In this document: positions 1 to 64,000 of the stretch, one piece after another | How the letters are laid out: each line of letters opens with the position of its first letter | How positions within the stretch are numbered: position 1 is the first letter of the stretch | Program-made: the position numbers and the translations under genes | DNA from: Eledone cirrhosa | Taxonomy: Eukaryota | Direction of reading: 5' to 3' | Assembly (NCBI GenBank): GCA_964016885.1 | Contig: OZ024757.1 | Coordinates: forward strand, 30,628,001 to 30,692,000 | Length of the DNA: 64,000 nt | Notes under the pieces: model-generated | What the model was told of the DNA's origin: nothing | The model's input: only the letters and a program-made list of their open reading frames with translations | Database searches by the model: none

Positions 1-294
1 ATTGAATCAAATATCATCTCCCTTAGGGAAAGGGCAAGAACCTGGGTTGGATGGGACATTTTTGAAACTGTTTTATATGGTGGGCTACCCTTTATGGGAT
101 ATAGGGATATAGTGTGCATATTCTAGAAAATTAGATCGCACATATCTAATATGTATATATCGATCTACGTGTAGATTATAAAGTACGACTCGACACTGAA
201 TTCTGTTTGAAAGACTTTTTTCCTACCTAAGCTGATAATCTTTTTTTTTCTTTTAGCAGTTTCGGTTCTAAATAATGTTTGTTTTTACAAAAGT

Positions 295-296
295 AT

Positions 297-338
<42 letters not shown>

Positions 339-690
339 TGATATATATATATGTATGTATATGCATATATATATATACACTATGTATGTATATATATATA
401 TATATGTGTATGTATATATATATATATATACACTGATATATATGTGTGTATGTATGTATATATATATATATATATACTGATATATATTATGAAATACTGT
501 TGGCTTCACGCTCACAATAATTTCTATACTTTCATTGATATATACTGATATATATACATATATAGTTATATATGTATATAATATATATGTATATAATTAT
601 ATATACATATATATATATATATGTATATACTTATATATGCATATATAATTATATATACATATATGTATATACTTATATATACATACACTT
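295..690. repeat. Compound (AT)n/(ATGT)/(AC) microsatellite
   Basis: Dinucleotide runs seen directly; explains the Y/I/H/T-rich spurious ORFs. Confidence 0.95.
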
Positions 691-930
691 ACGTATATGA
701 TTTTTTTTTTTTTACCGCTAAGCCATTTACCAGCTGTGGAAAAAGCAGGGAGGTATTTTTTTTTTCAAAAATAAACATGTATATTAAATATATAATATAT
801 ATTGAATGTATCAAATATATATTATATATGTATATGTACATAACGCTCATAAAACAGTATTTGACTTTTGTTTAATATCGATGCCTAATATGTTATTGTT
901 TTCTTTTTGCTTTTTTTTTTTTTTTCATAG

Positions 931-1000
931 ACTTTCTATGTACATTTTTACCTGCTGATTCCAGTTTTTTATTGAATCCTTATTTACCAGAAAGTGGGAG
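931..1000 (+). other. Candidate non-coding 5' UTR exon of ELAV-like gene A
   Basis: Long polypyrimidine tract ending CATAG at 930 and GAG|GTAATT donor at 1001; a further acceptor TTTTCCCAG at 4013 precedes the CDS. Confidence 0.5.
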
Positions 1001-1132
1001 GTAATTTTTTATTTTTTTTTTTTTTTTAATATATATATATATAATTGTTTACCTGCTCAAAATAATTTACTCTTAAATATTAAAAAAAAAAATTGAATAT
1101 GACTTCAGAATCTAGAAATACAAGTTGGCTTT

Positions 1133-1165
<33 letters not shown>

Positions 1166-1627
1166 CAAATTATCATCATCATTTTTGTTTCCCCCCTCCC
1201 GACCCAACCCCCACATCAACCAACAGTCGTCTTTGTTTTTCTTTTGCAACAGGGAAGTGTCGAGAGATGGTTATCACTACTAATTTAGTCTTGGGGATGA
1301 TAAGATCAAATCAAATATTCTTTCTCTCACTCTGTCTCTCTCTACTCTTCTGACTGAATGATGCAGCAGATAGCACATAATATATTATGGTGTACATAAT
1401 AATTTTTTTCTTTTCAAGTGGGTTCATAGTGTTTTTATTACTACCCAGAATGTAAATTCCTCTCCATAGCTATGCATATATGGAAGAAATAAACTTGAAA
1501 AGTATATTTCCTTTCAATTTCTTTCCCCCTCCCCACTAATTTAATGGCACTTCGCTGTTGCTTATTTTGCATGAATTTCTCTGACCAATTTGAGTGAGCA
1601 TGTTGATTTGTCTTGTCTATGGATTTA

Positions 1628-1689
1628 GGTGAAAATATATTAATGTGAAACGATAACCGGTGAAAATATATTAATGTGAAACGATAACC
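1628..1689. repeat. Perfect 31-bp tandem duplication
   Basis: ggtgaaaatatattaatgtgaaacgataacc at 1628-1658 and 1659-1689. Confidence 0.95.
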
Positions 1690-4123
1690 TACTCTTCAAT
1701 GCGACTGTTTGTCTTGTACGTCTAATTTCAGATTTGAAATCAAAAATATTAATAAATCTCTAAATCGATATAGAATGTATTTTTACAAATTTAGTTTGCA
1801 TGCTGTTTTAGGGAGAAAGTCATAGAAACCGATTCTGAAGTTATATTTTTATAGCTTAACCAAAATAATTTTTTTAAAAATCTCTGCTACCTTGATAAGC
1901 TTTTTGTGTGGATGTAGGTCTCTGAAGTTGCATTTTTTCTTTTTTCTTTTATTTTTTTTTTTGTATTTTACTTTTGCTCTTGAAACATGATCACCTTTTT
2001 ATTATTATTCCTTAGCTTAGGTGTTTTGCATTTTCAGATGAGTTGGCTATATCAATTCTTTAATATATTGAATCAATTACATTGTGGAATAGTCATTTTA
2101 ACCATTCAAAAACACGCGCACACAAAAAAAAAAAAAAGGTGTTATATTTCAAGATTTTCATCTATTTAAATGTGTCGGGTTTTTGTCGCACATTCTTTGC
2201 AACCTGGTCACTGACACAACTTTCACTGTAAAATTTTTGACTTACAGTGAGAATGCTAGTGACCACTTTGCAGAAAAGTGCAATGACAATTTTGACACCA
2301 CTGAATATATGGAAAGCAAACGCAATAGTTTTGTGTGTTTTTCTCACTGTCTAAAATGACTCTTCCATCATGTAATTGCTTCAGTTTCAAGGCATATGAA
2401 GTCACTTTACTTGTAACACAAGTGCAACTCGTATATTTTGAATATTCTATTAGAAATATATTTCTATGTCATCTCGCCCCCCTCCCCTACATAAATGATC
2501 AGATGTATACATGCCACTACGTCTTCTTGCAGTAATGACTGTGAAAAAATGTAATGGCAAAGTAGAGTAGAGTTCCAGATTTTACTATTCTTTATCAAAT
2601 TGGGGAAACTGTTATAAACTTGAAATTGTTTAAAATAAACATTGGGTAGATATGGGTTCAATTCCTATTCGTTTCAAACTTTTTTTTAATTTCCTCGTGA
2701 GTGAATACACTCTTTGTATTATTAGCATGTAAACTTGTTTTACATAAATCAATAATTTATTCTCTCATATGTCATTTTGCTGTGTATATATATAAAAAAA
2801 AAATCAATCAATTTGTTTCAATGATGCAAATTGATTTGGAATGCGTTTTTAAAATTTACGACCACCCAAATTAAATTTAGTTTATTTTTTTTTATCCCCT
2901 TCCCAAGTATTGATGATGGTAGCATTGCGACCTACAATATTATTTTAAATCTTAGAATTTTTTTTGTCTCTGTCAACAGATATTTTGTTCCGTATGATTT
3001 TTTTAAAAATATATATATAATATAAATTTCTGTATTGTGAATATCATGAGATATCACATTTAATGTGTCTTATACTGGATAAAACTTAATAAAATTTCAT
3101 TATTCATTGAAGATATAGTATGAAGACAAAAGTGCAGCAGTGTTCTCCATGATACATTTCATTGAATACTCTGTGTGCTGGCTTTCGAAAAAGGAAGAAA
3201 AATTGTATATAGGGGGGTTACCAAAAAAGAAAATGAAAAAACCGAACAAGAATACAAAACACCCACGTGTTTGATTAAATGGTTGAAATGTAAATGTTAT
3301 ATTTAGGACGATTATTTATTGAACTAATCAATTTTATATTATTCCTAAATATTTGTCGAACATAATTTGCAAATCTTACGTTTTCGTATTGTTTATAGAA
3401 TTCAATTTGATTAACATTACAATTCTGTTGCTGCTGCTATTATTATTATTACTACTACTACTACTTGATTTTAACATTTACTATAAGCGTTGATATTGCT
3501 CAAGTTTGTCATAGAGATAATACCGAAAGATATTTGGGAAATATAATGTATTCATTTTGATACTGAGTGCTTTTTGTTGTTGTTGTTTTGTTGTTGTTGT
3601 TGCTGTTGTTTAAACACTCTTCAAGCGTGAAGTATAAATGATACTGTTTGGTTTAAAATACGATTTATGCTTCAGATTCTAACTTAATGTTTGAAGGGAA
3701 GTTAATAATATTGTATAATAAATAGCTAAAGGAATTTGACAAGTTCTAGAACTGTTCTCGTGTTTTTATTAAGTCTGGATCTCTGATGACACGTCTATTG
3801 TTTTTAGTCCTTTAAAAACTACTTTACATTTCAACAATTTAATATTAGATGTCAGGCTTGTGGATTTTCCTTTCCTCTCTACCCTTCTGTGCACAATATT
3901 TATAAGGGACCATGCTGTATTTGATCGCTACTCATATGGAGAACACTGAAGCAATATTATATTGAGAAAGTTTTTTTTTTGTACTGTCTATATGTTTTCT
4001 TGAATTTTCCCAGGAATCCTCTGATATAATTTTCTTTTTTTTTTTTTTTTTTTTATCTTCTCCCCAATGGAGGAACATACATATTACCTGGAAGTTCTTG
4101 ATTGACTGCGATACATTTTCAAG

Positions 4124-5050
4124 ATGGAGATGGACAACAAGCGTACCAACCTGATAATTAATTACATCCCACAAACTCTTACTGATGAAGAGTTTCGTTC
4201 TATGTTTCTAAGCATTGGTCCCATCAAATCTGCTAAAATAGTGAGAGACAAAGCCACTGGCTATAGCTATGGTTTTGGTTTTGTTGATTATGAGAATGTC
4301 GAGGATGCTCAGCGAGCAATGCAAACATTGAATGGACTTCAGATGCAGAATAAAACCATTAAAGTTGCTTTAGCGAGGCCTGGTGGTGAGGAGATCAAAG
4401 GGGCTAATTTATATGTTAGAAATCTTCCTAGGCATTACCAGCAGATGGACTTGGAACGTCTTTTTCAGCAATTTGGAACAATTATACAGTCAAGAGTTTT
4501 GACAGACCAGGCTACTGGTGTGTCAAAAGGTGTTGGTTTTGTTCTGTTTGATCAGAAGAAGCAAGCTGAGGAAGCAATAAACCAGATAACTGGCACAGTT
4601 CCTGCTGGTGGTACAGAAGCTCTACTTATTAAATTTGCTGATGACAATGCAAAGAAGGTACGTCCCCCTGCAATGCCCTACATCAATACTGCTCCATGCT
4701 TCCCAGCACCTGGTCCAATGCGAAGTCCTGGCAATAGGTTCCGTTATAATCCGGTTACAGGCAATTACTCAACACCTAACTCTGGTTTGAGCCTCTCCCA
4801 GGGAGGATATGTTATTTTTGTATACAACATTGGAGCCAGTTCTTGTGAAAAAACGTTGTGGCAATTATTTTCTCCCTTTGGAACAGTCCAGAAAGTGAAC
4901 ATTATGAGGGATCATCAGAAGGGACAATCTAAAAATTATGGTTTTGTTACAATGACCAATCTTCAAGAGGCTCAGAATGCAATTGCACGACTTAATGGCT
5001 ATGATTATGCTGGTTGTGGTCGACCTCTACAAGTGAAGTTCAAGAACTAG
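4124..5050 (+). CDS. elav: ELAV/Hu/Sxl-family RNA-binding protein A, 3 RRMs, 308 aa, intronless CDS
   Basis: RRM1 TNLIINYIPQ...GYSYGFGFVDY; linker KTIKVALARPGGEEIKGANLYV; RRM2 SKGVGFVLF; hinge RFRYNP; RRM3 IFVYNI..LWQLFSPFG..YGFVTM..LNGY..LQVKFKN. Good start context (AAGATGG). Exact subfamily needs a phylogeny. Confidence 0.95.
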   Translation: MEMDNKRTNLIINYIPQTLTDEEFRSMFLSIGPIKSAKIVRDKATGYSYGFGFVDYENVEDAQRAMQTLNGLQMQNKTIKVALARPGGEEIKGANLYVRNLPRHYQQMDLERLFQQFGTIIQSRVLTDQATGVSKGVGFVLFDQKKQAEEAINQITGTVPAGGTEALLIKFADDNAKKVRPPAMPYINTAPCFPAPGPMRSPGNRFRYNPVTGNYSTPNSGLSLSQGGYVIFVYNIGASSCEKTLWQLFSPFGTVQKVNIMRDHQKGQSKNYGFVTMTNLQEAQNAIARLNGYDYAGCGRPLQVKFKN

Positions 5051-5808
5051 TGATTTATAGGAAACTCCCCTTATTTTTTTAAATAACACATTTTTTTTTT
5101 GTAAATTCCCTCTCCCATTTCATTTTTTTTTTTAATATCATTAAAATTTCATGCTGAAGGACATACATTATAGGTTTAAAAAAGCCATGAAATAAAAGTA
5201 TTATGGTGTATCCTGGGATTTCCCCCACCCCCTCTCCTTCCTCTCATTTCCCACTTTTTTTTTTGTCATGAGTTTTTTTTTTTCTCCTCTCACAATTTTT
5301 TTTTTCTACTTCCATAAAACAACCCCTGTCATATAAAAAAAAAAAAAGAGCTCTAGTCTGTCTGAACTAGAGGTTTAGTTTATCATTTATTGCTATTTAC
5401 TGTAAACCAAATAGGTTTTACTTGTTGAAACATTTTATCGAAAATACATTATGTATCTTAGAAAACATAAATCGCTTTTAGCGAAGTATTTTTTTTTTGT
5501 TTTGTCTTAATTTTCTCTCTGTCTATCAGAATTAGCTATGAAAATGCTACCATTGAGCACACTCAAAACAACCTTACTGCACATGAAAGCTGTCACTATC
5601 TTGACTAAGCAAATATGTCCTATTATTCCGGTATTTTTTTTTTTTAATTTGATTTAATTTCACAATTCCATAAGGTTTCTAATAGCTTTAATATGCAGTA
5701 ACAATATTTACTGATTTTGAGTTGTTCATTTGTTTGCTTAGGGTTGGTTGGTTGTGTGTGTGTTTATATTTGTGCTTGCCTGTGTGTGTTCTTTGCGTAT
5801 GAGACCAC

Positions 5809-5839
<31 letters not shown>

Positions 5840-8736
5840 TATACATATATATATTTTTTCAAATACTTGCATAAGATTTTTAAATATTTCGAAAAATAAC
5901 TGAATTGTTGGAAAATAAAACCTTCTATACTTAGCAGACTAATTTTTAATGAATTTCTTTGGTTAATGGATGATATATACACCCACACACATCTATATAT
6001 TGTCCAGCCCATGCCAGGATGTAAAATGATATGTGTGTATATGTGTATGTATATATACATATATGTGTATATGTGTGCGTGTGTATATACATATGCATAT
6101 ATTGAAATCCACTTGACAGTAAAGTCTTAAAAAAAAATTCTAATTAAATGCTTGATAGGTAAGGCCATTATTAAGTTTTTAATTTTCACAACTTAAGATA
6201 ACAGCTGCTGGCTTTTTATTTTGGCAATTAGTTTGGAACTGATTTCTAATTTGTTTCCACTAGATAGTATTGAAGACATAATTAGTTGTAGGATATATTT
6301 AAGAAAAAAAAACAAAACAAAACATTATTGGGTAATGTAATTTTAATTAAAGAATTTCCATTTTATGTTGAAATAAATAGCACTGGGAAACAGGTACATT
6401 TAACATTCTGCTGTTTTCTGAGCAACCTATACATCAAGTAAAAGTCATTGGGAGGGAAATAAGCTTCCATCGACCAGGAATGCCAGTTTCTGTTTCCAGT
6501 TTTTTTTTTTTACCATTAACGAGATGAATGAAGACATAAAATATTCCAATGAAGATTCCAATTTATCCACCAAGATCTTCCTGTAATTGTTCGGAAGACT
6601 CGCTTAGTTTTGAAATAAAGAACTATATTTATTTCTGTGCAGGTAGGTTCAACTTTCTTCTTCTATCCCTTCCTTCAGATAGAGATAAATAGGGTAGATT
6701 TGGTGAATTCAACGTCTTTTAAGAGCTCATTTCTCTGAAAGCAAAAGCATTTGGCTGGTATTGTTATTTTTTTAATTTTTTTTTTTTTTTTTGTTGAAGT
6801 TTTTAAAAATAAAAATAATGGGTCTTTTAAGTGTAAAAGTTTCAATGTGTCCCTTAAAATGTCTTCCTTCAGCTGATATCATTCTTTTTTCTTTTGATTC
6901 GTGAATATTTAAAAATAGTTTTTAAAGCTTTGGAGTGTAGCTGTGGTTATTTATAAAATATATTGAAATTAATAGAGGAAAACTTGTCTGATATTTTGTG
7001 AGTTCTTTTTGCCATATCTGACTAGTTGGGTGTTTTAACTTCTGTTTTGTGGATCATTCTCTCGTGTTATGTTCTCATTATTTTATAACTTGATTTGGTT
7101 TCAAAATTTTAACTCAAAAATGTTAATGGTCAGACGGAAACATGTTAACCATATTTCATAACATCCCCGTGTTACTTTGAAGTTCATCTGTTTTACTATT
7201 TCTGTACCTATGATTAGATTTTGTTAAAATGTAGTTGCTGTTAGAAAAATTATTTATGTAAGCAAAGTGAGCAAACTTGTGTTATAACTATTGTGATTTT
7301 GTGTTCAAAGGTAATGAATCCATCTTAGTTTAAAACAGCTTTCATGTTTTCACATTTTTAATATCTGTAAAAAGTTTTGATAATCTTATGAAATTTTGGG
7401 GAAAGATTCCCTATAAACAAATATTTGTAAATGTTTTACAACTTGCGTGATATTGTTTTAGATAGATGTGTATTTTGTCATACTATTGAAGTAGGCTATC
7501 CAGTTTCAAGAAAACCTTAAAACTCTAATTACTAACCCAGTGTAATTAGTATTTTAAGTTGTAGCAGATTTTTATATTAAAAGAATTACTTTTATGTTTT
7601 GAGGTGTGGTTATTTAAAGCAGTTTTTCACTTAGCCTTTAGAAAAAAAATAGTATTTTTTAATTTTGAATTTTAAATTCATCATAGATCAATTTCAATAC
7701 AATTTTTTTTTTCATTTTTGCTTGTGGCTCAAACCAAACTGTCATGTTTTGTCATGACACCCATATACGATTTAAGTTTTTTTTTTTTTTCAAACAGCTC
7801 TCTAGTTCAAATGTTTCAATATTTTTTTTTAAATTCAGAAGTTTAAAATATCTAAATCCATATCCCATTTAAAAAAAAAAAAAAAAAGCCAGGTATTTAT
7901 CTTAATCCTGTAGACTTTTAATCCTATTTATGAGTGGCTGGCCTGTGTGATAAAGTACCTCCCGATCTCATTACAAAAGGTGTTTTTTTTTATAGATGCT
8001 TAAAAATTGCCAAGTAAATTTAGTCGTTTTAATTAAGTACCTACAGCAAATAGCTTTTCTCACAAACTTTGCTTTTAAATCTTTGATAAAGGAATATGTG
8101 TGAGAAACATTGCATAAAATATAAGGTTAAAAATGATATAAACATTTTAAATTGCAGATACTATCAATTTCAAACTACACCTTATACCAAAGACCCATTA
8201 TTTTATTTTATCTTTTTTTTTCTTCTATATCTTCATGATTTGTCAACCCTCTCTCCCCCTATTTATCTATCCTTCCTCACCCCTCTACCTGAATTATTAT
8301 TCCCACTGATCCCTCTCCCCTCCCCTTTTTTTAAAACTGTAAACTTAGTTGACCATGGAACCCCAGTGTACTTCATACCTACTACTGTGCTTTGTTATTG
8401 CTTTTGCCTACCCAGGACTGTCAGGAGGCTTGTTGCATTATTTATTATAGATTGCTTTAGTTTATACATTCAATTAGGTTCAATTAGGCTGTTCCTTACT
8501 GGTCCCATCAAGGACCAAAAAAAAAAAGCCCTCACATCATGGTAGCTATCTGGAGTATTTGACACCCTTTTCTTTTATTACTACTTCATTGTTGCCAGAT
8601 TATTTTTTTAAGTAAAGTTAATTCAATTGAAAATAACTTGAATTTTTTTTTGCCGTTTTTTTTTCTTCTTCTAAATCTGAAATTTAAATGAAATATAAAA
8701 ATCTAACTTTACATTGAGTGTTCTGCAATAAATAAA
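5051..8736 (+). promoter_or_regulatory. Probable long U-rich 3' UTR of ELAV-like A with proximal and distal AATAAA
   Basis: No recognisable transposon in 3.7 kb, many T8-T20 tracts, AATAAA at 5191 and overlapping AATAAATAAA at 8727-8736 followed by T/GT-rich sequence. Confidence 0.5.
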
Positions 8737-9145
8737 TTTTGTTTTATCATTGACATAAGCTAAATTGCTCGACTGACAATCCCAACCACTTTTACATTTC
8801 AGGGTTATGGAAGAACCAGAGGACCACATGGTGTTTACCATTCTCATCAGAGATAAAAGTCTTAATCATGGTCTGGGTGGGTAACATATTAGTACAATTC
8901 TACAAGCTGAACTTCTTTTGGTTATTATTATTTTTTATCTTCTAGTAATTCTGATTCACAATGCTAAATGTAAATACGTTTAAGCATTGTGTAATCTTTT
9001 AGAACTAAAAATATTCTCTCTGTTTCAGGGGAACTACATAGATTGAATTTTCTTTACTAATGGTAAGTATATTATATTTATCTAATAAAAAAAAAAAAGT
9101 TTTAAGTTGTGTTTGAAACATGAACTTAATGAGAAAGTAATACTA

Positions 9146-9222
9146 TTTAGCATTTACATTACTCGATATTTTCATGTTGACGCTTTACCTCGAATCTATG
9201 AGCTGCCGGTTTAAATGCTAAA
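9146..9222. mobile_element. Internally deleted relic of the TTAA-MITE family
   Basis: tttagcatttacattactc ... ccggtttaaatgctaaa ends match the MITE copies at 31.1-31.9 kb. Confidence 0.6.
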
Positions 9223-10886
9223 GTATATATTTATTTAAAAAAACTCCCACCATAATTTTAAAACAAGAAGTTTTAAGTTGCTTTTCAAACACAGATAGAT
9301 TTACAAAGTTATACTATTCTTATTTTCGAAATGACTTGAAAATTATTGGGAGTATTTTTCATTACGAAAGGGTTTACATGTCGACTAAATTTTGCTTTCT
9401 ATTACTATTGAATTCTCCGTATTTAATGTTAAGTTTCTCATACATTTTCTTTTTTCATATATATTTCAGGATTAATTTCATTTGAACTTTGATGTTTAAA
9501 GGTAACCAAAGAAACTATTGTAGACCAAAGAGATGAGATAAACATTTTCTTTTGAAAAATATAACCAAAGAATTTTTTTTTGTTCTTTTTTTTTTTTAAA
9601 AAAAAAACATTTAATGCATTTATTGACCAAATTATTTTCATACTTCTCAATGAAATTCCATCTTAATTTTGCATTCTCTGGTTGACATTAGAAAATAAAA
9701 AAACTAAGCACCATTTTCATTTGTGCTATTATTTGAAAGTTTAAAAGGGTCTTTCTTTATTCTTGCTTCGACCCCTCTGGTAAGCAAATTCTACAGCTTC
9801 ACTGAAGTTTTTTTTTTTAAAAGAGCTAATTTGCCAAATGTAATTTCAACATTCTGAAAAAATACAAAGCACCTTATTTGTCACATTGAGATGAGATGAG
9901 GTGAAACAACACACCGAGTCAGCTTGAGTCAATATATTTATTATACCAAGACAGTTCTTTATAAGATATTTCTTCAATAGATTTCATGAACTGAAATGGA
10001 AAGATTGGGGGGACAGGGGGTGAATATATAATTCAAAGTCATGATTGCCTTAGCAATGTGGAGGGGTCAGGTGAGAAGCACTGGAGCAAAACAATTTTTG
10101 TGGCAGCATTACAGCCAGCAGAATTTATTTATAAGAAAATATTACAAGGAATGATCTGAGATGTTTGTTTTGTATTTTATTCATGAAGACACCTAACATA
10201 ATTGAGGAGTAATGAATAGTGGAGCGGTCAAACCAATATTTTCTGCCTTAGTATGGGGGGGAGGGGGAATTAGCTTTCTTACTACAGGGGAAAGGAAGAA
10301 AAAGTAGCAGGTGGAGTGGGGGAAAAAACGTATAAAAATAAATTCAATAAATTAAAACAAAATGGGGACATGAAATAAAATCAGGGGTTCTATTTCTCAG
10401 TGAACTGCTGCTTTTGTGTATTGAAGCCACAAAACATGCTATCCCTTAGTACCAAGGTTTGAGGATATTTTTTGTCTTTTTTTTTTTTGCTTTTTTTTAC
10501 ACACATCTATTAATACAAGATGTTACCATTTAAGTTCTTTTGAAATTAAGTAAGGTAACTTATAAAGAAATAATAATAAAAGAAAATGCAACAACTATTG
10601 TATTGCCACTAATTAGCTTTTTAAGAACAATATGTAATTATAATAAATTTAAAAAGAAGGGGGAAGCTGCCATTTCATAAAATTACTGATAACTTTGTAA
10701 CCTTTGAGTGATACAATGATACAGAGTTGTTTGCAGCCTCAATGCCATTTTTATCTTCCACAGTAAAGAAGCCGAAAAGTAAAATAATAGTAAAACAAAA
10801 TAAGATTATAGAATATATTTAACTAAAAGAGGTAAAAAAATTAAAAAAGGGATAAATGAAAAAGTAACCCATAAGACTCAAGTAAA

Positions 10887-11849
10887 TTATTTGTTTTTAA
10901 AAGAAACTTGGAGAGGACCCCAACCGCGATAGCGATACCCATTGAGGCGTCCGACAGCGTTTTCTGCTTCGTGCTGGTTAGCCATCGTAACGAAGCCATA
11001 ACCTTTTGTCTTTTGCTGTACACGTACAATATTGGCCTTTTGCACAGTGCCAAAACCACAGAAAAGCTGGCCCAGGTCAGATTCATCCATATTGCCAGTA
11101 TTGTAGATAAACAACACTGGGCTGTTAGAGATGTCATTGCTGGGGTTGGGGTTGGGGTTAGGGGAGTAATTGACAGGCACCGGACTTGTAAATCGTTCAT
11201 TACGCATGAGCATAGGCGTGGAGAAAGTTTGTGGTTGTATGCTGTTGTTATTGTTCATGTATTGTTGTTGTTCATGTGGAGGGCGTGTTTTTTTAGAATT
11301 AGGAGCTTCGTTAGCAAATTTAACTATGATGGGCTCACTACCACCTGGAGGTATAGTTTGATTCAAGTCAGCAATGGCAGCTTCTGCCATCTTTTTCTGA
11401 TCATACAAAACAAAGCCAACTCCTTTAGATTGGTTGGTATTTGGATGTGTCATTATTCTGGAACGGATGATAATACCATAAGGTTCAAACAGCTTGACAA
11501 GGTCACTCTGAGCATAATGATTAGGTAAGTGGCTCACGTAAACATTGGCCCCTTTCACACCAAGTCCACTCGGCCTAGCGAGAGCCACTTTGATTCTTTT
11601 GTTCTCAATATGGAGTCCATTTAAAGTTTGAACTGCTCTTGCAGCATCCTCTGGGTGTTCATAATCAACAAACCCAAACCCATAGCTGTATCCTGTAGCT
11701 CTGTCTTGAATGATTTTAGATGACTTAATTGGCCCAATGGTCAGGAACATGGCTCGGAATTCTTCATTGGAAAGACTTTGTGGGATATAATTCACTATTA
11801 AATTGGTTAGATTGCCACCATTATCTTCGCAGTGATCGTCTGTTGCCAT
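10887..11849 (-). CDS. elav: ELAV/Hu/Sxl-family RNA-binding protein B, 3 RRMs, 320 aa, intronless CDS, divergent paralog of A
   Basis: TNLIVNYIPQSLSNEEFRAMFLTIGPIKS..ATGYSYGFGFVDY, KVALARP, SKGVGFVLYDQKK, KGYGFVTM, PLQVSFKNK; collinear with gene A. Start context GCCATGG; minus-strand splice acceptor at 11997-11998; candidate minus-strand AATAAA at 9937-9942. Confidence 0.95.
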   Translation of the reverse strand: MATDDHCEDNGGNLTNLIVNYIPQSLSNEEFRAMFLTIGPIKSSKIIQDRATGYSYGFGFVDYEHPEDAARAVQTLNGLHIENKRIKVALARPSGLGVKGANVYVSHLPNHYAQSDLVKLFEPYGIIIRSRIMTHPNTNQSKGVGFVLYDQKKMAEAAIADLNQTIPPGGSEPIIVKFANEAPNSKKTRPPHEQQQYMNNNNSIQPQTFSTPMLMRNERFTSPVPVNYSPNPNPNPSNDISNSPVLFIYNTGNMDESDLGQLFCGFGTVQKANIVRVQQKTKGYGFVTMANQHEAENAVGRLNGYRYRGWGPLQVSFKNK

Positions 11850-11857
11850 GGCAACAG
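11840..11857. promoter_or_regulatory. Perfect 18-bp palindrome containing the RFX X-box consensus, overlapping the ELAV-B start codon
   Basis: CTGTTGCCATGGCAACAG is its own reverse complement; GTTGCCATGGCAAC is the optimal RFX site. Function is inferred. Confidence 0.5.
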
Positions 11858-12261
11858 TACCTCGTCTGTCATAACAGCTCCAACACAGTTATTTTGTTAG
11901 CAGTTGCAACAGTTATTGCTAACAGTTGCAAAGCAGGGACTTTTTCTTTCCCAACTCCAACACAGGTATCAACAGTTGTGCAGGGACCTTTTCTCCCTAG
12001 AAAACGAAAAGAAAAAACATTTTAATTCAAAAATACACATAATTATAAATAAAATTGATGTGGTTCGTTTTTCGAAATCAACCAAACTAACAACACCTGT
12101 AGAACTCCAGAAGCACACAAGTGTCTTGACAATACTCGAAAAGATTACACAGAACATTGTCAACATTCCACTTATACTTCTATCTCGATCCATCCACAAG
12201 AAATAATAAACTTGTTATAAATGTGCCAGGTGCACTATTATGTATCTGTCAGTTTAAGATT

Positions 12262-12335
12262 TAAAATACACAAGTTCCATGTATTTAGTCTTATATAGAT
12301 GTTCAAGACTAAATACATGGAACTTGTGTATTTTA
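12262..12335. repeat. Perfect inverted repeat, 31-bp arms, 12-nt loop
   Basis: taaaatacacaagttccatgtatttagtctt (12262-12292) and its exact reverse complement (12305-12335). Confidence 0.95.
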
Positions 12336-15300
12336 TTAATTGATAACCCACTCTGTATTGACATACTCCAGTAATTAACCAGAATTTACCAATAGAAAGA
12401 TTTCTAGAGACTAAACTGCCCAGCAGAATGAAAATTCTTCAAGATACTGATGTTTATATCCATTACCAATATTTAACATACCAGTACACAGTGTGGAAGT
12501 GGTTGGCACTAAGAAGGACACTCAGTTGCCTGTTTAGTCTCAGTGTGACAACTTAACTAATGTAAAATGGTGATGATTGTACATCTTGCTTGAATAGCAA
12601 CCAATGGCCCCCTCTGCAATATAAAGGAAAAGACGAAATAGTCCTACATAACCCAAACAATGTGAAGCTGTCAAAACTGGAAAGATTTGATCAATCAATT
12701 GAGCCGAGGTTAAAACAACTTGAGAATGAATATCAGGAAATAGTCACAGGTAAGAACATTTCTTCCATTCCATATCTAAAATAATATGGGTAAAAACCAG
12801 AAGGAAACAACACTTTTTAAAATTAGCAAATCAAGATTAAATATTTACAGCCTATGCAGTTGTACCCCTTAGATTAGGCATGACAAACTGAGGGTCACAC
12901 ACTTCAACTAATATTTTTTATTTTATATTACACTCCTGCTGTAAAAACTTCTGTGCAGGTGTGTGCTTGGAAAGAAGGGCTGCATGTTTGACATGCCTGC
13001 CCTAGATGGTTTAGTGATAAGGGCTCTACACTGATGTAAGTTTAGTTTGTCTGCTACGAGGTTGCTTGGGTGTTTTAATAATAGCTTTTCACGATAAGAC
13101 TACAATCACTATGTAAAATGTAGTGTCTTGCTGAAGAACAATAATATACCTGATCCAGGAATCGAACGCACAACCTTATAAACAACAATGAGCCTAACCA
13201 CTAAACTGGTTATCCAAATACCCTAATCTAACAGCCTGTTGTTACTGATGGGAGGTTAAGCCTTTCACTACTTTACAGTTATAATAATAGCAAGCCTAAA
13301 AGGCCCTTCAGCTAATGTTGATGATAATAAAGACAGCTTGAACAGAACTAGTATTTATTCAACTTAACATACGCAGCAGCAAACTTCATATCATTGATTT
13401 ATTGTCATTAATAGAAATAAACAAGTATACCCTCCCTCATGACGCAAATTGGTGATTTACCATCAATTATTATGGGCACTGAAATAACAAAAGTAATAAA
13501 TTTAACCCGTTTGATATCAAACTGCATATTTATCTAAAGAAAATAACTTTCCATCATAATTTTATATATAAACACTTAATACCAACTAAATGTCGCCCAA
13601 TTCTTGATGATTTGAAAATAAAACTATATGTCAGGTTGATTTGAGTAAGAGTGTATTAAAAAAAAAAACTCGACAATGGTTGCCTGGAAAATACATAACT
13701 TTTGTGCTATGTATCTCCTATTATTATATCTGTAGTGGGAAGAAATGACACTTTCATTTCATAATGAATAATATAGTGTTACTTTAAATTTAGGACACTT
13801 AAACGAAACTTCTTGATCTATATAATTCTCAACGAGATACACTCTTTCAATCAACCAACGAAGAATTTTGACGGACTTATTAGAATTATTGATTATTTTA
13901 TTACTAAGATAATAATTTTAACATATGGTTGTCGGAAGATTTTAATCTAAATAGGAACCCTGTAAAACGGGTGGTTTTGTTTCACAGAACCAGAGCCGGT
14001 CTCTATAGTGTAAAGTTTGAAAATTTAAAAATAGCAAGTTGGCAACGGTGAGGGGAAGTTATGTTATAATAATAAAAAAAAAAAAAAAGGTTTTCTTTCG
14101 GTAACGGATTGCTGGCTAACCCTGCGGGCAAGCATTATATTACACGTTTTAGGAGGGAAAAATACCAGGGAGCGGGATGTAAGAAAGCAGGACACCGCCA
14201 CCAACAAATACACTACACAACCAGCAGTTACAAGATCGTTGAATGAACGATACGCAAAACGTAAAAAATGTTTCACATCTGGTAACTAAATCAAGTACAA
14301 CTATCAGCCCTTTCGTTACCATATTTCTGACGAATGATAGATACTGATACATAATTTTCAAATCGTTTTGAAATAAATAATAAAAGAACTTTGGAGGGAG
14401 CTTTTTTAAAGTAATATAACAAAATCACACATTGCTAAGTTGGTGTCTGGGAGCATAACTTTAAGAAGATAAATATAAACACTTTTGTATCGTAGAACGA
14501 GGGGCAGTTTCGAACTGTTTGGTATGATATAGTTTAGTTTAGGAAGACAAAGACTAACTAACAACAACACAAAATACAACGAAGCAGACATCAATACATT
14601 TTCATATTACAAATCAGGGTAGAAAGGGGAGGTAAGAGAGGGGAGGGGAGAGAAGACAGATAGAATTGCGCAGGCGCAAACTAACGGCAAGTCACCAGAA
14701 AGACGTGAAAGAAAAGTTGTAAAAATGTGCTTCAGACTGGCAAAGCTAAGCTGGTTATTCAGCAGCAATATGTGAATGAATAATAATAAAATCAGAGAAG
14801 GGAGAGGAGTCATTGCATGTTACATAATAAATTTTAGTTTCAACTAAGTGTTTAATAACTACCCTACTTTTTTTGTGTGTGTGTACTTAATTCTCCACCG
14901 GCGCCGCATCATCACAAGCAGAGCATCGTTTTGAAATTTAATAAACACACTACTCTTTTGTATAGATTATTTTATATGTTTGCTGTGTGCACTAACGTGG
15001 AGAGATTTGATTCTTCATCGGCGCCACCGCTTCATCACAAACAGCATCGTTTGACATGTCTCTTCACATATACAACATAAAACATAATATATATACTATA
15101 AACGCCAACAATTTGTTGTTTTTTTTTTATCTGACAGCATCACCTAAATTATATCACTACTTATTTTATATTTACATGCATTGTTAAACAAGACGTGTAC
15201 GATAATCCCAAGCTTTGTAACATCTACACTGAGTATTACGTTGAATAATGGTCGTACAGGTCTCAATTACACGATGGAAAAAAGACTTAAGAAGGCAAGG

Positions 15301-16131
15301 ACGTTGGTAGACATTGAGACTAAAAGTAGTAATTAATCGTTTTTCGGTGCCACACAGCGAGGAGCGAAGAAATTCAAATTTTACTCAAGTTGTACATTCT
15401 TTTTAGGTAGGTAACGTTTTTAACAGAAAACGAAATAAGCTAAAATATATTCGTTAAAAATCCCCAACTTGTAAAGTAAATATAAGGAGATAAATTATTT
15501 GAATATCGAAAAGATCTGATTATATATATATATTATGTATAATGTAAAAAAAACAAAAAAAAAAATGCATAAATTCCCTAAGTATTTCGATCAACACGTG
15601 TATTACAATTAAAACAACATTTCTCTCATCAAAATCATCTATTAAGATATAACAGCAAATTATGTATCTTTTTCTTGACAAAACCCTTGAGTTCAGCGAA
15701 ATTACATCGACATCTCCACACACATTTTATATATATAAATACATCTATACTTATTTATTAAATATTTCATATTTTGTAATACAACAAAAAAAGAATGATG
15801 ACTAATTACTAAAAATTATGATCGAATTAAAGCGAGTGAGAAAGAGGGTATTAATTTTTTTTTTTTTACACTTTTGTTCTGACTGGTTGATACCGGCCGG
15901 CATAACATGAACGAATCTGTCTTTGAATAATCTCTCTCTCTCTCTCTCTCACACTCTCCAGTTAACAACTAGATGAGGAATCCATTGGCAAAAGCTGGAC
16001 AGAGAATCGTTGTGTATTTATATATATATATATATACACACATATATGTTGATCGCTCTTTTCTTTCGCTTGCACCTCCTCATACATTTATATATGTATG
16101 TGTTGATCATTCCTTTCTTTTGTGAGTACAT

Positions 16132-16163
<32 letters not shown>

Positions 16164-17344
16164 GAGATAGCCATATTTTAATACATTAATTTACACATGA
16201 TGTTGAGTGTCTACATCAATTCAATTATTTCCGATTCTACCAAAATGCATTGAATTTACATTCAAGAACGATTGAAAGAAATGGGAAAATATGTATGGTT
16301 TGTATCCGCGTGTAAAACTAAGAAAAAGCCGTCTGTGTGTGTGTAATATGACAGTTACACAAAGACAAAAGCTGTGTCTGCGTGTAATACGACAGCTACA
16401 CAAAGAGAAAGCATGCAGGAGAGATACATTTACAACATACACGTGACAGGTAAAAAATAATTATAAAAAAAAGAGAGGGTGGCAGTATTGTTCTTTCAGA
16501 AAATAAAATAAACCGTAAATTTTAATTGAGATGATTTTAATTAACATCAGAGCTTTATTGGTCACTTTAAGAGAGGATCTTTTTTAATTAGCACCAGTAC
16601 TCGATTGGACACTTAAAAGGGTATTTTTAATTAACACCAGTGCTTGATTGGGCTATCGAGGGGTCTATAATTAATACCAGTACATAATCGAACATTTAAA
16701 ACAGTATTACCGGCACAGGAAAGATGACAGTCATCTTTGACGGGAATCGAACTTAGAATCTAAAAGATAACTTGATGTTATATGGCATTTCTGAGAAAAT
16801 ATCGGATTTGGATGGAGCAAGACCATAGGGCTTAATTAACACTGAAATTATCTAAAATACTTTTTAATACTAACCATTAATGAAATTAATTTAGTTGTAG
16901 AATTATTCGATCAGTCAGTTTTACAACAGATTTTGATTATCCCCAAAACAAAACAAAAAAAATACTAAATTGTAAAAAAAATCAAATAATTTTAACAATC
17001 ATTAAACTATGTTGAAAGAAATCGCATCTCATTTAAATAAAATATTTAAAATAACAAAATCGAAACAGTCTATATTAAACACGAAAGAAAGAGGGAAAAA
17101 AACATTTGCTATTATTCTTTGTTTCGAAGCAAGATCACAAATAATTCAGTGTCGGAGAGAGAAAAAGAAGAAAAAAAATGCTTGTCAATTAATTAAGAGT
17201 ATTATGTCATATATTTATTTATATATAAATATATGTAAATCTGATTAGTGGTATTAAAATCTTTAAAAAAGATTTTTTTTTATCAAAGATACATCTTTGT
17301 TTCATCGAAAAAAAAAACTAAAAAAAAGCCCCCGCAAAATCCAA

Positions 17345-17820
17345 CAAAGACGTGCATGTTTTAAAGTGGCCGGTGGCTGAGAGAAGAAAGGGGTTTACAT
17401 GTCAAAAGAGCACATGGTGGAGACTGAGCTGGGAAAGAACATGCCACAGACAAGAAAACGGCTAAAATTTTCAAACCCACGACATGGGCAAACATAATAG
17501 CATCTCAACCGACATGGCAAGCTCTGTAAAACAGAAACGAAGCTGTTGCCGAACGTTTCAACTACATCATTTTCACAAGTTTCGATACTGTTAAGACGAA
17601 ATAATAGGTTAAAGTCGACACATTTCGAAAAGAAAGCAGAAAATTGTACTAACCTTTAGATATAGATCAAATATGGCGGCTTCTACCTTAAACTAGATTC
17701 GGTGAAAGTCGGCAATTTTCGAGCGCCTAAAAAGTCATCCTCAATAAATTATTCTTCGACTGTTTCCGGACATTTCCGCCGAACAAAAGCATTCATTCGA
17801 ATTATTCCGATTACTCACGG
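17345..17820 (-). promoter_or_regulatory. Candidate CpG-enriched promoter with spliced non-coding leader exons (130-nt intron 17653-17524), possibly of ELAV-B
   Basis: Minus-strand AAG|GTTAGT donor and TTTCTGTTTTACAG acceptor; YY1-like ATATGGCGGC near 17671-17680 and ETS-like TTCCGG near 17764-17769. Confidence 0.4.
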
Positions 17821-20464
17821 ATGTTTTAGAAATAAATGAAAACAAAAAAAATTCGTCTGAGAGAAAGAGAAAAAGAAAGAATAAGAAGAGAGTTGTAGAA
17901 TAATGAAGAAAAAGATATAAACAGCTATAAAATACGAGAGAGAAAAGAATCAAAAAGATAGAATGAGAGAGGACAAAAGATGTGGCTATAGAATGAGAGG
18001 GAGTCAAAAGGATAGGGGATGGATAAAGAGTTGGAGTAATAAAAGAAGAGAGAGGGTGGACAAAGAGATAGAATAATAGAAGAGAATAAAATAAAAAAGA
18101 GGGCAAAAAATATAAAGTTAATAAAATAAAGAAAAAAAGTAAAAACAAATCGAGGGAAGCCGAAATGACAGAATAATAGAATGAGAGAGTAGGAGGATGA
18201 CAAATAGATAAAGTAAAATGAATGAGTGAGGAGGAGAACAAATAGGATATATTAATAGAACGAGAAGGGAGGGAGAGTTATTTCTGTAACAGGAAGTTGA
18301 GTAAGGGAGATTACTGTGTTAAACCTACGGTATCTTCCCTTTGTGTTGTTCTTGTTATTAAAAGAAAGAATCGTAGAATTTTTCAAGTTTGAACAAAGCA
18401 ATTGAGTTTAAGCAGTCGAAGCTTTGTGACACATTCTCACATGTTATAAATTTGACTGACAACTTTATACATATGTAAACAGCGATCTGTAAGCAAGTAT
18501 CTATACAAACATATAAAGATTCCCGCTCCGGGGAAACAGTATTGAGCCTCAAACTGTTACACCGAATTTTCGGGGAAGGGGTCTGAATTTAGAAATTTCA
18601 AATTGGCTAATTAAGGGATTCAGTAAGGGTCACATATTGGCAATTATTATCATTATGAGATATACATATTATCAAAGAAATAAAAACAACAATAATAATT
18701 GTTTAATTAATAACAAGGGCCGAAAGTCATTGAAGGATTTCAGGGAGTAAATCTGAGATATTAAGGGATATCGTTTTCATCCTATCCACCCTCCCCTGTA
18801 ATCAGTACACGATTTCAGGTGTAGTTTGGAATTAGTGTGCAATTATCGTTCTAACTACACAAATTTTCTCGGTTTGTTTCAATGTAATGAGGTAAACATT
18901 CTAGATGTAAATTTGTTTTAGCATAGTAAAAATTTATGATAATGGGTTTTATTACAATTGTATAAATTTACATAGAAGTATTCGAAATGTCTTATTATTG
19001 ATAAATGAAAATGTTTGTTTATTGCCTTCATCACAACAACGCCTCATAGATTTAATAGTGCGTCTTCTATAAGCACATCCATCTATTGAGGGGGAATAAT
19101 TTATAAACATAAAGACTTTGATCGCATTCGAATGAGAACATACACACACTAATATGCGTACATAAAGATACATACAAATATAAGCATACATAGATATACA
19201 CAAATATAAACACTCACACACACACATATACATACACAAGCACGAACTCGGTATTCAGACGAAACTAAGTGATATTGTGGCATTCGACAACGAGGCTAAA
19301 ACCAGAGACAAAAAAATCCTAATTCCCTCCCTTTGTTAAGGTGTCGTTAACGAAGGACCAAGTGCGAGAACGGATGTATTTGCACAAACCAAAGCATATT
19401 TATATTCTCCGTTGGTGACCGGAAACATCTAATTTCTAAATGTAATTCTTATCAACTCAGTTAACATAATCGGAGGATTTTGTATCCTATTTATATTTGA
19501 ATATGATTATCGACTCTATTTAGGTTATGTTATTAACACATCTACACCAACCTGCTAATTTCTCACGACTACTGTATGTCTCTTTAACAAATAGATTCGG
19601 AAACATCTTCTATATTCTCAGGTATGTACTGTTATGTACCCCAACTAAGATTTCTGATATTTTCGTTAATATTTATTTTATTCTATTAATGTGTGTTGCC
19701 AATTCAATCAGCAAAACCGATTTTGAGTCCCAAAAGAAATCATTTCACTTTTACGTGTTTCGAATGAGGTTTGTAGAAAAAATCTGCAGTTTACTTTGAA
19801 TTTAACCAGTTAAATTATTAACGTTGAAACTAAATAAAAACGGGCGGATCTTAAAATATACCCTTATGTAAACAATCTCAAAATACGAGGGGGAGATCAT
19901 CGTAATTCTGATACTATGCGAAAGAGGAGATTGAGATTTGTAGGCCATTGCAATCGTGCCTCAAAATGAAGTTGTGACTCCTTTAGTGATTTGGGAACCC
20001 AACATCTGCTAAAAGCAAAAGCGGTCGCAATCTCTCCTATGCTGATACCAATAGCCCTAGACACTAGTATTGTTGTTCGGGATCCAGGAAATGCAATGAG
20101 TGACAGACCTACGTGGAGATCTGTTACTGACGACGATGATGATGATTATGTAAACAATAACAAACGATTTATTTTCGAACATAATTTAACTTGCAGAAGT
20201 GAGGTGAATTAAGTTTACAGCAATCGGAAGAATTTTTATCCATTTATGTGACCAATTCCTTTTGAATAGACTTGAAAACTGCATATTCAAATTTATTACT
20301 GTGTATGTTAATGTGTATGAAGAAGCTGTTTTGTTGATCAAACAAGTGGAGCAGTCATCGTCGAAACCAACGGAGATCCATTCAATTTCATTCCACACGA
20401 AGCAAAATTTTTCTTAACAAAACTACGTTGATTTCTTCTTCCAGTTGATAGTTGACATGTAAAG

Positions 20465-20569
20465 ATGAGTGTCTCCCAGTTTAGTGAACCACAGGCAGGT
20501 GGTGACCTGGATCTCTACGATGATATTCTCCAGGAAGACTTTGATTGCCAGAAGGAATCTCTTGATGAG
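20465..20569 (+). CDS. CASP8AP2: FLASH/CASP8AP2-like copy A, coding exon 1 (LDLY motif)
   Basis: MSVSQFSEPQAGGDLDLYDDILQEDFDCQKESLDE, comparable to vertebrate FLASH LDLYEEIL; acceptor TTCCAG at 20444, donor GAG|GTAGGT, phase 0; same structure in copy B. Confidence 0.8.
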
Positions 20570-20619
20570 GTAGGTAAAACAATACACCCACTGCCCCAAG
20601 CTTGGAGGCTCATTAAGCC

Positions 20620-20858
20620 AGTGCTTATCCCAGTTAACTTAGCATTAAGCAACAAAGAGTATACTTCTCCTGGACAGGTCACCAGTTCATTGTACGGTTA
20701 ACTCCCAGCTACTGCTGGTACTCATTTTCAGCTGAGTATGCTGGAGCAACCTGAAGTGAAGTGTTTTGCGCAAAAGCACAATGCACCACCTAGGAATCGA
20801 AACCACAACATTATGATCATTAAGTCGACACTGTAACCACTAGGTTATACAGCTTCAC
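20620..20858 (-). mobile_element. tRNA-type SINE copy
   Basis: Reverse-strand B-box-like ggaatcgaaacc and taaccactagg head; similar to copies at 28250-28368, 28810-28960, 30550-30822, 44720-45045 and 55810-56090. Confidence 0.65.
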
Positions 20859-20939
20859 AAAGGTAAAACAATCATATAACAGTACAAACACTAATTTCGT
20901 TTGTAGATGTCTTAACAGTGTGTCTGAGAGAATATATTA

Positions 20940-21270
20940 CATCCATTTTACAGAGTGGACTGTGCTCTTTATTCTGGCACAAGTACTACCACCTTACAGG
21001 GTTGACTGTGCTTTTATTATGGCACTAGCATGATCACTTTACAGGGTTGACTGGGTGCTCTTTATTGTGGCATCAGCACTACCACTTTATAGGGTGGGCT
21101 GGGTGTATTTATCGTGGCATCAGCACTACCATTTTACAGGGTGAACTGGGTGTATTTATTGTGGGGCCAGTACTTTCATTTTACAAGGTGGATTGGGTGC
21201 TTTTATTGAGGCACCACAGCACTACCACCACCTTACAGGGTGGACTGCGTGCTTTTATTGTGGCACTACC
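20940..21270 (+). repeat. 48-bp minisatellite, about 7 degenerate units (intron 1 of FLASH A)
   Basis: Recurring accactttacagggtggactgggtgcttttattgtggcac unit, same family as 60063-60945. Confidence 0.85.
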
Positions 21271-21364
21271 ACTGCCTCTATATTCCTTGAAATCCCCAAG
21301 ATAGTTACAGATGAAATGTATTTGATCACAGGTCTGCTATGTCAAAGTTGACCTGGGGCTAAAT

Positions 21365-21470
21365 AATTGTTTCTACTTTAGGCACAAGGCCAGCAATTAT
21401 CCAGTGCATTACTGGTACTTTATTTTATCGACCCCGTAAGGATGAAAGGCAAAGTCAACCTCGGCGGGAT
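21365..21470 (-). mobile_element. SINE fragment, second family
   Basis: Reverse complement of cccgccgaggttgactttgcctttcatccttacggggtcgataaaataaagtaccag, seen at 29.9, 33.9, 34.1, 55.2 and 58.3 kb. Confidence 0.8.
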
Positions 21471-21665
21471 AACAGCCTGTGATCCCTTCTCACCACCCAG
21501 TCCTCTGACCACAAAATAATAACAGCCTGTTATCCCTTACTGCCACGCAGTCTCTATTACCAGTCCACATCATTACAATCTCCTCTTTCCTATATAGCCA
21601 TGTTTTTGATTCTCTGGCTACTTATCTAAACACTTTAATGAGAAATATATACTTTATTTCTTTAG

Positions 21666-21856
21666 TTACAACAGAAATACAAGGAAGCTATACAGAAGAT
21701 CGCTATTTTGGAAACTACTGTGAAAGAGCGTACATTGTCTCTTGAATCATTGGAGAAGAAAAACATATACTTACAGAAGAATATATCAATGTTGTACAAA
21801 ACTGCATGCACAGAAATCAAGAGAAAAAATGATATTATTCAGTCTTTAAGAGAGCA
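21666..21856 (+). CDS. CASP8AP2: FLASH-like copy A, coding exon 2 (coiled coil / Lsm11-binding segment)
   Basis: TTTAG acceptor, CA|GTAAGT donor, 191 nt; LQQKYKEAIQKIAILETTVKERTLSLESLEKKNIYLQKNISMLYKTACTEIKRKNDIIQSLREQ resembles vertebrate FLASH [23 protein letters not shown] (recalled sequence). Not in the ORF track. Confidence 0.85.
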
Positions 21857-21919
21857 GTAAGTTTTTGGTCTATTTATCTTATCATAAACATTTTTATAGA
21901 TGCAGGCATGGCTGTGTGT

Positions 21920-22112
21920 AGCATTTACATTACTCCATATTTACTATTGTATTTTCGTAGTAAAGGCTTTATCTCACATAATATCGAATGAGATTTTGAT
22001 ATTATTTATTTTGAGAACAATACGTTAACATCAGTATCAGTGTCCACTTTGAACAGAAAGAGGTGAGAGAATTCTGGCTGGATACAGCGAGTTTTAATGC
22101 TAAAGGGTTAAG
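21920..22112. mobile_element. TTAA-MITE copy in intron 2 of FLASH A
   Basis: tagcatttacattactc ... aatgctaaagggTTAA; left terminus eroded. Confidence 0.75.
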
Positions 22113-22192
22113 AAGTTTGGTTTGCAGCTACCTGGTCTGAAGTTGTATCCGACTTCATGACATCTTGTGATATGATTTGGTACTCAGTCTTT

Positions 22193-22257
<65 letters not shown>

Positions 22258-22765
22258 AATTATGGATGGATATCAGGAGGTAGATACAGTTAAAAAAGAT
22301 AGAGTATAGACATCTTTATTTTATATGGAAATAACTTATACAAGACTAGAACTGTTTCATTGATATGAAATCATCAAGAAAGGACTTTCCTGATGATTTC
22401 ATACAAAATTGTTTGTATAAAATTTTAGTTTGTGCTAATAATAAATATTTGCTTTACAGTTTTATAAATACTGTTAATATATTTATATAATACTTAATCT
22501 ACTTATCACTTTACATTTAATATTGCTATTGCAAGCAACGATATTTGTTTATGTCTCACATAAACGTTAGTTCAGCAGTTAGATGTATGAAGATTTGTAC
22601 CTTATTTTTAAAACAAGGCACTATTGGCATCAAGAAGGGCATCTGACAGTAGAATTCTGCCTCAAGCACTTGGGTCCAACCCATGCCAGCATTGCAGGTA
22701 TGCAAACCCTTTTTTATAAAATCATTTTCCTTATATATATATTTGATTTTTGTTTCTCTTTCCAG

Positions 22766-22871
22766 ATTAGACACCCATAAAAAAGAAAACTATGTGAAAA
22801 AATCGCAATCTGGATACTCTAAATGGAATGGTGATTCTCAGAGAAACATCAAATCCTCTCGAAATTATTGA
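22766..22871 (+). CDS. CASP8AP2: FLASH-like copy A, exon 3 start, ending in an early TGA (133-aa spliced product)
   Basis: TTTCCAG acceptor, phase 2 compatible with exon 2; LDTHKKENYVKKSQSGYSKWNGDSQRNIKSSRNY*; homologous to the start of copy B exon 3. Confidence 0.7.
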
Positions 22872-23466
22872 CGTAACCCTTATAAAAAAAAAGGACATCC
22901 CTTTCTCCCCCCCCCATCTTATTTTGACAATATTTATTCACCATTTCATTCTGCGTAAGCTTTTAGTCACTCAAGTATTAAACATAAAAAAAGTAATTTG
23001 CATCAACAAAATTGAAAGCTAACTCTTATTCTACTGCTACTAATGTGCTGGCTGCAAAGTTGATGCCTTCTGATTCACTATGATCTCCTATATTTGAAAA
23101 AAATCACAGGTTCTGTACAGACTGTCTAAGAATTTGTGACATCATTTGCTACAAAATCAAAATGAAGTCATGTCAGATATGAAACAGAAGAAGAAAATAT
23201 GATTGATAAAAGTTCATGATAAAGATTTTCTCTGTACAACATCTGTTCCCTGAGTGTACTGGTCTGGGAGAATCTGTTAGTACAAATATAACTGACCTGC
23301 TTGCACTCATGATCTTATAAAACTTATATAAGAAAGTAAATATTTTGATTCAAGAAACATTAAACAGGACACAAGAACAACAATCGCAGTGATCAAATAT
23401 TTCCAAAAATAAAAGTGAAAAGAAATATAGAAAGTATTCTGATGTTGAAACTAATAACTCAAGAGA

Positions 23467-24513
23467 GTGGATGTAGTTGAAGCAGTGAAGATGTCAACTC
23501 AACTGTCAGCAAAATCTGCAGGATCTCATGCAAACGGGACTAAACCTTCTCCAACTTCTGCTGTTGCTGCTGGTGTTGATAAATTTTCTCCCAGTGATAA
23601 ACATTGCAGTAAAATGTATGATCCAGTGTTAGCTTCCTCACTAGAAGTACCAACTAAATGTGAGAGAAATCTTTCCACACCTGTTGTTCCACAAACGTGT
23701 AAAACCTCAGTAGCATTGAATAGTCAGGAAGACATAGTTATTAACTGCTTTGGTAGATCTAATCCAGAAGATTCTCATTCTCCTATAATTATTCGTTGTT
23801 TTTCTAACAGTATGACACATTCAGAGCTAGCTGAATCAACAAGCAGCAAAATTTCTGATTATGGTGATTCTACACCAACAAAGGAAACAATTGTTCGTAA
23901 ACTGTTCTCACCAAGTAAGCCTGATTATGATTTATCGGTGGAAAATCAAATCCGAGATGATATGGGAGCAAAGAATCACAGTCTTGACTTTCTCAATGAA
24001 ATGAAGAAGAAATTATCGCAGGAAATTGCTGCTCATAACAGAAGACAACAAGATGAAGATTGTTCTTCAGATCTAACACAATTAAATGATATCTGTGAGA
24101 ATGATAAAGATACATATTGTAGTAATGATAGTGTGAGAGACGATGAGAATTTTCTGAAAACATATTCTCCTCATGCACAGACTGATTCAGCTACAAGTAC
24201 TCGGCAGTCTGAAGGTGATTGCGTAGACTTAGAAGAAGGGGAGATTGTAAGTGATGATGATGATGATGATGATGATGGTGATGAGGATGATGATAAGGAG
24301 GAGGAGGAGGAGGTGGTGGTGGAAGATGGTGAGAGAGAAGAAACTTCCAAGGAGGAATTTTCCGATAACATTAAACATGAAAGTAAACACACTTCAAAAC
24401 AAACTTCCAAAAGAAGGAAGATATCAGGGTGTAAGACATTGTCTAAAATTAACAATAAACAGAATGACAACTCTTCAGGACATGAAAACAAAAAACGAAG
24501 GGTTGACCGGTGA
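23467..24513 (+). pseudogene. CASP8AP2: Disconnected C-terminal reading frame of FLASH-like copy A
   Basis: Nearly identical to copy B 37850-38836, including DLEEGEIVSD and KKRRVDR*; separated from the N-terminus by a stop and about 600 bp of degenerate sequence. Could still be reached by unrecognised splicing. Confidence 0.6.
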
Positions 24514-24769
24514 GGACGGAGTGCTGAGCTAATGTTATTTTTTAACGATATATTATTTAAGTAAAACTGAAATTTATCTTCCTCTTCCTCCTGTTCATGA
24601 TATTGTATATGTCTGTTTATATTATTCACATGTCTTTAACAACAATATATTAAAATATACTTCAATATGTTCAGGTATGCATCATAATTATGAAAGTAAA
24701 AATTAATTTTGTTGCTGGACACGTAAAGCATGATAAAATATGATATATGTGTGTGTGTGTGTTTAAGTC

Positions 24770-25680
24770 GAGAGTTAGGAGCGGAGGAATGGTTTGTTAG
24801 AATAGTGATGACAATGTATGTGTGAGCGTATACAGTCGTTAAAGATGGAAAAAGGGGGGAACAGTGATGAGTTTGAGGTGAAAGTAGCGGTGCATCAAGG
24901 GTCAGTAATAAGCCCACTATTATTTGTAGTTGTGATGGAGGTACTACCCTGAAGCGTGAAGGATGGTTTACCGTGGGAGGTGGTATGCATAAATGACCTG
25001 GTATTAATATCAGTAAGTATGGATGGACCGAGGGAGAAGATGAATAGGTGAAAGGAATGTATGGAGGTATGAAGGTAAATATTGGAAACAACAGAAAGGT
25101 GGGGTGGCCGTGTACTAGAAGGGTGTTGGAATGAACTCCAGTAAATGTATGACATGCACTGGGTGGTTACATTGAAAATGCAGTGGTGTGAAGAGATTAT
25201 TAAATAATGTGGCAGCTACATTTAAGTGTAAAATGTGTAAGGAGGGAGCTACAGATTGAGACGATGTTGAACTGTATTTTGGTAATGGTGTAAAAACATT
25301 TTGTTGCGTTGGAGACATTGAATGGAGAAGATGGATCAGACTCTGTGACAGAATCTAGAGGGAGATGTGCGTGGAAGAAGTTCTGGGAACTGTGTGGTCT
25401 GCTAATGTGAAGGGGAGTATCTCTGAAACTGAAGAGAAAGGAGGATCAGACTCTGTGACAGAATGTAGAGGGAGATGTGCATGGAAGAAGTTCTGGGAAC
25501 TGTGTGATGTGCTAATGTGGAGGGGGAATGTGATCAGACTCCGTGACAGAATCTAGAAGATGTGCATGGAAGAAGTTCTGGGAACTGTGGTGTGCTAATG
25601 TGGAGGGGAGTGTCTCTGAAACTGAAGAGAATGGTGTATGCTGCATGTGTGAGAAGCACCATAATTTATGGGAGGAATTT
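24770..25680 (+). mobile_element. Degenerate RTE-like LINE ORF2 fragment
   Basis: VHQGSVISPLLFVVVME reverse-transcriptase motif near 24890-24940, Cys-rich segment, and triplicated CAWKKFWEL segment at 25330-25610. Confidence 0.8.
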
Positions 25681-25824
25681 CCCAATTAAAACTTGACCAT
25701 GTACAGACTGGCTTGACCAGTGGTAAGTTATGTCTATTGTCCCCGTTTTAATCACTATAATGTTAATAGATTTCCTATGATAGTGATGATATATTTAATG
25801 TTTGTTATATTTCCTAAATATAAG

Positions 25825-26240
25825 ATTGGCAGAATTGGTAGAGCATCAGATAATATGCCATTGTGGCATTTGATCTGGCTATTTACATTCTGAGTTCAAA
25901 TCCCACCATGGTCAACTTCGCCTTTCATTCTTCTCGGGTGTTTGATAAAATAAAAAGTACCAGTCACAGACCTGTCAACACTCCCTGTCCGATGGGGAAA
26001 TCTCCTACCCACTTTGAGGTGGGGTGAGAGATGTCTTCTCTTGTGAAAATGGGTATAGCTTTCATTATGTAAAATCTCACCCATCTTGCCTCATTTCTCC
26101 CCGTTTTGGAGCACTTTTTTTTCATAGTACTCCCCGTTTGTTTGGGTTTTTAGAGTTTGGCAGGTCTGATACATACAAGTACTGGGGGTTGAATTAATCA
26201 ACTTTGCCCTTCTTCCAAATTTGAAGGCCTTTGTGCCTGA
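25825..26240 (+). mobile_element. SINE interrupted by a 202-bp TIR element (25967-26168)
   Basis: SINE head gattggcagaattggtagagc, B-box gagttcaaatccc and core; insert bounded by cagacctgtcaac / gtttggcaggtctg; a second copy of the insert lies in reverse at about 50510-50670. Confidence 0.75.
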
Positions 26241-28249
26241 ATTAGACAGTAATATTTCCTAAATTTGTTGCTGGTGCAAAAACTATTCACACCCTGTTTA
26301 CTTACACTAGTCACCGTGCATGGCTTCTCACAGCAGAGATCATGAATCAATGTCTAACGAAACACAGCAATTATTTTGCTCATAATTGTTGATATGAAGA
26401 AATCAGAAATAAATGACATTGTTAATGATGAAAGACTGTCTTTTCTTTTGTTGTTGCGTTTATCTAGACATAAATTTTTACTAAAGAAATATACTATCTA
26501 CAAACAGTGTTAACCACACAATTTATTTCCCATAAAATTACACACACAAAACATTGGATGGGGTGGATTAAAATGTTTTTCTTTAATTTTTTTATTTTGC
26601 TTGCTTGTTTGTTTGTTTGTTTTTCATTTTCTGAAAATAAAAAAAAATTCTATATTTCAATTTACTTAACATAATGAGTGTAAAACGAACTCAGTTCCTA
26701 AGCTGAGCTGTACAAAGAGATGATGCACACAAAAATACCAAACAGCTTTGGATAACTCCCCAACACCACACCATCACCACCATATACATTCGCAAGCAGA
26801 CGATAATTATAAACTGTAGGGCAGAAGATGATGGTGCCCCCCCCTCCTCCTCCTAGTAACTCTCACCACCCTTCCACCTCACCTCACACGCTCTTTTCAG
26901 GCAATAACGTGCACTATCGTACGACAATTTCCATTCCCCGATCTATTTCTCTTCAAATGTTTTTATGTATACATATTACACTGTCTTGTGTTTAGAAGTT
27001 GTTATTTTCATGCATAAAAGTGGTTGTATTGCTTGTTTGTTTTTTTTTTGTTTTGTTTTTAGTTTGTTTCTTTTGTTGTTGTTCTTTTTTTACGCCCAAT
27101 AAAAAAATAAATTCCGTCGGAACGTATCTTATATCATAATATAAAAATAGGTTTCGAGTTGCGACAAGATTTTCAGGGACGCAATACTTTCGTAACGCGG
27201 GGAATTCCTCGTCTAGACTGTGATCTCATCCTACATACACGTACATACAGATATACATATACACACGCGTACATAAACACATATACAAGTATATATATAT
27301 GTACATAAGCATACATAAACACACATACAAGTATATATATAATCCTTATCGAGCCCTCTTCCGATTTTAATCTTCATAATTATTATTACTATATATATAT
27401 ATATATATACACACACATAGACACGTACATATACACAAACAAATAAGCATACGTATACACGGGTATTCAGACACGCATACAAATATTTGCACACGTGTAC
27501 ACACATATATGTATATGTGTGTACACGTGTGCAAATATTTCACACATAAATAGACACATGAAAATATAAGTATACACACGCACCCCCCATTCACCCAGGC
27601 AGATACGGTATTGAGTCGAAACTAAGCGATATCGTAACATTTCGACAACGAGGCTAAATTAAGCCAAAAACAAAACAGAAAAACCCGCGTAATTTCGAAG
27701 TCAAACCACAAAGGCCGGAATGGATTGTATTCATGATAGAATGTGTTTTTATATTTTTAAAATTTCATTCTAGACAATTCAATTAACATTATCGGATAGT
27801 TTATCTCTCTATCTTACTTGCAAGTTTTATCTTAACATTCCAATGTAACTACCCGTTAATTGTAAATATATTATTTGATATAAATTAAATATCAATTGAG
27901 TAGATTATCGCCACCACATCAACCTCGTCTCAAACCCTTAGTATATTTGAATACCAAATATATTTGGAAACAACCTATATTTTTCAGGTATGTATTATTG
28001 TCTCAACTAAGACTTCCGATCATGTTTTTTGTTTTAGTGTTTATATTACTGTATCAATTCACAAGTTCTGTTCGACTGTGTCAAACAGGATATGTACGTG
28101 TGTGTCCGAGTATGTCTGAAGCTTGATCTGTTGAAGGGGACCTCTTCGACAAAATCCCAAACCTCATTCGCTTGCCAAGTGAGGTGGGCCTCGTCAAATC
28201 AGACCAAGTCTTTCCATTGCTGCTACTATCCACCGGTCGCAACTCCTGG

Positions 28250-30822
28250 CAGAAGGAGTAACGTGAAATAAAGTGCTTTGCTCAAGGACACAACGCATCA
28301 ACCCGTCCGAGAATTGAACCTCACGATTGCGAATCCGACTCTCTAACCACTAAGCCACGCGCCTTCACAACCAGGGACAAATAGGGCAACAGTTATCTCT
28401 GTCTGTGTGGGGAGAAGAGTCATACCGAGGTTAGGGTCCCTGGAGTTAAAGTTTCAAGGTAAATGTGTTAACTGATAATCAGCAAACCGATATCGATTAT
28501 CGACAGAAACCCTTCCACTTTTACGCTTGACCATATTAACCCATGGCTGCCCCTGTGATTTCGGGCCCCATCTTTTGCACTTGGTCCCTGGGATACCTCT
28601 AGCCTTCAACTTAACCTCTATGCCAAGCTCCGAGGGGCCTCTAGTGATAAACCTAACCAGCCACTGCACAAGTCGAACCTTACTCATATCCCCAAGGGGA
28701 AGTCCTTTTTATTTTTCTTGCAATCGACAAATTCCCAGACATCATGAGCTTACAGAGTGGGGTGGAATTCGACAGATCAGACCCGAGAAACGATGTTTCC
28801 ATTATTCTTTCCAATTGCTGATACAAACTAGTCGCAACTCCAGGTAGGAGCAACGTTAAATAAAGTATCTTGCTCAAGGACATAATGCATCGCTCGACCT
28901 GAAATCGAAATCAACTTAACGATTGCGAATCCAACTTTCTAACCACTAAACCACGCGTTCAGGTCCTCATATGCTACTAATGCGGTTTGCCAGCTAAAAC
29001 ATGTCAACCTCAAAACAAACCTGATGAACTAGGAAGTTAAACCAGACACGCTGTTGTGAAGGGAGTTTACAGCAATGCTAAGTCTGATTAAAGGAGTTTG
29101 TTTTCCACTCTTGTGACCAATGTCTTTGGGACAGAGTTGAACTAACAAGGGAACCACTGTACGATCGTCAACGTGCCAGAAAAAGCAGCCAAATCCCTGT
29201 AAATAACCACATTTACACTTCAGCACGGCAACCCACTTATATTTTCCCGCCACATTCCATTTATTTACCCCCATTAACAAAGAGGTCAGCAACTTCTCCA
29301 CATACATACACACACACACACACATTTACTGACACATACATTGTAGTGATATCGGGTCTTTCTGATCCCTAATATTTGATGGGTTGGTTGGATGGTCTGA
29401 TGTCAAAAGTCACGTTTAACATCGGATAGAGAAAGAATTAATCATGGACTGAAGTAGGAACACACACACATAAGCAATCATGTACTGTGACACTCACACA
29501 CCTACACAAACATATACATATACAAGCATCTACACGTACATACATAAAAAATTATTGTCTGCTTTTGGCAACAGTGAATGCTTTTTAAGGGGTTCGTACA
29601 AAGTTTACATTTCCACTTTACAATTTCTTTCGTTGTTTTTTCATTAGCAATATTTTATGAATGTGAATGTGATTATACCGAAATCGTTGGTATTTTGTCG
29701 TCTGGTTTCATTCAAATATTGATTTTGTTCAAAGTATTTTTAACCGGTAGAGCAACCAAATAGTGACTTAGTGGCGTATCTTTTAAAAGGGGAAGTAATT
29801 CGGGAACACCTTTTTCTATAAGCTTTCCAGATTTACCTCCCTTGCTCTATTAAATTGATTTAATTTAGTTAAGAATTTATTCAACTGGTTTTCTCTTACA
29901 CTTCTAAAGTTGGTCTGAGTTCAAATCCCGCCGAGGTTAACTTTGCCTTTCATCCTTACGGGGTCGATAAAATAAAGTACCAGTAATGCACTGGATAATT
30001 TGCTGGCCTTGTGCCAAAAGTAGAAACAATTATCACCTAGTACATTGATAAAGATATCACTCGGCTAATCGCTGAAATGTCAGTAGTTCCGATTAAGTAC
30101 TAACTTGTTCTGTGACGACCCGTCCAACCCATGCTAGCTGGAAAAACCGACGTTAAATGATATGGCTTTACTCAGAATAGAATATCTAATGAAAAAGTCA
30201 ATAAAATTTTGCATTAAACATGTATATATTCACAAAATGGGTGTCGAATTGTGTCCTTGAGCAAGACGCTTTATTTCATGTTGCTCCAGGCAACTTAGCT
30301 GGCAAAAAAATGAGTTGTACCTGTAATTCAAGGGGCCAACTTTGTGTCACACTGATTCTCCCTTACGACTGCATTAAGGGTACTCGAGTCTGTGGAATGC
30401 TCAACTATTTATACGTTAATTTCAACAACAGGCAGTTCCGTTGTTTGAATCAACTGGTGCACTCATCGTAGGAAACGACGGAGATCCAAGAGTATTAACG
30501 TCAACACACGCGACAGACAAACGTAGAGATCTGTTTAAAGTCTGTCTCGAGCCCAGAGCTCCACCAAGCTGATGCTTATCCCGGTATTCGTGGCATGAAG
30601 CGACTGAGTACAAGACTCGTTGGACAGGACGCCAGTCCATCGCAGGGTTAAACCTCCAGCTATTGCAGGGAAAAGCGGACGTAAAGTGATGATGATATAC
30701 TGAATCAACGTGAAATGAAGTGTTTTGCTCAAGAACACAACACACAAGCCAGTCTAGGAATCGAACCCACGACATTATGATCATAAGTCCAACACCCTTA
30801 CCACTAGGCCACACACCTCCAC
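28250..30822. mobile_element. Cluster of SINE copies (28250-28368, 28810-28960, 29905-30030, 30240-30480, 30550-30822) upstream of FLASH B
   Basis: Shared ttgctcaaggacacaac / gaatcgaaccc / taaccactaggccac blocks and the second-family core; absent from the paralogous region of copy A. Confidence 0.7.
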
Positions 30823-31161
30823 AAATCTGTTTTGTTGAGTATATTTCGGCAGAGGTTGTATGATGATGTAAACAATAAACGATTTTATTTATTTATTTTT
30901 TTTATTATATATTTTATTTCAAAATAGTGAAATATATCCGTAGGGTAAAATTACTTAAAAATGATAAAGAATTTAATATTTAGTCAAACAAACAGAAAAA
31001 GAAAGCAGTATTGGAAAGGACTATAAATGCCATAAATGAGAGAGAAAGAGCAAGGACTATTAGGTAACAGAAAAAAGAAAGAGGGAAGAAGGTGACAGGC
31101 TGTACATCTAGGTCAGAGTGGTGTTTCAGCTGCGCCCTACGGACAAACTGACCGAGGCAGT

Positions 31162-31922
31162 TTAACCCTTTAGCATTTATATTACTCTATATATACTATT
31201 GTATTTTTGTGGTAAAGGCTTTATCTCACATAATATTGGATCTATGAGATTTTGATATTAATCTTGAGAACAATACCTTCCCATAAGTATGAGTAGCCAG
31301 TTATAGCCGATTCGAACAGAAAGAAGTGAGAATTCTTGCTGGACATGGCTGGTTTAAATGCTAAAGGGTTAACGGACAATGGCCATTGACACCTACCCCA
31401 CCTCATAGGGCTCCTTCCTTGGACAAGCTGCTTTTTTAACATAATTTAACCCTTTAAGCATTTAAACTGGCCATATATCCGGCCAGCATTCTCTCACTTC
31501 CTTCTGTTAAAACCAGCTGTAACGGGCCACTCATACTGATGTTAAGGTATTGTTCTCAAAATAAATAATATCAAAATCTCATAGATTCAATATTATGTGA
31601 AGTAAAACCATTACCATGAAAATACAATAATAAATATAGAGTAATGTAAATGCTACAGGGTTTACATGCTGACGTGAGGTGCATTAAGTTTATAGCAATT
31701 TATATCAGTTTTGAAGAAATTTTGTCCATTTAACCCTTTAGTATTTACATTACTCTATATATACTATTATATTTTCACCTATCTCACATAATATCGAATC
31801 TATGAGATTTTGATATATATTTTGATAACAATACCGTAACATCAGTATGAGTGGCGTGTTAAAGCCAGTTTGAACAGAAAGAGGTGAGAGAATTCTGGCC
31901 GGTTTAAATACTAAAGGGTTAA
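31162..31922. mobile_element. Three piggyBac-type MITEs of about 190-210 bp in alternating orientation (31166-31368, 31450-31660, 31734-31918)
   Basis: TTAA-CCCTTTAGCATTTA ... TAAATGCTAAAGGG-TTAA: TTAA duplication and CCC/GGG termini; empty sites are visible in the paralogous copy A region at 20180-20255. Confidence 0.85.
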
Positions 31923-32130
31923 GTGGCAAATGCCTTTTGGACAGACTTAAACTCTGCATATTCAAATTTGTTAATGTGTATGAAGAGGCTGTTCTGTTAA
32001 TCAAACAACTGCAACAGTCATCATTAAAACCAATGGAGATCCATTACATTTCATTGCACACAAAGCTAAATTATTCTTAACAACACCACATTGATTTCTT
32101 CTTCTTCCAGTTGATAGTTGACATGTAAAG

Positions 32131-32235
32131 ATGAGTGTCTCTCAGTTTAGTGAACCACAGACAAGTGGTGACCTAGATCTCTATGATGATATTCTCCAGG
32201 AAGACTTGGTTTGTCAGAAGGAATCTCTTGATGAG
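32131..32235 (+). CDS. CASP8AP2: FLASH/CASP8AP2-like copy B, coding exon 1 (LDLY motif)
   Basis: MSVSQFSEPQTSGDLDLYDDILQEDLVCQKESLDE; acceptor at 32110, donor GAG|GTAGGT; 105 coding nt as in copy A. Confidence 0.85.
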
Positions 32236-32451
32236 GTAGGTAAAACAATACATTTCTTAAACATATTTTTACTTTTTTGTTCCCCCCAAACTCTGATACT
32301 CATCAGACCAGTTCTTATCCCAGTTTCCTCACCTTTAAATGCACAGTGCAAGTGATAGTTTGGTTCAGAAGTTTGCTTCATAAATACATGTTTCTTTTTT
32401 AAGCTTGTTTATACTGAGTAATACCTTGAGCAAATATCTTTTACTAGATCT

Positions 32452-32840
32452 TTAACCCTTTGGCATTTGAATTACTCTATATATATACTATTGTAGATAG
32501 AAACACAAATTTCAAACTACTAAATTTCACTGAAAAGACTTCAGTCAACTTAAGGATCTGGTAAAAGATATTTGCTCAAGGTATTGCTTAGTATGAGCAA
32601 ACTTTAAAAAAAAACATGTATTTATGATTCAAACAGTCACTTGCCCTCTCTGTCATTTAAACTGGCCAGAATTCTCTCAGCTCTTTCTGTTCAAACCAGC
32701 TGTAACTGGCCACTCCTACTGATATTAAGGTATTGTTCTCAAAATAAATAATATCAAACTCTCATAGATTACATTTTATGTAAGATAAAGCCTTTACCAT
32801 GAAAATACAATATAGAGTAATGTGAATGTTAAAGGGTTAA
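32452..32840. mobile_element. TTAA-MITE pieces in intron 1 of FLASH B
   Basis: ttaaccctttggcatttg at 32452 and a reverse copy ending aaagggTTAA at 32840. Confidence 0.65.
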
Positions 32841-32905
32841 CTAACATATTTGTTGTTCGGAAACTTTAAATACTCTAACAAAAAATATAATATTCTTTGT
32901 TTCAG

Positions 32906-33096
32906 TTGCAACAGCAATACAAGGAAGCTATCCAGAAGATTGCTACTTTGGAAAATACTCTGAAAGACCACACTGTGACTATGGATACACTGGAGAAGAA
33001 AAACACTTACTTACAAAAGAATATATGGAGTCTCTACAAATCTGCACATGCAGAAATAGAAAGACAAAATGCTGATATTCACACTTTAAGAGAACA
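32906..33096 (+). CDS. CASP8AP2: FLASH-like copy B, coding exon 2 (coiled coil)
   Basis: TTTCAG acceptor, CA|GTAAGT donor, 191 nt; LQQQYKEAIQKIATLENTLKDHTVTMDTLEKKNTYLQKNIWSLYKSAHAEIERQNADIHTLREQ. Confidence 0.85.
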
Positions 33097-33174
33097 GTAA
33101 GTTTCTGGTTCAATTGTCTTTTTATAAATTCTTTTTATAGTCTTTAGTAATTTTTCTATTGATATCTGTTTCGT

Positions 33175-33660
33175 GCCACATCAAAAAGCGCCCAGTCCAC
33201 TCTGTAAAGTGGTTGTGTTTGTGAAACAACAAAAAGCACCCAGTTCATTCTGTAAATTGGTTGTGTTGTGGATATGACAAAAAGCACCCAGTCCACAGTG
33301 TAAAGTGGTCATGTAGGTGTCATGACAAAAAGCACCCAGTCCACATTGTAAAGTGGTCATGTAGGTGTCATGACAAAAAGCACCTAGTCCACACTGGAAA
33401 GTGGTCATGTAGGTGTCACGACAAAAAGCACCCAGTCAACTCTGTAAAGTGGTTGTGTTGGTGACACTTCAAAAAGCGCCTGGTTCACACTATAGTGGTT
33501 GTGTTGGTGAAACGACAAAGAGCACCCTGTCCATTCTGTAAAGTGGTTCTGTTGGGGATATGACAAAAAACACTCAGTCCACTCTGTAAAGTGGTTGTGT
33601 AGGTGTCAATAAAAAAGCACCTAGTCTACTCTGTAAATGTAGTTGGCATTATGATGGGCA
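33175..33660 (-). repeat. 48-bp minisatellite, about 10 units, reverse orientation
   Basis: aaaaagcacccagtccacactgtaaagtggtcatgtaggtgtcatgac units. Confidence 0.9.
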
Positions 33661-33834
33661 TCCAGCTGTAGAAACCAAGCCCAAATCAGTTCTGTATGAG
33701 TAAGACACAGTCATCTGATCTGGCTTGTATGATAATGGGACAATTCATGTAACTCATGCTAGCATGGAAAAATGGACGTTAGACGATCATGGTGATGATG
33801 ATGTTCTGCATAATCGGAAACCATTATTTCTTTG

Positions 33835-34235
33835 AAGAGGCGGTGGATTGGCAGTATCGGTGGAGGGTCGGACGCCATGCTTTCCAGCATAGTTACGTCC
33901 CTTTACGATCTGAGTTCAAATCCCGCCGAGGTTGACTTTGCCTGTCATCCTTACGGGGTCAATAAAATAAAGTACCAGTAATGTACTGGGTAATTGTTGG
34001 CCTTGTGCCTAAAGTAGAAACAATTATTTCTTTGAGGAGGGCGATGGATTGGCAGTATCGGTAGAGGGTCGGACGCCATGCTTTGCAGCAAAGAGTTACG
34101 GCCCTTTATGGTCTGAGTTCAAATCCCGCCAGAGTTAACTTTGCCTTTCATCCTTATGGGGTCGATAAAATAAAATACCAGTAATGCACTGGGATAATTG
34201 CTGGCCTTGTGCCAAAAATAGAAATAATTATTTCT
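33835..34235 (+). mobile_element. Two head-to-tail SINE copies of about 200 bp
   Basis: Each has ggattggcagtatcggtagaggg (A-box-like), tgagttcaaatcccgcc (B-box-like) and the family core. Confidence 0.85.
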
Positions 34236-34872
34236 TTGAAGTAAACAACATGATGGAATTGGATCTCTCAACACTAAACTATCTTATCATCATCACCGTT
34301 TTATGTCCATTCTTCCACGCTAGCATGGTTTAGACGGGTTGTCCTGTTGTGGGCAGTGTCCAGTCGGCTGACCTTGTCTTGCTTATACGGGAACTGATTC
34401 TGGTGTCCACTTTACAGTGTGGGCTGGGTGCTTTTTGCTGTCGCACCGCCACGACCACTTTGCAGTGGGAGGGGGTGGGAGCATATTGTCTATATGCTTT
34501 AGCTTCGGCTTGTACCTGTGGGAAGTCGGGTTTTCTGTATTACTGCGTGACGCCAGAGGTCACGGTCATGTGTCATTGCCCTTGAGAGGTGCAATTGGGT
34601 AAAGTCGGGTTTTATCGTCTCATCTTATATCCATATAAATCAAGTTAACAGGGTGTAGAACATATTTTTTATGTATTTCTTTGCTATATATGTGGTTGGT
34701 GTTAGGAAGGGCATCCAGTTGTGAAAAACCCAGCCAAAATACAGTTCTGTTTGAGCAAGGTACGGGGCGGTCAGTTGGCCAGATTTGTCTCATAATGTGA
34801 TCGACCCATGAAAAAAATAGTTAAAAAGTGATGATGATGATATATTTATTTGATATTTGTTCCTCTTTCTAG

Positions 34873-37800
34873 ATTAGACTCATGTAATAAAGAAACTTTC
34901 ATGAAGAAACCACAGTTAGAATATTCTAAATGGAATGGTGACCCACAAAATCCACAGTCAGAATATTCTAAACACAATGGTGACCCACAAAATCCACAGT
35001 TAGAATATTCTAAATGGAATGGTGACCCTCAAAATCCACTGTCAGAATATTCTAAATGGAATGGTGACCCTCAAAATCCACAATTGGAATATTCTAAATG
35101 GCATGGTGACCCTCAAAAACCACAGATGGAATATTCTAAATGGAATGGTGACTCTCAAAAACCACAGTTGGAATATTCTAAACACAATGGTGAACCTCAA
35201 AATCCAGAATTGGAATATTCTAAACGGAATGGTGACCCTCAAAATCCACAATTGGAATATTCTAAATGGAATGGTGACTCTCAAAATCCACAATTGGAAT
35301 ATTTTAAATATCATGGTGATTCTCAAAAACCACAGTCTGAACATTTTAAACACAATAGTGACCCTCAAAAACCACAGTTGGAATATTCTAAACACAATGG
35401 TGACCCTCAAAATCCACAATTGGAATATTCTAAACGGAATGGTGACCCTCAAAAACCACAGTTGGAATATTCTAAACACAATGGTGACCCTGAAAATCCA
35501 CAATTGGAATATTCGAAATGGAACGCTGACCCTCAAAAACCACAGTTGGAATATTCTAAATGGAATGATGACCTTCAAAATTCACAGTTGGAACATTCTA
35601 AACACAATGGTGACCCTCAAAAACCACAGTTGGAATATTCTAAACACAATGGTGACCCTCAAAAACCACAGTTGGAATATTCTAAACACAATGGTGACCC
35701 TCAAAAACCACAGTTGGAATATTCTAAACACAGTGGTAACCCTCAAAAACCACAGTTGGAATATTCTAAACACAATGGTGACCCTCAAAAACCACAGATG
35801 GAATATTCTAAACACAATGGTAACCCTCAAAAACCACAGTTGGAATATTCTAAATACAATGGTAACCCTCAAAAACCACAGTTGGAATATTCTAAACACA
35901 ATGGTGACCCTAAAAAACCACAGATGGAATATTCTAAACACAGTGGTAACCCTCAAAAACCACAGTTGGAATATTCTAAACACAATGGTGACCCTCAAAA
36001 ACCACCGATGGAATATTCTAAACACAATGGTAACCCTCAAAAACCACAGTTGGAATATTCTAAACACAATGGTAACCCTCAAAAACCACAGTTGGAATAT
36101 TCTAAACACAATGGTGACCCTCAAAAACCACAGTTGGAATATTCTAAATGGAATGATGACCTTCAAAATTCACAGTTGGAATATTCTAAACACAATGGTG
36201 ACCCTAAAAAACCACAGATGGAATATTCTAAATGGAATGGTGACCCTCAAAAACCACAGATGGAATATTCTAAATGGAATGGTGACCCTCAAAAACCACA
36301 GATGGAATATTCTAAATGGAATGGTGACCCTCAAAAACCACAGTTGGAATATTCTAAACACAATGGTGACCCTCAAAAACCACAGATGGAATATTCTAAA
36401 CACAATGGTAACCCTCAAAAACCACAGTTGGAATATTCTAAACACAATGGTAACCCTCAAAAACCACAGTTGGAATATTCTAAACACAATGGTGACCCTC
36501 AAAAACCACAGTTGGAATATTCTAAATGGAATGATGACCTTCAAAATTCACAGTTGGAATATTCTAAACACAATGGTGACCCTAAAAAACCACAGATGGA
36601 ATATTCTAAATGGAATGGTGACCCTCAAAAACCACAGATGGAATATTCTAAATGGAATGGTGACCCTCAAAAACCACAGATGGAATATTCTAAATGGAAT
36701 GGTGACCCTCAAAAACCACAGTTGGAATATTCTAAACACAATGGTGACCCTCAAAAACCACAGATGGAATATTCTAAACGGAATGGTGACCCTCAAAAAC
36801 CACAGTTGGAACATTTTAAACGGAATAGTGATTCTCACAAATCACAGGCGGTACATTCTAAATCAAATGGTGAGTCTCGAAAACCACGGTTGGAATATTC
36901 TAAATGGAATGACCCTCAAAAACCACGGTTGGAATATTCTAAACGGAATGGTGACCCTCAAAAACCACAGTCGGAATATTCTAAATGGAATGACCCTCAA
37001 AAACCACATATGGAATATTCTAAACGGAATGGTGACCCTCAAAAACCACAGTCCGAATATTCTAAATGGAATGACCCTCAAAAACCACGGTTGGAATATT
37101 CTAAACGGAATGGTGACCCTCAAAAACCACAGTCCGAATATTCTAAATCAAATGTTGATATACAAAAACCACAGTTAAAATATTCTAAACGGAACAGTGA
37201 CTCTCGAAAACCACAGTTGGAACATTTTAAACGCAATGGTGAGTCTCGAAAACCGCAGTCGGAATATTATAACCGGAACAGTGACTCTAAAAGGCCACAT
37301 TCAGAATATTCTAAATGGAACGGTGACTCTCAGAGAAATATCAAACCTCATCAAAGAGATTCCAGGCGAAATGAAAGAAAAGATTCTAAAGAAAACAAAA
37401 GGAAAAGTTCCAAATATTGTGATATCGAAAATGCAAAATATTCTGATAAATCCAGATCTAGATATTCTAGCTCAAGGGAGCAGAGATATGGAGAAGAAAG
37501 ATATGAGAGAAAACTTTCATGTCATCGAGATTTGCAAAATTCTGAAGCAAAAAGAAACAGATCTTTAGAAACAAAAGCAAGACATTTCACAAAGAAGAGT
37601 AATTCTTCTAGTACAAATGTAGAAAATTCCTCAAATGAACACAGGAAGTTAGATACAAAACAAAATGGTCGCCAAAAGCCATCTTCATCCTCACAAAAAT
37701 CATATGTGAGTTATGTGCAAACAAAATGTCGTAGTGCTCCACTGAGAGAGAAGCAAAGTGTACATAATGATTGCTATGAGATTGGTAATACAACAAGACA

Positions 37801-38836
37801 TCATTCTAAATTAATTGATTGTCAGCAGTCTGTTATTGAAATATTGAAAATGTCAACTCAACTGTCAGCAAAATCTGCAGGATCTCATGCAAACGGGACT
37901 AAACCTTCTCCAACTTCTGCTGTTGCTGCTGGTGTTGATAAATTTTCTCCCAGTGATAAACATTGCAGTAAAATGTATGATCCAGTGTTAGCTTCCTCAC
38001 TAGAAGTACCAACTAAATGTGAGAGAAATCTTTCCTCACCTGTTGTTCCACAAACATGTAAAACCTCAGTATCATTGAATAGTCAGGAAGACATAGTTAT
38101 TAACTGCTTTGGTAGATCTAATCCAGAAGATTCTCATTCTCCTATAATTATTCGTTGTTTTTCTAACAGTATGACAAATTCAGAGCTAGCTGAATCACCG
38201 AGCAGCAAAATTTCTGATTATGGTGATTCTACACCAACAAAGGAAACAATTGTTCGTAAACTGTTCTCACCAAGTAAGCCTGATTATGATTTATCGGTGG
38301 AAAATCAAATCCTAGATGACATTGGAGCAAAGAATCACAGTCTTGACTTTCTCAATGAAATGAAGAAGAAATTATCGCAGGAAATTGCTGCTCATAACAG
38401 AAGACAACAAGATGAAGATTGTTCTTCAGATCTAACACAATTAAATGATATCTGTGAGAATGATAAAGATACATATTGTAGTAATGATAGTGTGAGAGAC
38501 GATGAGAATTTTCTGAAAACATATTCTCCTCATGCACAGACTGATTCAGCTACAAGTACTCGGCAGTCTCAAGGTGATTGCGTAGACTTAGAAGAAGGGG
38601 AGATTGTAAGTGATGATGATGAAAAGGAGGAGGAGGTGGTGGTGGAAGATGGTGAGAGAGAAGAAACTTCCAAGGGGGAATTCTCCGATAACATTAAACA
38701 TGAAAGTAAACACACTTCAAAACAAACTTCCAAAAGAAGGAAGATATCAGGGTGTAAGACATTGTCTAAAATTAACAATAAACAGAATGACAACTCTTCA
38801 GGACATAAAAACAAAAAACGAAGGGTTGACCGGTGA
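34873..38836 (+). CDS. CASP8AP2: FLASH-like copy B, giant exon 3 (tandem 14-aa repeat, basic Ser/Lys/Arg region, DLEEGEIVSD motif, acidic tract, KKRR tail); spliced product about 1419 aa
   Basis: TTTCTAG acceptor at 34872, in frame with exon 2; 3964 nt open. The end is either TGA at 38834-38836 or a CG|GTGAGG donor at 38833. Confidence 0.8.
34907..37333 (+). repeat. Coding minisatellite: 58 units (55 x 42 bp + 3 x 39 bp), consensus KPQLEYSK(H/W/R)NGDPQ
   Basis: Unit aaaccacagttggaatattctaaacacaatggtgaccctcaa; span 2427 bp = 55x42 + 3x39; no frameshift or stop. Confidence 0.95.
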
Positions 38837-39064
38837 GGATGGAGTGCTGAGCTAATGTTATTTTTTAACGATATATTATTTAAGTAAAACTGAAATTTAT
38901 CTTCCTCTTCCTCCTGTTCATGATATTGTATATGTCTGTTTATATTATTCCCATGTCTTTAATAAGCACATATCAAAATATAACACACAAGCACATATAT
39001 ATATTTGTGCGTTTATATATGTACATATATTTGTATGTATATATGTATGTGTACATTTCTTCTT

Positions 39065-39385
39065 CTTCGTCTTATTCTTGAGAGGGTCATGGAGGTAGAG
39101 TCCTCAACCACTCCTTCTAGCAGGCCTTGTCAGAAGCAACTGTCTCCAACTGATCCTACTGGATCTCAAGCAATATCAGCCAAGCTTATGGATGTTATCC
39201 AACCATCTTGCTTGCAGTCTTCTCCTGGGTCTCCTGCTGGTTAGTTTTGCCCATAAAATCTGTCCAGTGATTCTTTGCTCAAACATTCTAACAACATGCC
39301 CATAGTATTGAAGCTGTGATCTCTCAATTCGGAGTAGTAGTGGCTCTACCTGGCATGACCCTCTGATCTCCAAGCTACACATGCT
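39065..39385 (-). mobile_element. RTE-like LINE 3' fragment
   Basis: LLLRIERSQLQYYGHVVRM..RRPRRRLQARWLDNI, the typical RTE ORF2 C-terminus, followed by a (GAA)n-like tail. Confidence 0.75.
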
Positions 39386-39411
39386 ATTGCTCTATCGATA
39401 TATATATATAC

Positions 39412-39465
<54 letters not shown>

Positions 39466-39829
39466 AAAATTAATTTAAGAGAGACATGCGCCATATCCAC
39501 TGTAGAATATGCTCCAAGATTCCAATGAATAGATCCGAGCATTTTATATCAACTAGAAATTGATTGACATATATATATATTTAAAATAAACATGAAACAA
39601 TCACAGGGAATAATTTGTAATTTAAATATATATATATATGTCAATTAATTTCTAGTTGATTATGCTAGCCTGAAAGATGGATGTTAAACGAAGATGATGA
39701 TGATGATATATATATATGTTTGTGTGTGTGTGTGTGGTAGGTTGTGCTTTTCATAATTTGACTGGCTGGCTGGATGGATGCCTTTTCCGTCACCAACCTA
39801 CAGAAAGCTTGTTAGTACAACTAGTGGGG

Positions 39830-40622
39830 AAAAGAGTCAAATGAGATGTAATTTGGTTTTGTGCCTGAGAAGAGCACCGCAGATACTCTCTTATTGAGAC
39901 AACTACCAGAGAAGGTCCTAGCTAAGTGGAAGCCACAATGTCTAGTTTTTTTTTTATCTGGAGAAGGCCTTTGACATAGTACCACTAGTAAACTAGTTGT
40001 AGAAGAATAGGATGGAAGAAGTTTAGGACTCTACTACCTCTGTTGACTACAAAAAGGTTTCTCTCTACAAGCAAAAGGTTGGCAGTATGATGCTTGCATG
40101 TGATGTATAATGTTGCATGGTAGTGAGACATGGACAGTGAATTCAGAGGATATGCAAAGGCTGGAGAGAGAAATGAAGCAAGCATGCTTTGATGGATGTG
40201 CAAGTACAACAAAGCATGGATGAACTGAGAGAAAAATCTGGGTATATGAGGAATTAACCCTTTAGCATTTAAACCGGCCGTATCCAGCCAGAATTCTCTC
40301 ACCTCTTTCTGTTCAAACTGGCCACTCATACTGATGTTAAGGTATTCTTCTCAACATAAATAATATCAAAATCTCATAGATTCGACATTATATGGGGTAA
40401 AGCCATTACCATGAAAATATAATAGTATATATAGAGTAATGTAAATGCTGAAGGGTTAAATATAGTGTGCAAGAGAGAAGACTGTGCTGGTATGGATAGT
40501 TGTATGGTTGATCCCTGGGTGAAGAACTGCTGAGAAATCTCAGTGGATAGAAGGAAGTTGCAGTAGAGGAAGACCTGGGCAGAGGTGAGAGCTGATCTCA
40601 AATTGCTGAAGCCCACAGAGGA
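39830..40622 (+). mobile_element. Degenerate RTE-like LINE fragment with a TTAA-MITE inserted at 40258-40455
   Basis: DLEKAFDIVP and LHGSETW motifs, similar to the 47.0-47.6 kb copy; MITE flanked by TTAA on both sides. Confidence 0.75.
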
Positions 40623-43548
40623 GATGGGGTTTTCCTCTGGTGGCTATGGTGGACGGGATTAAAAGGTCTGAGGACAGACACCTTGCCTTCTTTAAATACC
40701 ACTTCTGAAGGAAAATGAGAGTGGAGAGAGATGTGCTGCACCCCAGTAAATTCGCTGAAAGGTGGGTGACAGTCAAGCCAAACAATACATCACGTTTGAA
40801 GAAAAGTGTGGGTTCAAAATAAATTCAACCCCGGAAATTCGCGGCCAGACTCTGAGGAAAACGATAATTTTCAGGACTGTCTCCAGCAGCACCAGGAATC
40901 CAGCATTTCTCAGTCAACTTGAAATAGAAACAGTGTTGAAGGAAGCATTGCTGGACATCGATTTCATGCAGAGGGCCAGACAGTATGAAAGCATTTTGGT
41001 GCTTCTCAAAAGCGAAGCCCTCGCACAAAAATATTCGGTGACTCTGGTCACTTCTGCAAACTACACCTTTTTCCCTACATACCTGGGATAATAGACACAA
41101 AAAATATAAATCTCAAATATACCACCAAATATCAATATTTGGTGGATTTTGGCTGGATTTTTAGAGGAGGCAGAGGACACCATCCTCTCCATCAGAAAAT
41201 CAACCAGACACACGTGGGCTGGTACCAGTTTGGAAGTTTTGGTACAGATGAAATCAGAATTTTTAAGAATCCGGAAAGAGTACCAGTAGACACCAACAAC
41301 CACATAAACATTTCTACTGAAGAGAGGAGGCCTCACTGCTTTCGATGTTCCAGCACATTGCATTTAAAGGCCTCCTGTCCTTTACAGACAAACTTGAACA
41401 AAAACAAAAAAGTACTCTTACGAACACCACAACAACAACAACACACACAAAACAAGCAAACACACAAAAACAAACAACTACTCAACCACAAACAACAGAA
41501 AAAACAGACAATTCCCCTGAAAAACAGTTCCACCCCATCCCACTCCATCCAACACTACCACAACCACACCATCACCACACAATATATGTCTCCCACAAGC
41601 CTCTGATGACGATTCATCATCAGACAAGGCTACTTCTCCATCCCCAAGCGAGAATGAAGGAGAGCCTCAGAAATCAAAAAAGACACCACAAAGCCACAAA
41701 AACACCAATCACCAACACAAACACACAACCACCAACACAAACAACACCCCTACCAGCAAAACAAACACCAACACCACCCCAAACACAAACACCCACCATA
41801 AAAAGAAAACTACAAAATGAACAACAAACAAAAACAACACAAAAATATAAACAGCACACATACGTTAACACCAATAACAAAAACCTGATGATGGTCATCT
41901 CCAAAGACCCCAAAGTAGAAACTGAGGGGAAAACTTTTGTCAAAGTAGGCATGGCACCACACCTAAAATTGATAAGGGTTTCGGTGGAAACCTACCAGAA
42001 ACTCAAGGGTCAATTTTTGTAGGACGTCGGGAACCCGTGCCCAAAACCCATTAACCGCGTCCTCTTGAAACGTTTCCCCACCCCACCCAGCACCCAAATG
42101 GAGATTGAACAACCTGATCTCCAAGAAACGAAAAGGTAAGTGCATCTTTTCGTCCTTTTCGCCGACTCTTCTCCACCAACATGGCCGATTTATGAGTTGG
42201 AAGTGTGAATGTGCGTGGCCTAGGGATGTCCTGGAAACAGGGCCAACTTTTAAACGACTTTAGGTCACACGATATGGATTTGATAGCCATCAGCGAGTCC
42301 AGGATCCACAACAAGCAGCAACTAACCCCCATCTTTGATGACTTTGAGATCTACGCATCTCTCTGTCAGCCAAGAGGTGGAGGGATAGTGGCTGTTATGT
42401 TTCGGAAAAACCTGGACCTCGAAATACAGCAAATACACTTGGACTCGGAGGGTAGACTGGTGGTCCTAGACATGAACAGTGTTGGAGGTGGCCATTTATG
42501 CCCTAACGGACATCGCGGCCAGACTTCTTTAAGCGTCTAGAGTCTTTTCTGGGAATGTCTTGCTCCTTGCTTTTAGTGGGGGACTGGAATGGTATCCTAG
42601 ACGTACGATGGGACTATGTAGGAACATGTCTCAGTAGAGGGGGGTGCAACAGCCTCAAAAATTTAATTGGCCAATTCCAACTGGCTGATAGGTATCACCT
42701 AGATTTCCTGACTGCACCACAGTGGACATGGACAAACTGCAGTGGAACATCTAGATCATATTTAGATAGATTCTTAATTAGAGAGAGAGACAGGAAAATG
42801 TTAAGCTGTCCACAAATGTACATGGTTGCCTATTCAGACCACAAACTAGTCACCTGCATAGTCAACCATGATAGAACGCATAGACTAGGACTCGGATACT
42901 GGAAACTGAACATGTCGTTATTGACTCATAAAGCCTACAGTAGACGGATAAGTAGTTTAGTTAAGCACCAGTTGACGGGAGCCATCATCAACAGGAGGTG
43001 GTGGTGCTCTCCCAAGAGAACAATTAGAGTAGACTCCATAGCTTTTAGTAAAGAACTAGCTTTAGAGAAAGATAAAACAGAAAGAAAACTGGTAGCCAAG
43101 GTAGAGGAGCCGCTTAGGAGTGTCAACGCAGTTAGAGTGCTAGCAACGAAAACGGCACTGGGCCAGTTGTTCGATGTGAAACACGAAGGCTGCATTGTCA
43201 GGAGTAGATCACATGCTCTAGGAAACGAGGGAGGAAAAGCTGTTAGCTGGGCCTGAGTAGTAGAAGTGAAAAGTGGCAAGAAGTCAACGATTCGGTCTTT
43301 GAAAGACCAAAATGGACGTGTGCTACTTGATTCCAGGCAGATGTGCACGGCCTTTCAGTGGCACTTTGTGCAACTGTTCGAGCAGAGCGGTGTGCTGAAC
43401 GAGACAATGGACTTCGGTTCATACCTCAACGGTCTACCGGGTCTCGAGCATGGACGGCAAGTTCTGCGAAAGACTGATCACAGCCACTGAGATACAGGAC
43501 GCTCTAGGCTGCTGCGGGAAACGCAAATCATCCGGTCTAGATGGCCGA
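40623..43548 (+). mobile_element. Tx1/L1-clade non-LTR retrotransposon relic: ORF1 with zinc knuckle and ORF2 APE endonuclease, RT missing
   Basis: CFRCSSTLHLKASC (CX2CX4HX4C) at 41337-41378; ORF2 motifs NVRGL, DLIAISESR, LVGDWN, YLDRFL, SDHKLV, GYWKLN; ends at KSSGLDG; several frameshifts and stops. Confidence 0.85.
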
Positions 43549-44013
43549 TATTATGTGGGATACTATGGCTGATTTGAAAAGAAAGAAAGAAAGGAGTAAG
43601 AGAATTCTGGCTGGATACGGCCGGTTTAAATGCTAAAGGGTTAAAGCAAGAAAGTCTGATTATTAACTACTTAAATGTATCAAAGGTTAATAGAAAATAT
43701 TTAGAGAGATTAGCAACAAATACACAAGGTATAGTTACTTTTCCACAAAATTATGGCTTACTACAACATATTTGACTTTGTCTGAATTGTGGGGAGGATA
43801 TGAAACTCACTGAAGACCTATTTACAATTTACTATTGTATTTTTGCAGTAAAGACTTTACCTCACATAATATCGAATCTATGAGATCTTGATATCATTTA
43901 TTTTGAGAACAATACCATAACATTAGTGTGAATGGCGAGTTAGGGCTGGTTTGAACAGAAAGAGGTGAGAGAATTCTGGTGGGATATGGCTGGTTTAAAT
44001 GCTAAAGGGTTAA
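43549..44013. mobile_element. Two partial TTAA-MITE copies
   Basis: Both end in ggtttaaatgctaaagggTTAA (43644, 44013). Confidence 0.7.
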
Positions 44014-45260
44014 GTCTTTAGAATATAAATTCAAAATAGGGAGCATGCAAGACAATGGAAAAAACCCCAATATATATATTATAGAAATGAGATGATAGGG
44101 ACTGGGGTCCCTATCATTCCACTGCAAAGTGGTCATGGAGGTGCCAACGGCAAAAAAGCACCCAGCACTCACTGTAAATGAGGTTGGTGTTAGGAAGGGC
44201 ATCCAGCTGTAGAAATCAAGCCAGAATCAGTTCCCGTCCCACCCTTGCAAGCAGGGAAAAGCAGATGTAAAAATGATGAAAAAAAAAAAAATATATATCA
44301 TCATCATCATCATCATGATCACTGTTTTACGTCAATTCTTCCATGCTAGCATGGGTTAGACAGGTTGTCCTGTTGTGGGCAATGTCAGGTCGGGTGACCT
44401 TGTCTTTCTCAGATGGGAACTGATACTGGCTTGATTTCTACAGCTTGATGCCCTTCCTAACACCAACCCCATTTACAGTGTGGGCTGGGTGCTTTTTTGT
44501 CGTGACACCTCCACGACCACTTTGCAGCGGGAGGGGGTGGGGGCATATTGTCTATATGCTTCATATATATATATATCATCATTTAATGTCTATTTTCGCT
44601 GGACAAGTTGTTACAGATTTGTCAGTACTCAAGCGGAACCTTTGACCTACAAGTGGGCTGTGGGACGAGATATACGATCTTTTTCTCTAGTTTTGTTACA
44701 TAGGTGTGTCTATATGAAATGAGGGCACTCCGTCAGTTACGACGATGAGTGTTTCAATTGATCCGACCAGCTGAACAGCCTGCTAGTGAAATTAACATGC
44801 AAGTGGCTAAGCATTTTACAGACATGCATACTCTTACCATACTTCTCAGGAAGATTCAGTGTAACACTGAACTTGATAAGGCTAACCCTTTGAATTGCAA
44901 GTACGACTCATTTTTGCCAGCTGAGTGGACTGGAGCAACGTGAAATAAAGTGTCTTGCTCAAGGACACAACGCACCGCCGGGAATCGAACTCATGTCCTT
45001 ACGGTTGTGAACTGAATACCTTAACTACAAAGCCACACACCTTCACAGTGACAGACATATATATCACATGTTTAAATATACACATACATGCACACATAAT
45101 ATCAACACTAATACACACACACTTCACTTTGTGTTCCAAAATCGTTACCAAGACTACTCAGTGTTGTTTTGTTTACTCTCTTTATTTTCGTTTTTTTTTA
45201 GTTGGACTACTTTTTATTTTTTGTAGTTATCCTTTGTGATCCTGTCTATATTTTTGTACT

Positions 45261-45593
45261 CCTGGAAGACCGCACACTGACGTGTACATGACCTGGGAGA
45301 CCGCACACTAAAGTGTAAATGATCTGGTAGACCACACACTAAAGTGTAAATGATGTGGTAGACCACACACTAAAGTGCAAATGATCTGGTAGACCGCATA
45401 CTAAAGTGTAAATGATCTGGTAGACCACACACTGAAGTGTAAATGATGTGGTAAACCACACACTAAAGTGCAAATGATCTGGTAGACCACATACTAAAGT
45501 GTAAATGATCTGGTAGACCACACACTAAAGTATAAATGGCCTGGTAGACCACACACTAAACTCTAAATGGCCTCGTAGACCACATGCTAAAGT
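45261..45593. repeat. 31-bp minisatellite, about 11 units
   Basis: tgatctggtagaccacacactaaagtgtaaa repeated. Confidence 0.9.
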
Positions 45594-46297
45594 AGCACCC
45601 ATTTTTGTTATTGTTTTGTATTGCTACCATTTTGTGGTGATGTCAACCTCATTTTGTGGTCTTTTTCATCTTTGTATTATTCCTAATGTCCTACGATCTT
45701 GTGGCCAGTAAAAGAAATCATTTATCATTGATGTTTTTTTTATCATTATTTAATTTTCATTTTTTGTTGTTATTGTTGTTGCTGTGGTTGTTGTTATTAT
45801 TAAGACTACATGACACCCATAACTATCACAAAACACACATAGCAAATAGAAAACCACAAATGCAACACACACACACACATACTCAGGCACACTCATACGC
45901 ATACCTGCATAGACAACCATCATACCACACCACCACTCATATCTACATAGACAAATGTACAGTACAACCCCACTATTTCTCTCTCTCTCACACACACACA
46001 CTCATATATACTCGTGTCCTCCCACCATTTGGTCTGTTTACCTGTTTTTTCTCTTTCTTCCTCTCTTCTCACTACTTTTCCCCCTTTTCTTTTTTCTTTT
46101 CTTTCCCTCCTGGCCTTTTGATGGATAAAAGGGGCGTTGGGCGTGCCGCTGATCACTTTTAGATGTCCTGTATTAAGCGCCAAAACATCTTGATCCCGGT
46201 TTACAGCTGATGAAGGATTTCTTTTCTTTTCTTGATTCGTCCATACTACCATCTTAAACTTTGTTTACAGTAACCATACAGCTCCTTTCGTTTCTTA

Positions 46298-46725
46298 TAT
46301 ATATATGTATGTATATATGTATATATATGTATATATGTATATATGTATATATATGTATATATGTATATATATGTATATATGTATATATATATAATATATA
46401 TATATATATGTGTGTGTGTGTATATGTAAACGATGGTGTGTGTGTGTGTATATGTAAACGATGGTGTGTGTGTGTGTGTGTGTGTATAAACGATGTGTGT
46501 GTGTGTGTGTGTATATATATGTGTGTGTGCGTATATATATAAACGATGTGTGTGTGTGTATATATGTGTGTGTATATATATGTGTGTGTATATATATGTG
46601 TATATATATATATATATATGTGTGTATATATGTGTGTGTGTGTGTGTGTGTATGTATATATGTATATATATGTGTGTGTGTATATATGTATATATATGTG
46701 TGTGTCATCATCATCATCATCATCA
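46298..46725. repeat. Compound (AT)/(GT)/(ATC) microsatellite
   Basis: Seen directly. Confidence 0.95.
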
Positions 46726-47008
46726 CCGTTTTACGTCCGTTCTTCCACGCTAGCATGGGTTAGACGGGTTGTCCTGTTGTGGGCAGTGTCTGGTCGGCTG
46801 ACCATGCCTTGCTCATACAGGAACTGATCTGGCTTGATTTCTACAGCTGGATGCCCTTCCTAACACCAACCTCATTTACAGTGAGTGCTGGGTGCTTTTT
46901 CGTGGCGCCTACACGTCCACTTTACAGTGTGGGCTGGGTGCTTTTTTGCCGTGGCACCTCCACGACCACCTTGCGGTGGGGGGGGGGGGGGCATATTGTT
47001 TATATGCT

Positions 47009-47625
47009 TCAGCATGTACCCATGGGAGGTCGGGTACCCTGTATTACTGCGTGACGCCAGAAGTCACGGTCGTGTGTCATTGACTTTGAGAGGTGTAGTT
47101 GGGTAAGGTCGGCTTTTATCACCTCATCCCAAGTCATCTTGGGTCTCCCCACTCCGCGGTTTCCATCAACTTCTAGTGCTCTGCACCTTTTTATGCAGCT
47201 GTCATCCTTCATACGCATCACATGTCCATACCAGCGTAACCGCCTCTCCTGCACGCAGCATTTGATTCCTCTTATGCTCAGTCTCTCTCTCAATTCATTT
47301 ATGCTTTGTCGTTCACGTATATTACTGTTACACATCCATCGGAGCATGCAGGCTTCGTTTCTCTCTAATCTACGTAAGTCTTCCACCTTCAGCGCCCAGG
47401 TCTCACTACCATGCAACATCGCTGTTCGGATACACGCATCATACAGTCTGCCTTTCATTCTGAGGGAGAAGCCTTTTGCAGCTAGCAGTGGTAGTAGTTC
47501 CCTAAACTTCTTCCATCCCGTTCTTACCCTAGTTATTGTACTTTCTGAGCACCCACCTCCGTTGCTAATTCGGTCACCTAGGTAGCAGAAGCTGTCTACT
47601 GTTTCTACAGGGCCCTCCCAGAGAT
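47009..47625 (-). mobile_element. RTE-like LINE 3' fragment with the frame still open
   Basis: VDSFCYLGDRISNGGGC..WKKFRELLPLL..MLHGSETW..LRWYGHVMRM..GRPKMTWDEVI; the 3' tail continues towards 46720 and recurs at 34290-34620. Confidence 0.9.
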
Positions 47626-47691
47626 TGTGTGTGTATATGTATATATATATATATATGTGTATATGTATATATATATATATATGTGTATATG

Positions 47692-47743
<52 letters not shown>

Positions 47744-47902
47744 CAATTAAATTCATATGTAGATATGTCACTATCTGTAAACCAATTATTGTATTTTATC
47801 TGACGATAGCTACCAAAATACTGGTACCCTTGAAATATATATAATAAAATAAATATGGTTTTATAAAGATAGTTTCCACTTATTAATATTATTGATATAT
47901 AT

Positions 47903-47939
<37 letters not shown>

Positions 47940-48619
47940 AATGAAGTAATTCCGTCGGAAAGGTACAGGAAAAAAAGAGTGCTCTATGTAGGCTACAGAG
48001 CTTTGAAAACAGATATATCTGCTTTCAAGAAACCACTAGTAAATGAAATAATTATCTTTTGTTGTTTATTACATAACTATATATATATACTCCCAACCCC
48101 ATCTACACCACCCTCTCGATGTAAAGTTATGTTGGCACCACAACATCCAGTCCTAAATAAATGAGGTCGTGTAGGTGTCATGACAAAAAAACACACAGTC
48201 CACGCTGCAATGTGGCTGTGTAGGTAACACGGTAAAAACCTCCCAGTCCACACTGTAAATGTGGTTGGTGTTAGGAAGGGCATCCAGCCGTAGAAAACCT
48301 GCCAGAAAGTCCTATACGAGCAAGAGAACCAATCTTGTCTCAAGTGGAACAATTCCCGTCTAAACCCATGCTAGCGTGGAAGATAGATGTTAAACGATGA
48401 TGATGATATATAAATATATATAGAGAGAGAGACACTTAAGCAGGAACATCACAAAAATTTTACAGAGAAGCCACACAAAAAAAAAACAACACCTACAAAG
48501 CATATAAACACATAAACACATAGACACACAAGCACAAAACAGTAATACAAAATACACACACAATTACACTCATATACATATATATACACCACTCACAAAT
48601 ACCACATGTAAATCACACA

Positions 48620-48872
48620 CACACTACGACCATATGTAAATCACACACGCACTCATACACACTCAATAAGACCATATATAAATCACACTCACACACACTC
48701 AATAAGACCATATATAAATCACACACGCACATACAATAAGACCATATATAAATCACACACACACATACAATGAGACCATATATAAATCACACACACACAC
48801 CTACAATAAGACCATATATAAATCACACACACACACACATACAATAAGACCATACGTGAATCACACACACAT
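48620..48872. repeat. Tandem repeat of about 32-42 bp with a variable (CA)n spacer, about 7 units
   Basis: aataagaccatatataaatcacacac repeated. Confidence 0.85.
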
Positions 48873-49234
48873 AACTCCTGAGATGTGTAGCATCAACTGC
48901 AAGAAACCAGTGAATCATATGATTACCTCACCAATCAGAGAGACCTACAGGACAAATAGATTTTGTTTTCACCAGGATATGACATAAACGGTATAAATAC
49001 CAAGTTGTTCCCCCTCCTAACACAGATTAGTTATCAATGACTTCACAGTTAGAGCAAGAGAAACCTAGAGACTGAAGCTTATCATCATCATTTAATGTCC
49101 ATTATCCACACTAGCATGGATTAGAAGGGTTTATCCCATTAGAAGCAAGTTGGGTCAGGTGACCATGCCTTGCTCATATAGGACAGTTTCTGGCTAGATT
49201 TCTACGGCTGGATGTCCTTCCTAACACCAACCAC

Positions 49235-49470
49235 TGGGTGCTTTTTGCCATGACACCTACACGACCACTTTACAGGGTGGGCTGGGTGCTTTTTGTCGTG
49301 ACACCTACATGGCCACTTTACAGTGTGGGCTGGGTGCTTTTTGGCGTGACACCTACATGACCACTTTACAGTGTGGGCTGGGTGCTTTTTGTCATGACAC
49401 CTACATGACCACTTTACAGAGTGGGCTGGGTGCTTTTTGTCGCGAAACCTACATGGCCACTTTAGAGAGT
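49235..49470 (+). repeat. 48-bp minisatellite, about 5 units
   Basis: Same family as 60063-60945. Confidence 0.9.
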
Positions 49471-51207
49471 GAGGATGGTGTATGGGGATGTGGGGGTTAT
49501 CTGGAGAAGAAAGACATGGAAACTGGAAGAACCCTCAGCTGGCAACAAATTCAGAGAAATCCTACTAAGTACTTACATAAAAAAAGGAAGACGAGATGGA
49601 GAATTATTATATGATAAAAGAAAATTTCTCTGAAACAACCTTAGAGCCACGGACCACGACTGCAGTTGGAGCCATCACTAGATGGTGATTTACACAAAAA
49701 GAATTCAGTACAGTCAATAAAGTGATTGGTGTTAGGAAGGGCATACAACCATAGAAAGCTTGCCAAATAAAGGGTTGGAAGAAGCTTTCAGCATTGACAA
49801 AGACATGACAACCTCTCTAGTGTTTGTGTCATGATAAAATGCATTTGGTACAGTGTGAATTGTATATAAGCAAGATGTGTTCCACACACCACAGACTGGT
49901 TGATCTGAGACAGTCATGGGCAATCTGTGGCCTGTTTGGCTTTCTGAATGGCACACCTAATTTGAAAATTGCATTGAATTTTTTAGTAGTGAAGCCCACC
50001 TTACGATGAACCACATCCTTTGTGGTTCATTGCTCGATAAAGGTTGCCCATGCTTGATCTAAGAGATCAGTATCCCCTGCATCAGGACTGACTCGTTGCT
50101 AGCAGGGAAAAACGGACGTTAAATGATGATGACGATGATGATGATGATGGTGGTGGTGACGATGATGATGATGGTGGTGGTGGTGGTGACGATGATGAGT
50201 TCATAAAACAAATCAATAAAAGAGTCGAAAAGAAGAAAAAGGTGTATGTATGTGTGTGTGTGGGCAGAACGAAGTTAGACCATGGGGAGCCCAGGGCACT
50301 TCAGTTTTGGGGTGGGGGTCCCTCATATTAAAAAAAATTAGAGTACACAGCGAATGCCCAATTTCACATCAAAGTTAGCTTGGCGTAAATAATTGGAATT
50401 GAAAAATTAATTATACTGGTATTAAATTCCAAAAATTTAACCCTCCTAAAACTAAAGTGCCCAGCTGAGGACACAAATAAATTGCTACGGCAGTTGCCCC
50501 CCTCCTCCCCAATGAAAAAATGTAACCCCCCAAAACGGAGAGAAATGAGGCAAAATGGGAAGATTTTACATAATGAAAGCTATATCCATTTTCACAAGAG
50601 AAGACATCTCTCACCCACATCACAGTGGGTAGGAGATCTCCCCGTCGGATGGGGGAGAGTTGACAGGTCTGCCGTCACGAACATCGTTTTATATATTACT
50701 TCAATGAAACGAGCCGGCAACGATGACAAGAACTTCGTTGTCATCGGTCTAAATCCAACCCGCAAGCCCACTTCACCACCACTACCTCTAACCCCATTCA
50801 TCCCTGAACAATCTAAAATATGGAACACTTTGCGTGTCACCCTTACCCAAGAGCCACTCTAATCTCTATATCGTTCCAGTTTTAAAATATGAACTGTGCA
50901 GAGTAGGAATTTCAAGATATCGGTAGAATGTTTATTTCAATGTATATACAAAGAATATTCTTGAAAACACATTTCAAACTAGGAGTGAACAAAATTTGAA
51001 TAAATATTTTGACTTTATACATGTACTTCAACTGTCAATGTACGTCGAGTCTTCCTATTCCAGAACACGTATCTTTTACTGTATGTATGTATACACACAC
51101 ATATATACACATATATATATATATACAGTGTGTGTGTGTATAATATATATACATGTGTGTGTATATGTAATATCTATGTATATACACACATACATATATA
51201 TATTTAT

Positions 51208-51256
<49 letters not shown>

Positions 51257-51510
51257 CATATATATATATACACAAAAAATATACAAACACAGACGCATAC
51301 GTGTATAACACACATACATGTATATACACATATATACATGTCTATTGATACACACATACACGTACATGCAGCTAGTGAGGCAGGGAATAGTCGGTAGTCT
51401 TCGGCAGTTGTCGTTTTTTTCCGTCACAGGTCGACATAAACAACTTTAAGCCATTTCCGGCGAGACGATATTGAACTGTTGGAACATTATAAAAAAAGTA
51501 TTTTAAAAGA

Positions 51511-51538
51511 ATGGCTCGTAAAAATTCTCAGAAAACAG
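51511..51538 (+). CDS. Candidate first coding exon (MARKNSQKT, phase 1) of an unidentified gene
   Basis: AGAATGG start context, CAG|GTATGA donor, CpG-enriched non-repetitive leader at 51375-51510 with TTCCGG motif. Confidence 0.4.

Positions 51539-64000: not shown

Follow-up and report, generated by a model that had tools for sequence, protein, structure and literature searches.

Tandem FLASH/CASP8AP2 homologues in the octopod Eledone cirrhosa: a short copy likely to act in histone pre-mRNA processing and an altered long paralogue

FLASH (CASP8AP2) is needed to finish histone mRNAs. Its LDLY motif is the binding site for the histone cleavage complex, and its SANT/Myb domain binds NPAT and is the part responsible for histone locus body (HLB) targeting. 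FLASH has usually been studied as one huge protein, with the processing module tied to the targeting and ARS2-binding parts, although a natural short splice form with both ends exists in human. A 2017 structure paper reportedly left the FLASH/Lsm11 heterotrimer unsolved. According to an excerpt of PMC4896052, fly FLASH 1-178 has full activity in vitro, and viability is rescued by a FLASH truncated at its C terminus. An excerpt of PMC5636114 describes FLASH as binding Lsm11 as a dimer, K129 pairing with D130 at the human dimer interface. The FARB/ARS2-binding motif was defined in PMC5923425, and human GFP-miniFLASH joins residues 1-200 to residues 1751-1982 (PMC12305476).

The window analysed here comprises 64,000 nucleotides of Eledone cirrhosa contig OZ024757.1 (positions 30,628,001 to 30,692,000) and carries two genes, copies A and B, which on sequence comparison are both FLASH/CASP8AP2 homologues (Table 1). 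A genome search finds only these two FLASH copies. The identity proposed for their N-termini in a preliminary description is borne out by homology to the N-terminal domain of human FLASH and by a profile search with 340 proteins at E<=0.001. The Octopus short orthologue P0001 aligns with the human domain (PDB 6AOZ) without gaps over 85 residues (E=1.4e-8, the best of 4 matches), and exon 2 of copy A matches the domain at E=0.0065. Against an outgroup-only profile the spliced N-termini of A and B score 81 and 72 bits. In both proteins LDLY lies at residues 15-18, at a constant offset of +40 to human 55-58 and L118. The two N-termini are identical at 72/99 residues, so their likeness is not due to chance. 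The AlphaFold model of P0001, a monomer model only, is a helix at 19-120 with a mean pLDDT of 82.7. Foldseek returned 0 matches with this single-helix model. Queried in the Atlas, P0001 returned a cluster of C8AP2 fragments at 0.92 together with unnamed clusters of 100-133 aa; nothing usable was obtained with P0009, a C-terminal half. The complex prediction combining a P0001 12-105 dimer with P0009 200-270 scored 0.03. Pfam searches of the window exons yielded only sub-threshold coiled-coil matches, with no family over the cut-off in exon 3 of B, and an Rfam search of the window gave no match.

Table 1. Features of the FLASH-like pair, in window coordinates.
Feature	Positions	Strand	Details
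Copy A upstream non-coding exon/promoter region	19249..19621	+	homologous to B 27606-27987; CAG|GTATGT donor at end; extent inferred
Copy A coding exon 1	20465..20569	+	105 nt, codons 1-35; LDLY at residues 15-18 (human 55-58)
Copy A exon 2	21666..21856	+	191 nt; coiled coil including segment matching human Lsm11-binding region (100-137)
Copy A exon 3, coding part	22766..22871	+	one YSKWNGDSQ unit; TGA 22869-22871; protein of 133 aa
Spacer	22872..23476	+	605 nt; 11 ATGs, and stops in each of the three frames; one copy in genome search; unalignable to B
ORF2 of copy A	23491..24513	+	340-codon open frame, C-terminal half of FLASH; 318/328 residues identical to B
Most conserved block of C-terminal half (NHSL..LNEMKKKLSQEIAAHNRR)	23974..24063	+	24/25 identical to Octopus
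LEEGEI(VSD) motif in ORF2, FARB/ARS2-binding type	24229..24246	+	motif comparison
Remainder of copy A last exon, long 3' untranslated region	24514..27111	+	X3 contigs; AATAAA at 27098 and 27106, candidate poly(A) signals
Copy B upstream non-coding exon/promoter region	27606..27987	+	homology to A; X3 contig at 27719-27911; extent inferred
Copy B coding exon 1	32131..32235	+	LDLY intact
Copy B exon 2	32906..33096	+	coiled coil; S76W, T81S, K89Q, D90N at family-conserved positions
Copy B exon 3	34873..38836	+	3964 nt open; whole B protein 1419 aa
Coding minisatellite	34907..37332	+	58 copies of a 42-nt unit; encoded 14-aa pattern EYSK(W/H)NGDPQKPQL
LEEGEI(VSD) motif in B	38588..38605	+	residue 1338; motif comparison

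The C-terminal Myb/SANT family PF21227, counted by Pfam matches, is present in 5/16 scanned non-octopod profile matches and absent from 11/16, some of which are possibly fragments. Neither A nor B had a Pfam match to this NPAT-binding domain, and nor did 5 octopod records. Its absence is not peculiar to the octopod pair, since long FLASH of the invertebrate type also lacks it. Genome-wide, PF21227 gave one sub-threshold match (E=0.10) on another contig; for the C7 SANT-like exon, FLASH and GON4L are the candidates.

Two genes with matching exon lengths and phases, encoding 133 and 1419 aa, were recovered when coordinates and junctions were re-derived; all junctions are GT-AG, with phases 0 and 2. 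These models agree with those described previously, but exon 3 of A runs past the stop and both units start further upstream. Non-coding sequence at A 19249-19690 is homologous to B 27606-28058, with a splice donor common to both, which places the beginning of the unit about 1.2 kb before the start first described. The 1419-aa size of B is, from the sequence, the product of a lineage-specific 42-nt repeat. Its unit is single in copy A and in Octopus and expanded in B, which without the repeat measures 624 aa, compared with 613-627 aa for Octopus long forms. We infer that the 58-unit array expanded locally, within a disordered region that tolerates it, an event that is by itself ordinary.

Contigs were taken from 4 runs of one study, of a kind not on record. 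X3 was treated as RNA on two grounds only: one of its contigs is spliced exactly, and the genome searches gave no intronless copy. In X3 record 18, position 21856 is joined to 22766 and the sequence continues to 24242 with 0 differing letters, which supports transcription and splicing of copy A with its stop unchanged; contigs of 4/4 runs show no differing letter at this stop. An X3 contig carries 394 nt ahead of its exon-2 piece, which exceeds what exon 1 can supply. Further X3 contigs cover the 3' region of A at 24333-25502, 25560-26051 and 26092-27012, and the X3 contig is unbroken at the block shared by A and B. ORF2 is covered by X3 records 18 and 19, the former being unspliced between the A stop and ORF2; a contig over both ORFs is no proof of a single molecule with both. 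No letter differs at 22869-22871 in X3, and every frame meets more stops beyond it, which led us to reject A-to-I recoding of this stop. On the same grounds, the joining of ORF1 to ORF2 by readthrough or frameshifting was rejected. Among the X3 pieces listed, none lies over the coding exons of B; contig depth cannot rank the genes.

The second frame behind the stop of A had been missed in the preliminary description: exon 3 continues through the spacer to the 340-codon ORF2. The segment A 23477-24659 matches B 37836-38982 with 26 mismatches in 1147 aligned nt, and this block has likely been homogenised recently with B by gene conversion over a tract of about 23491-24659. The dN/dS between ORF2 and B is 0.55 (interval 0.20-2.5). 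The conserved C-terminal block had no match outside octopods among the 148 homologues searched. An EEGEI-type motif occurs in 56/69 long homologues, against 2.2 in shuffles, and is missing from the 133-aa A protein. In Octopus it reads LEKGGIAS in O. sinensis, and the O. vulgaris record stops short of it.

The same three products as in the window are found among Octopus and Argonauta records: short (P0001, P0002), long (P0003, P0004, P0006) and C-terminal half (P0005, P0008, P0009). These relatives differ from the window pair in having no repeat expansion and in that A2 (ORF2) and B are only 70-75% identical there. The short form does occur outside this genome, with 149 aa in Octopus and 140 aa in Argonauta, and thus persists in three genera-level lineages, with differing stop positions (133, 140 and 149 aa). 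B-type long proteins are present in three Octopus species and miss 4/16 conserved positions. Protein searches turned up neither a short form from O. bimaculoides nor a long one from Argonauta. ORF2-type proteins of 413-418 aa, with length differences in frame, occur in two Octopus species; the databases list them as isoform X1, next in accession number to isoform X2 of 149 aa, and the O. vulgaris records adjoin in the same way; only by this accession adjacency are they placed behind the short ORF. These Octopus and Argonauta records are mostly annotated as uncharacterised, CWC22-like, SRRM5-like or PFC0760c, although UniRef already gives one of the long ones the name CASP8-associated protein 2.

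Which copies lost conserved residues had also escaped notice: they are the long ones. At 16 conserved coiled-coil columns (at least 70% conserved in 125 anchored of 148 matches, ungapped alignment), the short copies keep 15, 15 and 16, copy A of the window keeping 15/16, whereas the long copies keep 12 each. Only 3/125 outgroups score 12/16; the outgroup set was gathered with a profile made from 3 short sequences and 1 long one, which favours short-like residues. At the Lsm11-binding segment, where B has 12/16, the equivalents of S116, T121, K129 and D130 are altered. Residues whose mutation blocked Lsm11 binding are retained in B, the L118 equivalent as L78, with Y79 common to A. The positions lost in the window B differ from those lost in Octopus B. 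Both copies keep the hydrophobic core (L50, L64, N68, L71, I75, L78, A82, I86, I93 and L96). Copy A is identical to the Octopus short form at 78/99 residues, and B to the O. sinensis long form at 59/99. A neutral or silent pseudogene was rejected for copy A, given its spliced contig and its greater cross-species identity than B. Purifying selection on the N-termini is upheld by a dN/dS of 0.30 between A and B (bootstrap 0.18-0.52), a pairwise value not assignable to one copy; dS over these exons is 0.4-0.5. A and B form no resolved clades in the N-terminal tree, and in the C-terminal tree the two window copies pair with each other, so that the octopod long copies are putative orthologues.

The reading that we favour, by a little better than an even chance, is that A supplies histone pre-mRNA processing and that B, altered at conserved coiled-coil positions, is probably no longer efficient in it. 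A tandem duplication would have produced two FLASH genes, of which the short one, with LDLY and coiled coil, likely took on processing, while the other would have kept the full reading frame as conserved positions changed. Copy A is likely a working processing factor, because it is spliced, is found in several octopods and keeps family-conserved residues. Copy B probably has a different or lesser job; as it keeps LDLY, the dimer core and the ARS2-binding-type motif, it would be an accessory or tissue-restricted partner. A division of labour between A and B is likely. The old C-terminal half of A would survive past the stop as an open frame refreshed by conversion with B, probably untranslated on the main mRNA because 11 ATGs precede it. 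Pathway genes in this genome include an SLBP domain over the cut-off and an H4 gene followed by a stem-loop; the best match of a genome search for U7 snRNA, at 29.7 bits, was under the cut-off.

A counter-point to the favoured reading lies in ORF2, whose conservation between Octopus species exceeds what would be expected of an untranslated remnant. Locus A could be a split FLASH, encoding the 133-aa module and a separate acidic ARS2-motif protein of 340-418 aa, with B as a spare, faster-evolving copy; we regard this as unlikely. The second protein would need an internal start site, alternative splicing or an unusual mode of initiation, and 23595, 23811 and 23916 are candidate in-frame acceptors; however, 11 ATGs and all-frame stops separate the ORFs, and the single RNA-like contig is unspliced between them. 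The ORF2-type records of O. sinensis and O. bimaculoides are identical at 404/413 residues (98%), compared with 356/398 (89%) for the long forms over the same columns (Fisher P=7e-7), but RNA-level constraint could yield equal protein identity and a simulated neutral frame at 89% protein identity stayed stop-free in 21% of 400 cases. The near-identical A/B tract begins at ATG 23491, although conversion alone explains the open frame in this genome (dN/dS as given above). The in-frame length differences and adjoining X1/X2 accessions in Octopus also agree with a split gene, whereas the motif changes in O. sinensis and lies beyond the end of the O. vulgaris record. Five A2/B differences could be polarised (Octopus residue exactly matching one copy, column unambiguous), with the derived residue in B in 3 and in A2 in 1 or 2, too few to test. 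Extended to octopods at large, a 133-149-aa U7 subunit and a separate ARS2-type protein, beside an altered-surface full-length paralogue exchanging sequence with locus A by conversion, would be just as doubtful. If the split were true, histone mRNA would be processed without a tether targeting FLASH to the HLB, and if ORF2 is translated, the two halves of an animal gene would here be produced separately from one locus.

Somewhat less probable again is the obligate two-component FLASH first proposed, a coiled-coil heterodimer in which the Lsm11 surface comes from A and a large scaffold from B. The core positions kept in both copies would allow it, FLASH binding Lsm11 as a dimer in the excerpt of PMC5636114, and the C-terminal extension with the ARS2-type motif is in the chain of B and absent from that of A. 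However, the K129 equivalent is Q in B. The scaffold fares no better: B lacks the SANT/Myb domain, the known HLB-targeting part, and none of the 4 Octopus long-form records (557-627 aa) has the repeat behind its size, which leaves the expanded size unsupported as a conserved scaffold feature. From that proposal FLASH identity, splicing of A, purifying selection, a short form elsewhere and two copies are supported.

We give little credit to B as an ordinary full-length FLASH with A as a transcribed truncated duplicate, decaying or a minor competitor. FLASH is normally long (60/148 matches of at least 1000 aa), and the premature stop, decayed spacer and shifting stop positions fit such decay, but A is the better conserved of the two in cross-species comparison (78/99 vs 59/99), keeps more family residues, is spliced and has counterparts in three genera-level lineages. 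That the pair or the 3' block of A is an assembly artefact is very improbable and largely refuted: the block is 98% identical between copies and the long repeat of B could be mis-assembled in copy number, but contigs of 3 unspliced runs from one sample (22347-23520) and the spliced contig of a second sample span the 23477 boundary, X4 has B-type letters at 24211, 24484 and 24517, the N-terminal exons have diverged, and both types occur in other species.

The octopod pair shares with human FLASH (PDB 6ANO, 6AOZ) the LDLY motif, the 85-residue ungapped coiled-coil match, the downstream EEGEI-type FARB motif and the L118, N114-I115 and T121-A122 positions. It differs in consisting of two tandem genes, one ending at 133 aa, neither with a C-terminal SANT/Myb domain, and in a long form of about 620 aa without the repeat. 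Long FLASH of the invertebrate type without SANT (P0012, P0042, P0074, P0104, P0157) is much longer than the octopod long form and ends in a basic tail 150-250 aa past EEGEI, as does B (82 aa). A natural N-terminal-only FLASH retained across octopod lineages, beside a long paralogue altered at otherwise invariant positions, provides a ready comparison of which coil surface residues hold Lsm11, and bears on whether HLB tethering is needed for efficient 3' end formation. Drosophila FLASH-mini and FLASH 1-733 are engineered, and the excerpt of PMC4896052 indicates that the N-terminal module suffices for cleavage in vitro and the middle is dispensable. The fly and human mini constructs keep the HLB-targeting C-terminus, whereas copy A, a natural gene, comprises the N-terminal module alone.

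The placement of two genes in tandem proposed in the preliminary description was borne out, and exon lengths, phases and GT-AG ends agree between the short copy A and its long neighbour, copy B. Their assignment to FLASH (CASP8AP2) also held. The nearest relatives, two matches among 25 candidates, are proteins of 149 aa from Octopus vulgaris/sinensis and of 140 aa from Argonauta. The Octopus protein has a predicted fold of one long helix, and its alignment to human FLASH, which starts at LDLY and spans the whole coil, is ungapped (E=1.4e-8). When the host's own genome was queried with exon-2 DNA, the short homologue and the C-terminal frame, scoring being limited to the best candidates, only copies A and B were found. 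The similarity of the two copies extends to non-coding sequence upstream, which includes a splice donor. Both start codons are closely preceded by an ATG-TAA start-stop element (20457-20462 in A, 32123-32128 in B). A dispersed 47-48-nt minisatellite family (20943-21273, 33182-33645, 49202-49614, 60012-60808) is represented in introns of A and B, where its orientations are opposite, and at other sites of the window.

Coordinates of the genes and open frames in the window
Feature	Positions	Strand	Description
Copy A, coding exons	20465-20569, 21666-21856, 22766-22871	+	133 aa
ORF2, last exon of copy A	23491-24513	+	open 340-codon frame within block 23477-24659
Copy B, coding exons	32131-32235, 32906-33096, 34873-38836	+	1419 aa
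RRM gene 1	4106-5050	+	single frame, three RRM domains
RRM gene 2	10887-11888	-	single frame, three RRM domains

The two RRM genes are convergent and possibly another local duplicate pair; by sequence they are presumably ELAV/Hu/Sex-lethal-type RNA-binding proteins, and they are usable as synteny markers. Broken frames at 40989-45000, 47009-47746 and 56687-56989 resemble LINE-type retroelement remains, with a weak endonuclease match alone, under the cut-off (E=0.0096).

According to PMC5636114, LDLY (55-58) binds the cleavage complex and FLASH 100-139 binds Lsm11 in a 2:1 complex. The C-terminal halves of both copies contain LEEGEIVSD, matching FARB DELEEGEIRSDSE, an ARS2-binding peptide according to PMC5923425 and bioRxiv 10.1101/2022.01.19.476877; a motif of this type is present in 56 of 69 long homologues versus 2.2 in shuffles. 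The profile search returned 340 proteins, of which the best 150 were listed, and the FLASH C-terminal Myb family was present in 5 of the 16 matches scanned. No SANT/Myb domain was found in copy A or copy B, and several unnamed long homologues likewise end without one (for the SANT-NPAT role, see PMC7432317). The genome search turned up a single SANT/Myb-like (PF21227) exon, which scores under the cut-off; it lies at a locus of the same assembly (L011:1462-1638; G000:C7:87884381-87884491) and is a candidate for GON4L/YARP or a detached FLASH end. The host histone-processing pathway exists, since SLBP and an H4 gene with the stem-loop behind it were found; the genome search gave no U7 RNA over the cut-off. 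Many histone stem-loop matches (locus L019:1440-1700, many sites on C18 and C28 of the assembly) are arranged as inverted pairs with a 90-nt separation. The single pair whose surroundings were read has no histone ORF nearby and belongs to a long inverted repeat, possibly a mobile element, each arm of which contains the stem-loop.

Conserved positions point to the 133-aa protein as a plausible working factor. At 16 columns at least 70% conserved in 125 anchored homologues (23 of 148 hits were not anchorable), the short copies match 15, 15 and 16 and the long copies 12 each, a contrast weakened by the short-biased profile with which the set was collected. Copy B is altered at the equivalents of human S116, T121, K129 and D130, and Octopus B at S116, E125, R128 and D130; conservation in the homologue set is 99-100% at E125, R128 and K129. 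Copy A is identical to the Octopus short form at 78/99 positions, copy B to the O. sinensis long form at 59/99. We therefore lean slightly towards a division in which A would process and B would be accessory. However, B keeps the equivalent of L118, mutation of which blocks Lsm11 binding, and the two copies have a pairwise dN/dS of 0.30, so that the N-terminus of B may still be constrained. The giant size of B is incidental. Its 1419 aa are a local expansion of a 42-nt unit (58 copies; single in copy A and in Octopus), because without the repeat B has 624 aa, near the 613-627 aa of the long forms in three Octopus species.

The last exon of copy A runs on past its stop, a feature missed in the preliminary description. 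The next 605 nt do not align to B, include 11 ATGs and are interrupted by stops in every frame. They are followed by block 23477-24659, which matches the 3′ end of B (of 1147 aligned bases 26 differ, and 15 of these differences fall within 328 aligned codons) and which carries ORF2, a second frame matching the C-terminal half of FLASH and identical to B at 318/328 residues. The near-identity starts at the ATG of ORF2. Since dS between A and B is 0.024 in ORF2 versus 0.40-0.52 in the N-terminal exons, the block was most likely homogenised with B by recent gene conversion. A GAT/GAG trinucleotide run (24252-24311) gives ORF2 a long acidic tract, which is missing from B; Octopus ORF2-type records have such a tract and Octopus long forms do not. 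The TGA of A (22869-22871) lies opposite an Arg of the Octopus short protein, with the frame alignable for about 12 further codons; the stops thus differ by lineage (133, 140 and 149 aa), and the tail of the short proteins looks unconstrained.

Contigs from four runs of one study (X1, X2 and X4 from one sample, X3 from a second, its kind of data not on record) were compared with 20300-34950. A contig at 22347-23520 spans the edge of the 3′ block in X1, X2 and X4, and X4 has B-type letters inside the block; therefore both copies exist in the short-read data. Evidence for probable transcription of copy A, left to be checked in the preliminary description, comes from X3, where exon 2, at its 3′ boundary, is linked to 22766 in one 2085-nt contig that continues to 24242 with no other letter. 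Together with further contigs extending to 27012, this contig is read as the spliced mRNA of A, its last exon about 4.3 kb long and its stop unedited, as an assembled contig and not a single molecule. Another X3 contig (27719-27911) sits in the upstream region of B. An A>G change at 22773 in contigs of X2 and X4, and not of X1 or X3, is likely a heterozygous T102A change in copy A.

The ORF2-type records of O. sinensis and O. bimaculoides are identical at 404/413 positions, versus 356/398 for the long forms over the same columns (P=7e-7). Conversion does not explain this identity, because ORF2 and B are only 70-73% identical in Octopus. This suggests constraint, at the protein or RNA level, on the frame behind the stop codon. 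The same identity would favour a split gene, with locus A also yielding a separate protein from ORF2, but we consider this improbable: the spacer is ATG-rich, the contig is unspliced across it, the FARB-type motif is altered in O. sinensis, the O. vulgaris record is truncated, and a frame evolving neutrally would remain free of stops at that divergence with a probability of 21%.

The two-copy arrangement predates Eledone cirrhosa. Octopus long forms align with B across the stretch broken in A (49.5% over 545 columns), and records of 413 and 418 aa comprise ORF2 plus about 75 upstream residues. Accessions of the ORF2-type records adjoin those of the short protein in O. sinensis (isoform labels X1 and X2) and O. 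vulgaris, and that of the long protein in O. bimaculoides; from these accessions and the present window we infer that the Octopus frames lie behind the short ORF. Neither tree proves orthology, the N-terminal one being unresolved and the C-terminal one pairing A with B, as conversion would give. Short FLASH-like proteins may exist elsewhere: 21 hits under 250 aa with motif and coil among the profile matches listed, and Atlas clusters of 100-133 aa, could in both cases include fragments.

A search of mostly open-access literature found nothing on CASP8AP2 in octopus, and the matches listed there for FLASH and U7 contained no cephalopod mention. The only short FLASH among the matches was the engineered miniFLASH (PMC12305476). 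The Eledone pair is a real, conserved variant of the known factor, with putative partner binding.

Follow-up and report, generated by a model that had tools for sequence, protein, structure and literature searches.

FLASH, the product of CASP8AP2, is required to finish histone messenger RNAs, and although it usually measures 800–2400 aa its processing module is tiny. The window analyzed here, a stretch of 64,000 nucleotides from the octopod Eledone cirrhosa, carries two tandem FLASH-like genes, one of which, copy A, ends after 133 codons, whereas its neighbor, copy B, stays open for 1419. The question raised by this locus is whether copy A is a working short FLASH or a long gene in decay, and what its long neighbor does if the former is the case.

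Gene structure and tandem duplication

The coding exons of copy A and the features around them are as follows.

19250..19622, + strand: putative promoter of copy A or its first, non-coding exon; the GT donor at its end is common to copy B
20445..20569, + strand: first coding exon of copy A, with an acceptor before 20445 and the ATG at 20465
20507–20518, + strand: LDLY motif of copy A, equivalent to human LDLY 55–58
21666..21856, + strand: exon 2 of copy A, a coiled coil equivalent to human FLASH 76–139 that includes the Lsm11-binding segment 100–139
22766..22871, + strand: coding part of the last exon of copy A, 34 basic, poorly conserved residues followed by the TGA at 22869–22871

Joining 20465–20569, 21666–21856 and 22766–22871 yields 402 nt that encode 133 aa and the TGA, with zero internal stops and GT/AG borders at both introns, exactly as a preliminary description made from the letters alone had proposed. 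The same description held that copy A encodes almost exactly the minimal histone-processing module; the module is indeed there, at residues ~12–99, but it is followed by 34 residues of low conservation. The LDLY motif, of the LDLY/LDIY type that recruits the cleavage complex in FLASH, occupies residues 15–18 and aligns with human 55–58. Exon 2 retains N114, I115, S116, L118, T121, A122, E125, R128, K129, I133 and L136 (human numbering) together with the coiled-coil core positions of the human alignment, and by itself matches PDB 6AOZ/6ANO at E-values of 0.007–0.008. A profile built from the human N-terminus and those of 118 non-octopod FLASH proteins gives residues 14–99 a score of 86.2 bits. 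On these sequence comparisons, the N-terminal module of copy A is homologous to human FLASH 51–139.

A viral coiled coil, the top PDB sequence match to exon 2 (E 0.0016), was set aside as generic coiled-coil likeness, the family profile pointing to FLASH. None of the five FLASH pieces scanned matched a Pfam family at the curated cut-off, and the central EEGEI (FARB) ARS2-binding motif of full-length FLASH is absent from the 133 aa of copy A. Predicted as a pair, exon 2 of copy A and exon 2 of copy B reached 0.60 against 0.00 for the best of three controls, on a scale where values of at most 0.60 held only 5 of 78 solved complexes and all four of the mismatches that passed; contacts agreed at 100% with pLDDT of at least 91. 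This weak signal probably stems from likeness to the solved dimer.

Copy B is built in the same way up to its last exon.

32131..32235, + strand: first coding exon of copy B, LDLY retained, 4 of 35 residues different from copy A
32906..33096, + strand: exon 2 of copy B, with S116W, T121S and K129Q (human numbering)
34873..38836, + strand: last coding exon of copy B, which is open for 1419 aa, with EEGEI at 38591–38605

The 23 of 64 exon-2 residues that differ between the copies comprise 12 with a positive BLOSUM62 score, 4 with zero and 7 with a negative one, in keeping with the earlier remark that many of these differences are conservative. The last exon of copy B is enlarged by 58 copies of a 42-nt (14-aa) unit at 34907–37332; the unit is rich in Ser, Lys, Trp, Asn and Pro and occurs as a single copy in A and in the Octopus proteins. 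The array also contains a second open frame, 35004–37178. The unique part of copy B is 45% identical over 199 aa to the long paralog of O. bimaculoides (E 1e-50). Upstream of the coding exons, 19152–19735 aligns with 27505–28110 ahead of copy B (372 of 534 columns, score 271 against 127 for the best shuffle), and the GT donor at 19623 is common to both copies; as the duplicated unit thus extends upstream and includes this donor, the event was a whole-gene tandem duplication. Exon 1 and its flanks (20244–20586 versus 31919–32252) are closer between A and B than exon 2 is, and the two copies share residues that are absent in Octopus. This region is likely an older conversion tract between them.

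Elsewhere in the window, two intronless, convergent open reading frames (4106–5050 on the + strand and 10887–11888 on the − strand) each carry three RRM_1 domains (E 3e-58 and 6e-51) and are presumably ELAV/Hu-like. A CpG-rich segment at 17640–17760 has a possible minus-strand donor near 17655 and what we take to be a YY1-like motif, and is a possible 5' end of a gene that is read divergently from copy A. Broken LINE-like remains, judged by eye from endonuclease- and reverse-transcriptase-like pieces of open frame, lie at 40759–43354 and 47009–47746.

The stop codon and the sequence beyond it

Four sequencing runs of one study (X1–X4), from two samples, cover the stretch and were mapped on 22270–25300. 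No run is on record as RNA; X1, X2 and X4, all from one sample, are DNA-like, and X3, from the second sample (88 million letters), was called RNA-like by its behavior. The TGA is present in the contigs of all four runs, DNA-like (22347–23520) as well as RNA-like (22766–24242), which disposes of the concern, raised in the preliminary description, that the stop might be an assembly error. The DNA contigs of X1, X2 and X4 cross intron and exon and show a sole variant, 22773 A>G in X2 and X4; both observed alleles consequently carry the TGA. The variant changes Thr102 to Ala between DNA runs of one sample and is likely heterozygosity.

X3 leaves the intron at 22474–22677 uncovered. Its contig of 2085 nt lands exactly on the exon-3 acceptor at 22766 and runs to 24242 with zero other letters and zero gaps. 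Ahead of exon 3 it has 587 letters, known by length only, from which we infer the exon 1–2–3 joints: exons 1 and 2 would account for 316 of them, and the remaining 271 fit the putative first exon and would place the start near 19352. The contig has the copy A letter at 10 of 10 A/B-diagnostic sites in 23491–24242 and, unlike the DNA contigs, is not interrupted at the A/B junction, which hints weakly at a lower abundance of B than of A in the X3 sample. Further X3 contigs span 24333–25232 and 25203–25300; the repeat between them and the long contig, 24243–24332, was skipped and is not bridged. Copy A is likely transcribed and spliced. Among the 15 of 17 rows listed, no X3 joint lies downstream of the TGA or bypasses it, so that splicing around the stop, the other concern raised at the outset, finds no echo there. 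Since the TGA likely sits in the last exon, junction-dependent nonsense-mediated decay (NMD) would not act and the transcript would escape it; NMD of the junction-independent kind could yet be provoked by a 3' UTR that measures 2.4 kb or more. The 3' UTR has three parts.

22872..23476, + strand: A-specific 3' UTR; each frame has 13–17 stops, and 11 ATGs occur up to 23490
23477..24659, + strand: copied piece of the 3' end of copy B within the 3' UTR of copy A, 95% identical to B 37836–38982 with gaps
24660..25300, + strand: further 3' UTR of copy A, in RNA-like contigs that stop short of the transcript end

The preliminary description had taken 22872–23466 for decayed coding sequence. A coding remnant is undetectable there: neither tblastn nor alignment of the DNA nor protein alignment that tolerates frameshifts detects homology of 22872–23476 to copy B or the long paralog of Octopus. 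Its DNA score was reached by 173 of 200 shuffles, and its frameshift-tolerant protein scores by 6 and 9 of 30, versus 0 of 30 for the control. Only the first ~12 codons after the stop align, and they do so with the C-terminus of the Octopus short protein. Descent of the segment from coding sequence is plausible.

The copied tail behind it has an open frame at 23458–24513, in which the ATG at 23491 opens 340 codons to 24513, out of frame with the 133-aa reading frame, and it carries an EEGEI motif of the ARS2-binding type at 24232–24246. The copied tract begins almost exactly at this ATG, which has an A at −3. Against copy B, 15 of 981 aligned coding nucleotides differ (dS 0.025, compared with 0.24 for exon 1 and 0.57 for exon 2); the substitutions are 10 nonsynonymous and 5 synonymous, and dN/dS is uninformative. 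As the tail is native to the long genes of Octopus (55–59% identity), it likely entered copy A, or was refreshed there, from copy B in recent time; the open tail would then be a side effect of gene conversion or of a partial second duplication, which is the likely origin. Assembly duplication was considered as the origin of the shared tail and rejected: the DNA contigs break at the tail edges, carry B letters in X4 and are deeper within the tail (25.9 versus 15.3, 13.6 versus 11.6 and 12.9 versus 7.7). No further FLASH exons and no SANT domain were found downstream of A or B.

Octopod counterparts, the Lsm11-binding segment and the role of copy A

A search with exon 2 returned, as two proteins among 25 candidates, short counterparts in other octopods: a 149-aa protein of O. 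vulgaris/O. sinensis (LOC115222870 isoform X2; XP_029649102.1, CAI9738220.1), to which exon 2 of copy A is 83% identical, and a 140-aa protein of Argonauta hians (GAB1606835.1), to which it is 72% identical. Both are annotated as uncharacterized or hypothetical, and the sequence resemblance makes them likely orthologs of copy A. The label "isoform X2" implies an X1, which the protein searches did not return for LOC115222870. A near-length profile search among 627 candidates found the same two short proteins only. The tail, used as query, found two proteins among 1234 candidates, an O. bimaculoides protein of 617 aa and an O. sinensis protein of 613 aa; O. vulgaris has long members of 627 and 557 aa. 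These long paralogs (613–627 aa in three species of Octopus) combine the same N-terminal module with a B-like end. O. vulgaris and O. sinensis possess both a short and a long gene, the O. vulgaris accessions being ~20 numbers apart and assigned to a contig of equal length. Weak searches yielded neither a short protein of O. bimaculoides nor a long one of Argonauta.

When 1.84 billion representatives were searched with a profile, 297 matched at E ≤ 0.001, of which two, the short and long octopod clusters, reached E ≤ 1e-30. Named matches of the octopod profile include CASP8AP2 of toad, snake and mammals (E 1e-10 to 1e-6) and a mussel protein of 3424 aa. An additional octopod FLASH of greater length was not found among these representatives, which are clustered at 50%, where one could hide. 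Past the module, copy A and the Octopus short protein are 57% identical over 47 aa, a match that goes on into the codons behind the TGA, and have a common Y.RN.Y.K pattern at the C-terminus. The TGA of copy A aligns with an Arg of the Octopus protein and comes 16 codons before the stop there. Conservation of the stop in related species, which had been suggested as a check, therefore does not extend to the exact TGA, which is lineage-specific; what is common is the short length (133, 140 and 149 aa). Trees of 11 rows leave the short and long clades unresolved, and species-specific residues are common to A and B, so that independent duplications are possible.

For conservation analysis, the best 150 of the 297 matches to the octopod-built profile were taken; of the 147 non-octopod sequences, 29 were dropped as partial or weak, and the remaining 118 were aligned with human 51–139, where 15 columns conserved at 85% or more were chosen from the references alone. 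Profile scores were 86.2 bits for copy A, 85.1 for the Argonauta and 84.4 for the Octopus short protein, 73.8 for copy B and 61.9–62.9 for the Octopus long proteins. At the 15 columns, all three short proteins have zero departures, whereas each of the four long proteins has three: S116W, T121S and K129Q in copy B, and S116L, E125T and R128G in the three Octopus long proteins, all within human 100–139. Only 6 of the 118 references depart at three or more of these columns. The changed positions are 88–100% conserved among the references, with T121, E125 and R128 invariant and K129 at 99%; copy A keeps 13 of the 13 columns of the Lsm11-binding segment (100–139) that are conserved at 85% or more. 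The Octopus long copies are close kin, and the pattern in the long copies thus counts as two events, not four. The long copies, too, keep LDLY, N114, I115, L118, Y119, A122, I133, L136 and the coiled-coil core.

Rates of change agree with this division, on the presumption that short is orthologous to short and long to long: in residues 71–99, 2 of 29 positions distinguish copy A from the short protein of Octopus, versus 14 and 15 of 29 for copy B against long proteins of Octopus (p 0.0008 and 0.0003 by Fisher's test), while residues 36–70 show no contrast (9 versus 12 of 35, p 0.6). Copy A is 93% identical to the Octopus and 86% to the Argonauta short protein in 71–99, compared with 74% and 60% in 36–70. 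The preliminary description had argued for selection on a truncated product from an intact 5' part followed by decay. That conclusion gains from the short counterparts, from the conservation of residues 71–99 and from the spliced RNA-like contig through the stop; the decay argument is weak alone, given that no remnant is detectable and that a near-intact copy of the B tail lies downstream.

Because the short copies keep, and the long copies alter, conserved residues of the Lsm11 segment, the short copy is likely the working U7 adaptor. On balance, we favor the view that copy A is an intact short FLASH (CASP8AP2) paralog, arisen by tandem duplication and with octopod counterparts, that probably acts as a U7 histone-processing adaptor, its long neighbor having probably ceded most of it. 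By analogy with human and fly FLASH, exon 2 would dimerize as a parallel coiled coil, the C-terminal half of which would hold the N-terminus of one Lsm11, and cleavage of histone pre-mRNA would depend on symplekin/CPSF100/CPSF73 brought in by the LDLY helix of exon 1. After the duplication, constraint on the Lsm11 segment would have stayed with the short copy, and everything past residue ~100–120 would have become dispensable there, so that the stop could drift among species.

Published work on human and fly FLASH is compatible with such a protein. Human FLASH 100–139 is the mapped Lsm11-binding segment (PMC5636114, PMC3884669); LDLY binds the cleavage complex, and a double mutation of L118 and residue 119 abolishes Lsm11 binding (PMC5636114). 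That the long copies, too, keep both of these positions and LDLY speaks against a loss of the role in them. Fly FLASH 1–178 is fully active in vitro, and flies are viable and fertile with the 1–733 protein, although it does not reach the histone locus body and processes with lower efficiency and some misprocessing (PMC4896052), so that a module-only protein can work. EEGEI is described as the ARS2-binding motif of FLASH (PMC9402713). It is found in most long references and in copy B; the Octopus long proteins have ESGEI or EKGEI at this place, so that a retained ARS2 role of the long copy is not secure.

More tentatively, octopods may have split FLASH over two tandem genes, such that the 133–149 aa protein does all U7-dependent processing, the long paralog lost Lsm11 binding separately in two lineages, and the short protein reaches the histone genes through coiled-coil pairing with the long one or works unconcentrated.

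It is unlikely that both copies process histone mRNA, with copy A functional but adding only redundancy or dosage, and with the substitutions of the long proteins tolerated or matched in octopod Lsm11. Such redundancy would account for the LDLY, Lsm11-segment and coiled-coil core positions that the long copies still hold, and for the 74 bits that copy B still scores with an open 1419-aa gene conserved with the Octopus long paralogs; it sits poorly with three changes per long protein at highly conserved columns, differing by lineage and with no counterpart in the short copies, and with an excess of rate confined to residues 71–99. Quite improbable is a regulator that, for want of a localization region, stays out of the histone locus body, binds the cleavage complex or U7 snRNP elsewhere and dampens or redirects processing. 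Copy A does lack any region beyond the module, and in the fly localization aids efficiency and partial FLASH proteins can be dominant negatives (PMC4896052); those, however, are without LDIY or the Lsm11 site, both of which copy A keeps, and the profile search, with its two clusters at E ≤ 1e-30, offers no better full-length octopod FLASH, which would leave a decoy without an obvious main actor.

We regard as highly improbable a longer or double product, made either by splicing past the TGA, which would fuse module and open tail, or by separate translation of the tail frame 23491–24513. The 340 open codons, the ATG at the edge of the copied tract and the EEGEI motif invite this reading, two GT sites precede the stop (22794 and 22831), and contigs drop rare forms. 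Yet the X3 contig is unbroken from 22766 to 24242, no such joint is seen among the 15 of 17 rows, and the 11 AG sites in 23400–23495 have pyrimidine fractions of 0.12–0.47, compared with 0.59–0.82 at five known acceptors; for the tail itself, 11 ATGs lie between, and at a dS of 0.025 its frame is open simply because the copy is recent. That copy A is a pseudogene, still transcribed but in decay from the 3' side, is scarcely credible: its stop is lineage-specific, 16 codons ahead of that of Octopus, and the sequence after it cannot be aligned to copy B, but residues 71–99 are better conserved than 36–70, dN/dS between A and B is 0.20 in exon 1 and 0.36 in exon 2, the splice sites are intact and short counterparts are annotated in two genera.

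Comparison with known FLASH systems

Octopods, with a natural gene reduced to the module, offer a ready test of how far an animal depends in vivo on the rest of FLASH and on its concentration in the histone locus body. The A/B pair amounts to a natural mutational scan, with S116, T121, E125, R128 and K129 as candidate residues of the Lsm11 interface, for which no single-residue tests were found in the FLASH literature covered; the interface has been seen by cryo-EM only at low resolution (PMC12774660). In addition, three database proteins labeled uncharacterized can now be named, and the long paralogs are mislabeled as SRRM5- or CWC22-like. A search for CASP8AP2 and octopus found no paper, and the wider literature had no relevant item among the matches listed (subscription papers and supplements being outside its scope); the literature covered did not yield a description of duplicated FLASH genes of which the short one retains the conserved Lsm11 segment and the long one loses it.

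Short FLASH-like proteins are predicted elsewhere. Among the references, 34 of 118 are at most 215 aa long, many of which may be fragments. Look-alike clusters in the Atlas, which may also be fragments, include one of 133 aa (mostly arthropod, 0.95) and one of 100 aa (mostly oomycete, 0.94). Protein P0013 and the Atlas clusters, one of them mostly oomycete, are stand-alone predicted proteins of ~100 aa that resemble the FLASH N-terminus. Judged from such sequences, module-only FLASH may exist outside animals, and predicted proteins of this kind lower the uniqueness of the octopod case. The SANT/Myb NPAT-binding domain of vertebrates was matched neither by A nor by B, nor by the long proteins of Octopus or any of the six frames of the 64-kb window; the named mussel, beetle and thrips proteins are likewise unmatched, and the absence is therefore not special to octopods.

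Short FLASH is known as engineered fragments (PMC7432317, PMC12774660), including an engineered miniFLASH (PMC12305476), and as a mammalian isoform of 190 aa, whose name MiniFLASH and activity reportedly go back to Yang et al. in 2014.

Human FLASH 51–139 (PDB 6ANO, 6AOZ, 6AP0) has LDLY followed by a coiled coil with N-I-S-x-L-x-x-T-A-x-x-E-I-x-R-K, and aligns with copy A without gaps; the human module, however, is the first tenth of a protein of ~2000 aa or an engineered fragment, whereas in copy A it is nearly the whole gene product. Copy A has a single LDLY, and vertebrates and the fly have a second one upstream. The Drosophila 1–178 and 1–733 proteins are laboratory constructs, the latter with measurable misprocessing, in contrast to copy A, a natural gene found across octopod genera beside a long paralog. 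Within octopods, the Octopus and Argonauta short proteins differ from copy A in the position of the stop. The mammalian 190-aa FLASH isoform, known from a sequence record, is like copy A a natural short FLASH that retains the processing module; it arises by splicing of the module onto the SANT/Myb (NPAT-binding) part of the C-terminus, whereas copy A is a separate paralog without that part.

Follow-up and report, generated by a model that had tools for sequence, protein, structure and literature searches.

A one-to-58-unit coding minisatellite in a FLASH-like gene of Eledone cirrhosa, probably a tolerated disordered spacer

FLASH (CASP8AP2) of human and Drosophila carries an N-terminal LDLY motif, reported to bind the cleavage complex HCC (PMC5636114), followed by a coiled coil (human residues about 53-137), a long disordered body and an EEGEI-type motif, called FARB in human, that is described as binding ARS2 and as following the pattern [ED][ED]GE[ILV] (PMC5923425, PMC9402713). 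A SANT/Myb domain at the C-terminus is reported to bind NPAT (PMC7432317, PMC10730174). The middle of the protein appears to be deletable, as in the fly FLASH-mini and human miniFLASH (1-200 + 1751-1982) constructs: fly FLASH with an internal deletion of 547 of its 844 residues is reported to rescue viability and fertility, with small processing defects remaining, and an N-terminal fragment (residues 1-178) is active in vitro, where it processes alone (PMC4896052). The 64,000-nucleotide stretch of the E. cirrhosa genome analysed here (the window) holds two tandem paralogues, copy A and copy B, that resemble FLASH in the N-terminal LDLY motif and coiled coil, the long disordered body and the EEGEI-type motif. 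It differs from the human and Drosophila systems in that an 809-residue repeat directly follows the coiled coil of copy B, in that the NPAT-binding SANT/Myb domain was not detected, and in that one of the two paralogues is only 133 residues long.

Coding minisatellites (VNTR proteins) share an in-frame unit, diverged edges, a homogeneous core and higher-order block duplications, a pattern that growth by unequal exchange typically leaves behind, and those lying in disordered linkers form a common class. While the usual examples belong to surface or structural proteins, the array described here sits in a nuclear RNA-processing scaffold.

Copy B encodes 1419 residues in three coding exons (Table 1). 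A sequence-only reading of this DNA had assigned it to FLASH, and several lines of evidence agree that it is at least FLASH-like. The LDLY/LDIY motif is present in both copies, the N-terminal coiled coil is recognised most clearly in the Octopus sinensis orthologue (P0001; E=1.8e-5 against PDB 6AOZ, the solved structure of this domain in human FLASH), and an EEGEI site is found in copy B by sequence match only. In the ESM Atlas, the cluster nearest to the O. sinensis orthologue is 'C8AP2' (0.91, 167 shared features), while exon 3 of copy B gave no usable match there. The SANT/Myb domain, however, was not found. Pfam reported none in exon 3 of copy B or in four scanned Octopus proteins, an AlphaFold model covering the C-terminal 514 residues of copy B (7-sequence alignment) contains one confident helix and no three-helix bundle, and none of 172 frames of at least 30 aa on the + strand downstream of copy B matches Myb; a domain whose coding sequence is divided among short or distant exons would escape these searches. 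A further coding exon past the CCG/GTGAGG site at the copy B stop was considered but gained no support, as the orthologues end there too and the downstream frames lack a Myb match. Since no SANT/Myb domain was found, copy B is best filed, on its sequence, as FLASH-like by virtue of its N-terminal domain and FARB motif rather than as a canonical full-length FLASH, and for the same reason its residence in the histone locus body is hypothetical. The conserved helix between the array and the FARB-like motif may, as modelled, serve as a binding element.

Table 1. Features of copies A and B, numbered from the first letter of the window
Feature	Position	Strand	Basis or remark
Copy A, likely non-coding first exon and promoter-side element (inferred)	19249..19621	+	A/B similarity (copy B counterpart 27606-27987); ends at CAG/GTATGT donor
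Copy A, coding exon 1	20465..20569	+	LDLY at 20507-20518
Copy A, exon 2, coiled coil	21666..21856	+	PDB 6AOZ E=0.0065; dN/dS 0.40 vs copy B
Copy A, coding part of exon 3	22766..22871	+	unit 22800-22841; stop TGA 22869-22871
Copy A-specific segment, closed in all three frames	22872..23488	+	without detectable protein likeness to copy B linker
3' block, copy A side	23489..24640	+	open frame 23458-24513, downstream of copy A stop
Copy B, coding exon 1	32131..32235	+	LDLY motif at 32173-32184
Copy B, exon 2, FLASH N-terminal coiled coil	32906..33096	+	PDB 6AOZ E=0.049, exon alone
Copy B, last coding exon, stop 38834-38836	34873..38836	+	collinear with Octopus orthologues to final residue
Coding minisatellite, 58 units, 809 aa	34907..37333	+	TRF, unit split
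Higher-order duplication, units 27-35 / 36-44	35999..36754	+	378 bp each, 1 difference
Units 48-53, 13-aa and 14-aa units in alternation	36881..37123	+	
3' block, copy B side	37848..38965	+	98.7% over 255 codons, dS 0.018
Predicted helix (NHSL...RRQQDED), conserved	38333..38419	+	sole confidently folded piece 3' of array (AlphaFold)
FARB-like ARS2-binding motif DLEEGEIVSDD	38585..38617	+	sequence match to human FARB and [ED][ED]GE[ILV]

Copy A carries the same N-terminal exons, but its frame closes nine codons past a single unit to give a product of 133 aa. This unit lies between KE..K and RNIK, exactly where the sequence-only reading had placed it. That reading took the neighbouring paralogue to preserve the single-unit state; the one unit is indeed there, but the paralogue is truncated rather than intact. 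The approximately 620 bp after the stop gave no significant tblastn match to the copy B linker, and the three frames of 22869-23490 contain 14, 17 and 15 stops. Splicing of the N-terminal frame to the open frame further downstream was considered as well and rejected, as the acceptors after the last in-frame stop reach a pyrimidine fraction of at most 0.45. Between the N-terminal exons of the two copies dS is 0.47 and dN/dS 0.35, as against a dS of 0.018 in the 3' block, which by these rates makes the A/B duplication old and indicates that the N-terminal domain of copy A is kept by purifying selection; of 110 N-terminal residues, 69-70 are identical to Octopus in copy A and 62-63 in copy B. Copy A is thereby a candidate for a natural N-terminal-only FLASH, consisting of LDLY, coiled coil and one unit with a stop in the last exon, whereas the mini-FLASH fusions are laboratory constructs that keep the C-terminal anchor.

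Several contigs bear on whether copy A is transcribed in this form. In run X4, copy A-type contigs have a depth of 18.6-22.3 and copy B-specific ones of 2.3-2.5, while the copies are at similar depth in run X1; the kind of run is not on record for X4, and the depth of contigs reflects expression poorly. The longer copy A contig of X4 has 1307 letters 5' of the shared 3' block. If it represents a spliced copy A transcript, its end would fall at 19351, just past an element conserved between A and B, whereas a genomic reading of the same contig would have to pass through an AT repeat of 62 bp. The other copy A contig of X4 ends at 25232, 28 bases past ATTAAA. Judged by contig-length arithmetic rather than at the level of reads, this fits a polyadenylated copy A mRNA that is commoner than that of copy B and in which the early stop is retained.

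From 23489 onwards, copies A and B are 98-99% identical over about 1.15 kb, while their 5' exons are only 78-92% identical. The open frame on the copy A side includes a FARB motif (24226-24258) and a poly-Asp tract, and a contig from another sample, X4, confirms the copy A junction at 23485; the copy B type of junction occurs in a contig of X1. Most likely the 3' block has been homogenised recently by gene conversion. In Octopus paralogue pairs a patch around the helix and FARB motif is likewise 92-98% identical, and over the 3' block a contig of another organism (organism B) has about twice the depth of its flanks; the pattern as a whole suggests repeated gene conversion.

With the 3' part of copy B exon 3 as query, a full HMMER scan returned 43 matches, two of which are true relatives, both from O. 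sinensis (E 1.5e-113 and 7.5e-101). The clusters of these two proteins include members from O. vulgaris, named CASP8-associated protein 2 in UniRef, and from O. bimaculoides. Four of the other 41 matches were inspected and are unrelated repeat or low-complexity proteins, and word-indexed homologue searches with copy B exon 2 and with the post-array part gave no match. The Octopus FLASH-like proteins (XP_029648977.2 of O. sinensis, CAI9738241.1 of O. vulgaris and P0050 of O. bimaculoides) are collinear with copy B outside the array, 53-54% identical to it 3' of the array and alike in their C-terminal end, and the two that were scanned have, like copy B, no Pfam match. They differ from copy B in their length of 613-627 aa, in a FARB-like site that reads EKGEI or ESGEI, and in having one unit at the array site, with no second unit in any of the three full-length orthologues. 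Given this single unit in three Octopus orthologues, the ancestral state, as far as these sequences go, is one unit and it is copy B that expanded. This is the direction the sequence-only reading had proposed; multiple units in outgroups, which it had named as the mark of a collapse in copy A, did not appear in the three species.

The FARB-like site varies among the Octopus sequences (EKGEI, EKGGI or ESGEI in P0001, P0002, P0044, P0047 and P0050, vs EEGEI in the window), and ARS2 binding may differ between the Octopus proteins and those of the window. One O. vulgaris isoform (P0045) ends soon after the motif. The Octopus proteins annotated as 'protein PFC0760c' (XP_029649096.1, XP_014788062.1) carry the C-terminal block a second time, including a poly-Asp tract like that of copy A, and are annotated without an N-terminal domain; they may be orthologous to copy A.

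The array itself comprises 58 head-to-tail units that encode 809 residues, in frame and stop-free, inside an open frame of 1331 codons (34841-38836). Both the splitting into units and TRF (period 42, 58.0 copies, score 3270) reproduce the limits and unit number of the sequence-only reading exactly, and its lengths in multiples of three, its stop-free 2.4 kb and its product of about 810 aa stand with them. Fifty-five units measure 42 bp (14 aa) and three measure 39 bp (13 aa; units 48, 50 and 52), the latter probably descending from a single 3-bp deletion that was copied three times. Stops number zero in the coding frame and from 3 to 126 in each of the other five frames. With unit lengths divisible by three within an open exon, the array is a coding minisatellite (VNTR). 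It contains 39 distinct units by DNA and 38 by peptide; the outermost are the most diverged, with up to 11 of 42 bases deviating from the consensus at the 3' end as against 2-5 in the core. The exact count depends on the assembly, being 58, or 49 if one of the 378-bp blocks is subtracted. In organism B, a relative whose 3' block is about 6% diverged, a 71-bp contig covers the boundary of units 57 and 58 with 8 differences, which hints weakly that tandem units are older than the split between the two.

How the array has been maintained can be read from its units. Stops among the 53 distinct codon steps number zero, with about 3.6 expected (P about 0.03), and the unit length breaks the frame in 0 of 57 cases, whereas in six non-coding arrays of the window it does so in 14 of 78 (Fisher P=0.0003, the units not being independent). 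Fifteen of the steps are synonymous and 38 non-synonymous, giving an omega of 0.61-0.79 (P 0.08-0.26 vs neutral); this estimate comes from one count rather than a tree, counting undercounts recurrent changes, and with omega below 1 there may be mild purifying selection. Some positions are nearly invariant: position 6 is Tyr or His in all 58 units (Tyr in 53) and position 8 is Lys in 57, while position 9 is H in 24, W in 20, R in 10, Y in 2 and S in 2. YSKWN is kept in only 19 of the 58 units, although YS.WN is kept in copy A and in 3/3 Octopus orthologues; indeed, the ancestral unit is rather well kept, with 8 of 14 residues identical between copy A and Octopus vs 73 of 155 in the linker of copy B and O. 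sinensis. Taken from these counts, the frame of the array is protected and its residues change almost neutrally. Among the non-coding controls was another, unrelated 42-bp minisatellite of the window (53568-54608, 25 copies), whose unit lengths break the frame.

Aromatic residues make up 9.9% of the array (3-4% in the native linkers) and are evenly spaced with a period of 14 residues; the array is 29% charged and near neutral, with 12% Pro and 2% Arg. A disorder prediction, suggested as a check by the sequence-only reading, places it on the disordered side: its hydropathy of 0.26 lies far below the order/disorder boundary of 0.42, and four of five AlphaFold models of 12 units have a pLDDT of 27-36. 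The layout of regularly spaced Tyr, Trp and His in that reading holds for the spacing and aromatic content but not for Trp, which is retained in 20 of the 58 units; the many phosphorylation sites that it envisaged are present as 82 Ser and 56 Tyr, with no SP/TP site of CDK type among them. It also proposed a phase-separation prediction. Chain compaction has been linked to phase separation (PMC12002312), and the most compact 5% of human disordered regions are reported to have a scaling exponent of 0.477 or less (bioRxiv 2023.05.08.539815). We simulated single chains of 112 residues by a rough coarse-grained Monte Carlo (own code, approximate parameters). Three array pieces gave exponents of 0.515-0.541, native linkers 0.527-0.557 and the array with its aromatics removed 0.558, on a scale that is not calibrated to the published one and on which the low-charge positive control reached only 0.487. 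In this rough simulation the array has ordinary, non-compact coil dimensions and stays above the exponent of about 0.48 or lower of compact chains of the FUS or hnRNPA1 type; it is slightly more compact than the native linkers and expands when the aromatics are removed. The aromatics would give some stickiness, but the array as modelled does not look like a self-condensing region. The selected sticker-spacer polymer of the sequence-only reading fares poorly against a near-neutral omega, the partial retention of Trp and a compaction like that of a native linker.

Our preferred reading, to which we give a probability of about 0.6, is that the array is a coding minisatellite that serves as a tolerated disordered spacer rather than as a new functional device. 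One ancestral 42-bp unit would have grown to 58 in-frame units in paralogue B, likely through unequal exchange between units, and the array, predicted to be disordered, would now act as a spacer that sets the C-terminal motifs apart from the N-terminal processing domain. Selection would remove stops and frameshifts but care little for the residues of individual units, and the frame would be kept open because the C-terminal helix and FARB-like motif of copy B lie beyond the array and still have to be translated. The expansion may be tolerated because the middle of FLASH is dispensable, by analogy with the fly. A further reason is probably copy A, whose conserved 133-aa product is a second protein with LDLY and coiled coil and would relax the constraint on copy B. 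Counting against a spacer are the almost fixed residues at positions 6 and 8, the fact that copy A ends just past the unit, as if the unit were part of a minimal module, one AlphaFold model with a beta-meander, the slight compaction and the small defects of fly FLASH-mini.

It is possible, though we consider it unlikely, that the unit is a short conserved motif (YSxWN) or an aromatic sticker, and that its 58-fold display has been selected for multivalent binding or condensate partitioning, perhaps replacing the SANT/NPAT anchor. Such a role would suit the aromatic enrichment and even spacing, the conservation of YS.WN in copy A and Octopus, the undetected SANT/Myb domain in copy B and its orthologues and, weakly, the hint from organism B that tandem units are older. 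It is difficult to reconcile with the loss of YSKWN from most units, an omega of 0.6-0.8, simulated chains that are not compact and a composition rich in charge and Pro and poor in Arg. Moreover, the three Octopus proteins have neither an array nor a detectable SANT domain, so that in these species the array is not needed to offset the absence of SANT. More doubtful still is a scenario of divided FLASH, in which the 133-aa copy A would supply most histone pre-mRNA processing while multivalent contacts of the copy B array, in place of SANT-NPAT, would tether both copies to the histone locus body.

We think it improbable that the array is missing from the protein as written, either because it is spliced out of the mRNA, which the sequence-only reading had named as fatal to its claim, or because it is largely a product of assembly. 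The near-identical pair of 378-bp blocks could be an assembly duplication. However, among 98 AG sites in the array and the next 370 bp, the best pyrimidine fraction is 0.60, whereas the four true acceptors of exons 2 and 3 have 0.60-0.85; the donors within the array are weak, and the protection of the frame implies translation. An assembly product would also not explain 39 distinct DNA units with graded divergence, and contigs of X1 and X4 join the 3' units to post-array sequence. The X1 contig, possibly from the assembly's own sample, covers at least 4 tandem units, continues into the coding sequence 3' of the array and shows 0 differences over 37250-37879; the RAD run X6, with 13 of 30 bins covered, gave no information.

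An ordered array has even less in its favour, and we regard it as very improbable that the units fold into a single-layer beta-meander with a turn at the Asn-Gly of every unit. The fifth and best AlphaFold model is a beta-meander of ten strands (pLDDT 54, pTM 0.47), and Asn-Gly is common at unit positions 10-11, but the other four models have a pLDDT of 27-36, Foldseek with the low-confidence array model found no PDB match at E<=0.001, each unit contains two Pro and has a very low hydropathy, and amino-acid change among units is near-neutral. Finally, an ancestral multi-unit state that collapsed to one unit in copy A is hardly credible, since three outgroup orthologues with one unit would call for independent collapses, even though the copy A unit is 9-16 of 42 bases away from the copy B units and untraceable to any particular one.

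The window contains a number of other features. Two convergent intronless genes at 4106-5050 (+) and 10887-11888 (-) encode three RRM domains each (Pfam RRM_1), which by their sequence pattern we take to be ELAV/Sex-lethal-like, possibly retrocopies. A short open frame at 12602-12751 (+) ends at a GTAAG donor and resembles an isolated exon, with no Pfam match. A family of 47-48-bp tandem arrays is dispersed over both strands (20943-21273, 33182-33645, 49234-49471, 58546-59371 and 60047-60948); its members often adjoin a common interspersed element and are probably part of a mobile element. Decayed LINE-like fragments lie at 40700-43570 (+) and 47009-47746 (-), with a weak endonuclease match at 42507-43253, and one frame resembles the end of a retrotransposon ORF. 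The introns around the first coding exon of copy B contain inverted pairs of a dispersed element of about 200 bp (31164-31662, 31479-31902, 32371-32634).

Our literature search, whose coverage was incomplete, found nothing on octopus CASP8AP2 or the octopus histone locus body, and no description of a FLASH repeat or of a natural N-terminal-only FLASH gene; the accessible part of a 2026 pathway survey (10.64898/2026.10.14.759114) makes no mention of molluscs. The expansion is real and well polarised, and its function is probably slight. If it is near-neutral, it provides a clean one-to-58-unit case in which the ancestral unit is still visible in the paralogue and the outgroups, and in which about 800 additional residues have been accommodated next to the active domain of an essential processing factor. 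Were the array to prove an anchor after all, it would represent a new way of building the histone locus body. Better leads than the array are the 133-aa paralogue and the missing SANT domain. The need for FLASH in the histone locus body appears to have been studied so far with engineered deletions (PMC4896052), and an octopod FLASH apparently without SANT/Myb, together with an N-terminal-only copy, would offer a natural test of whether FLASH has to be concentrated there.
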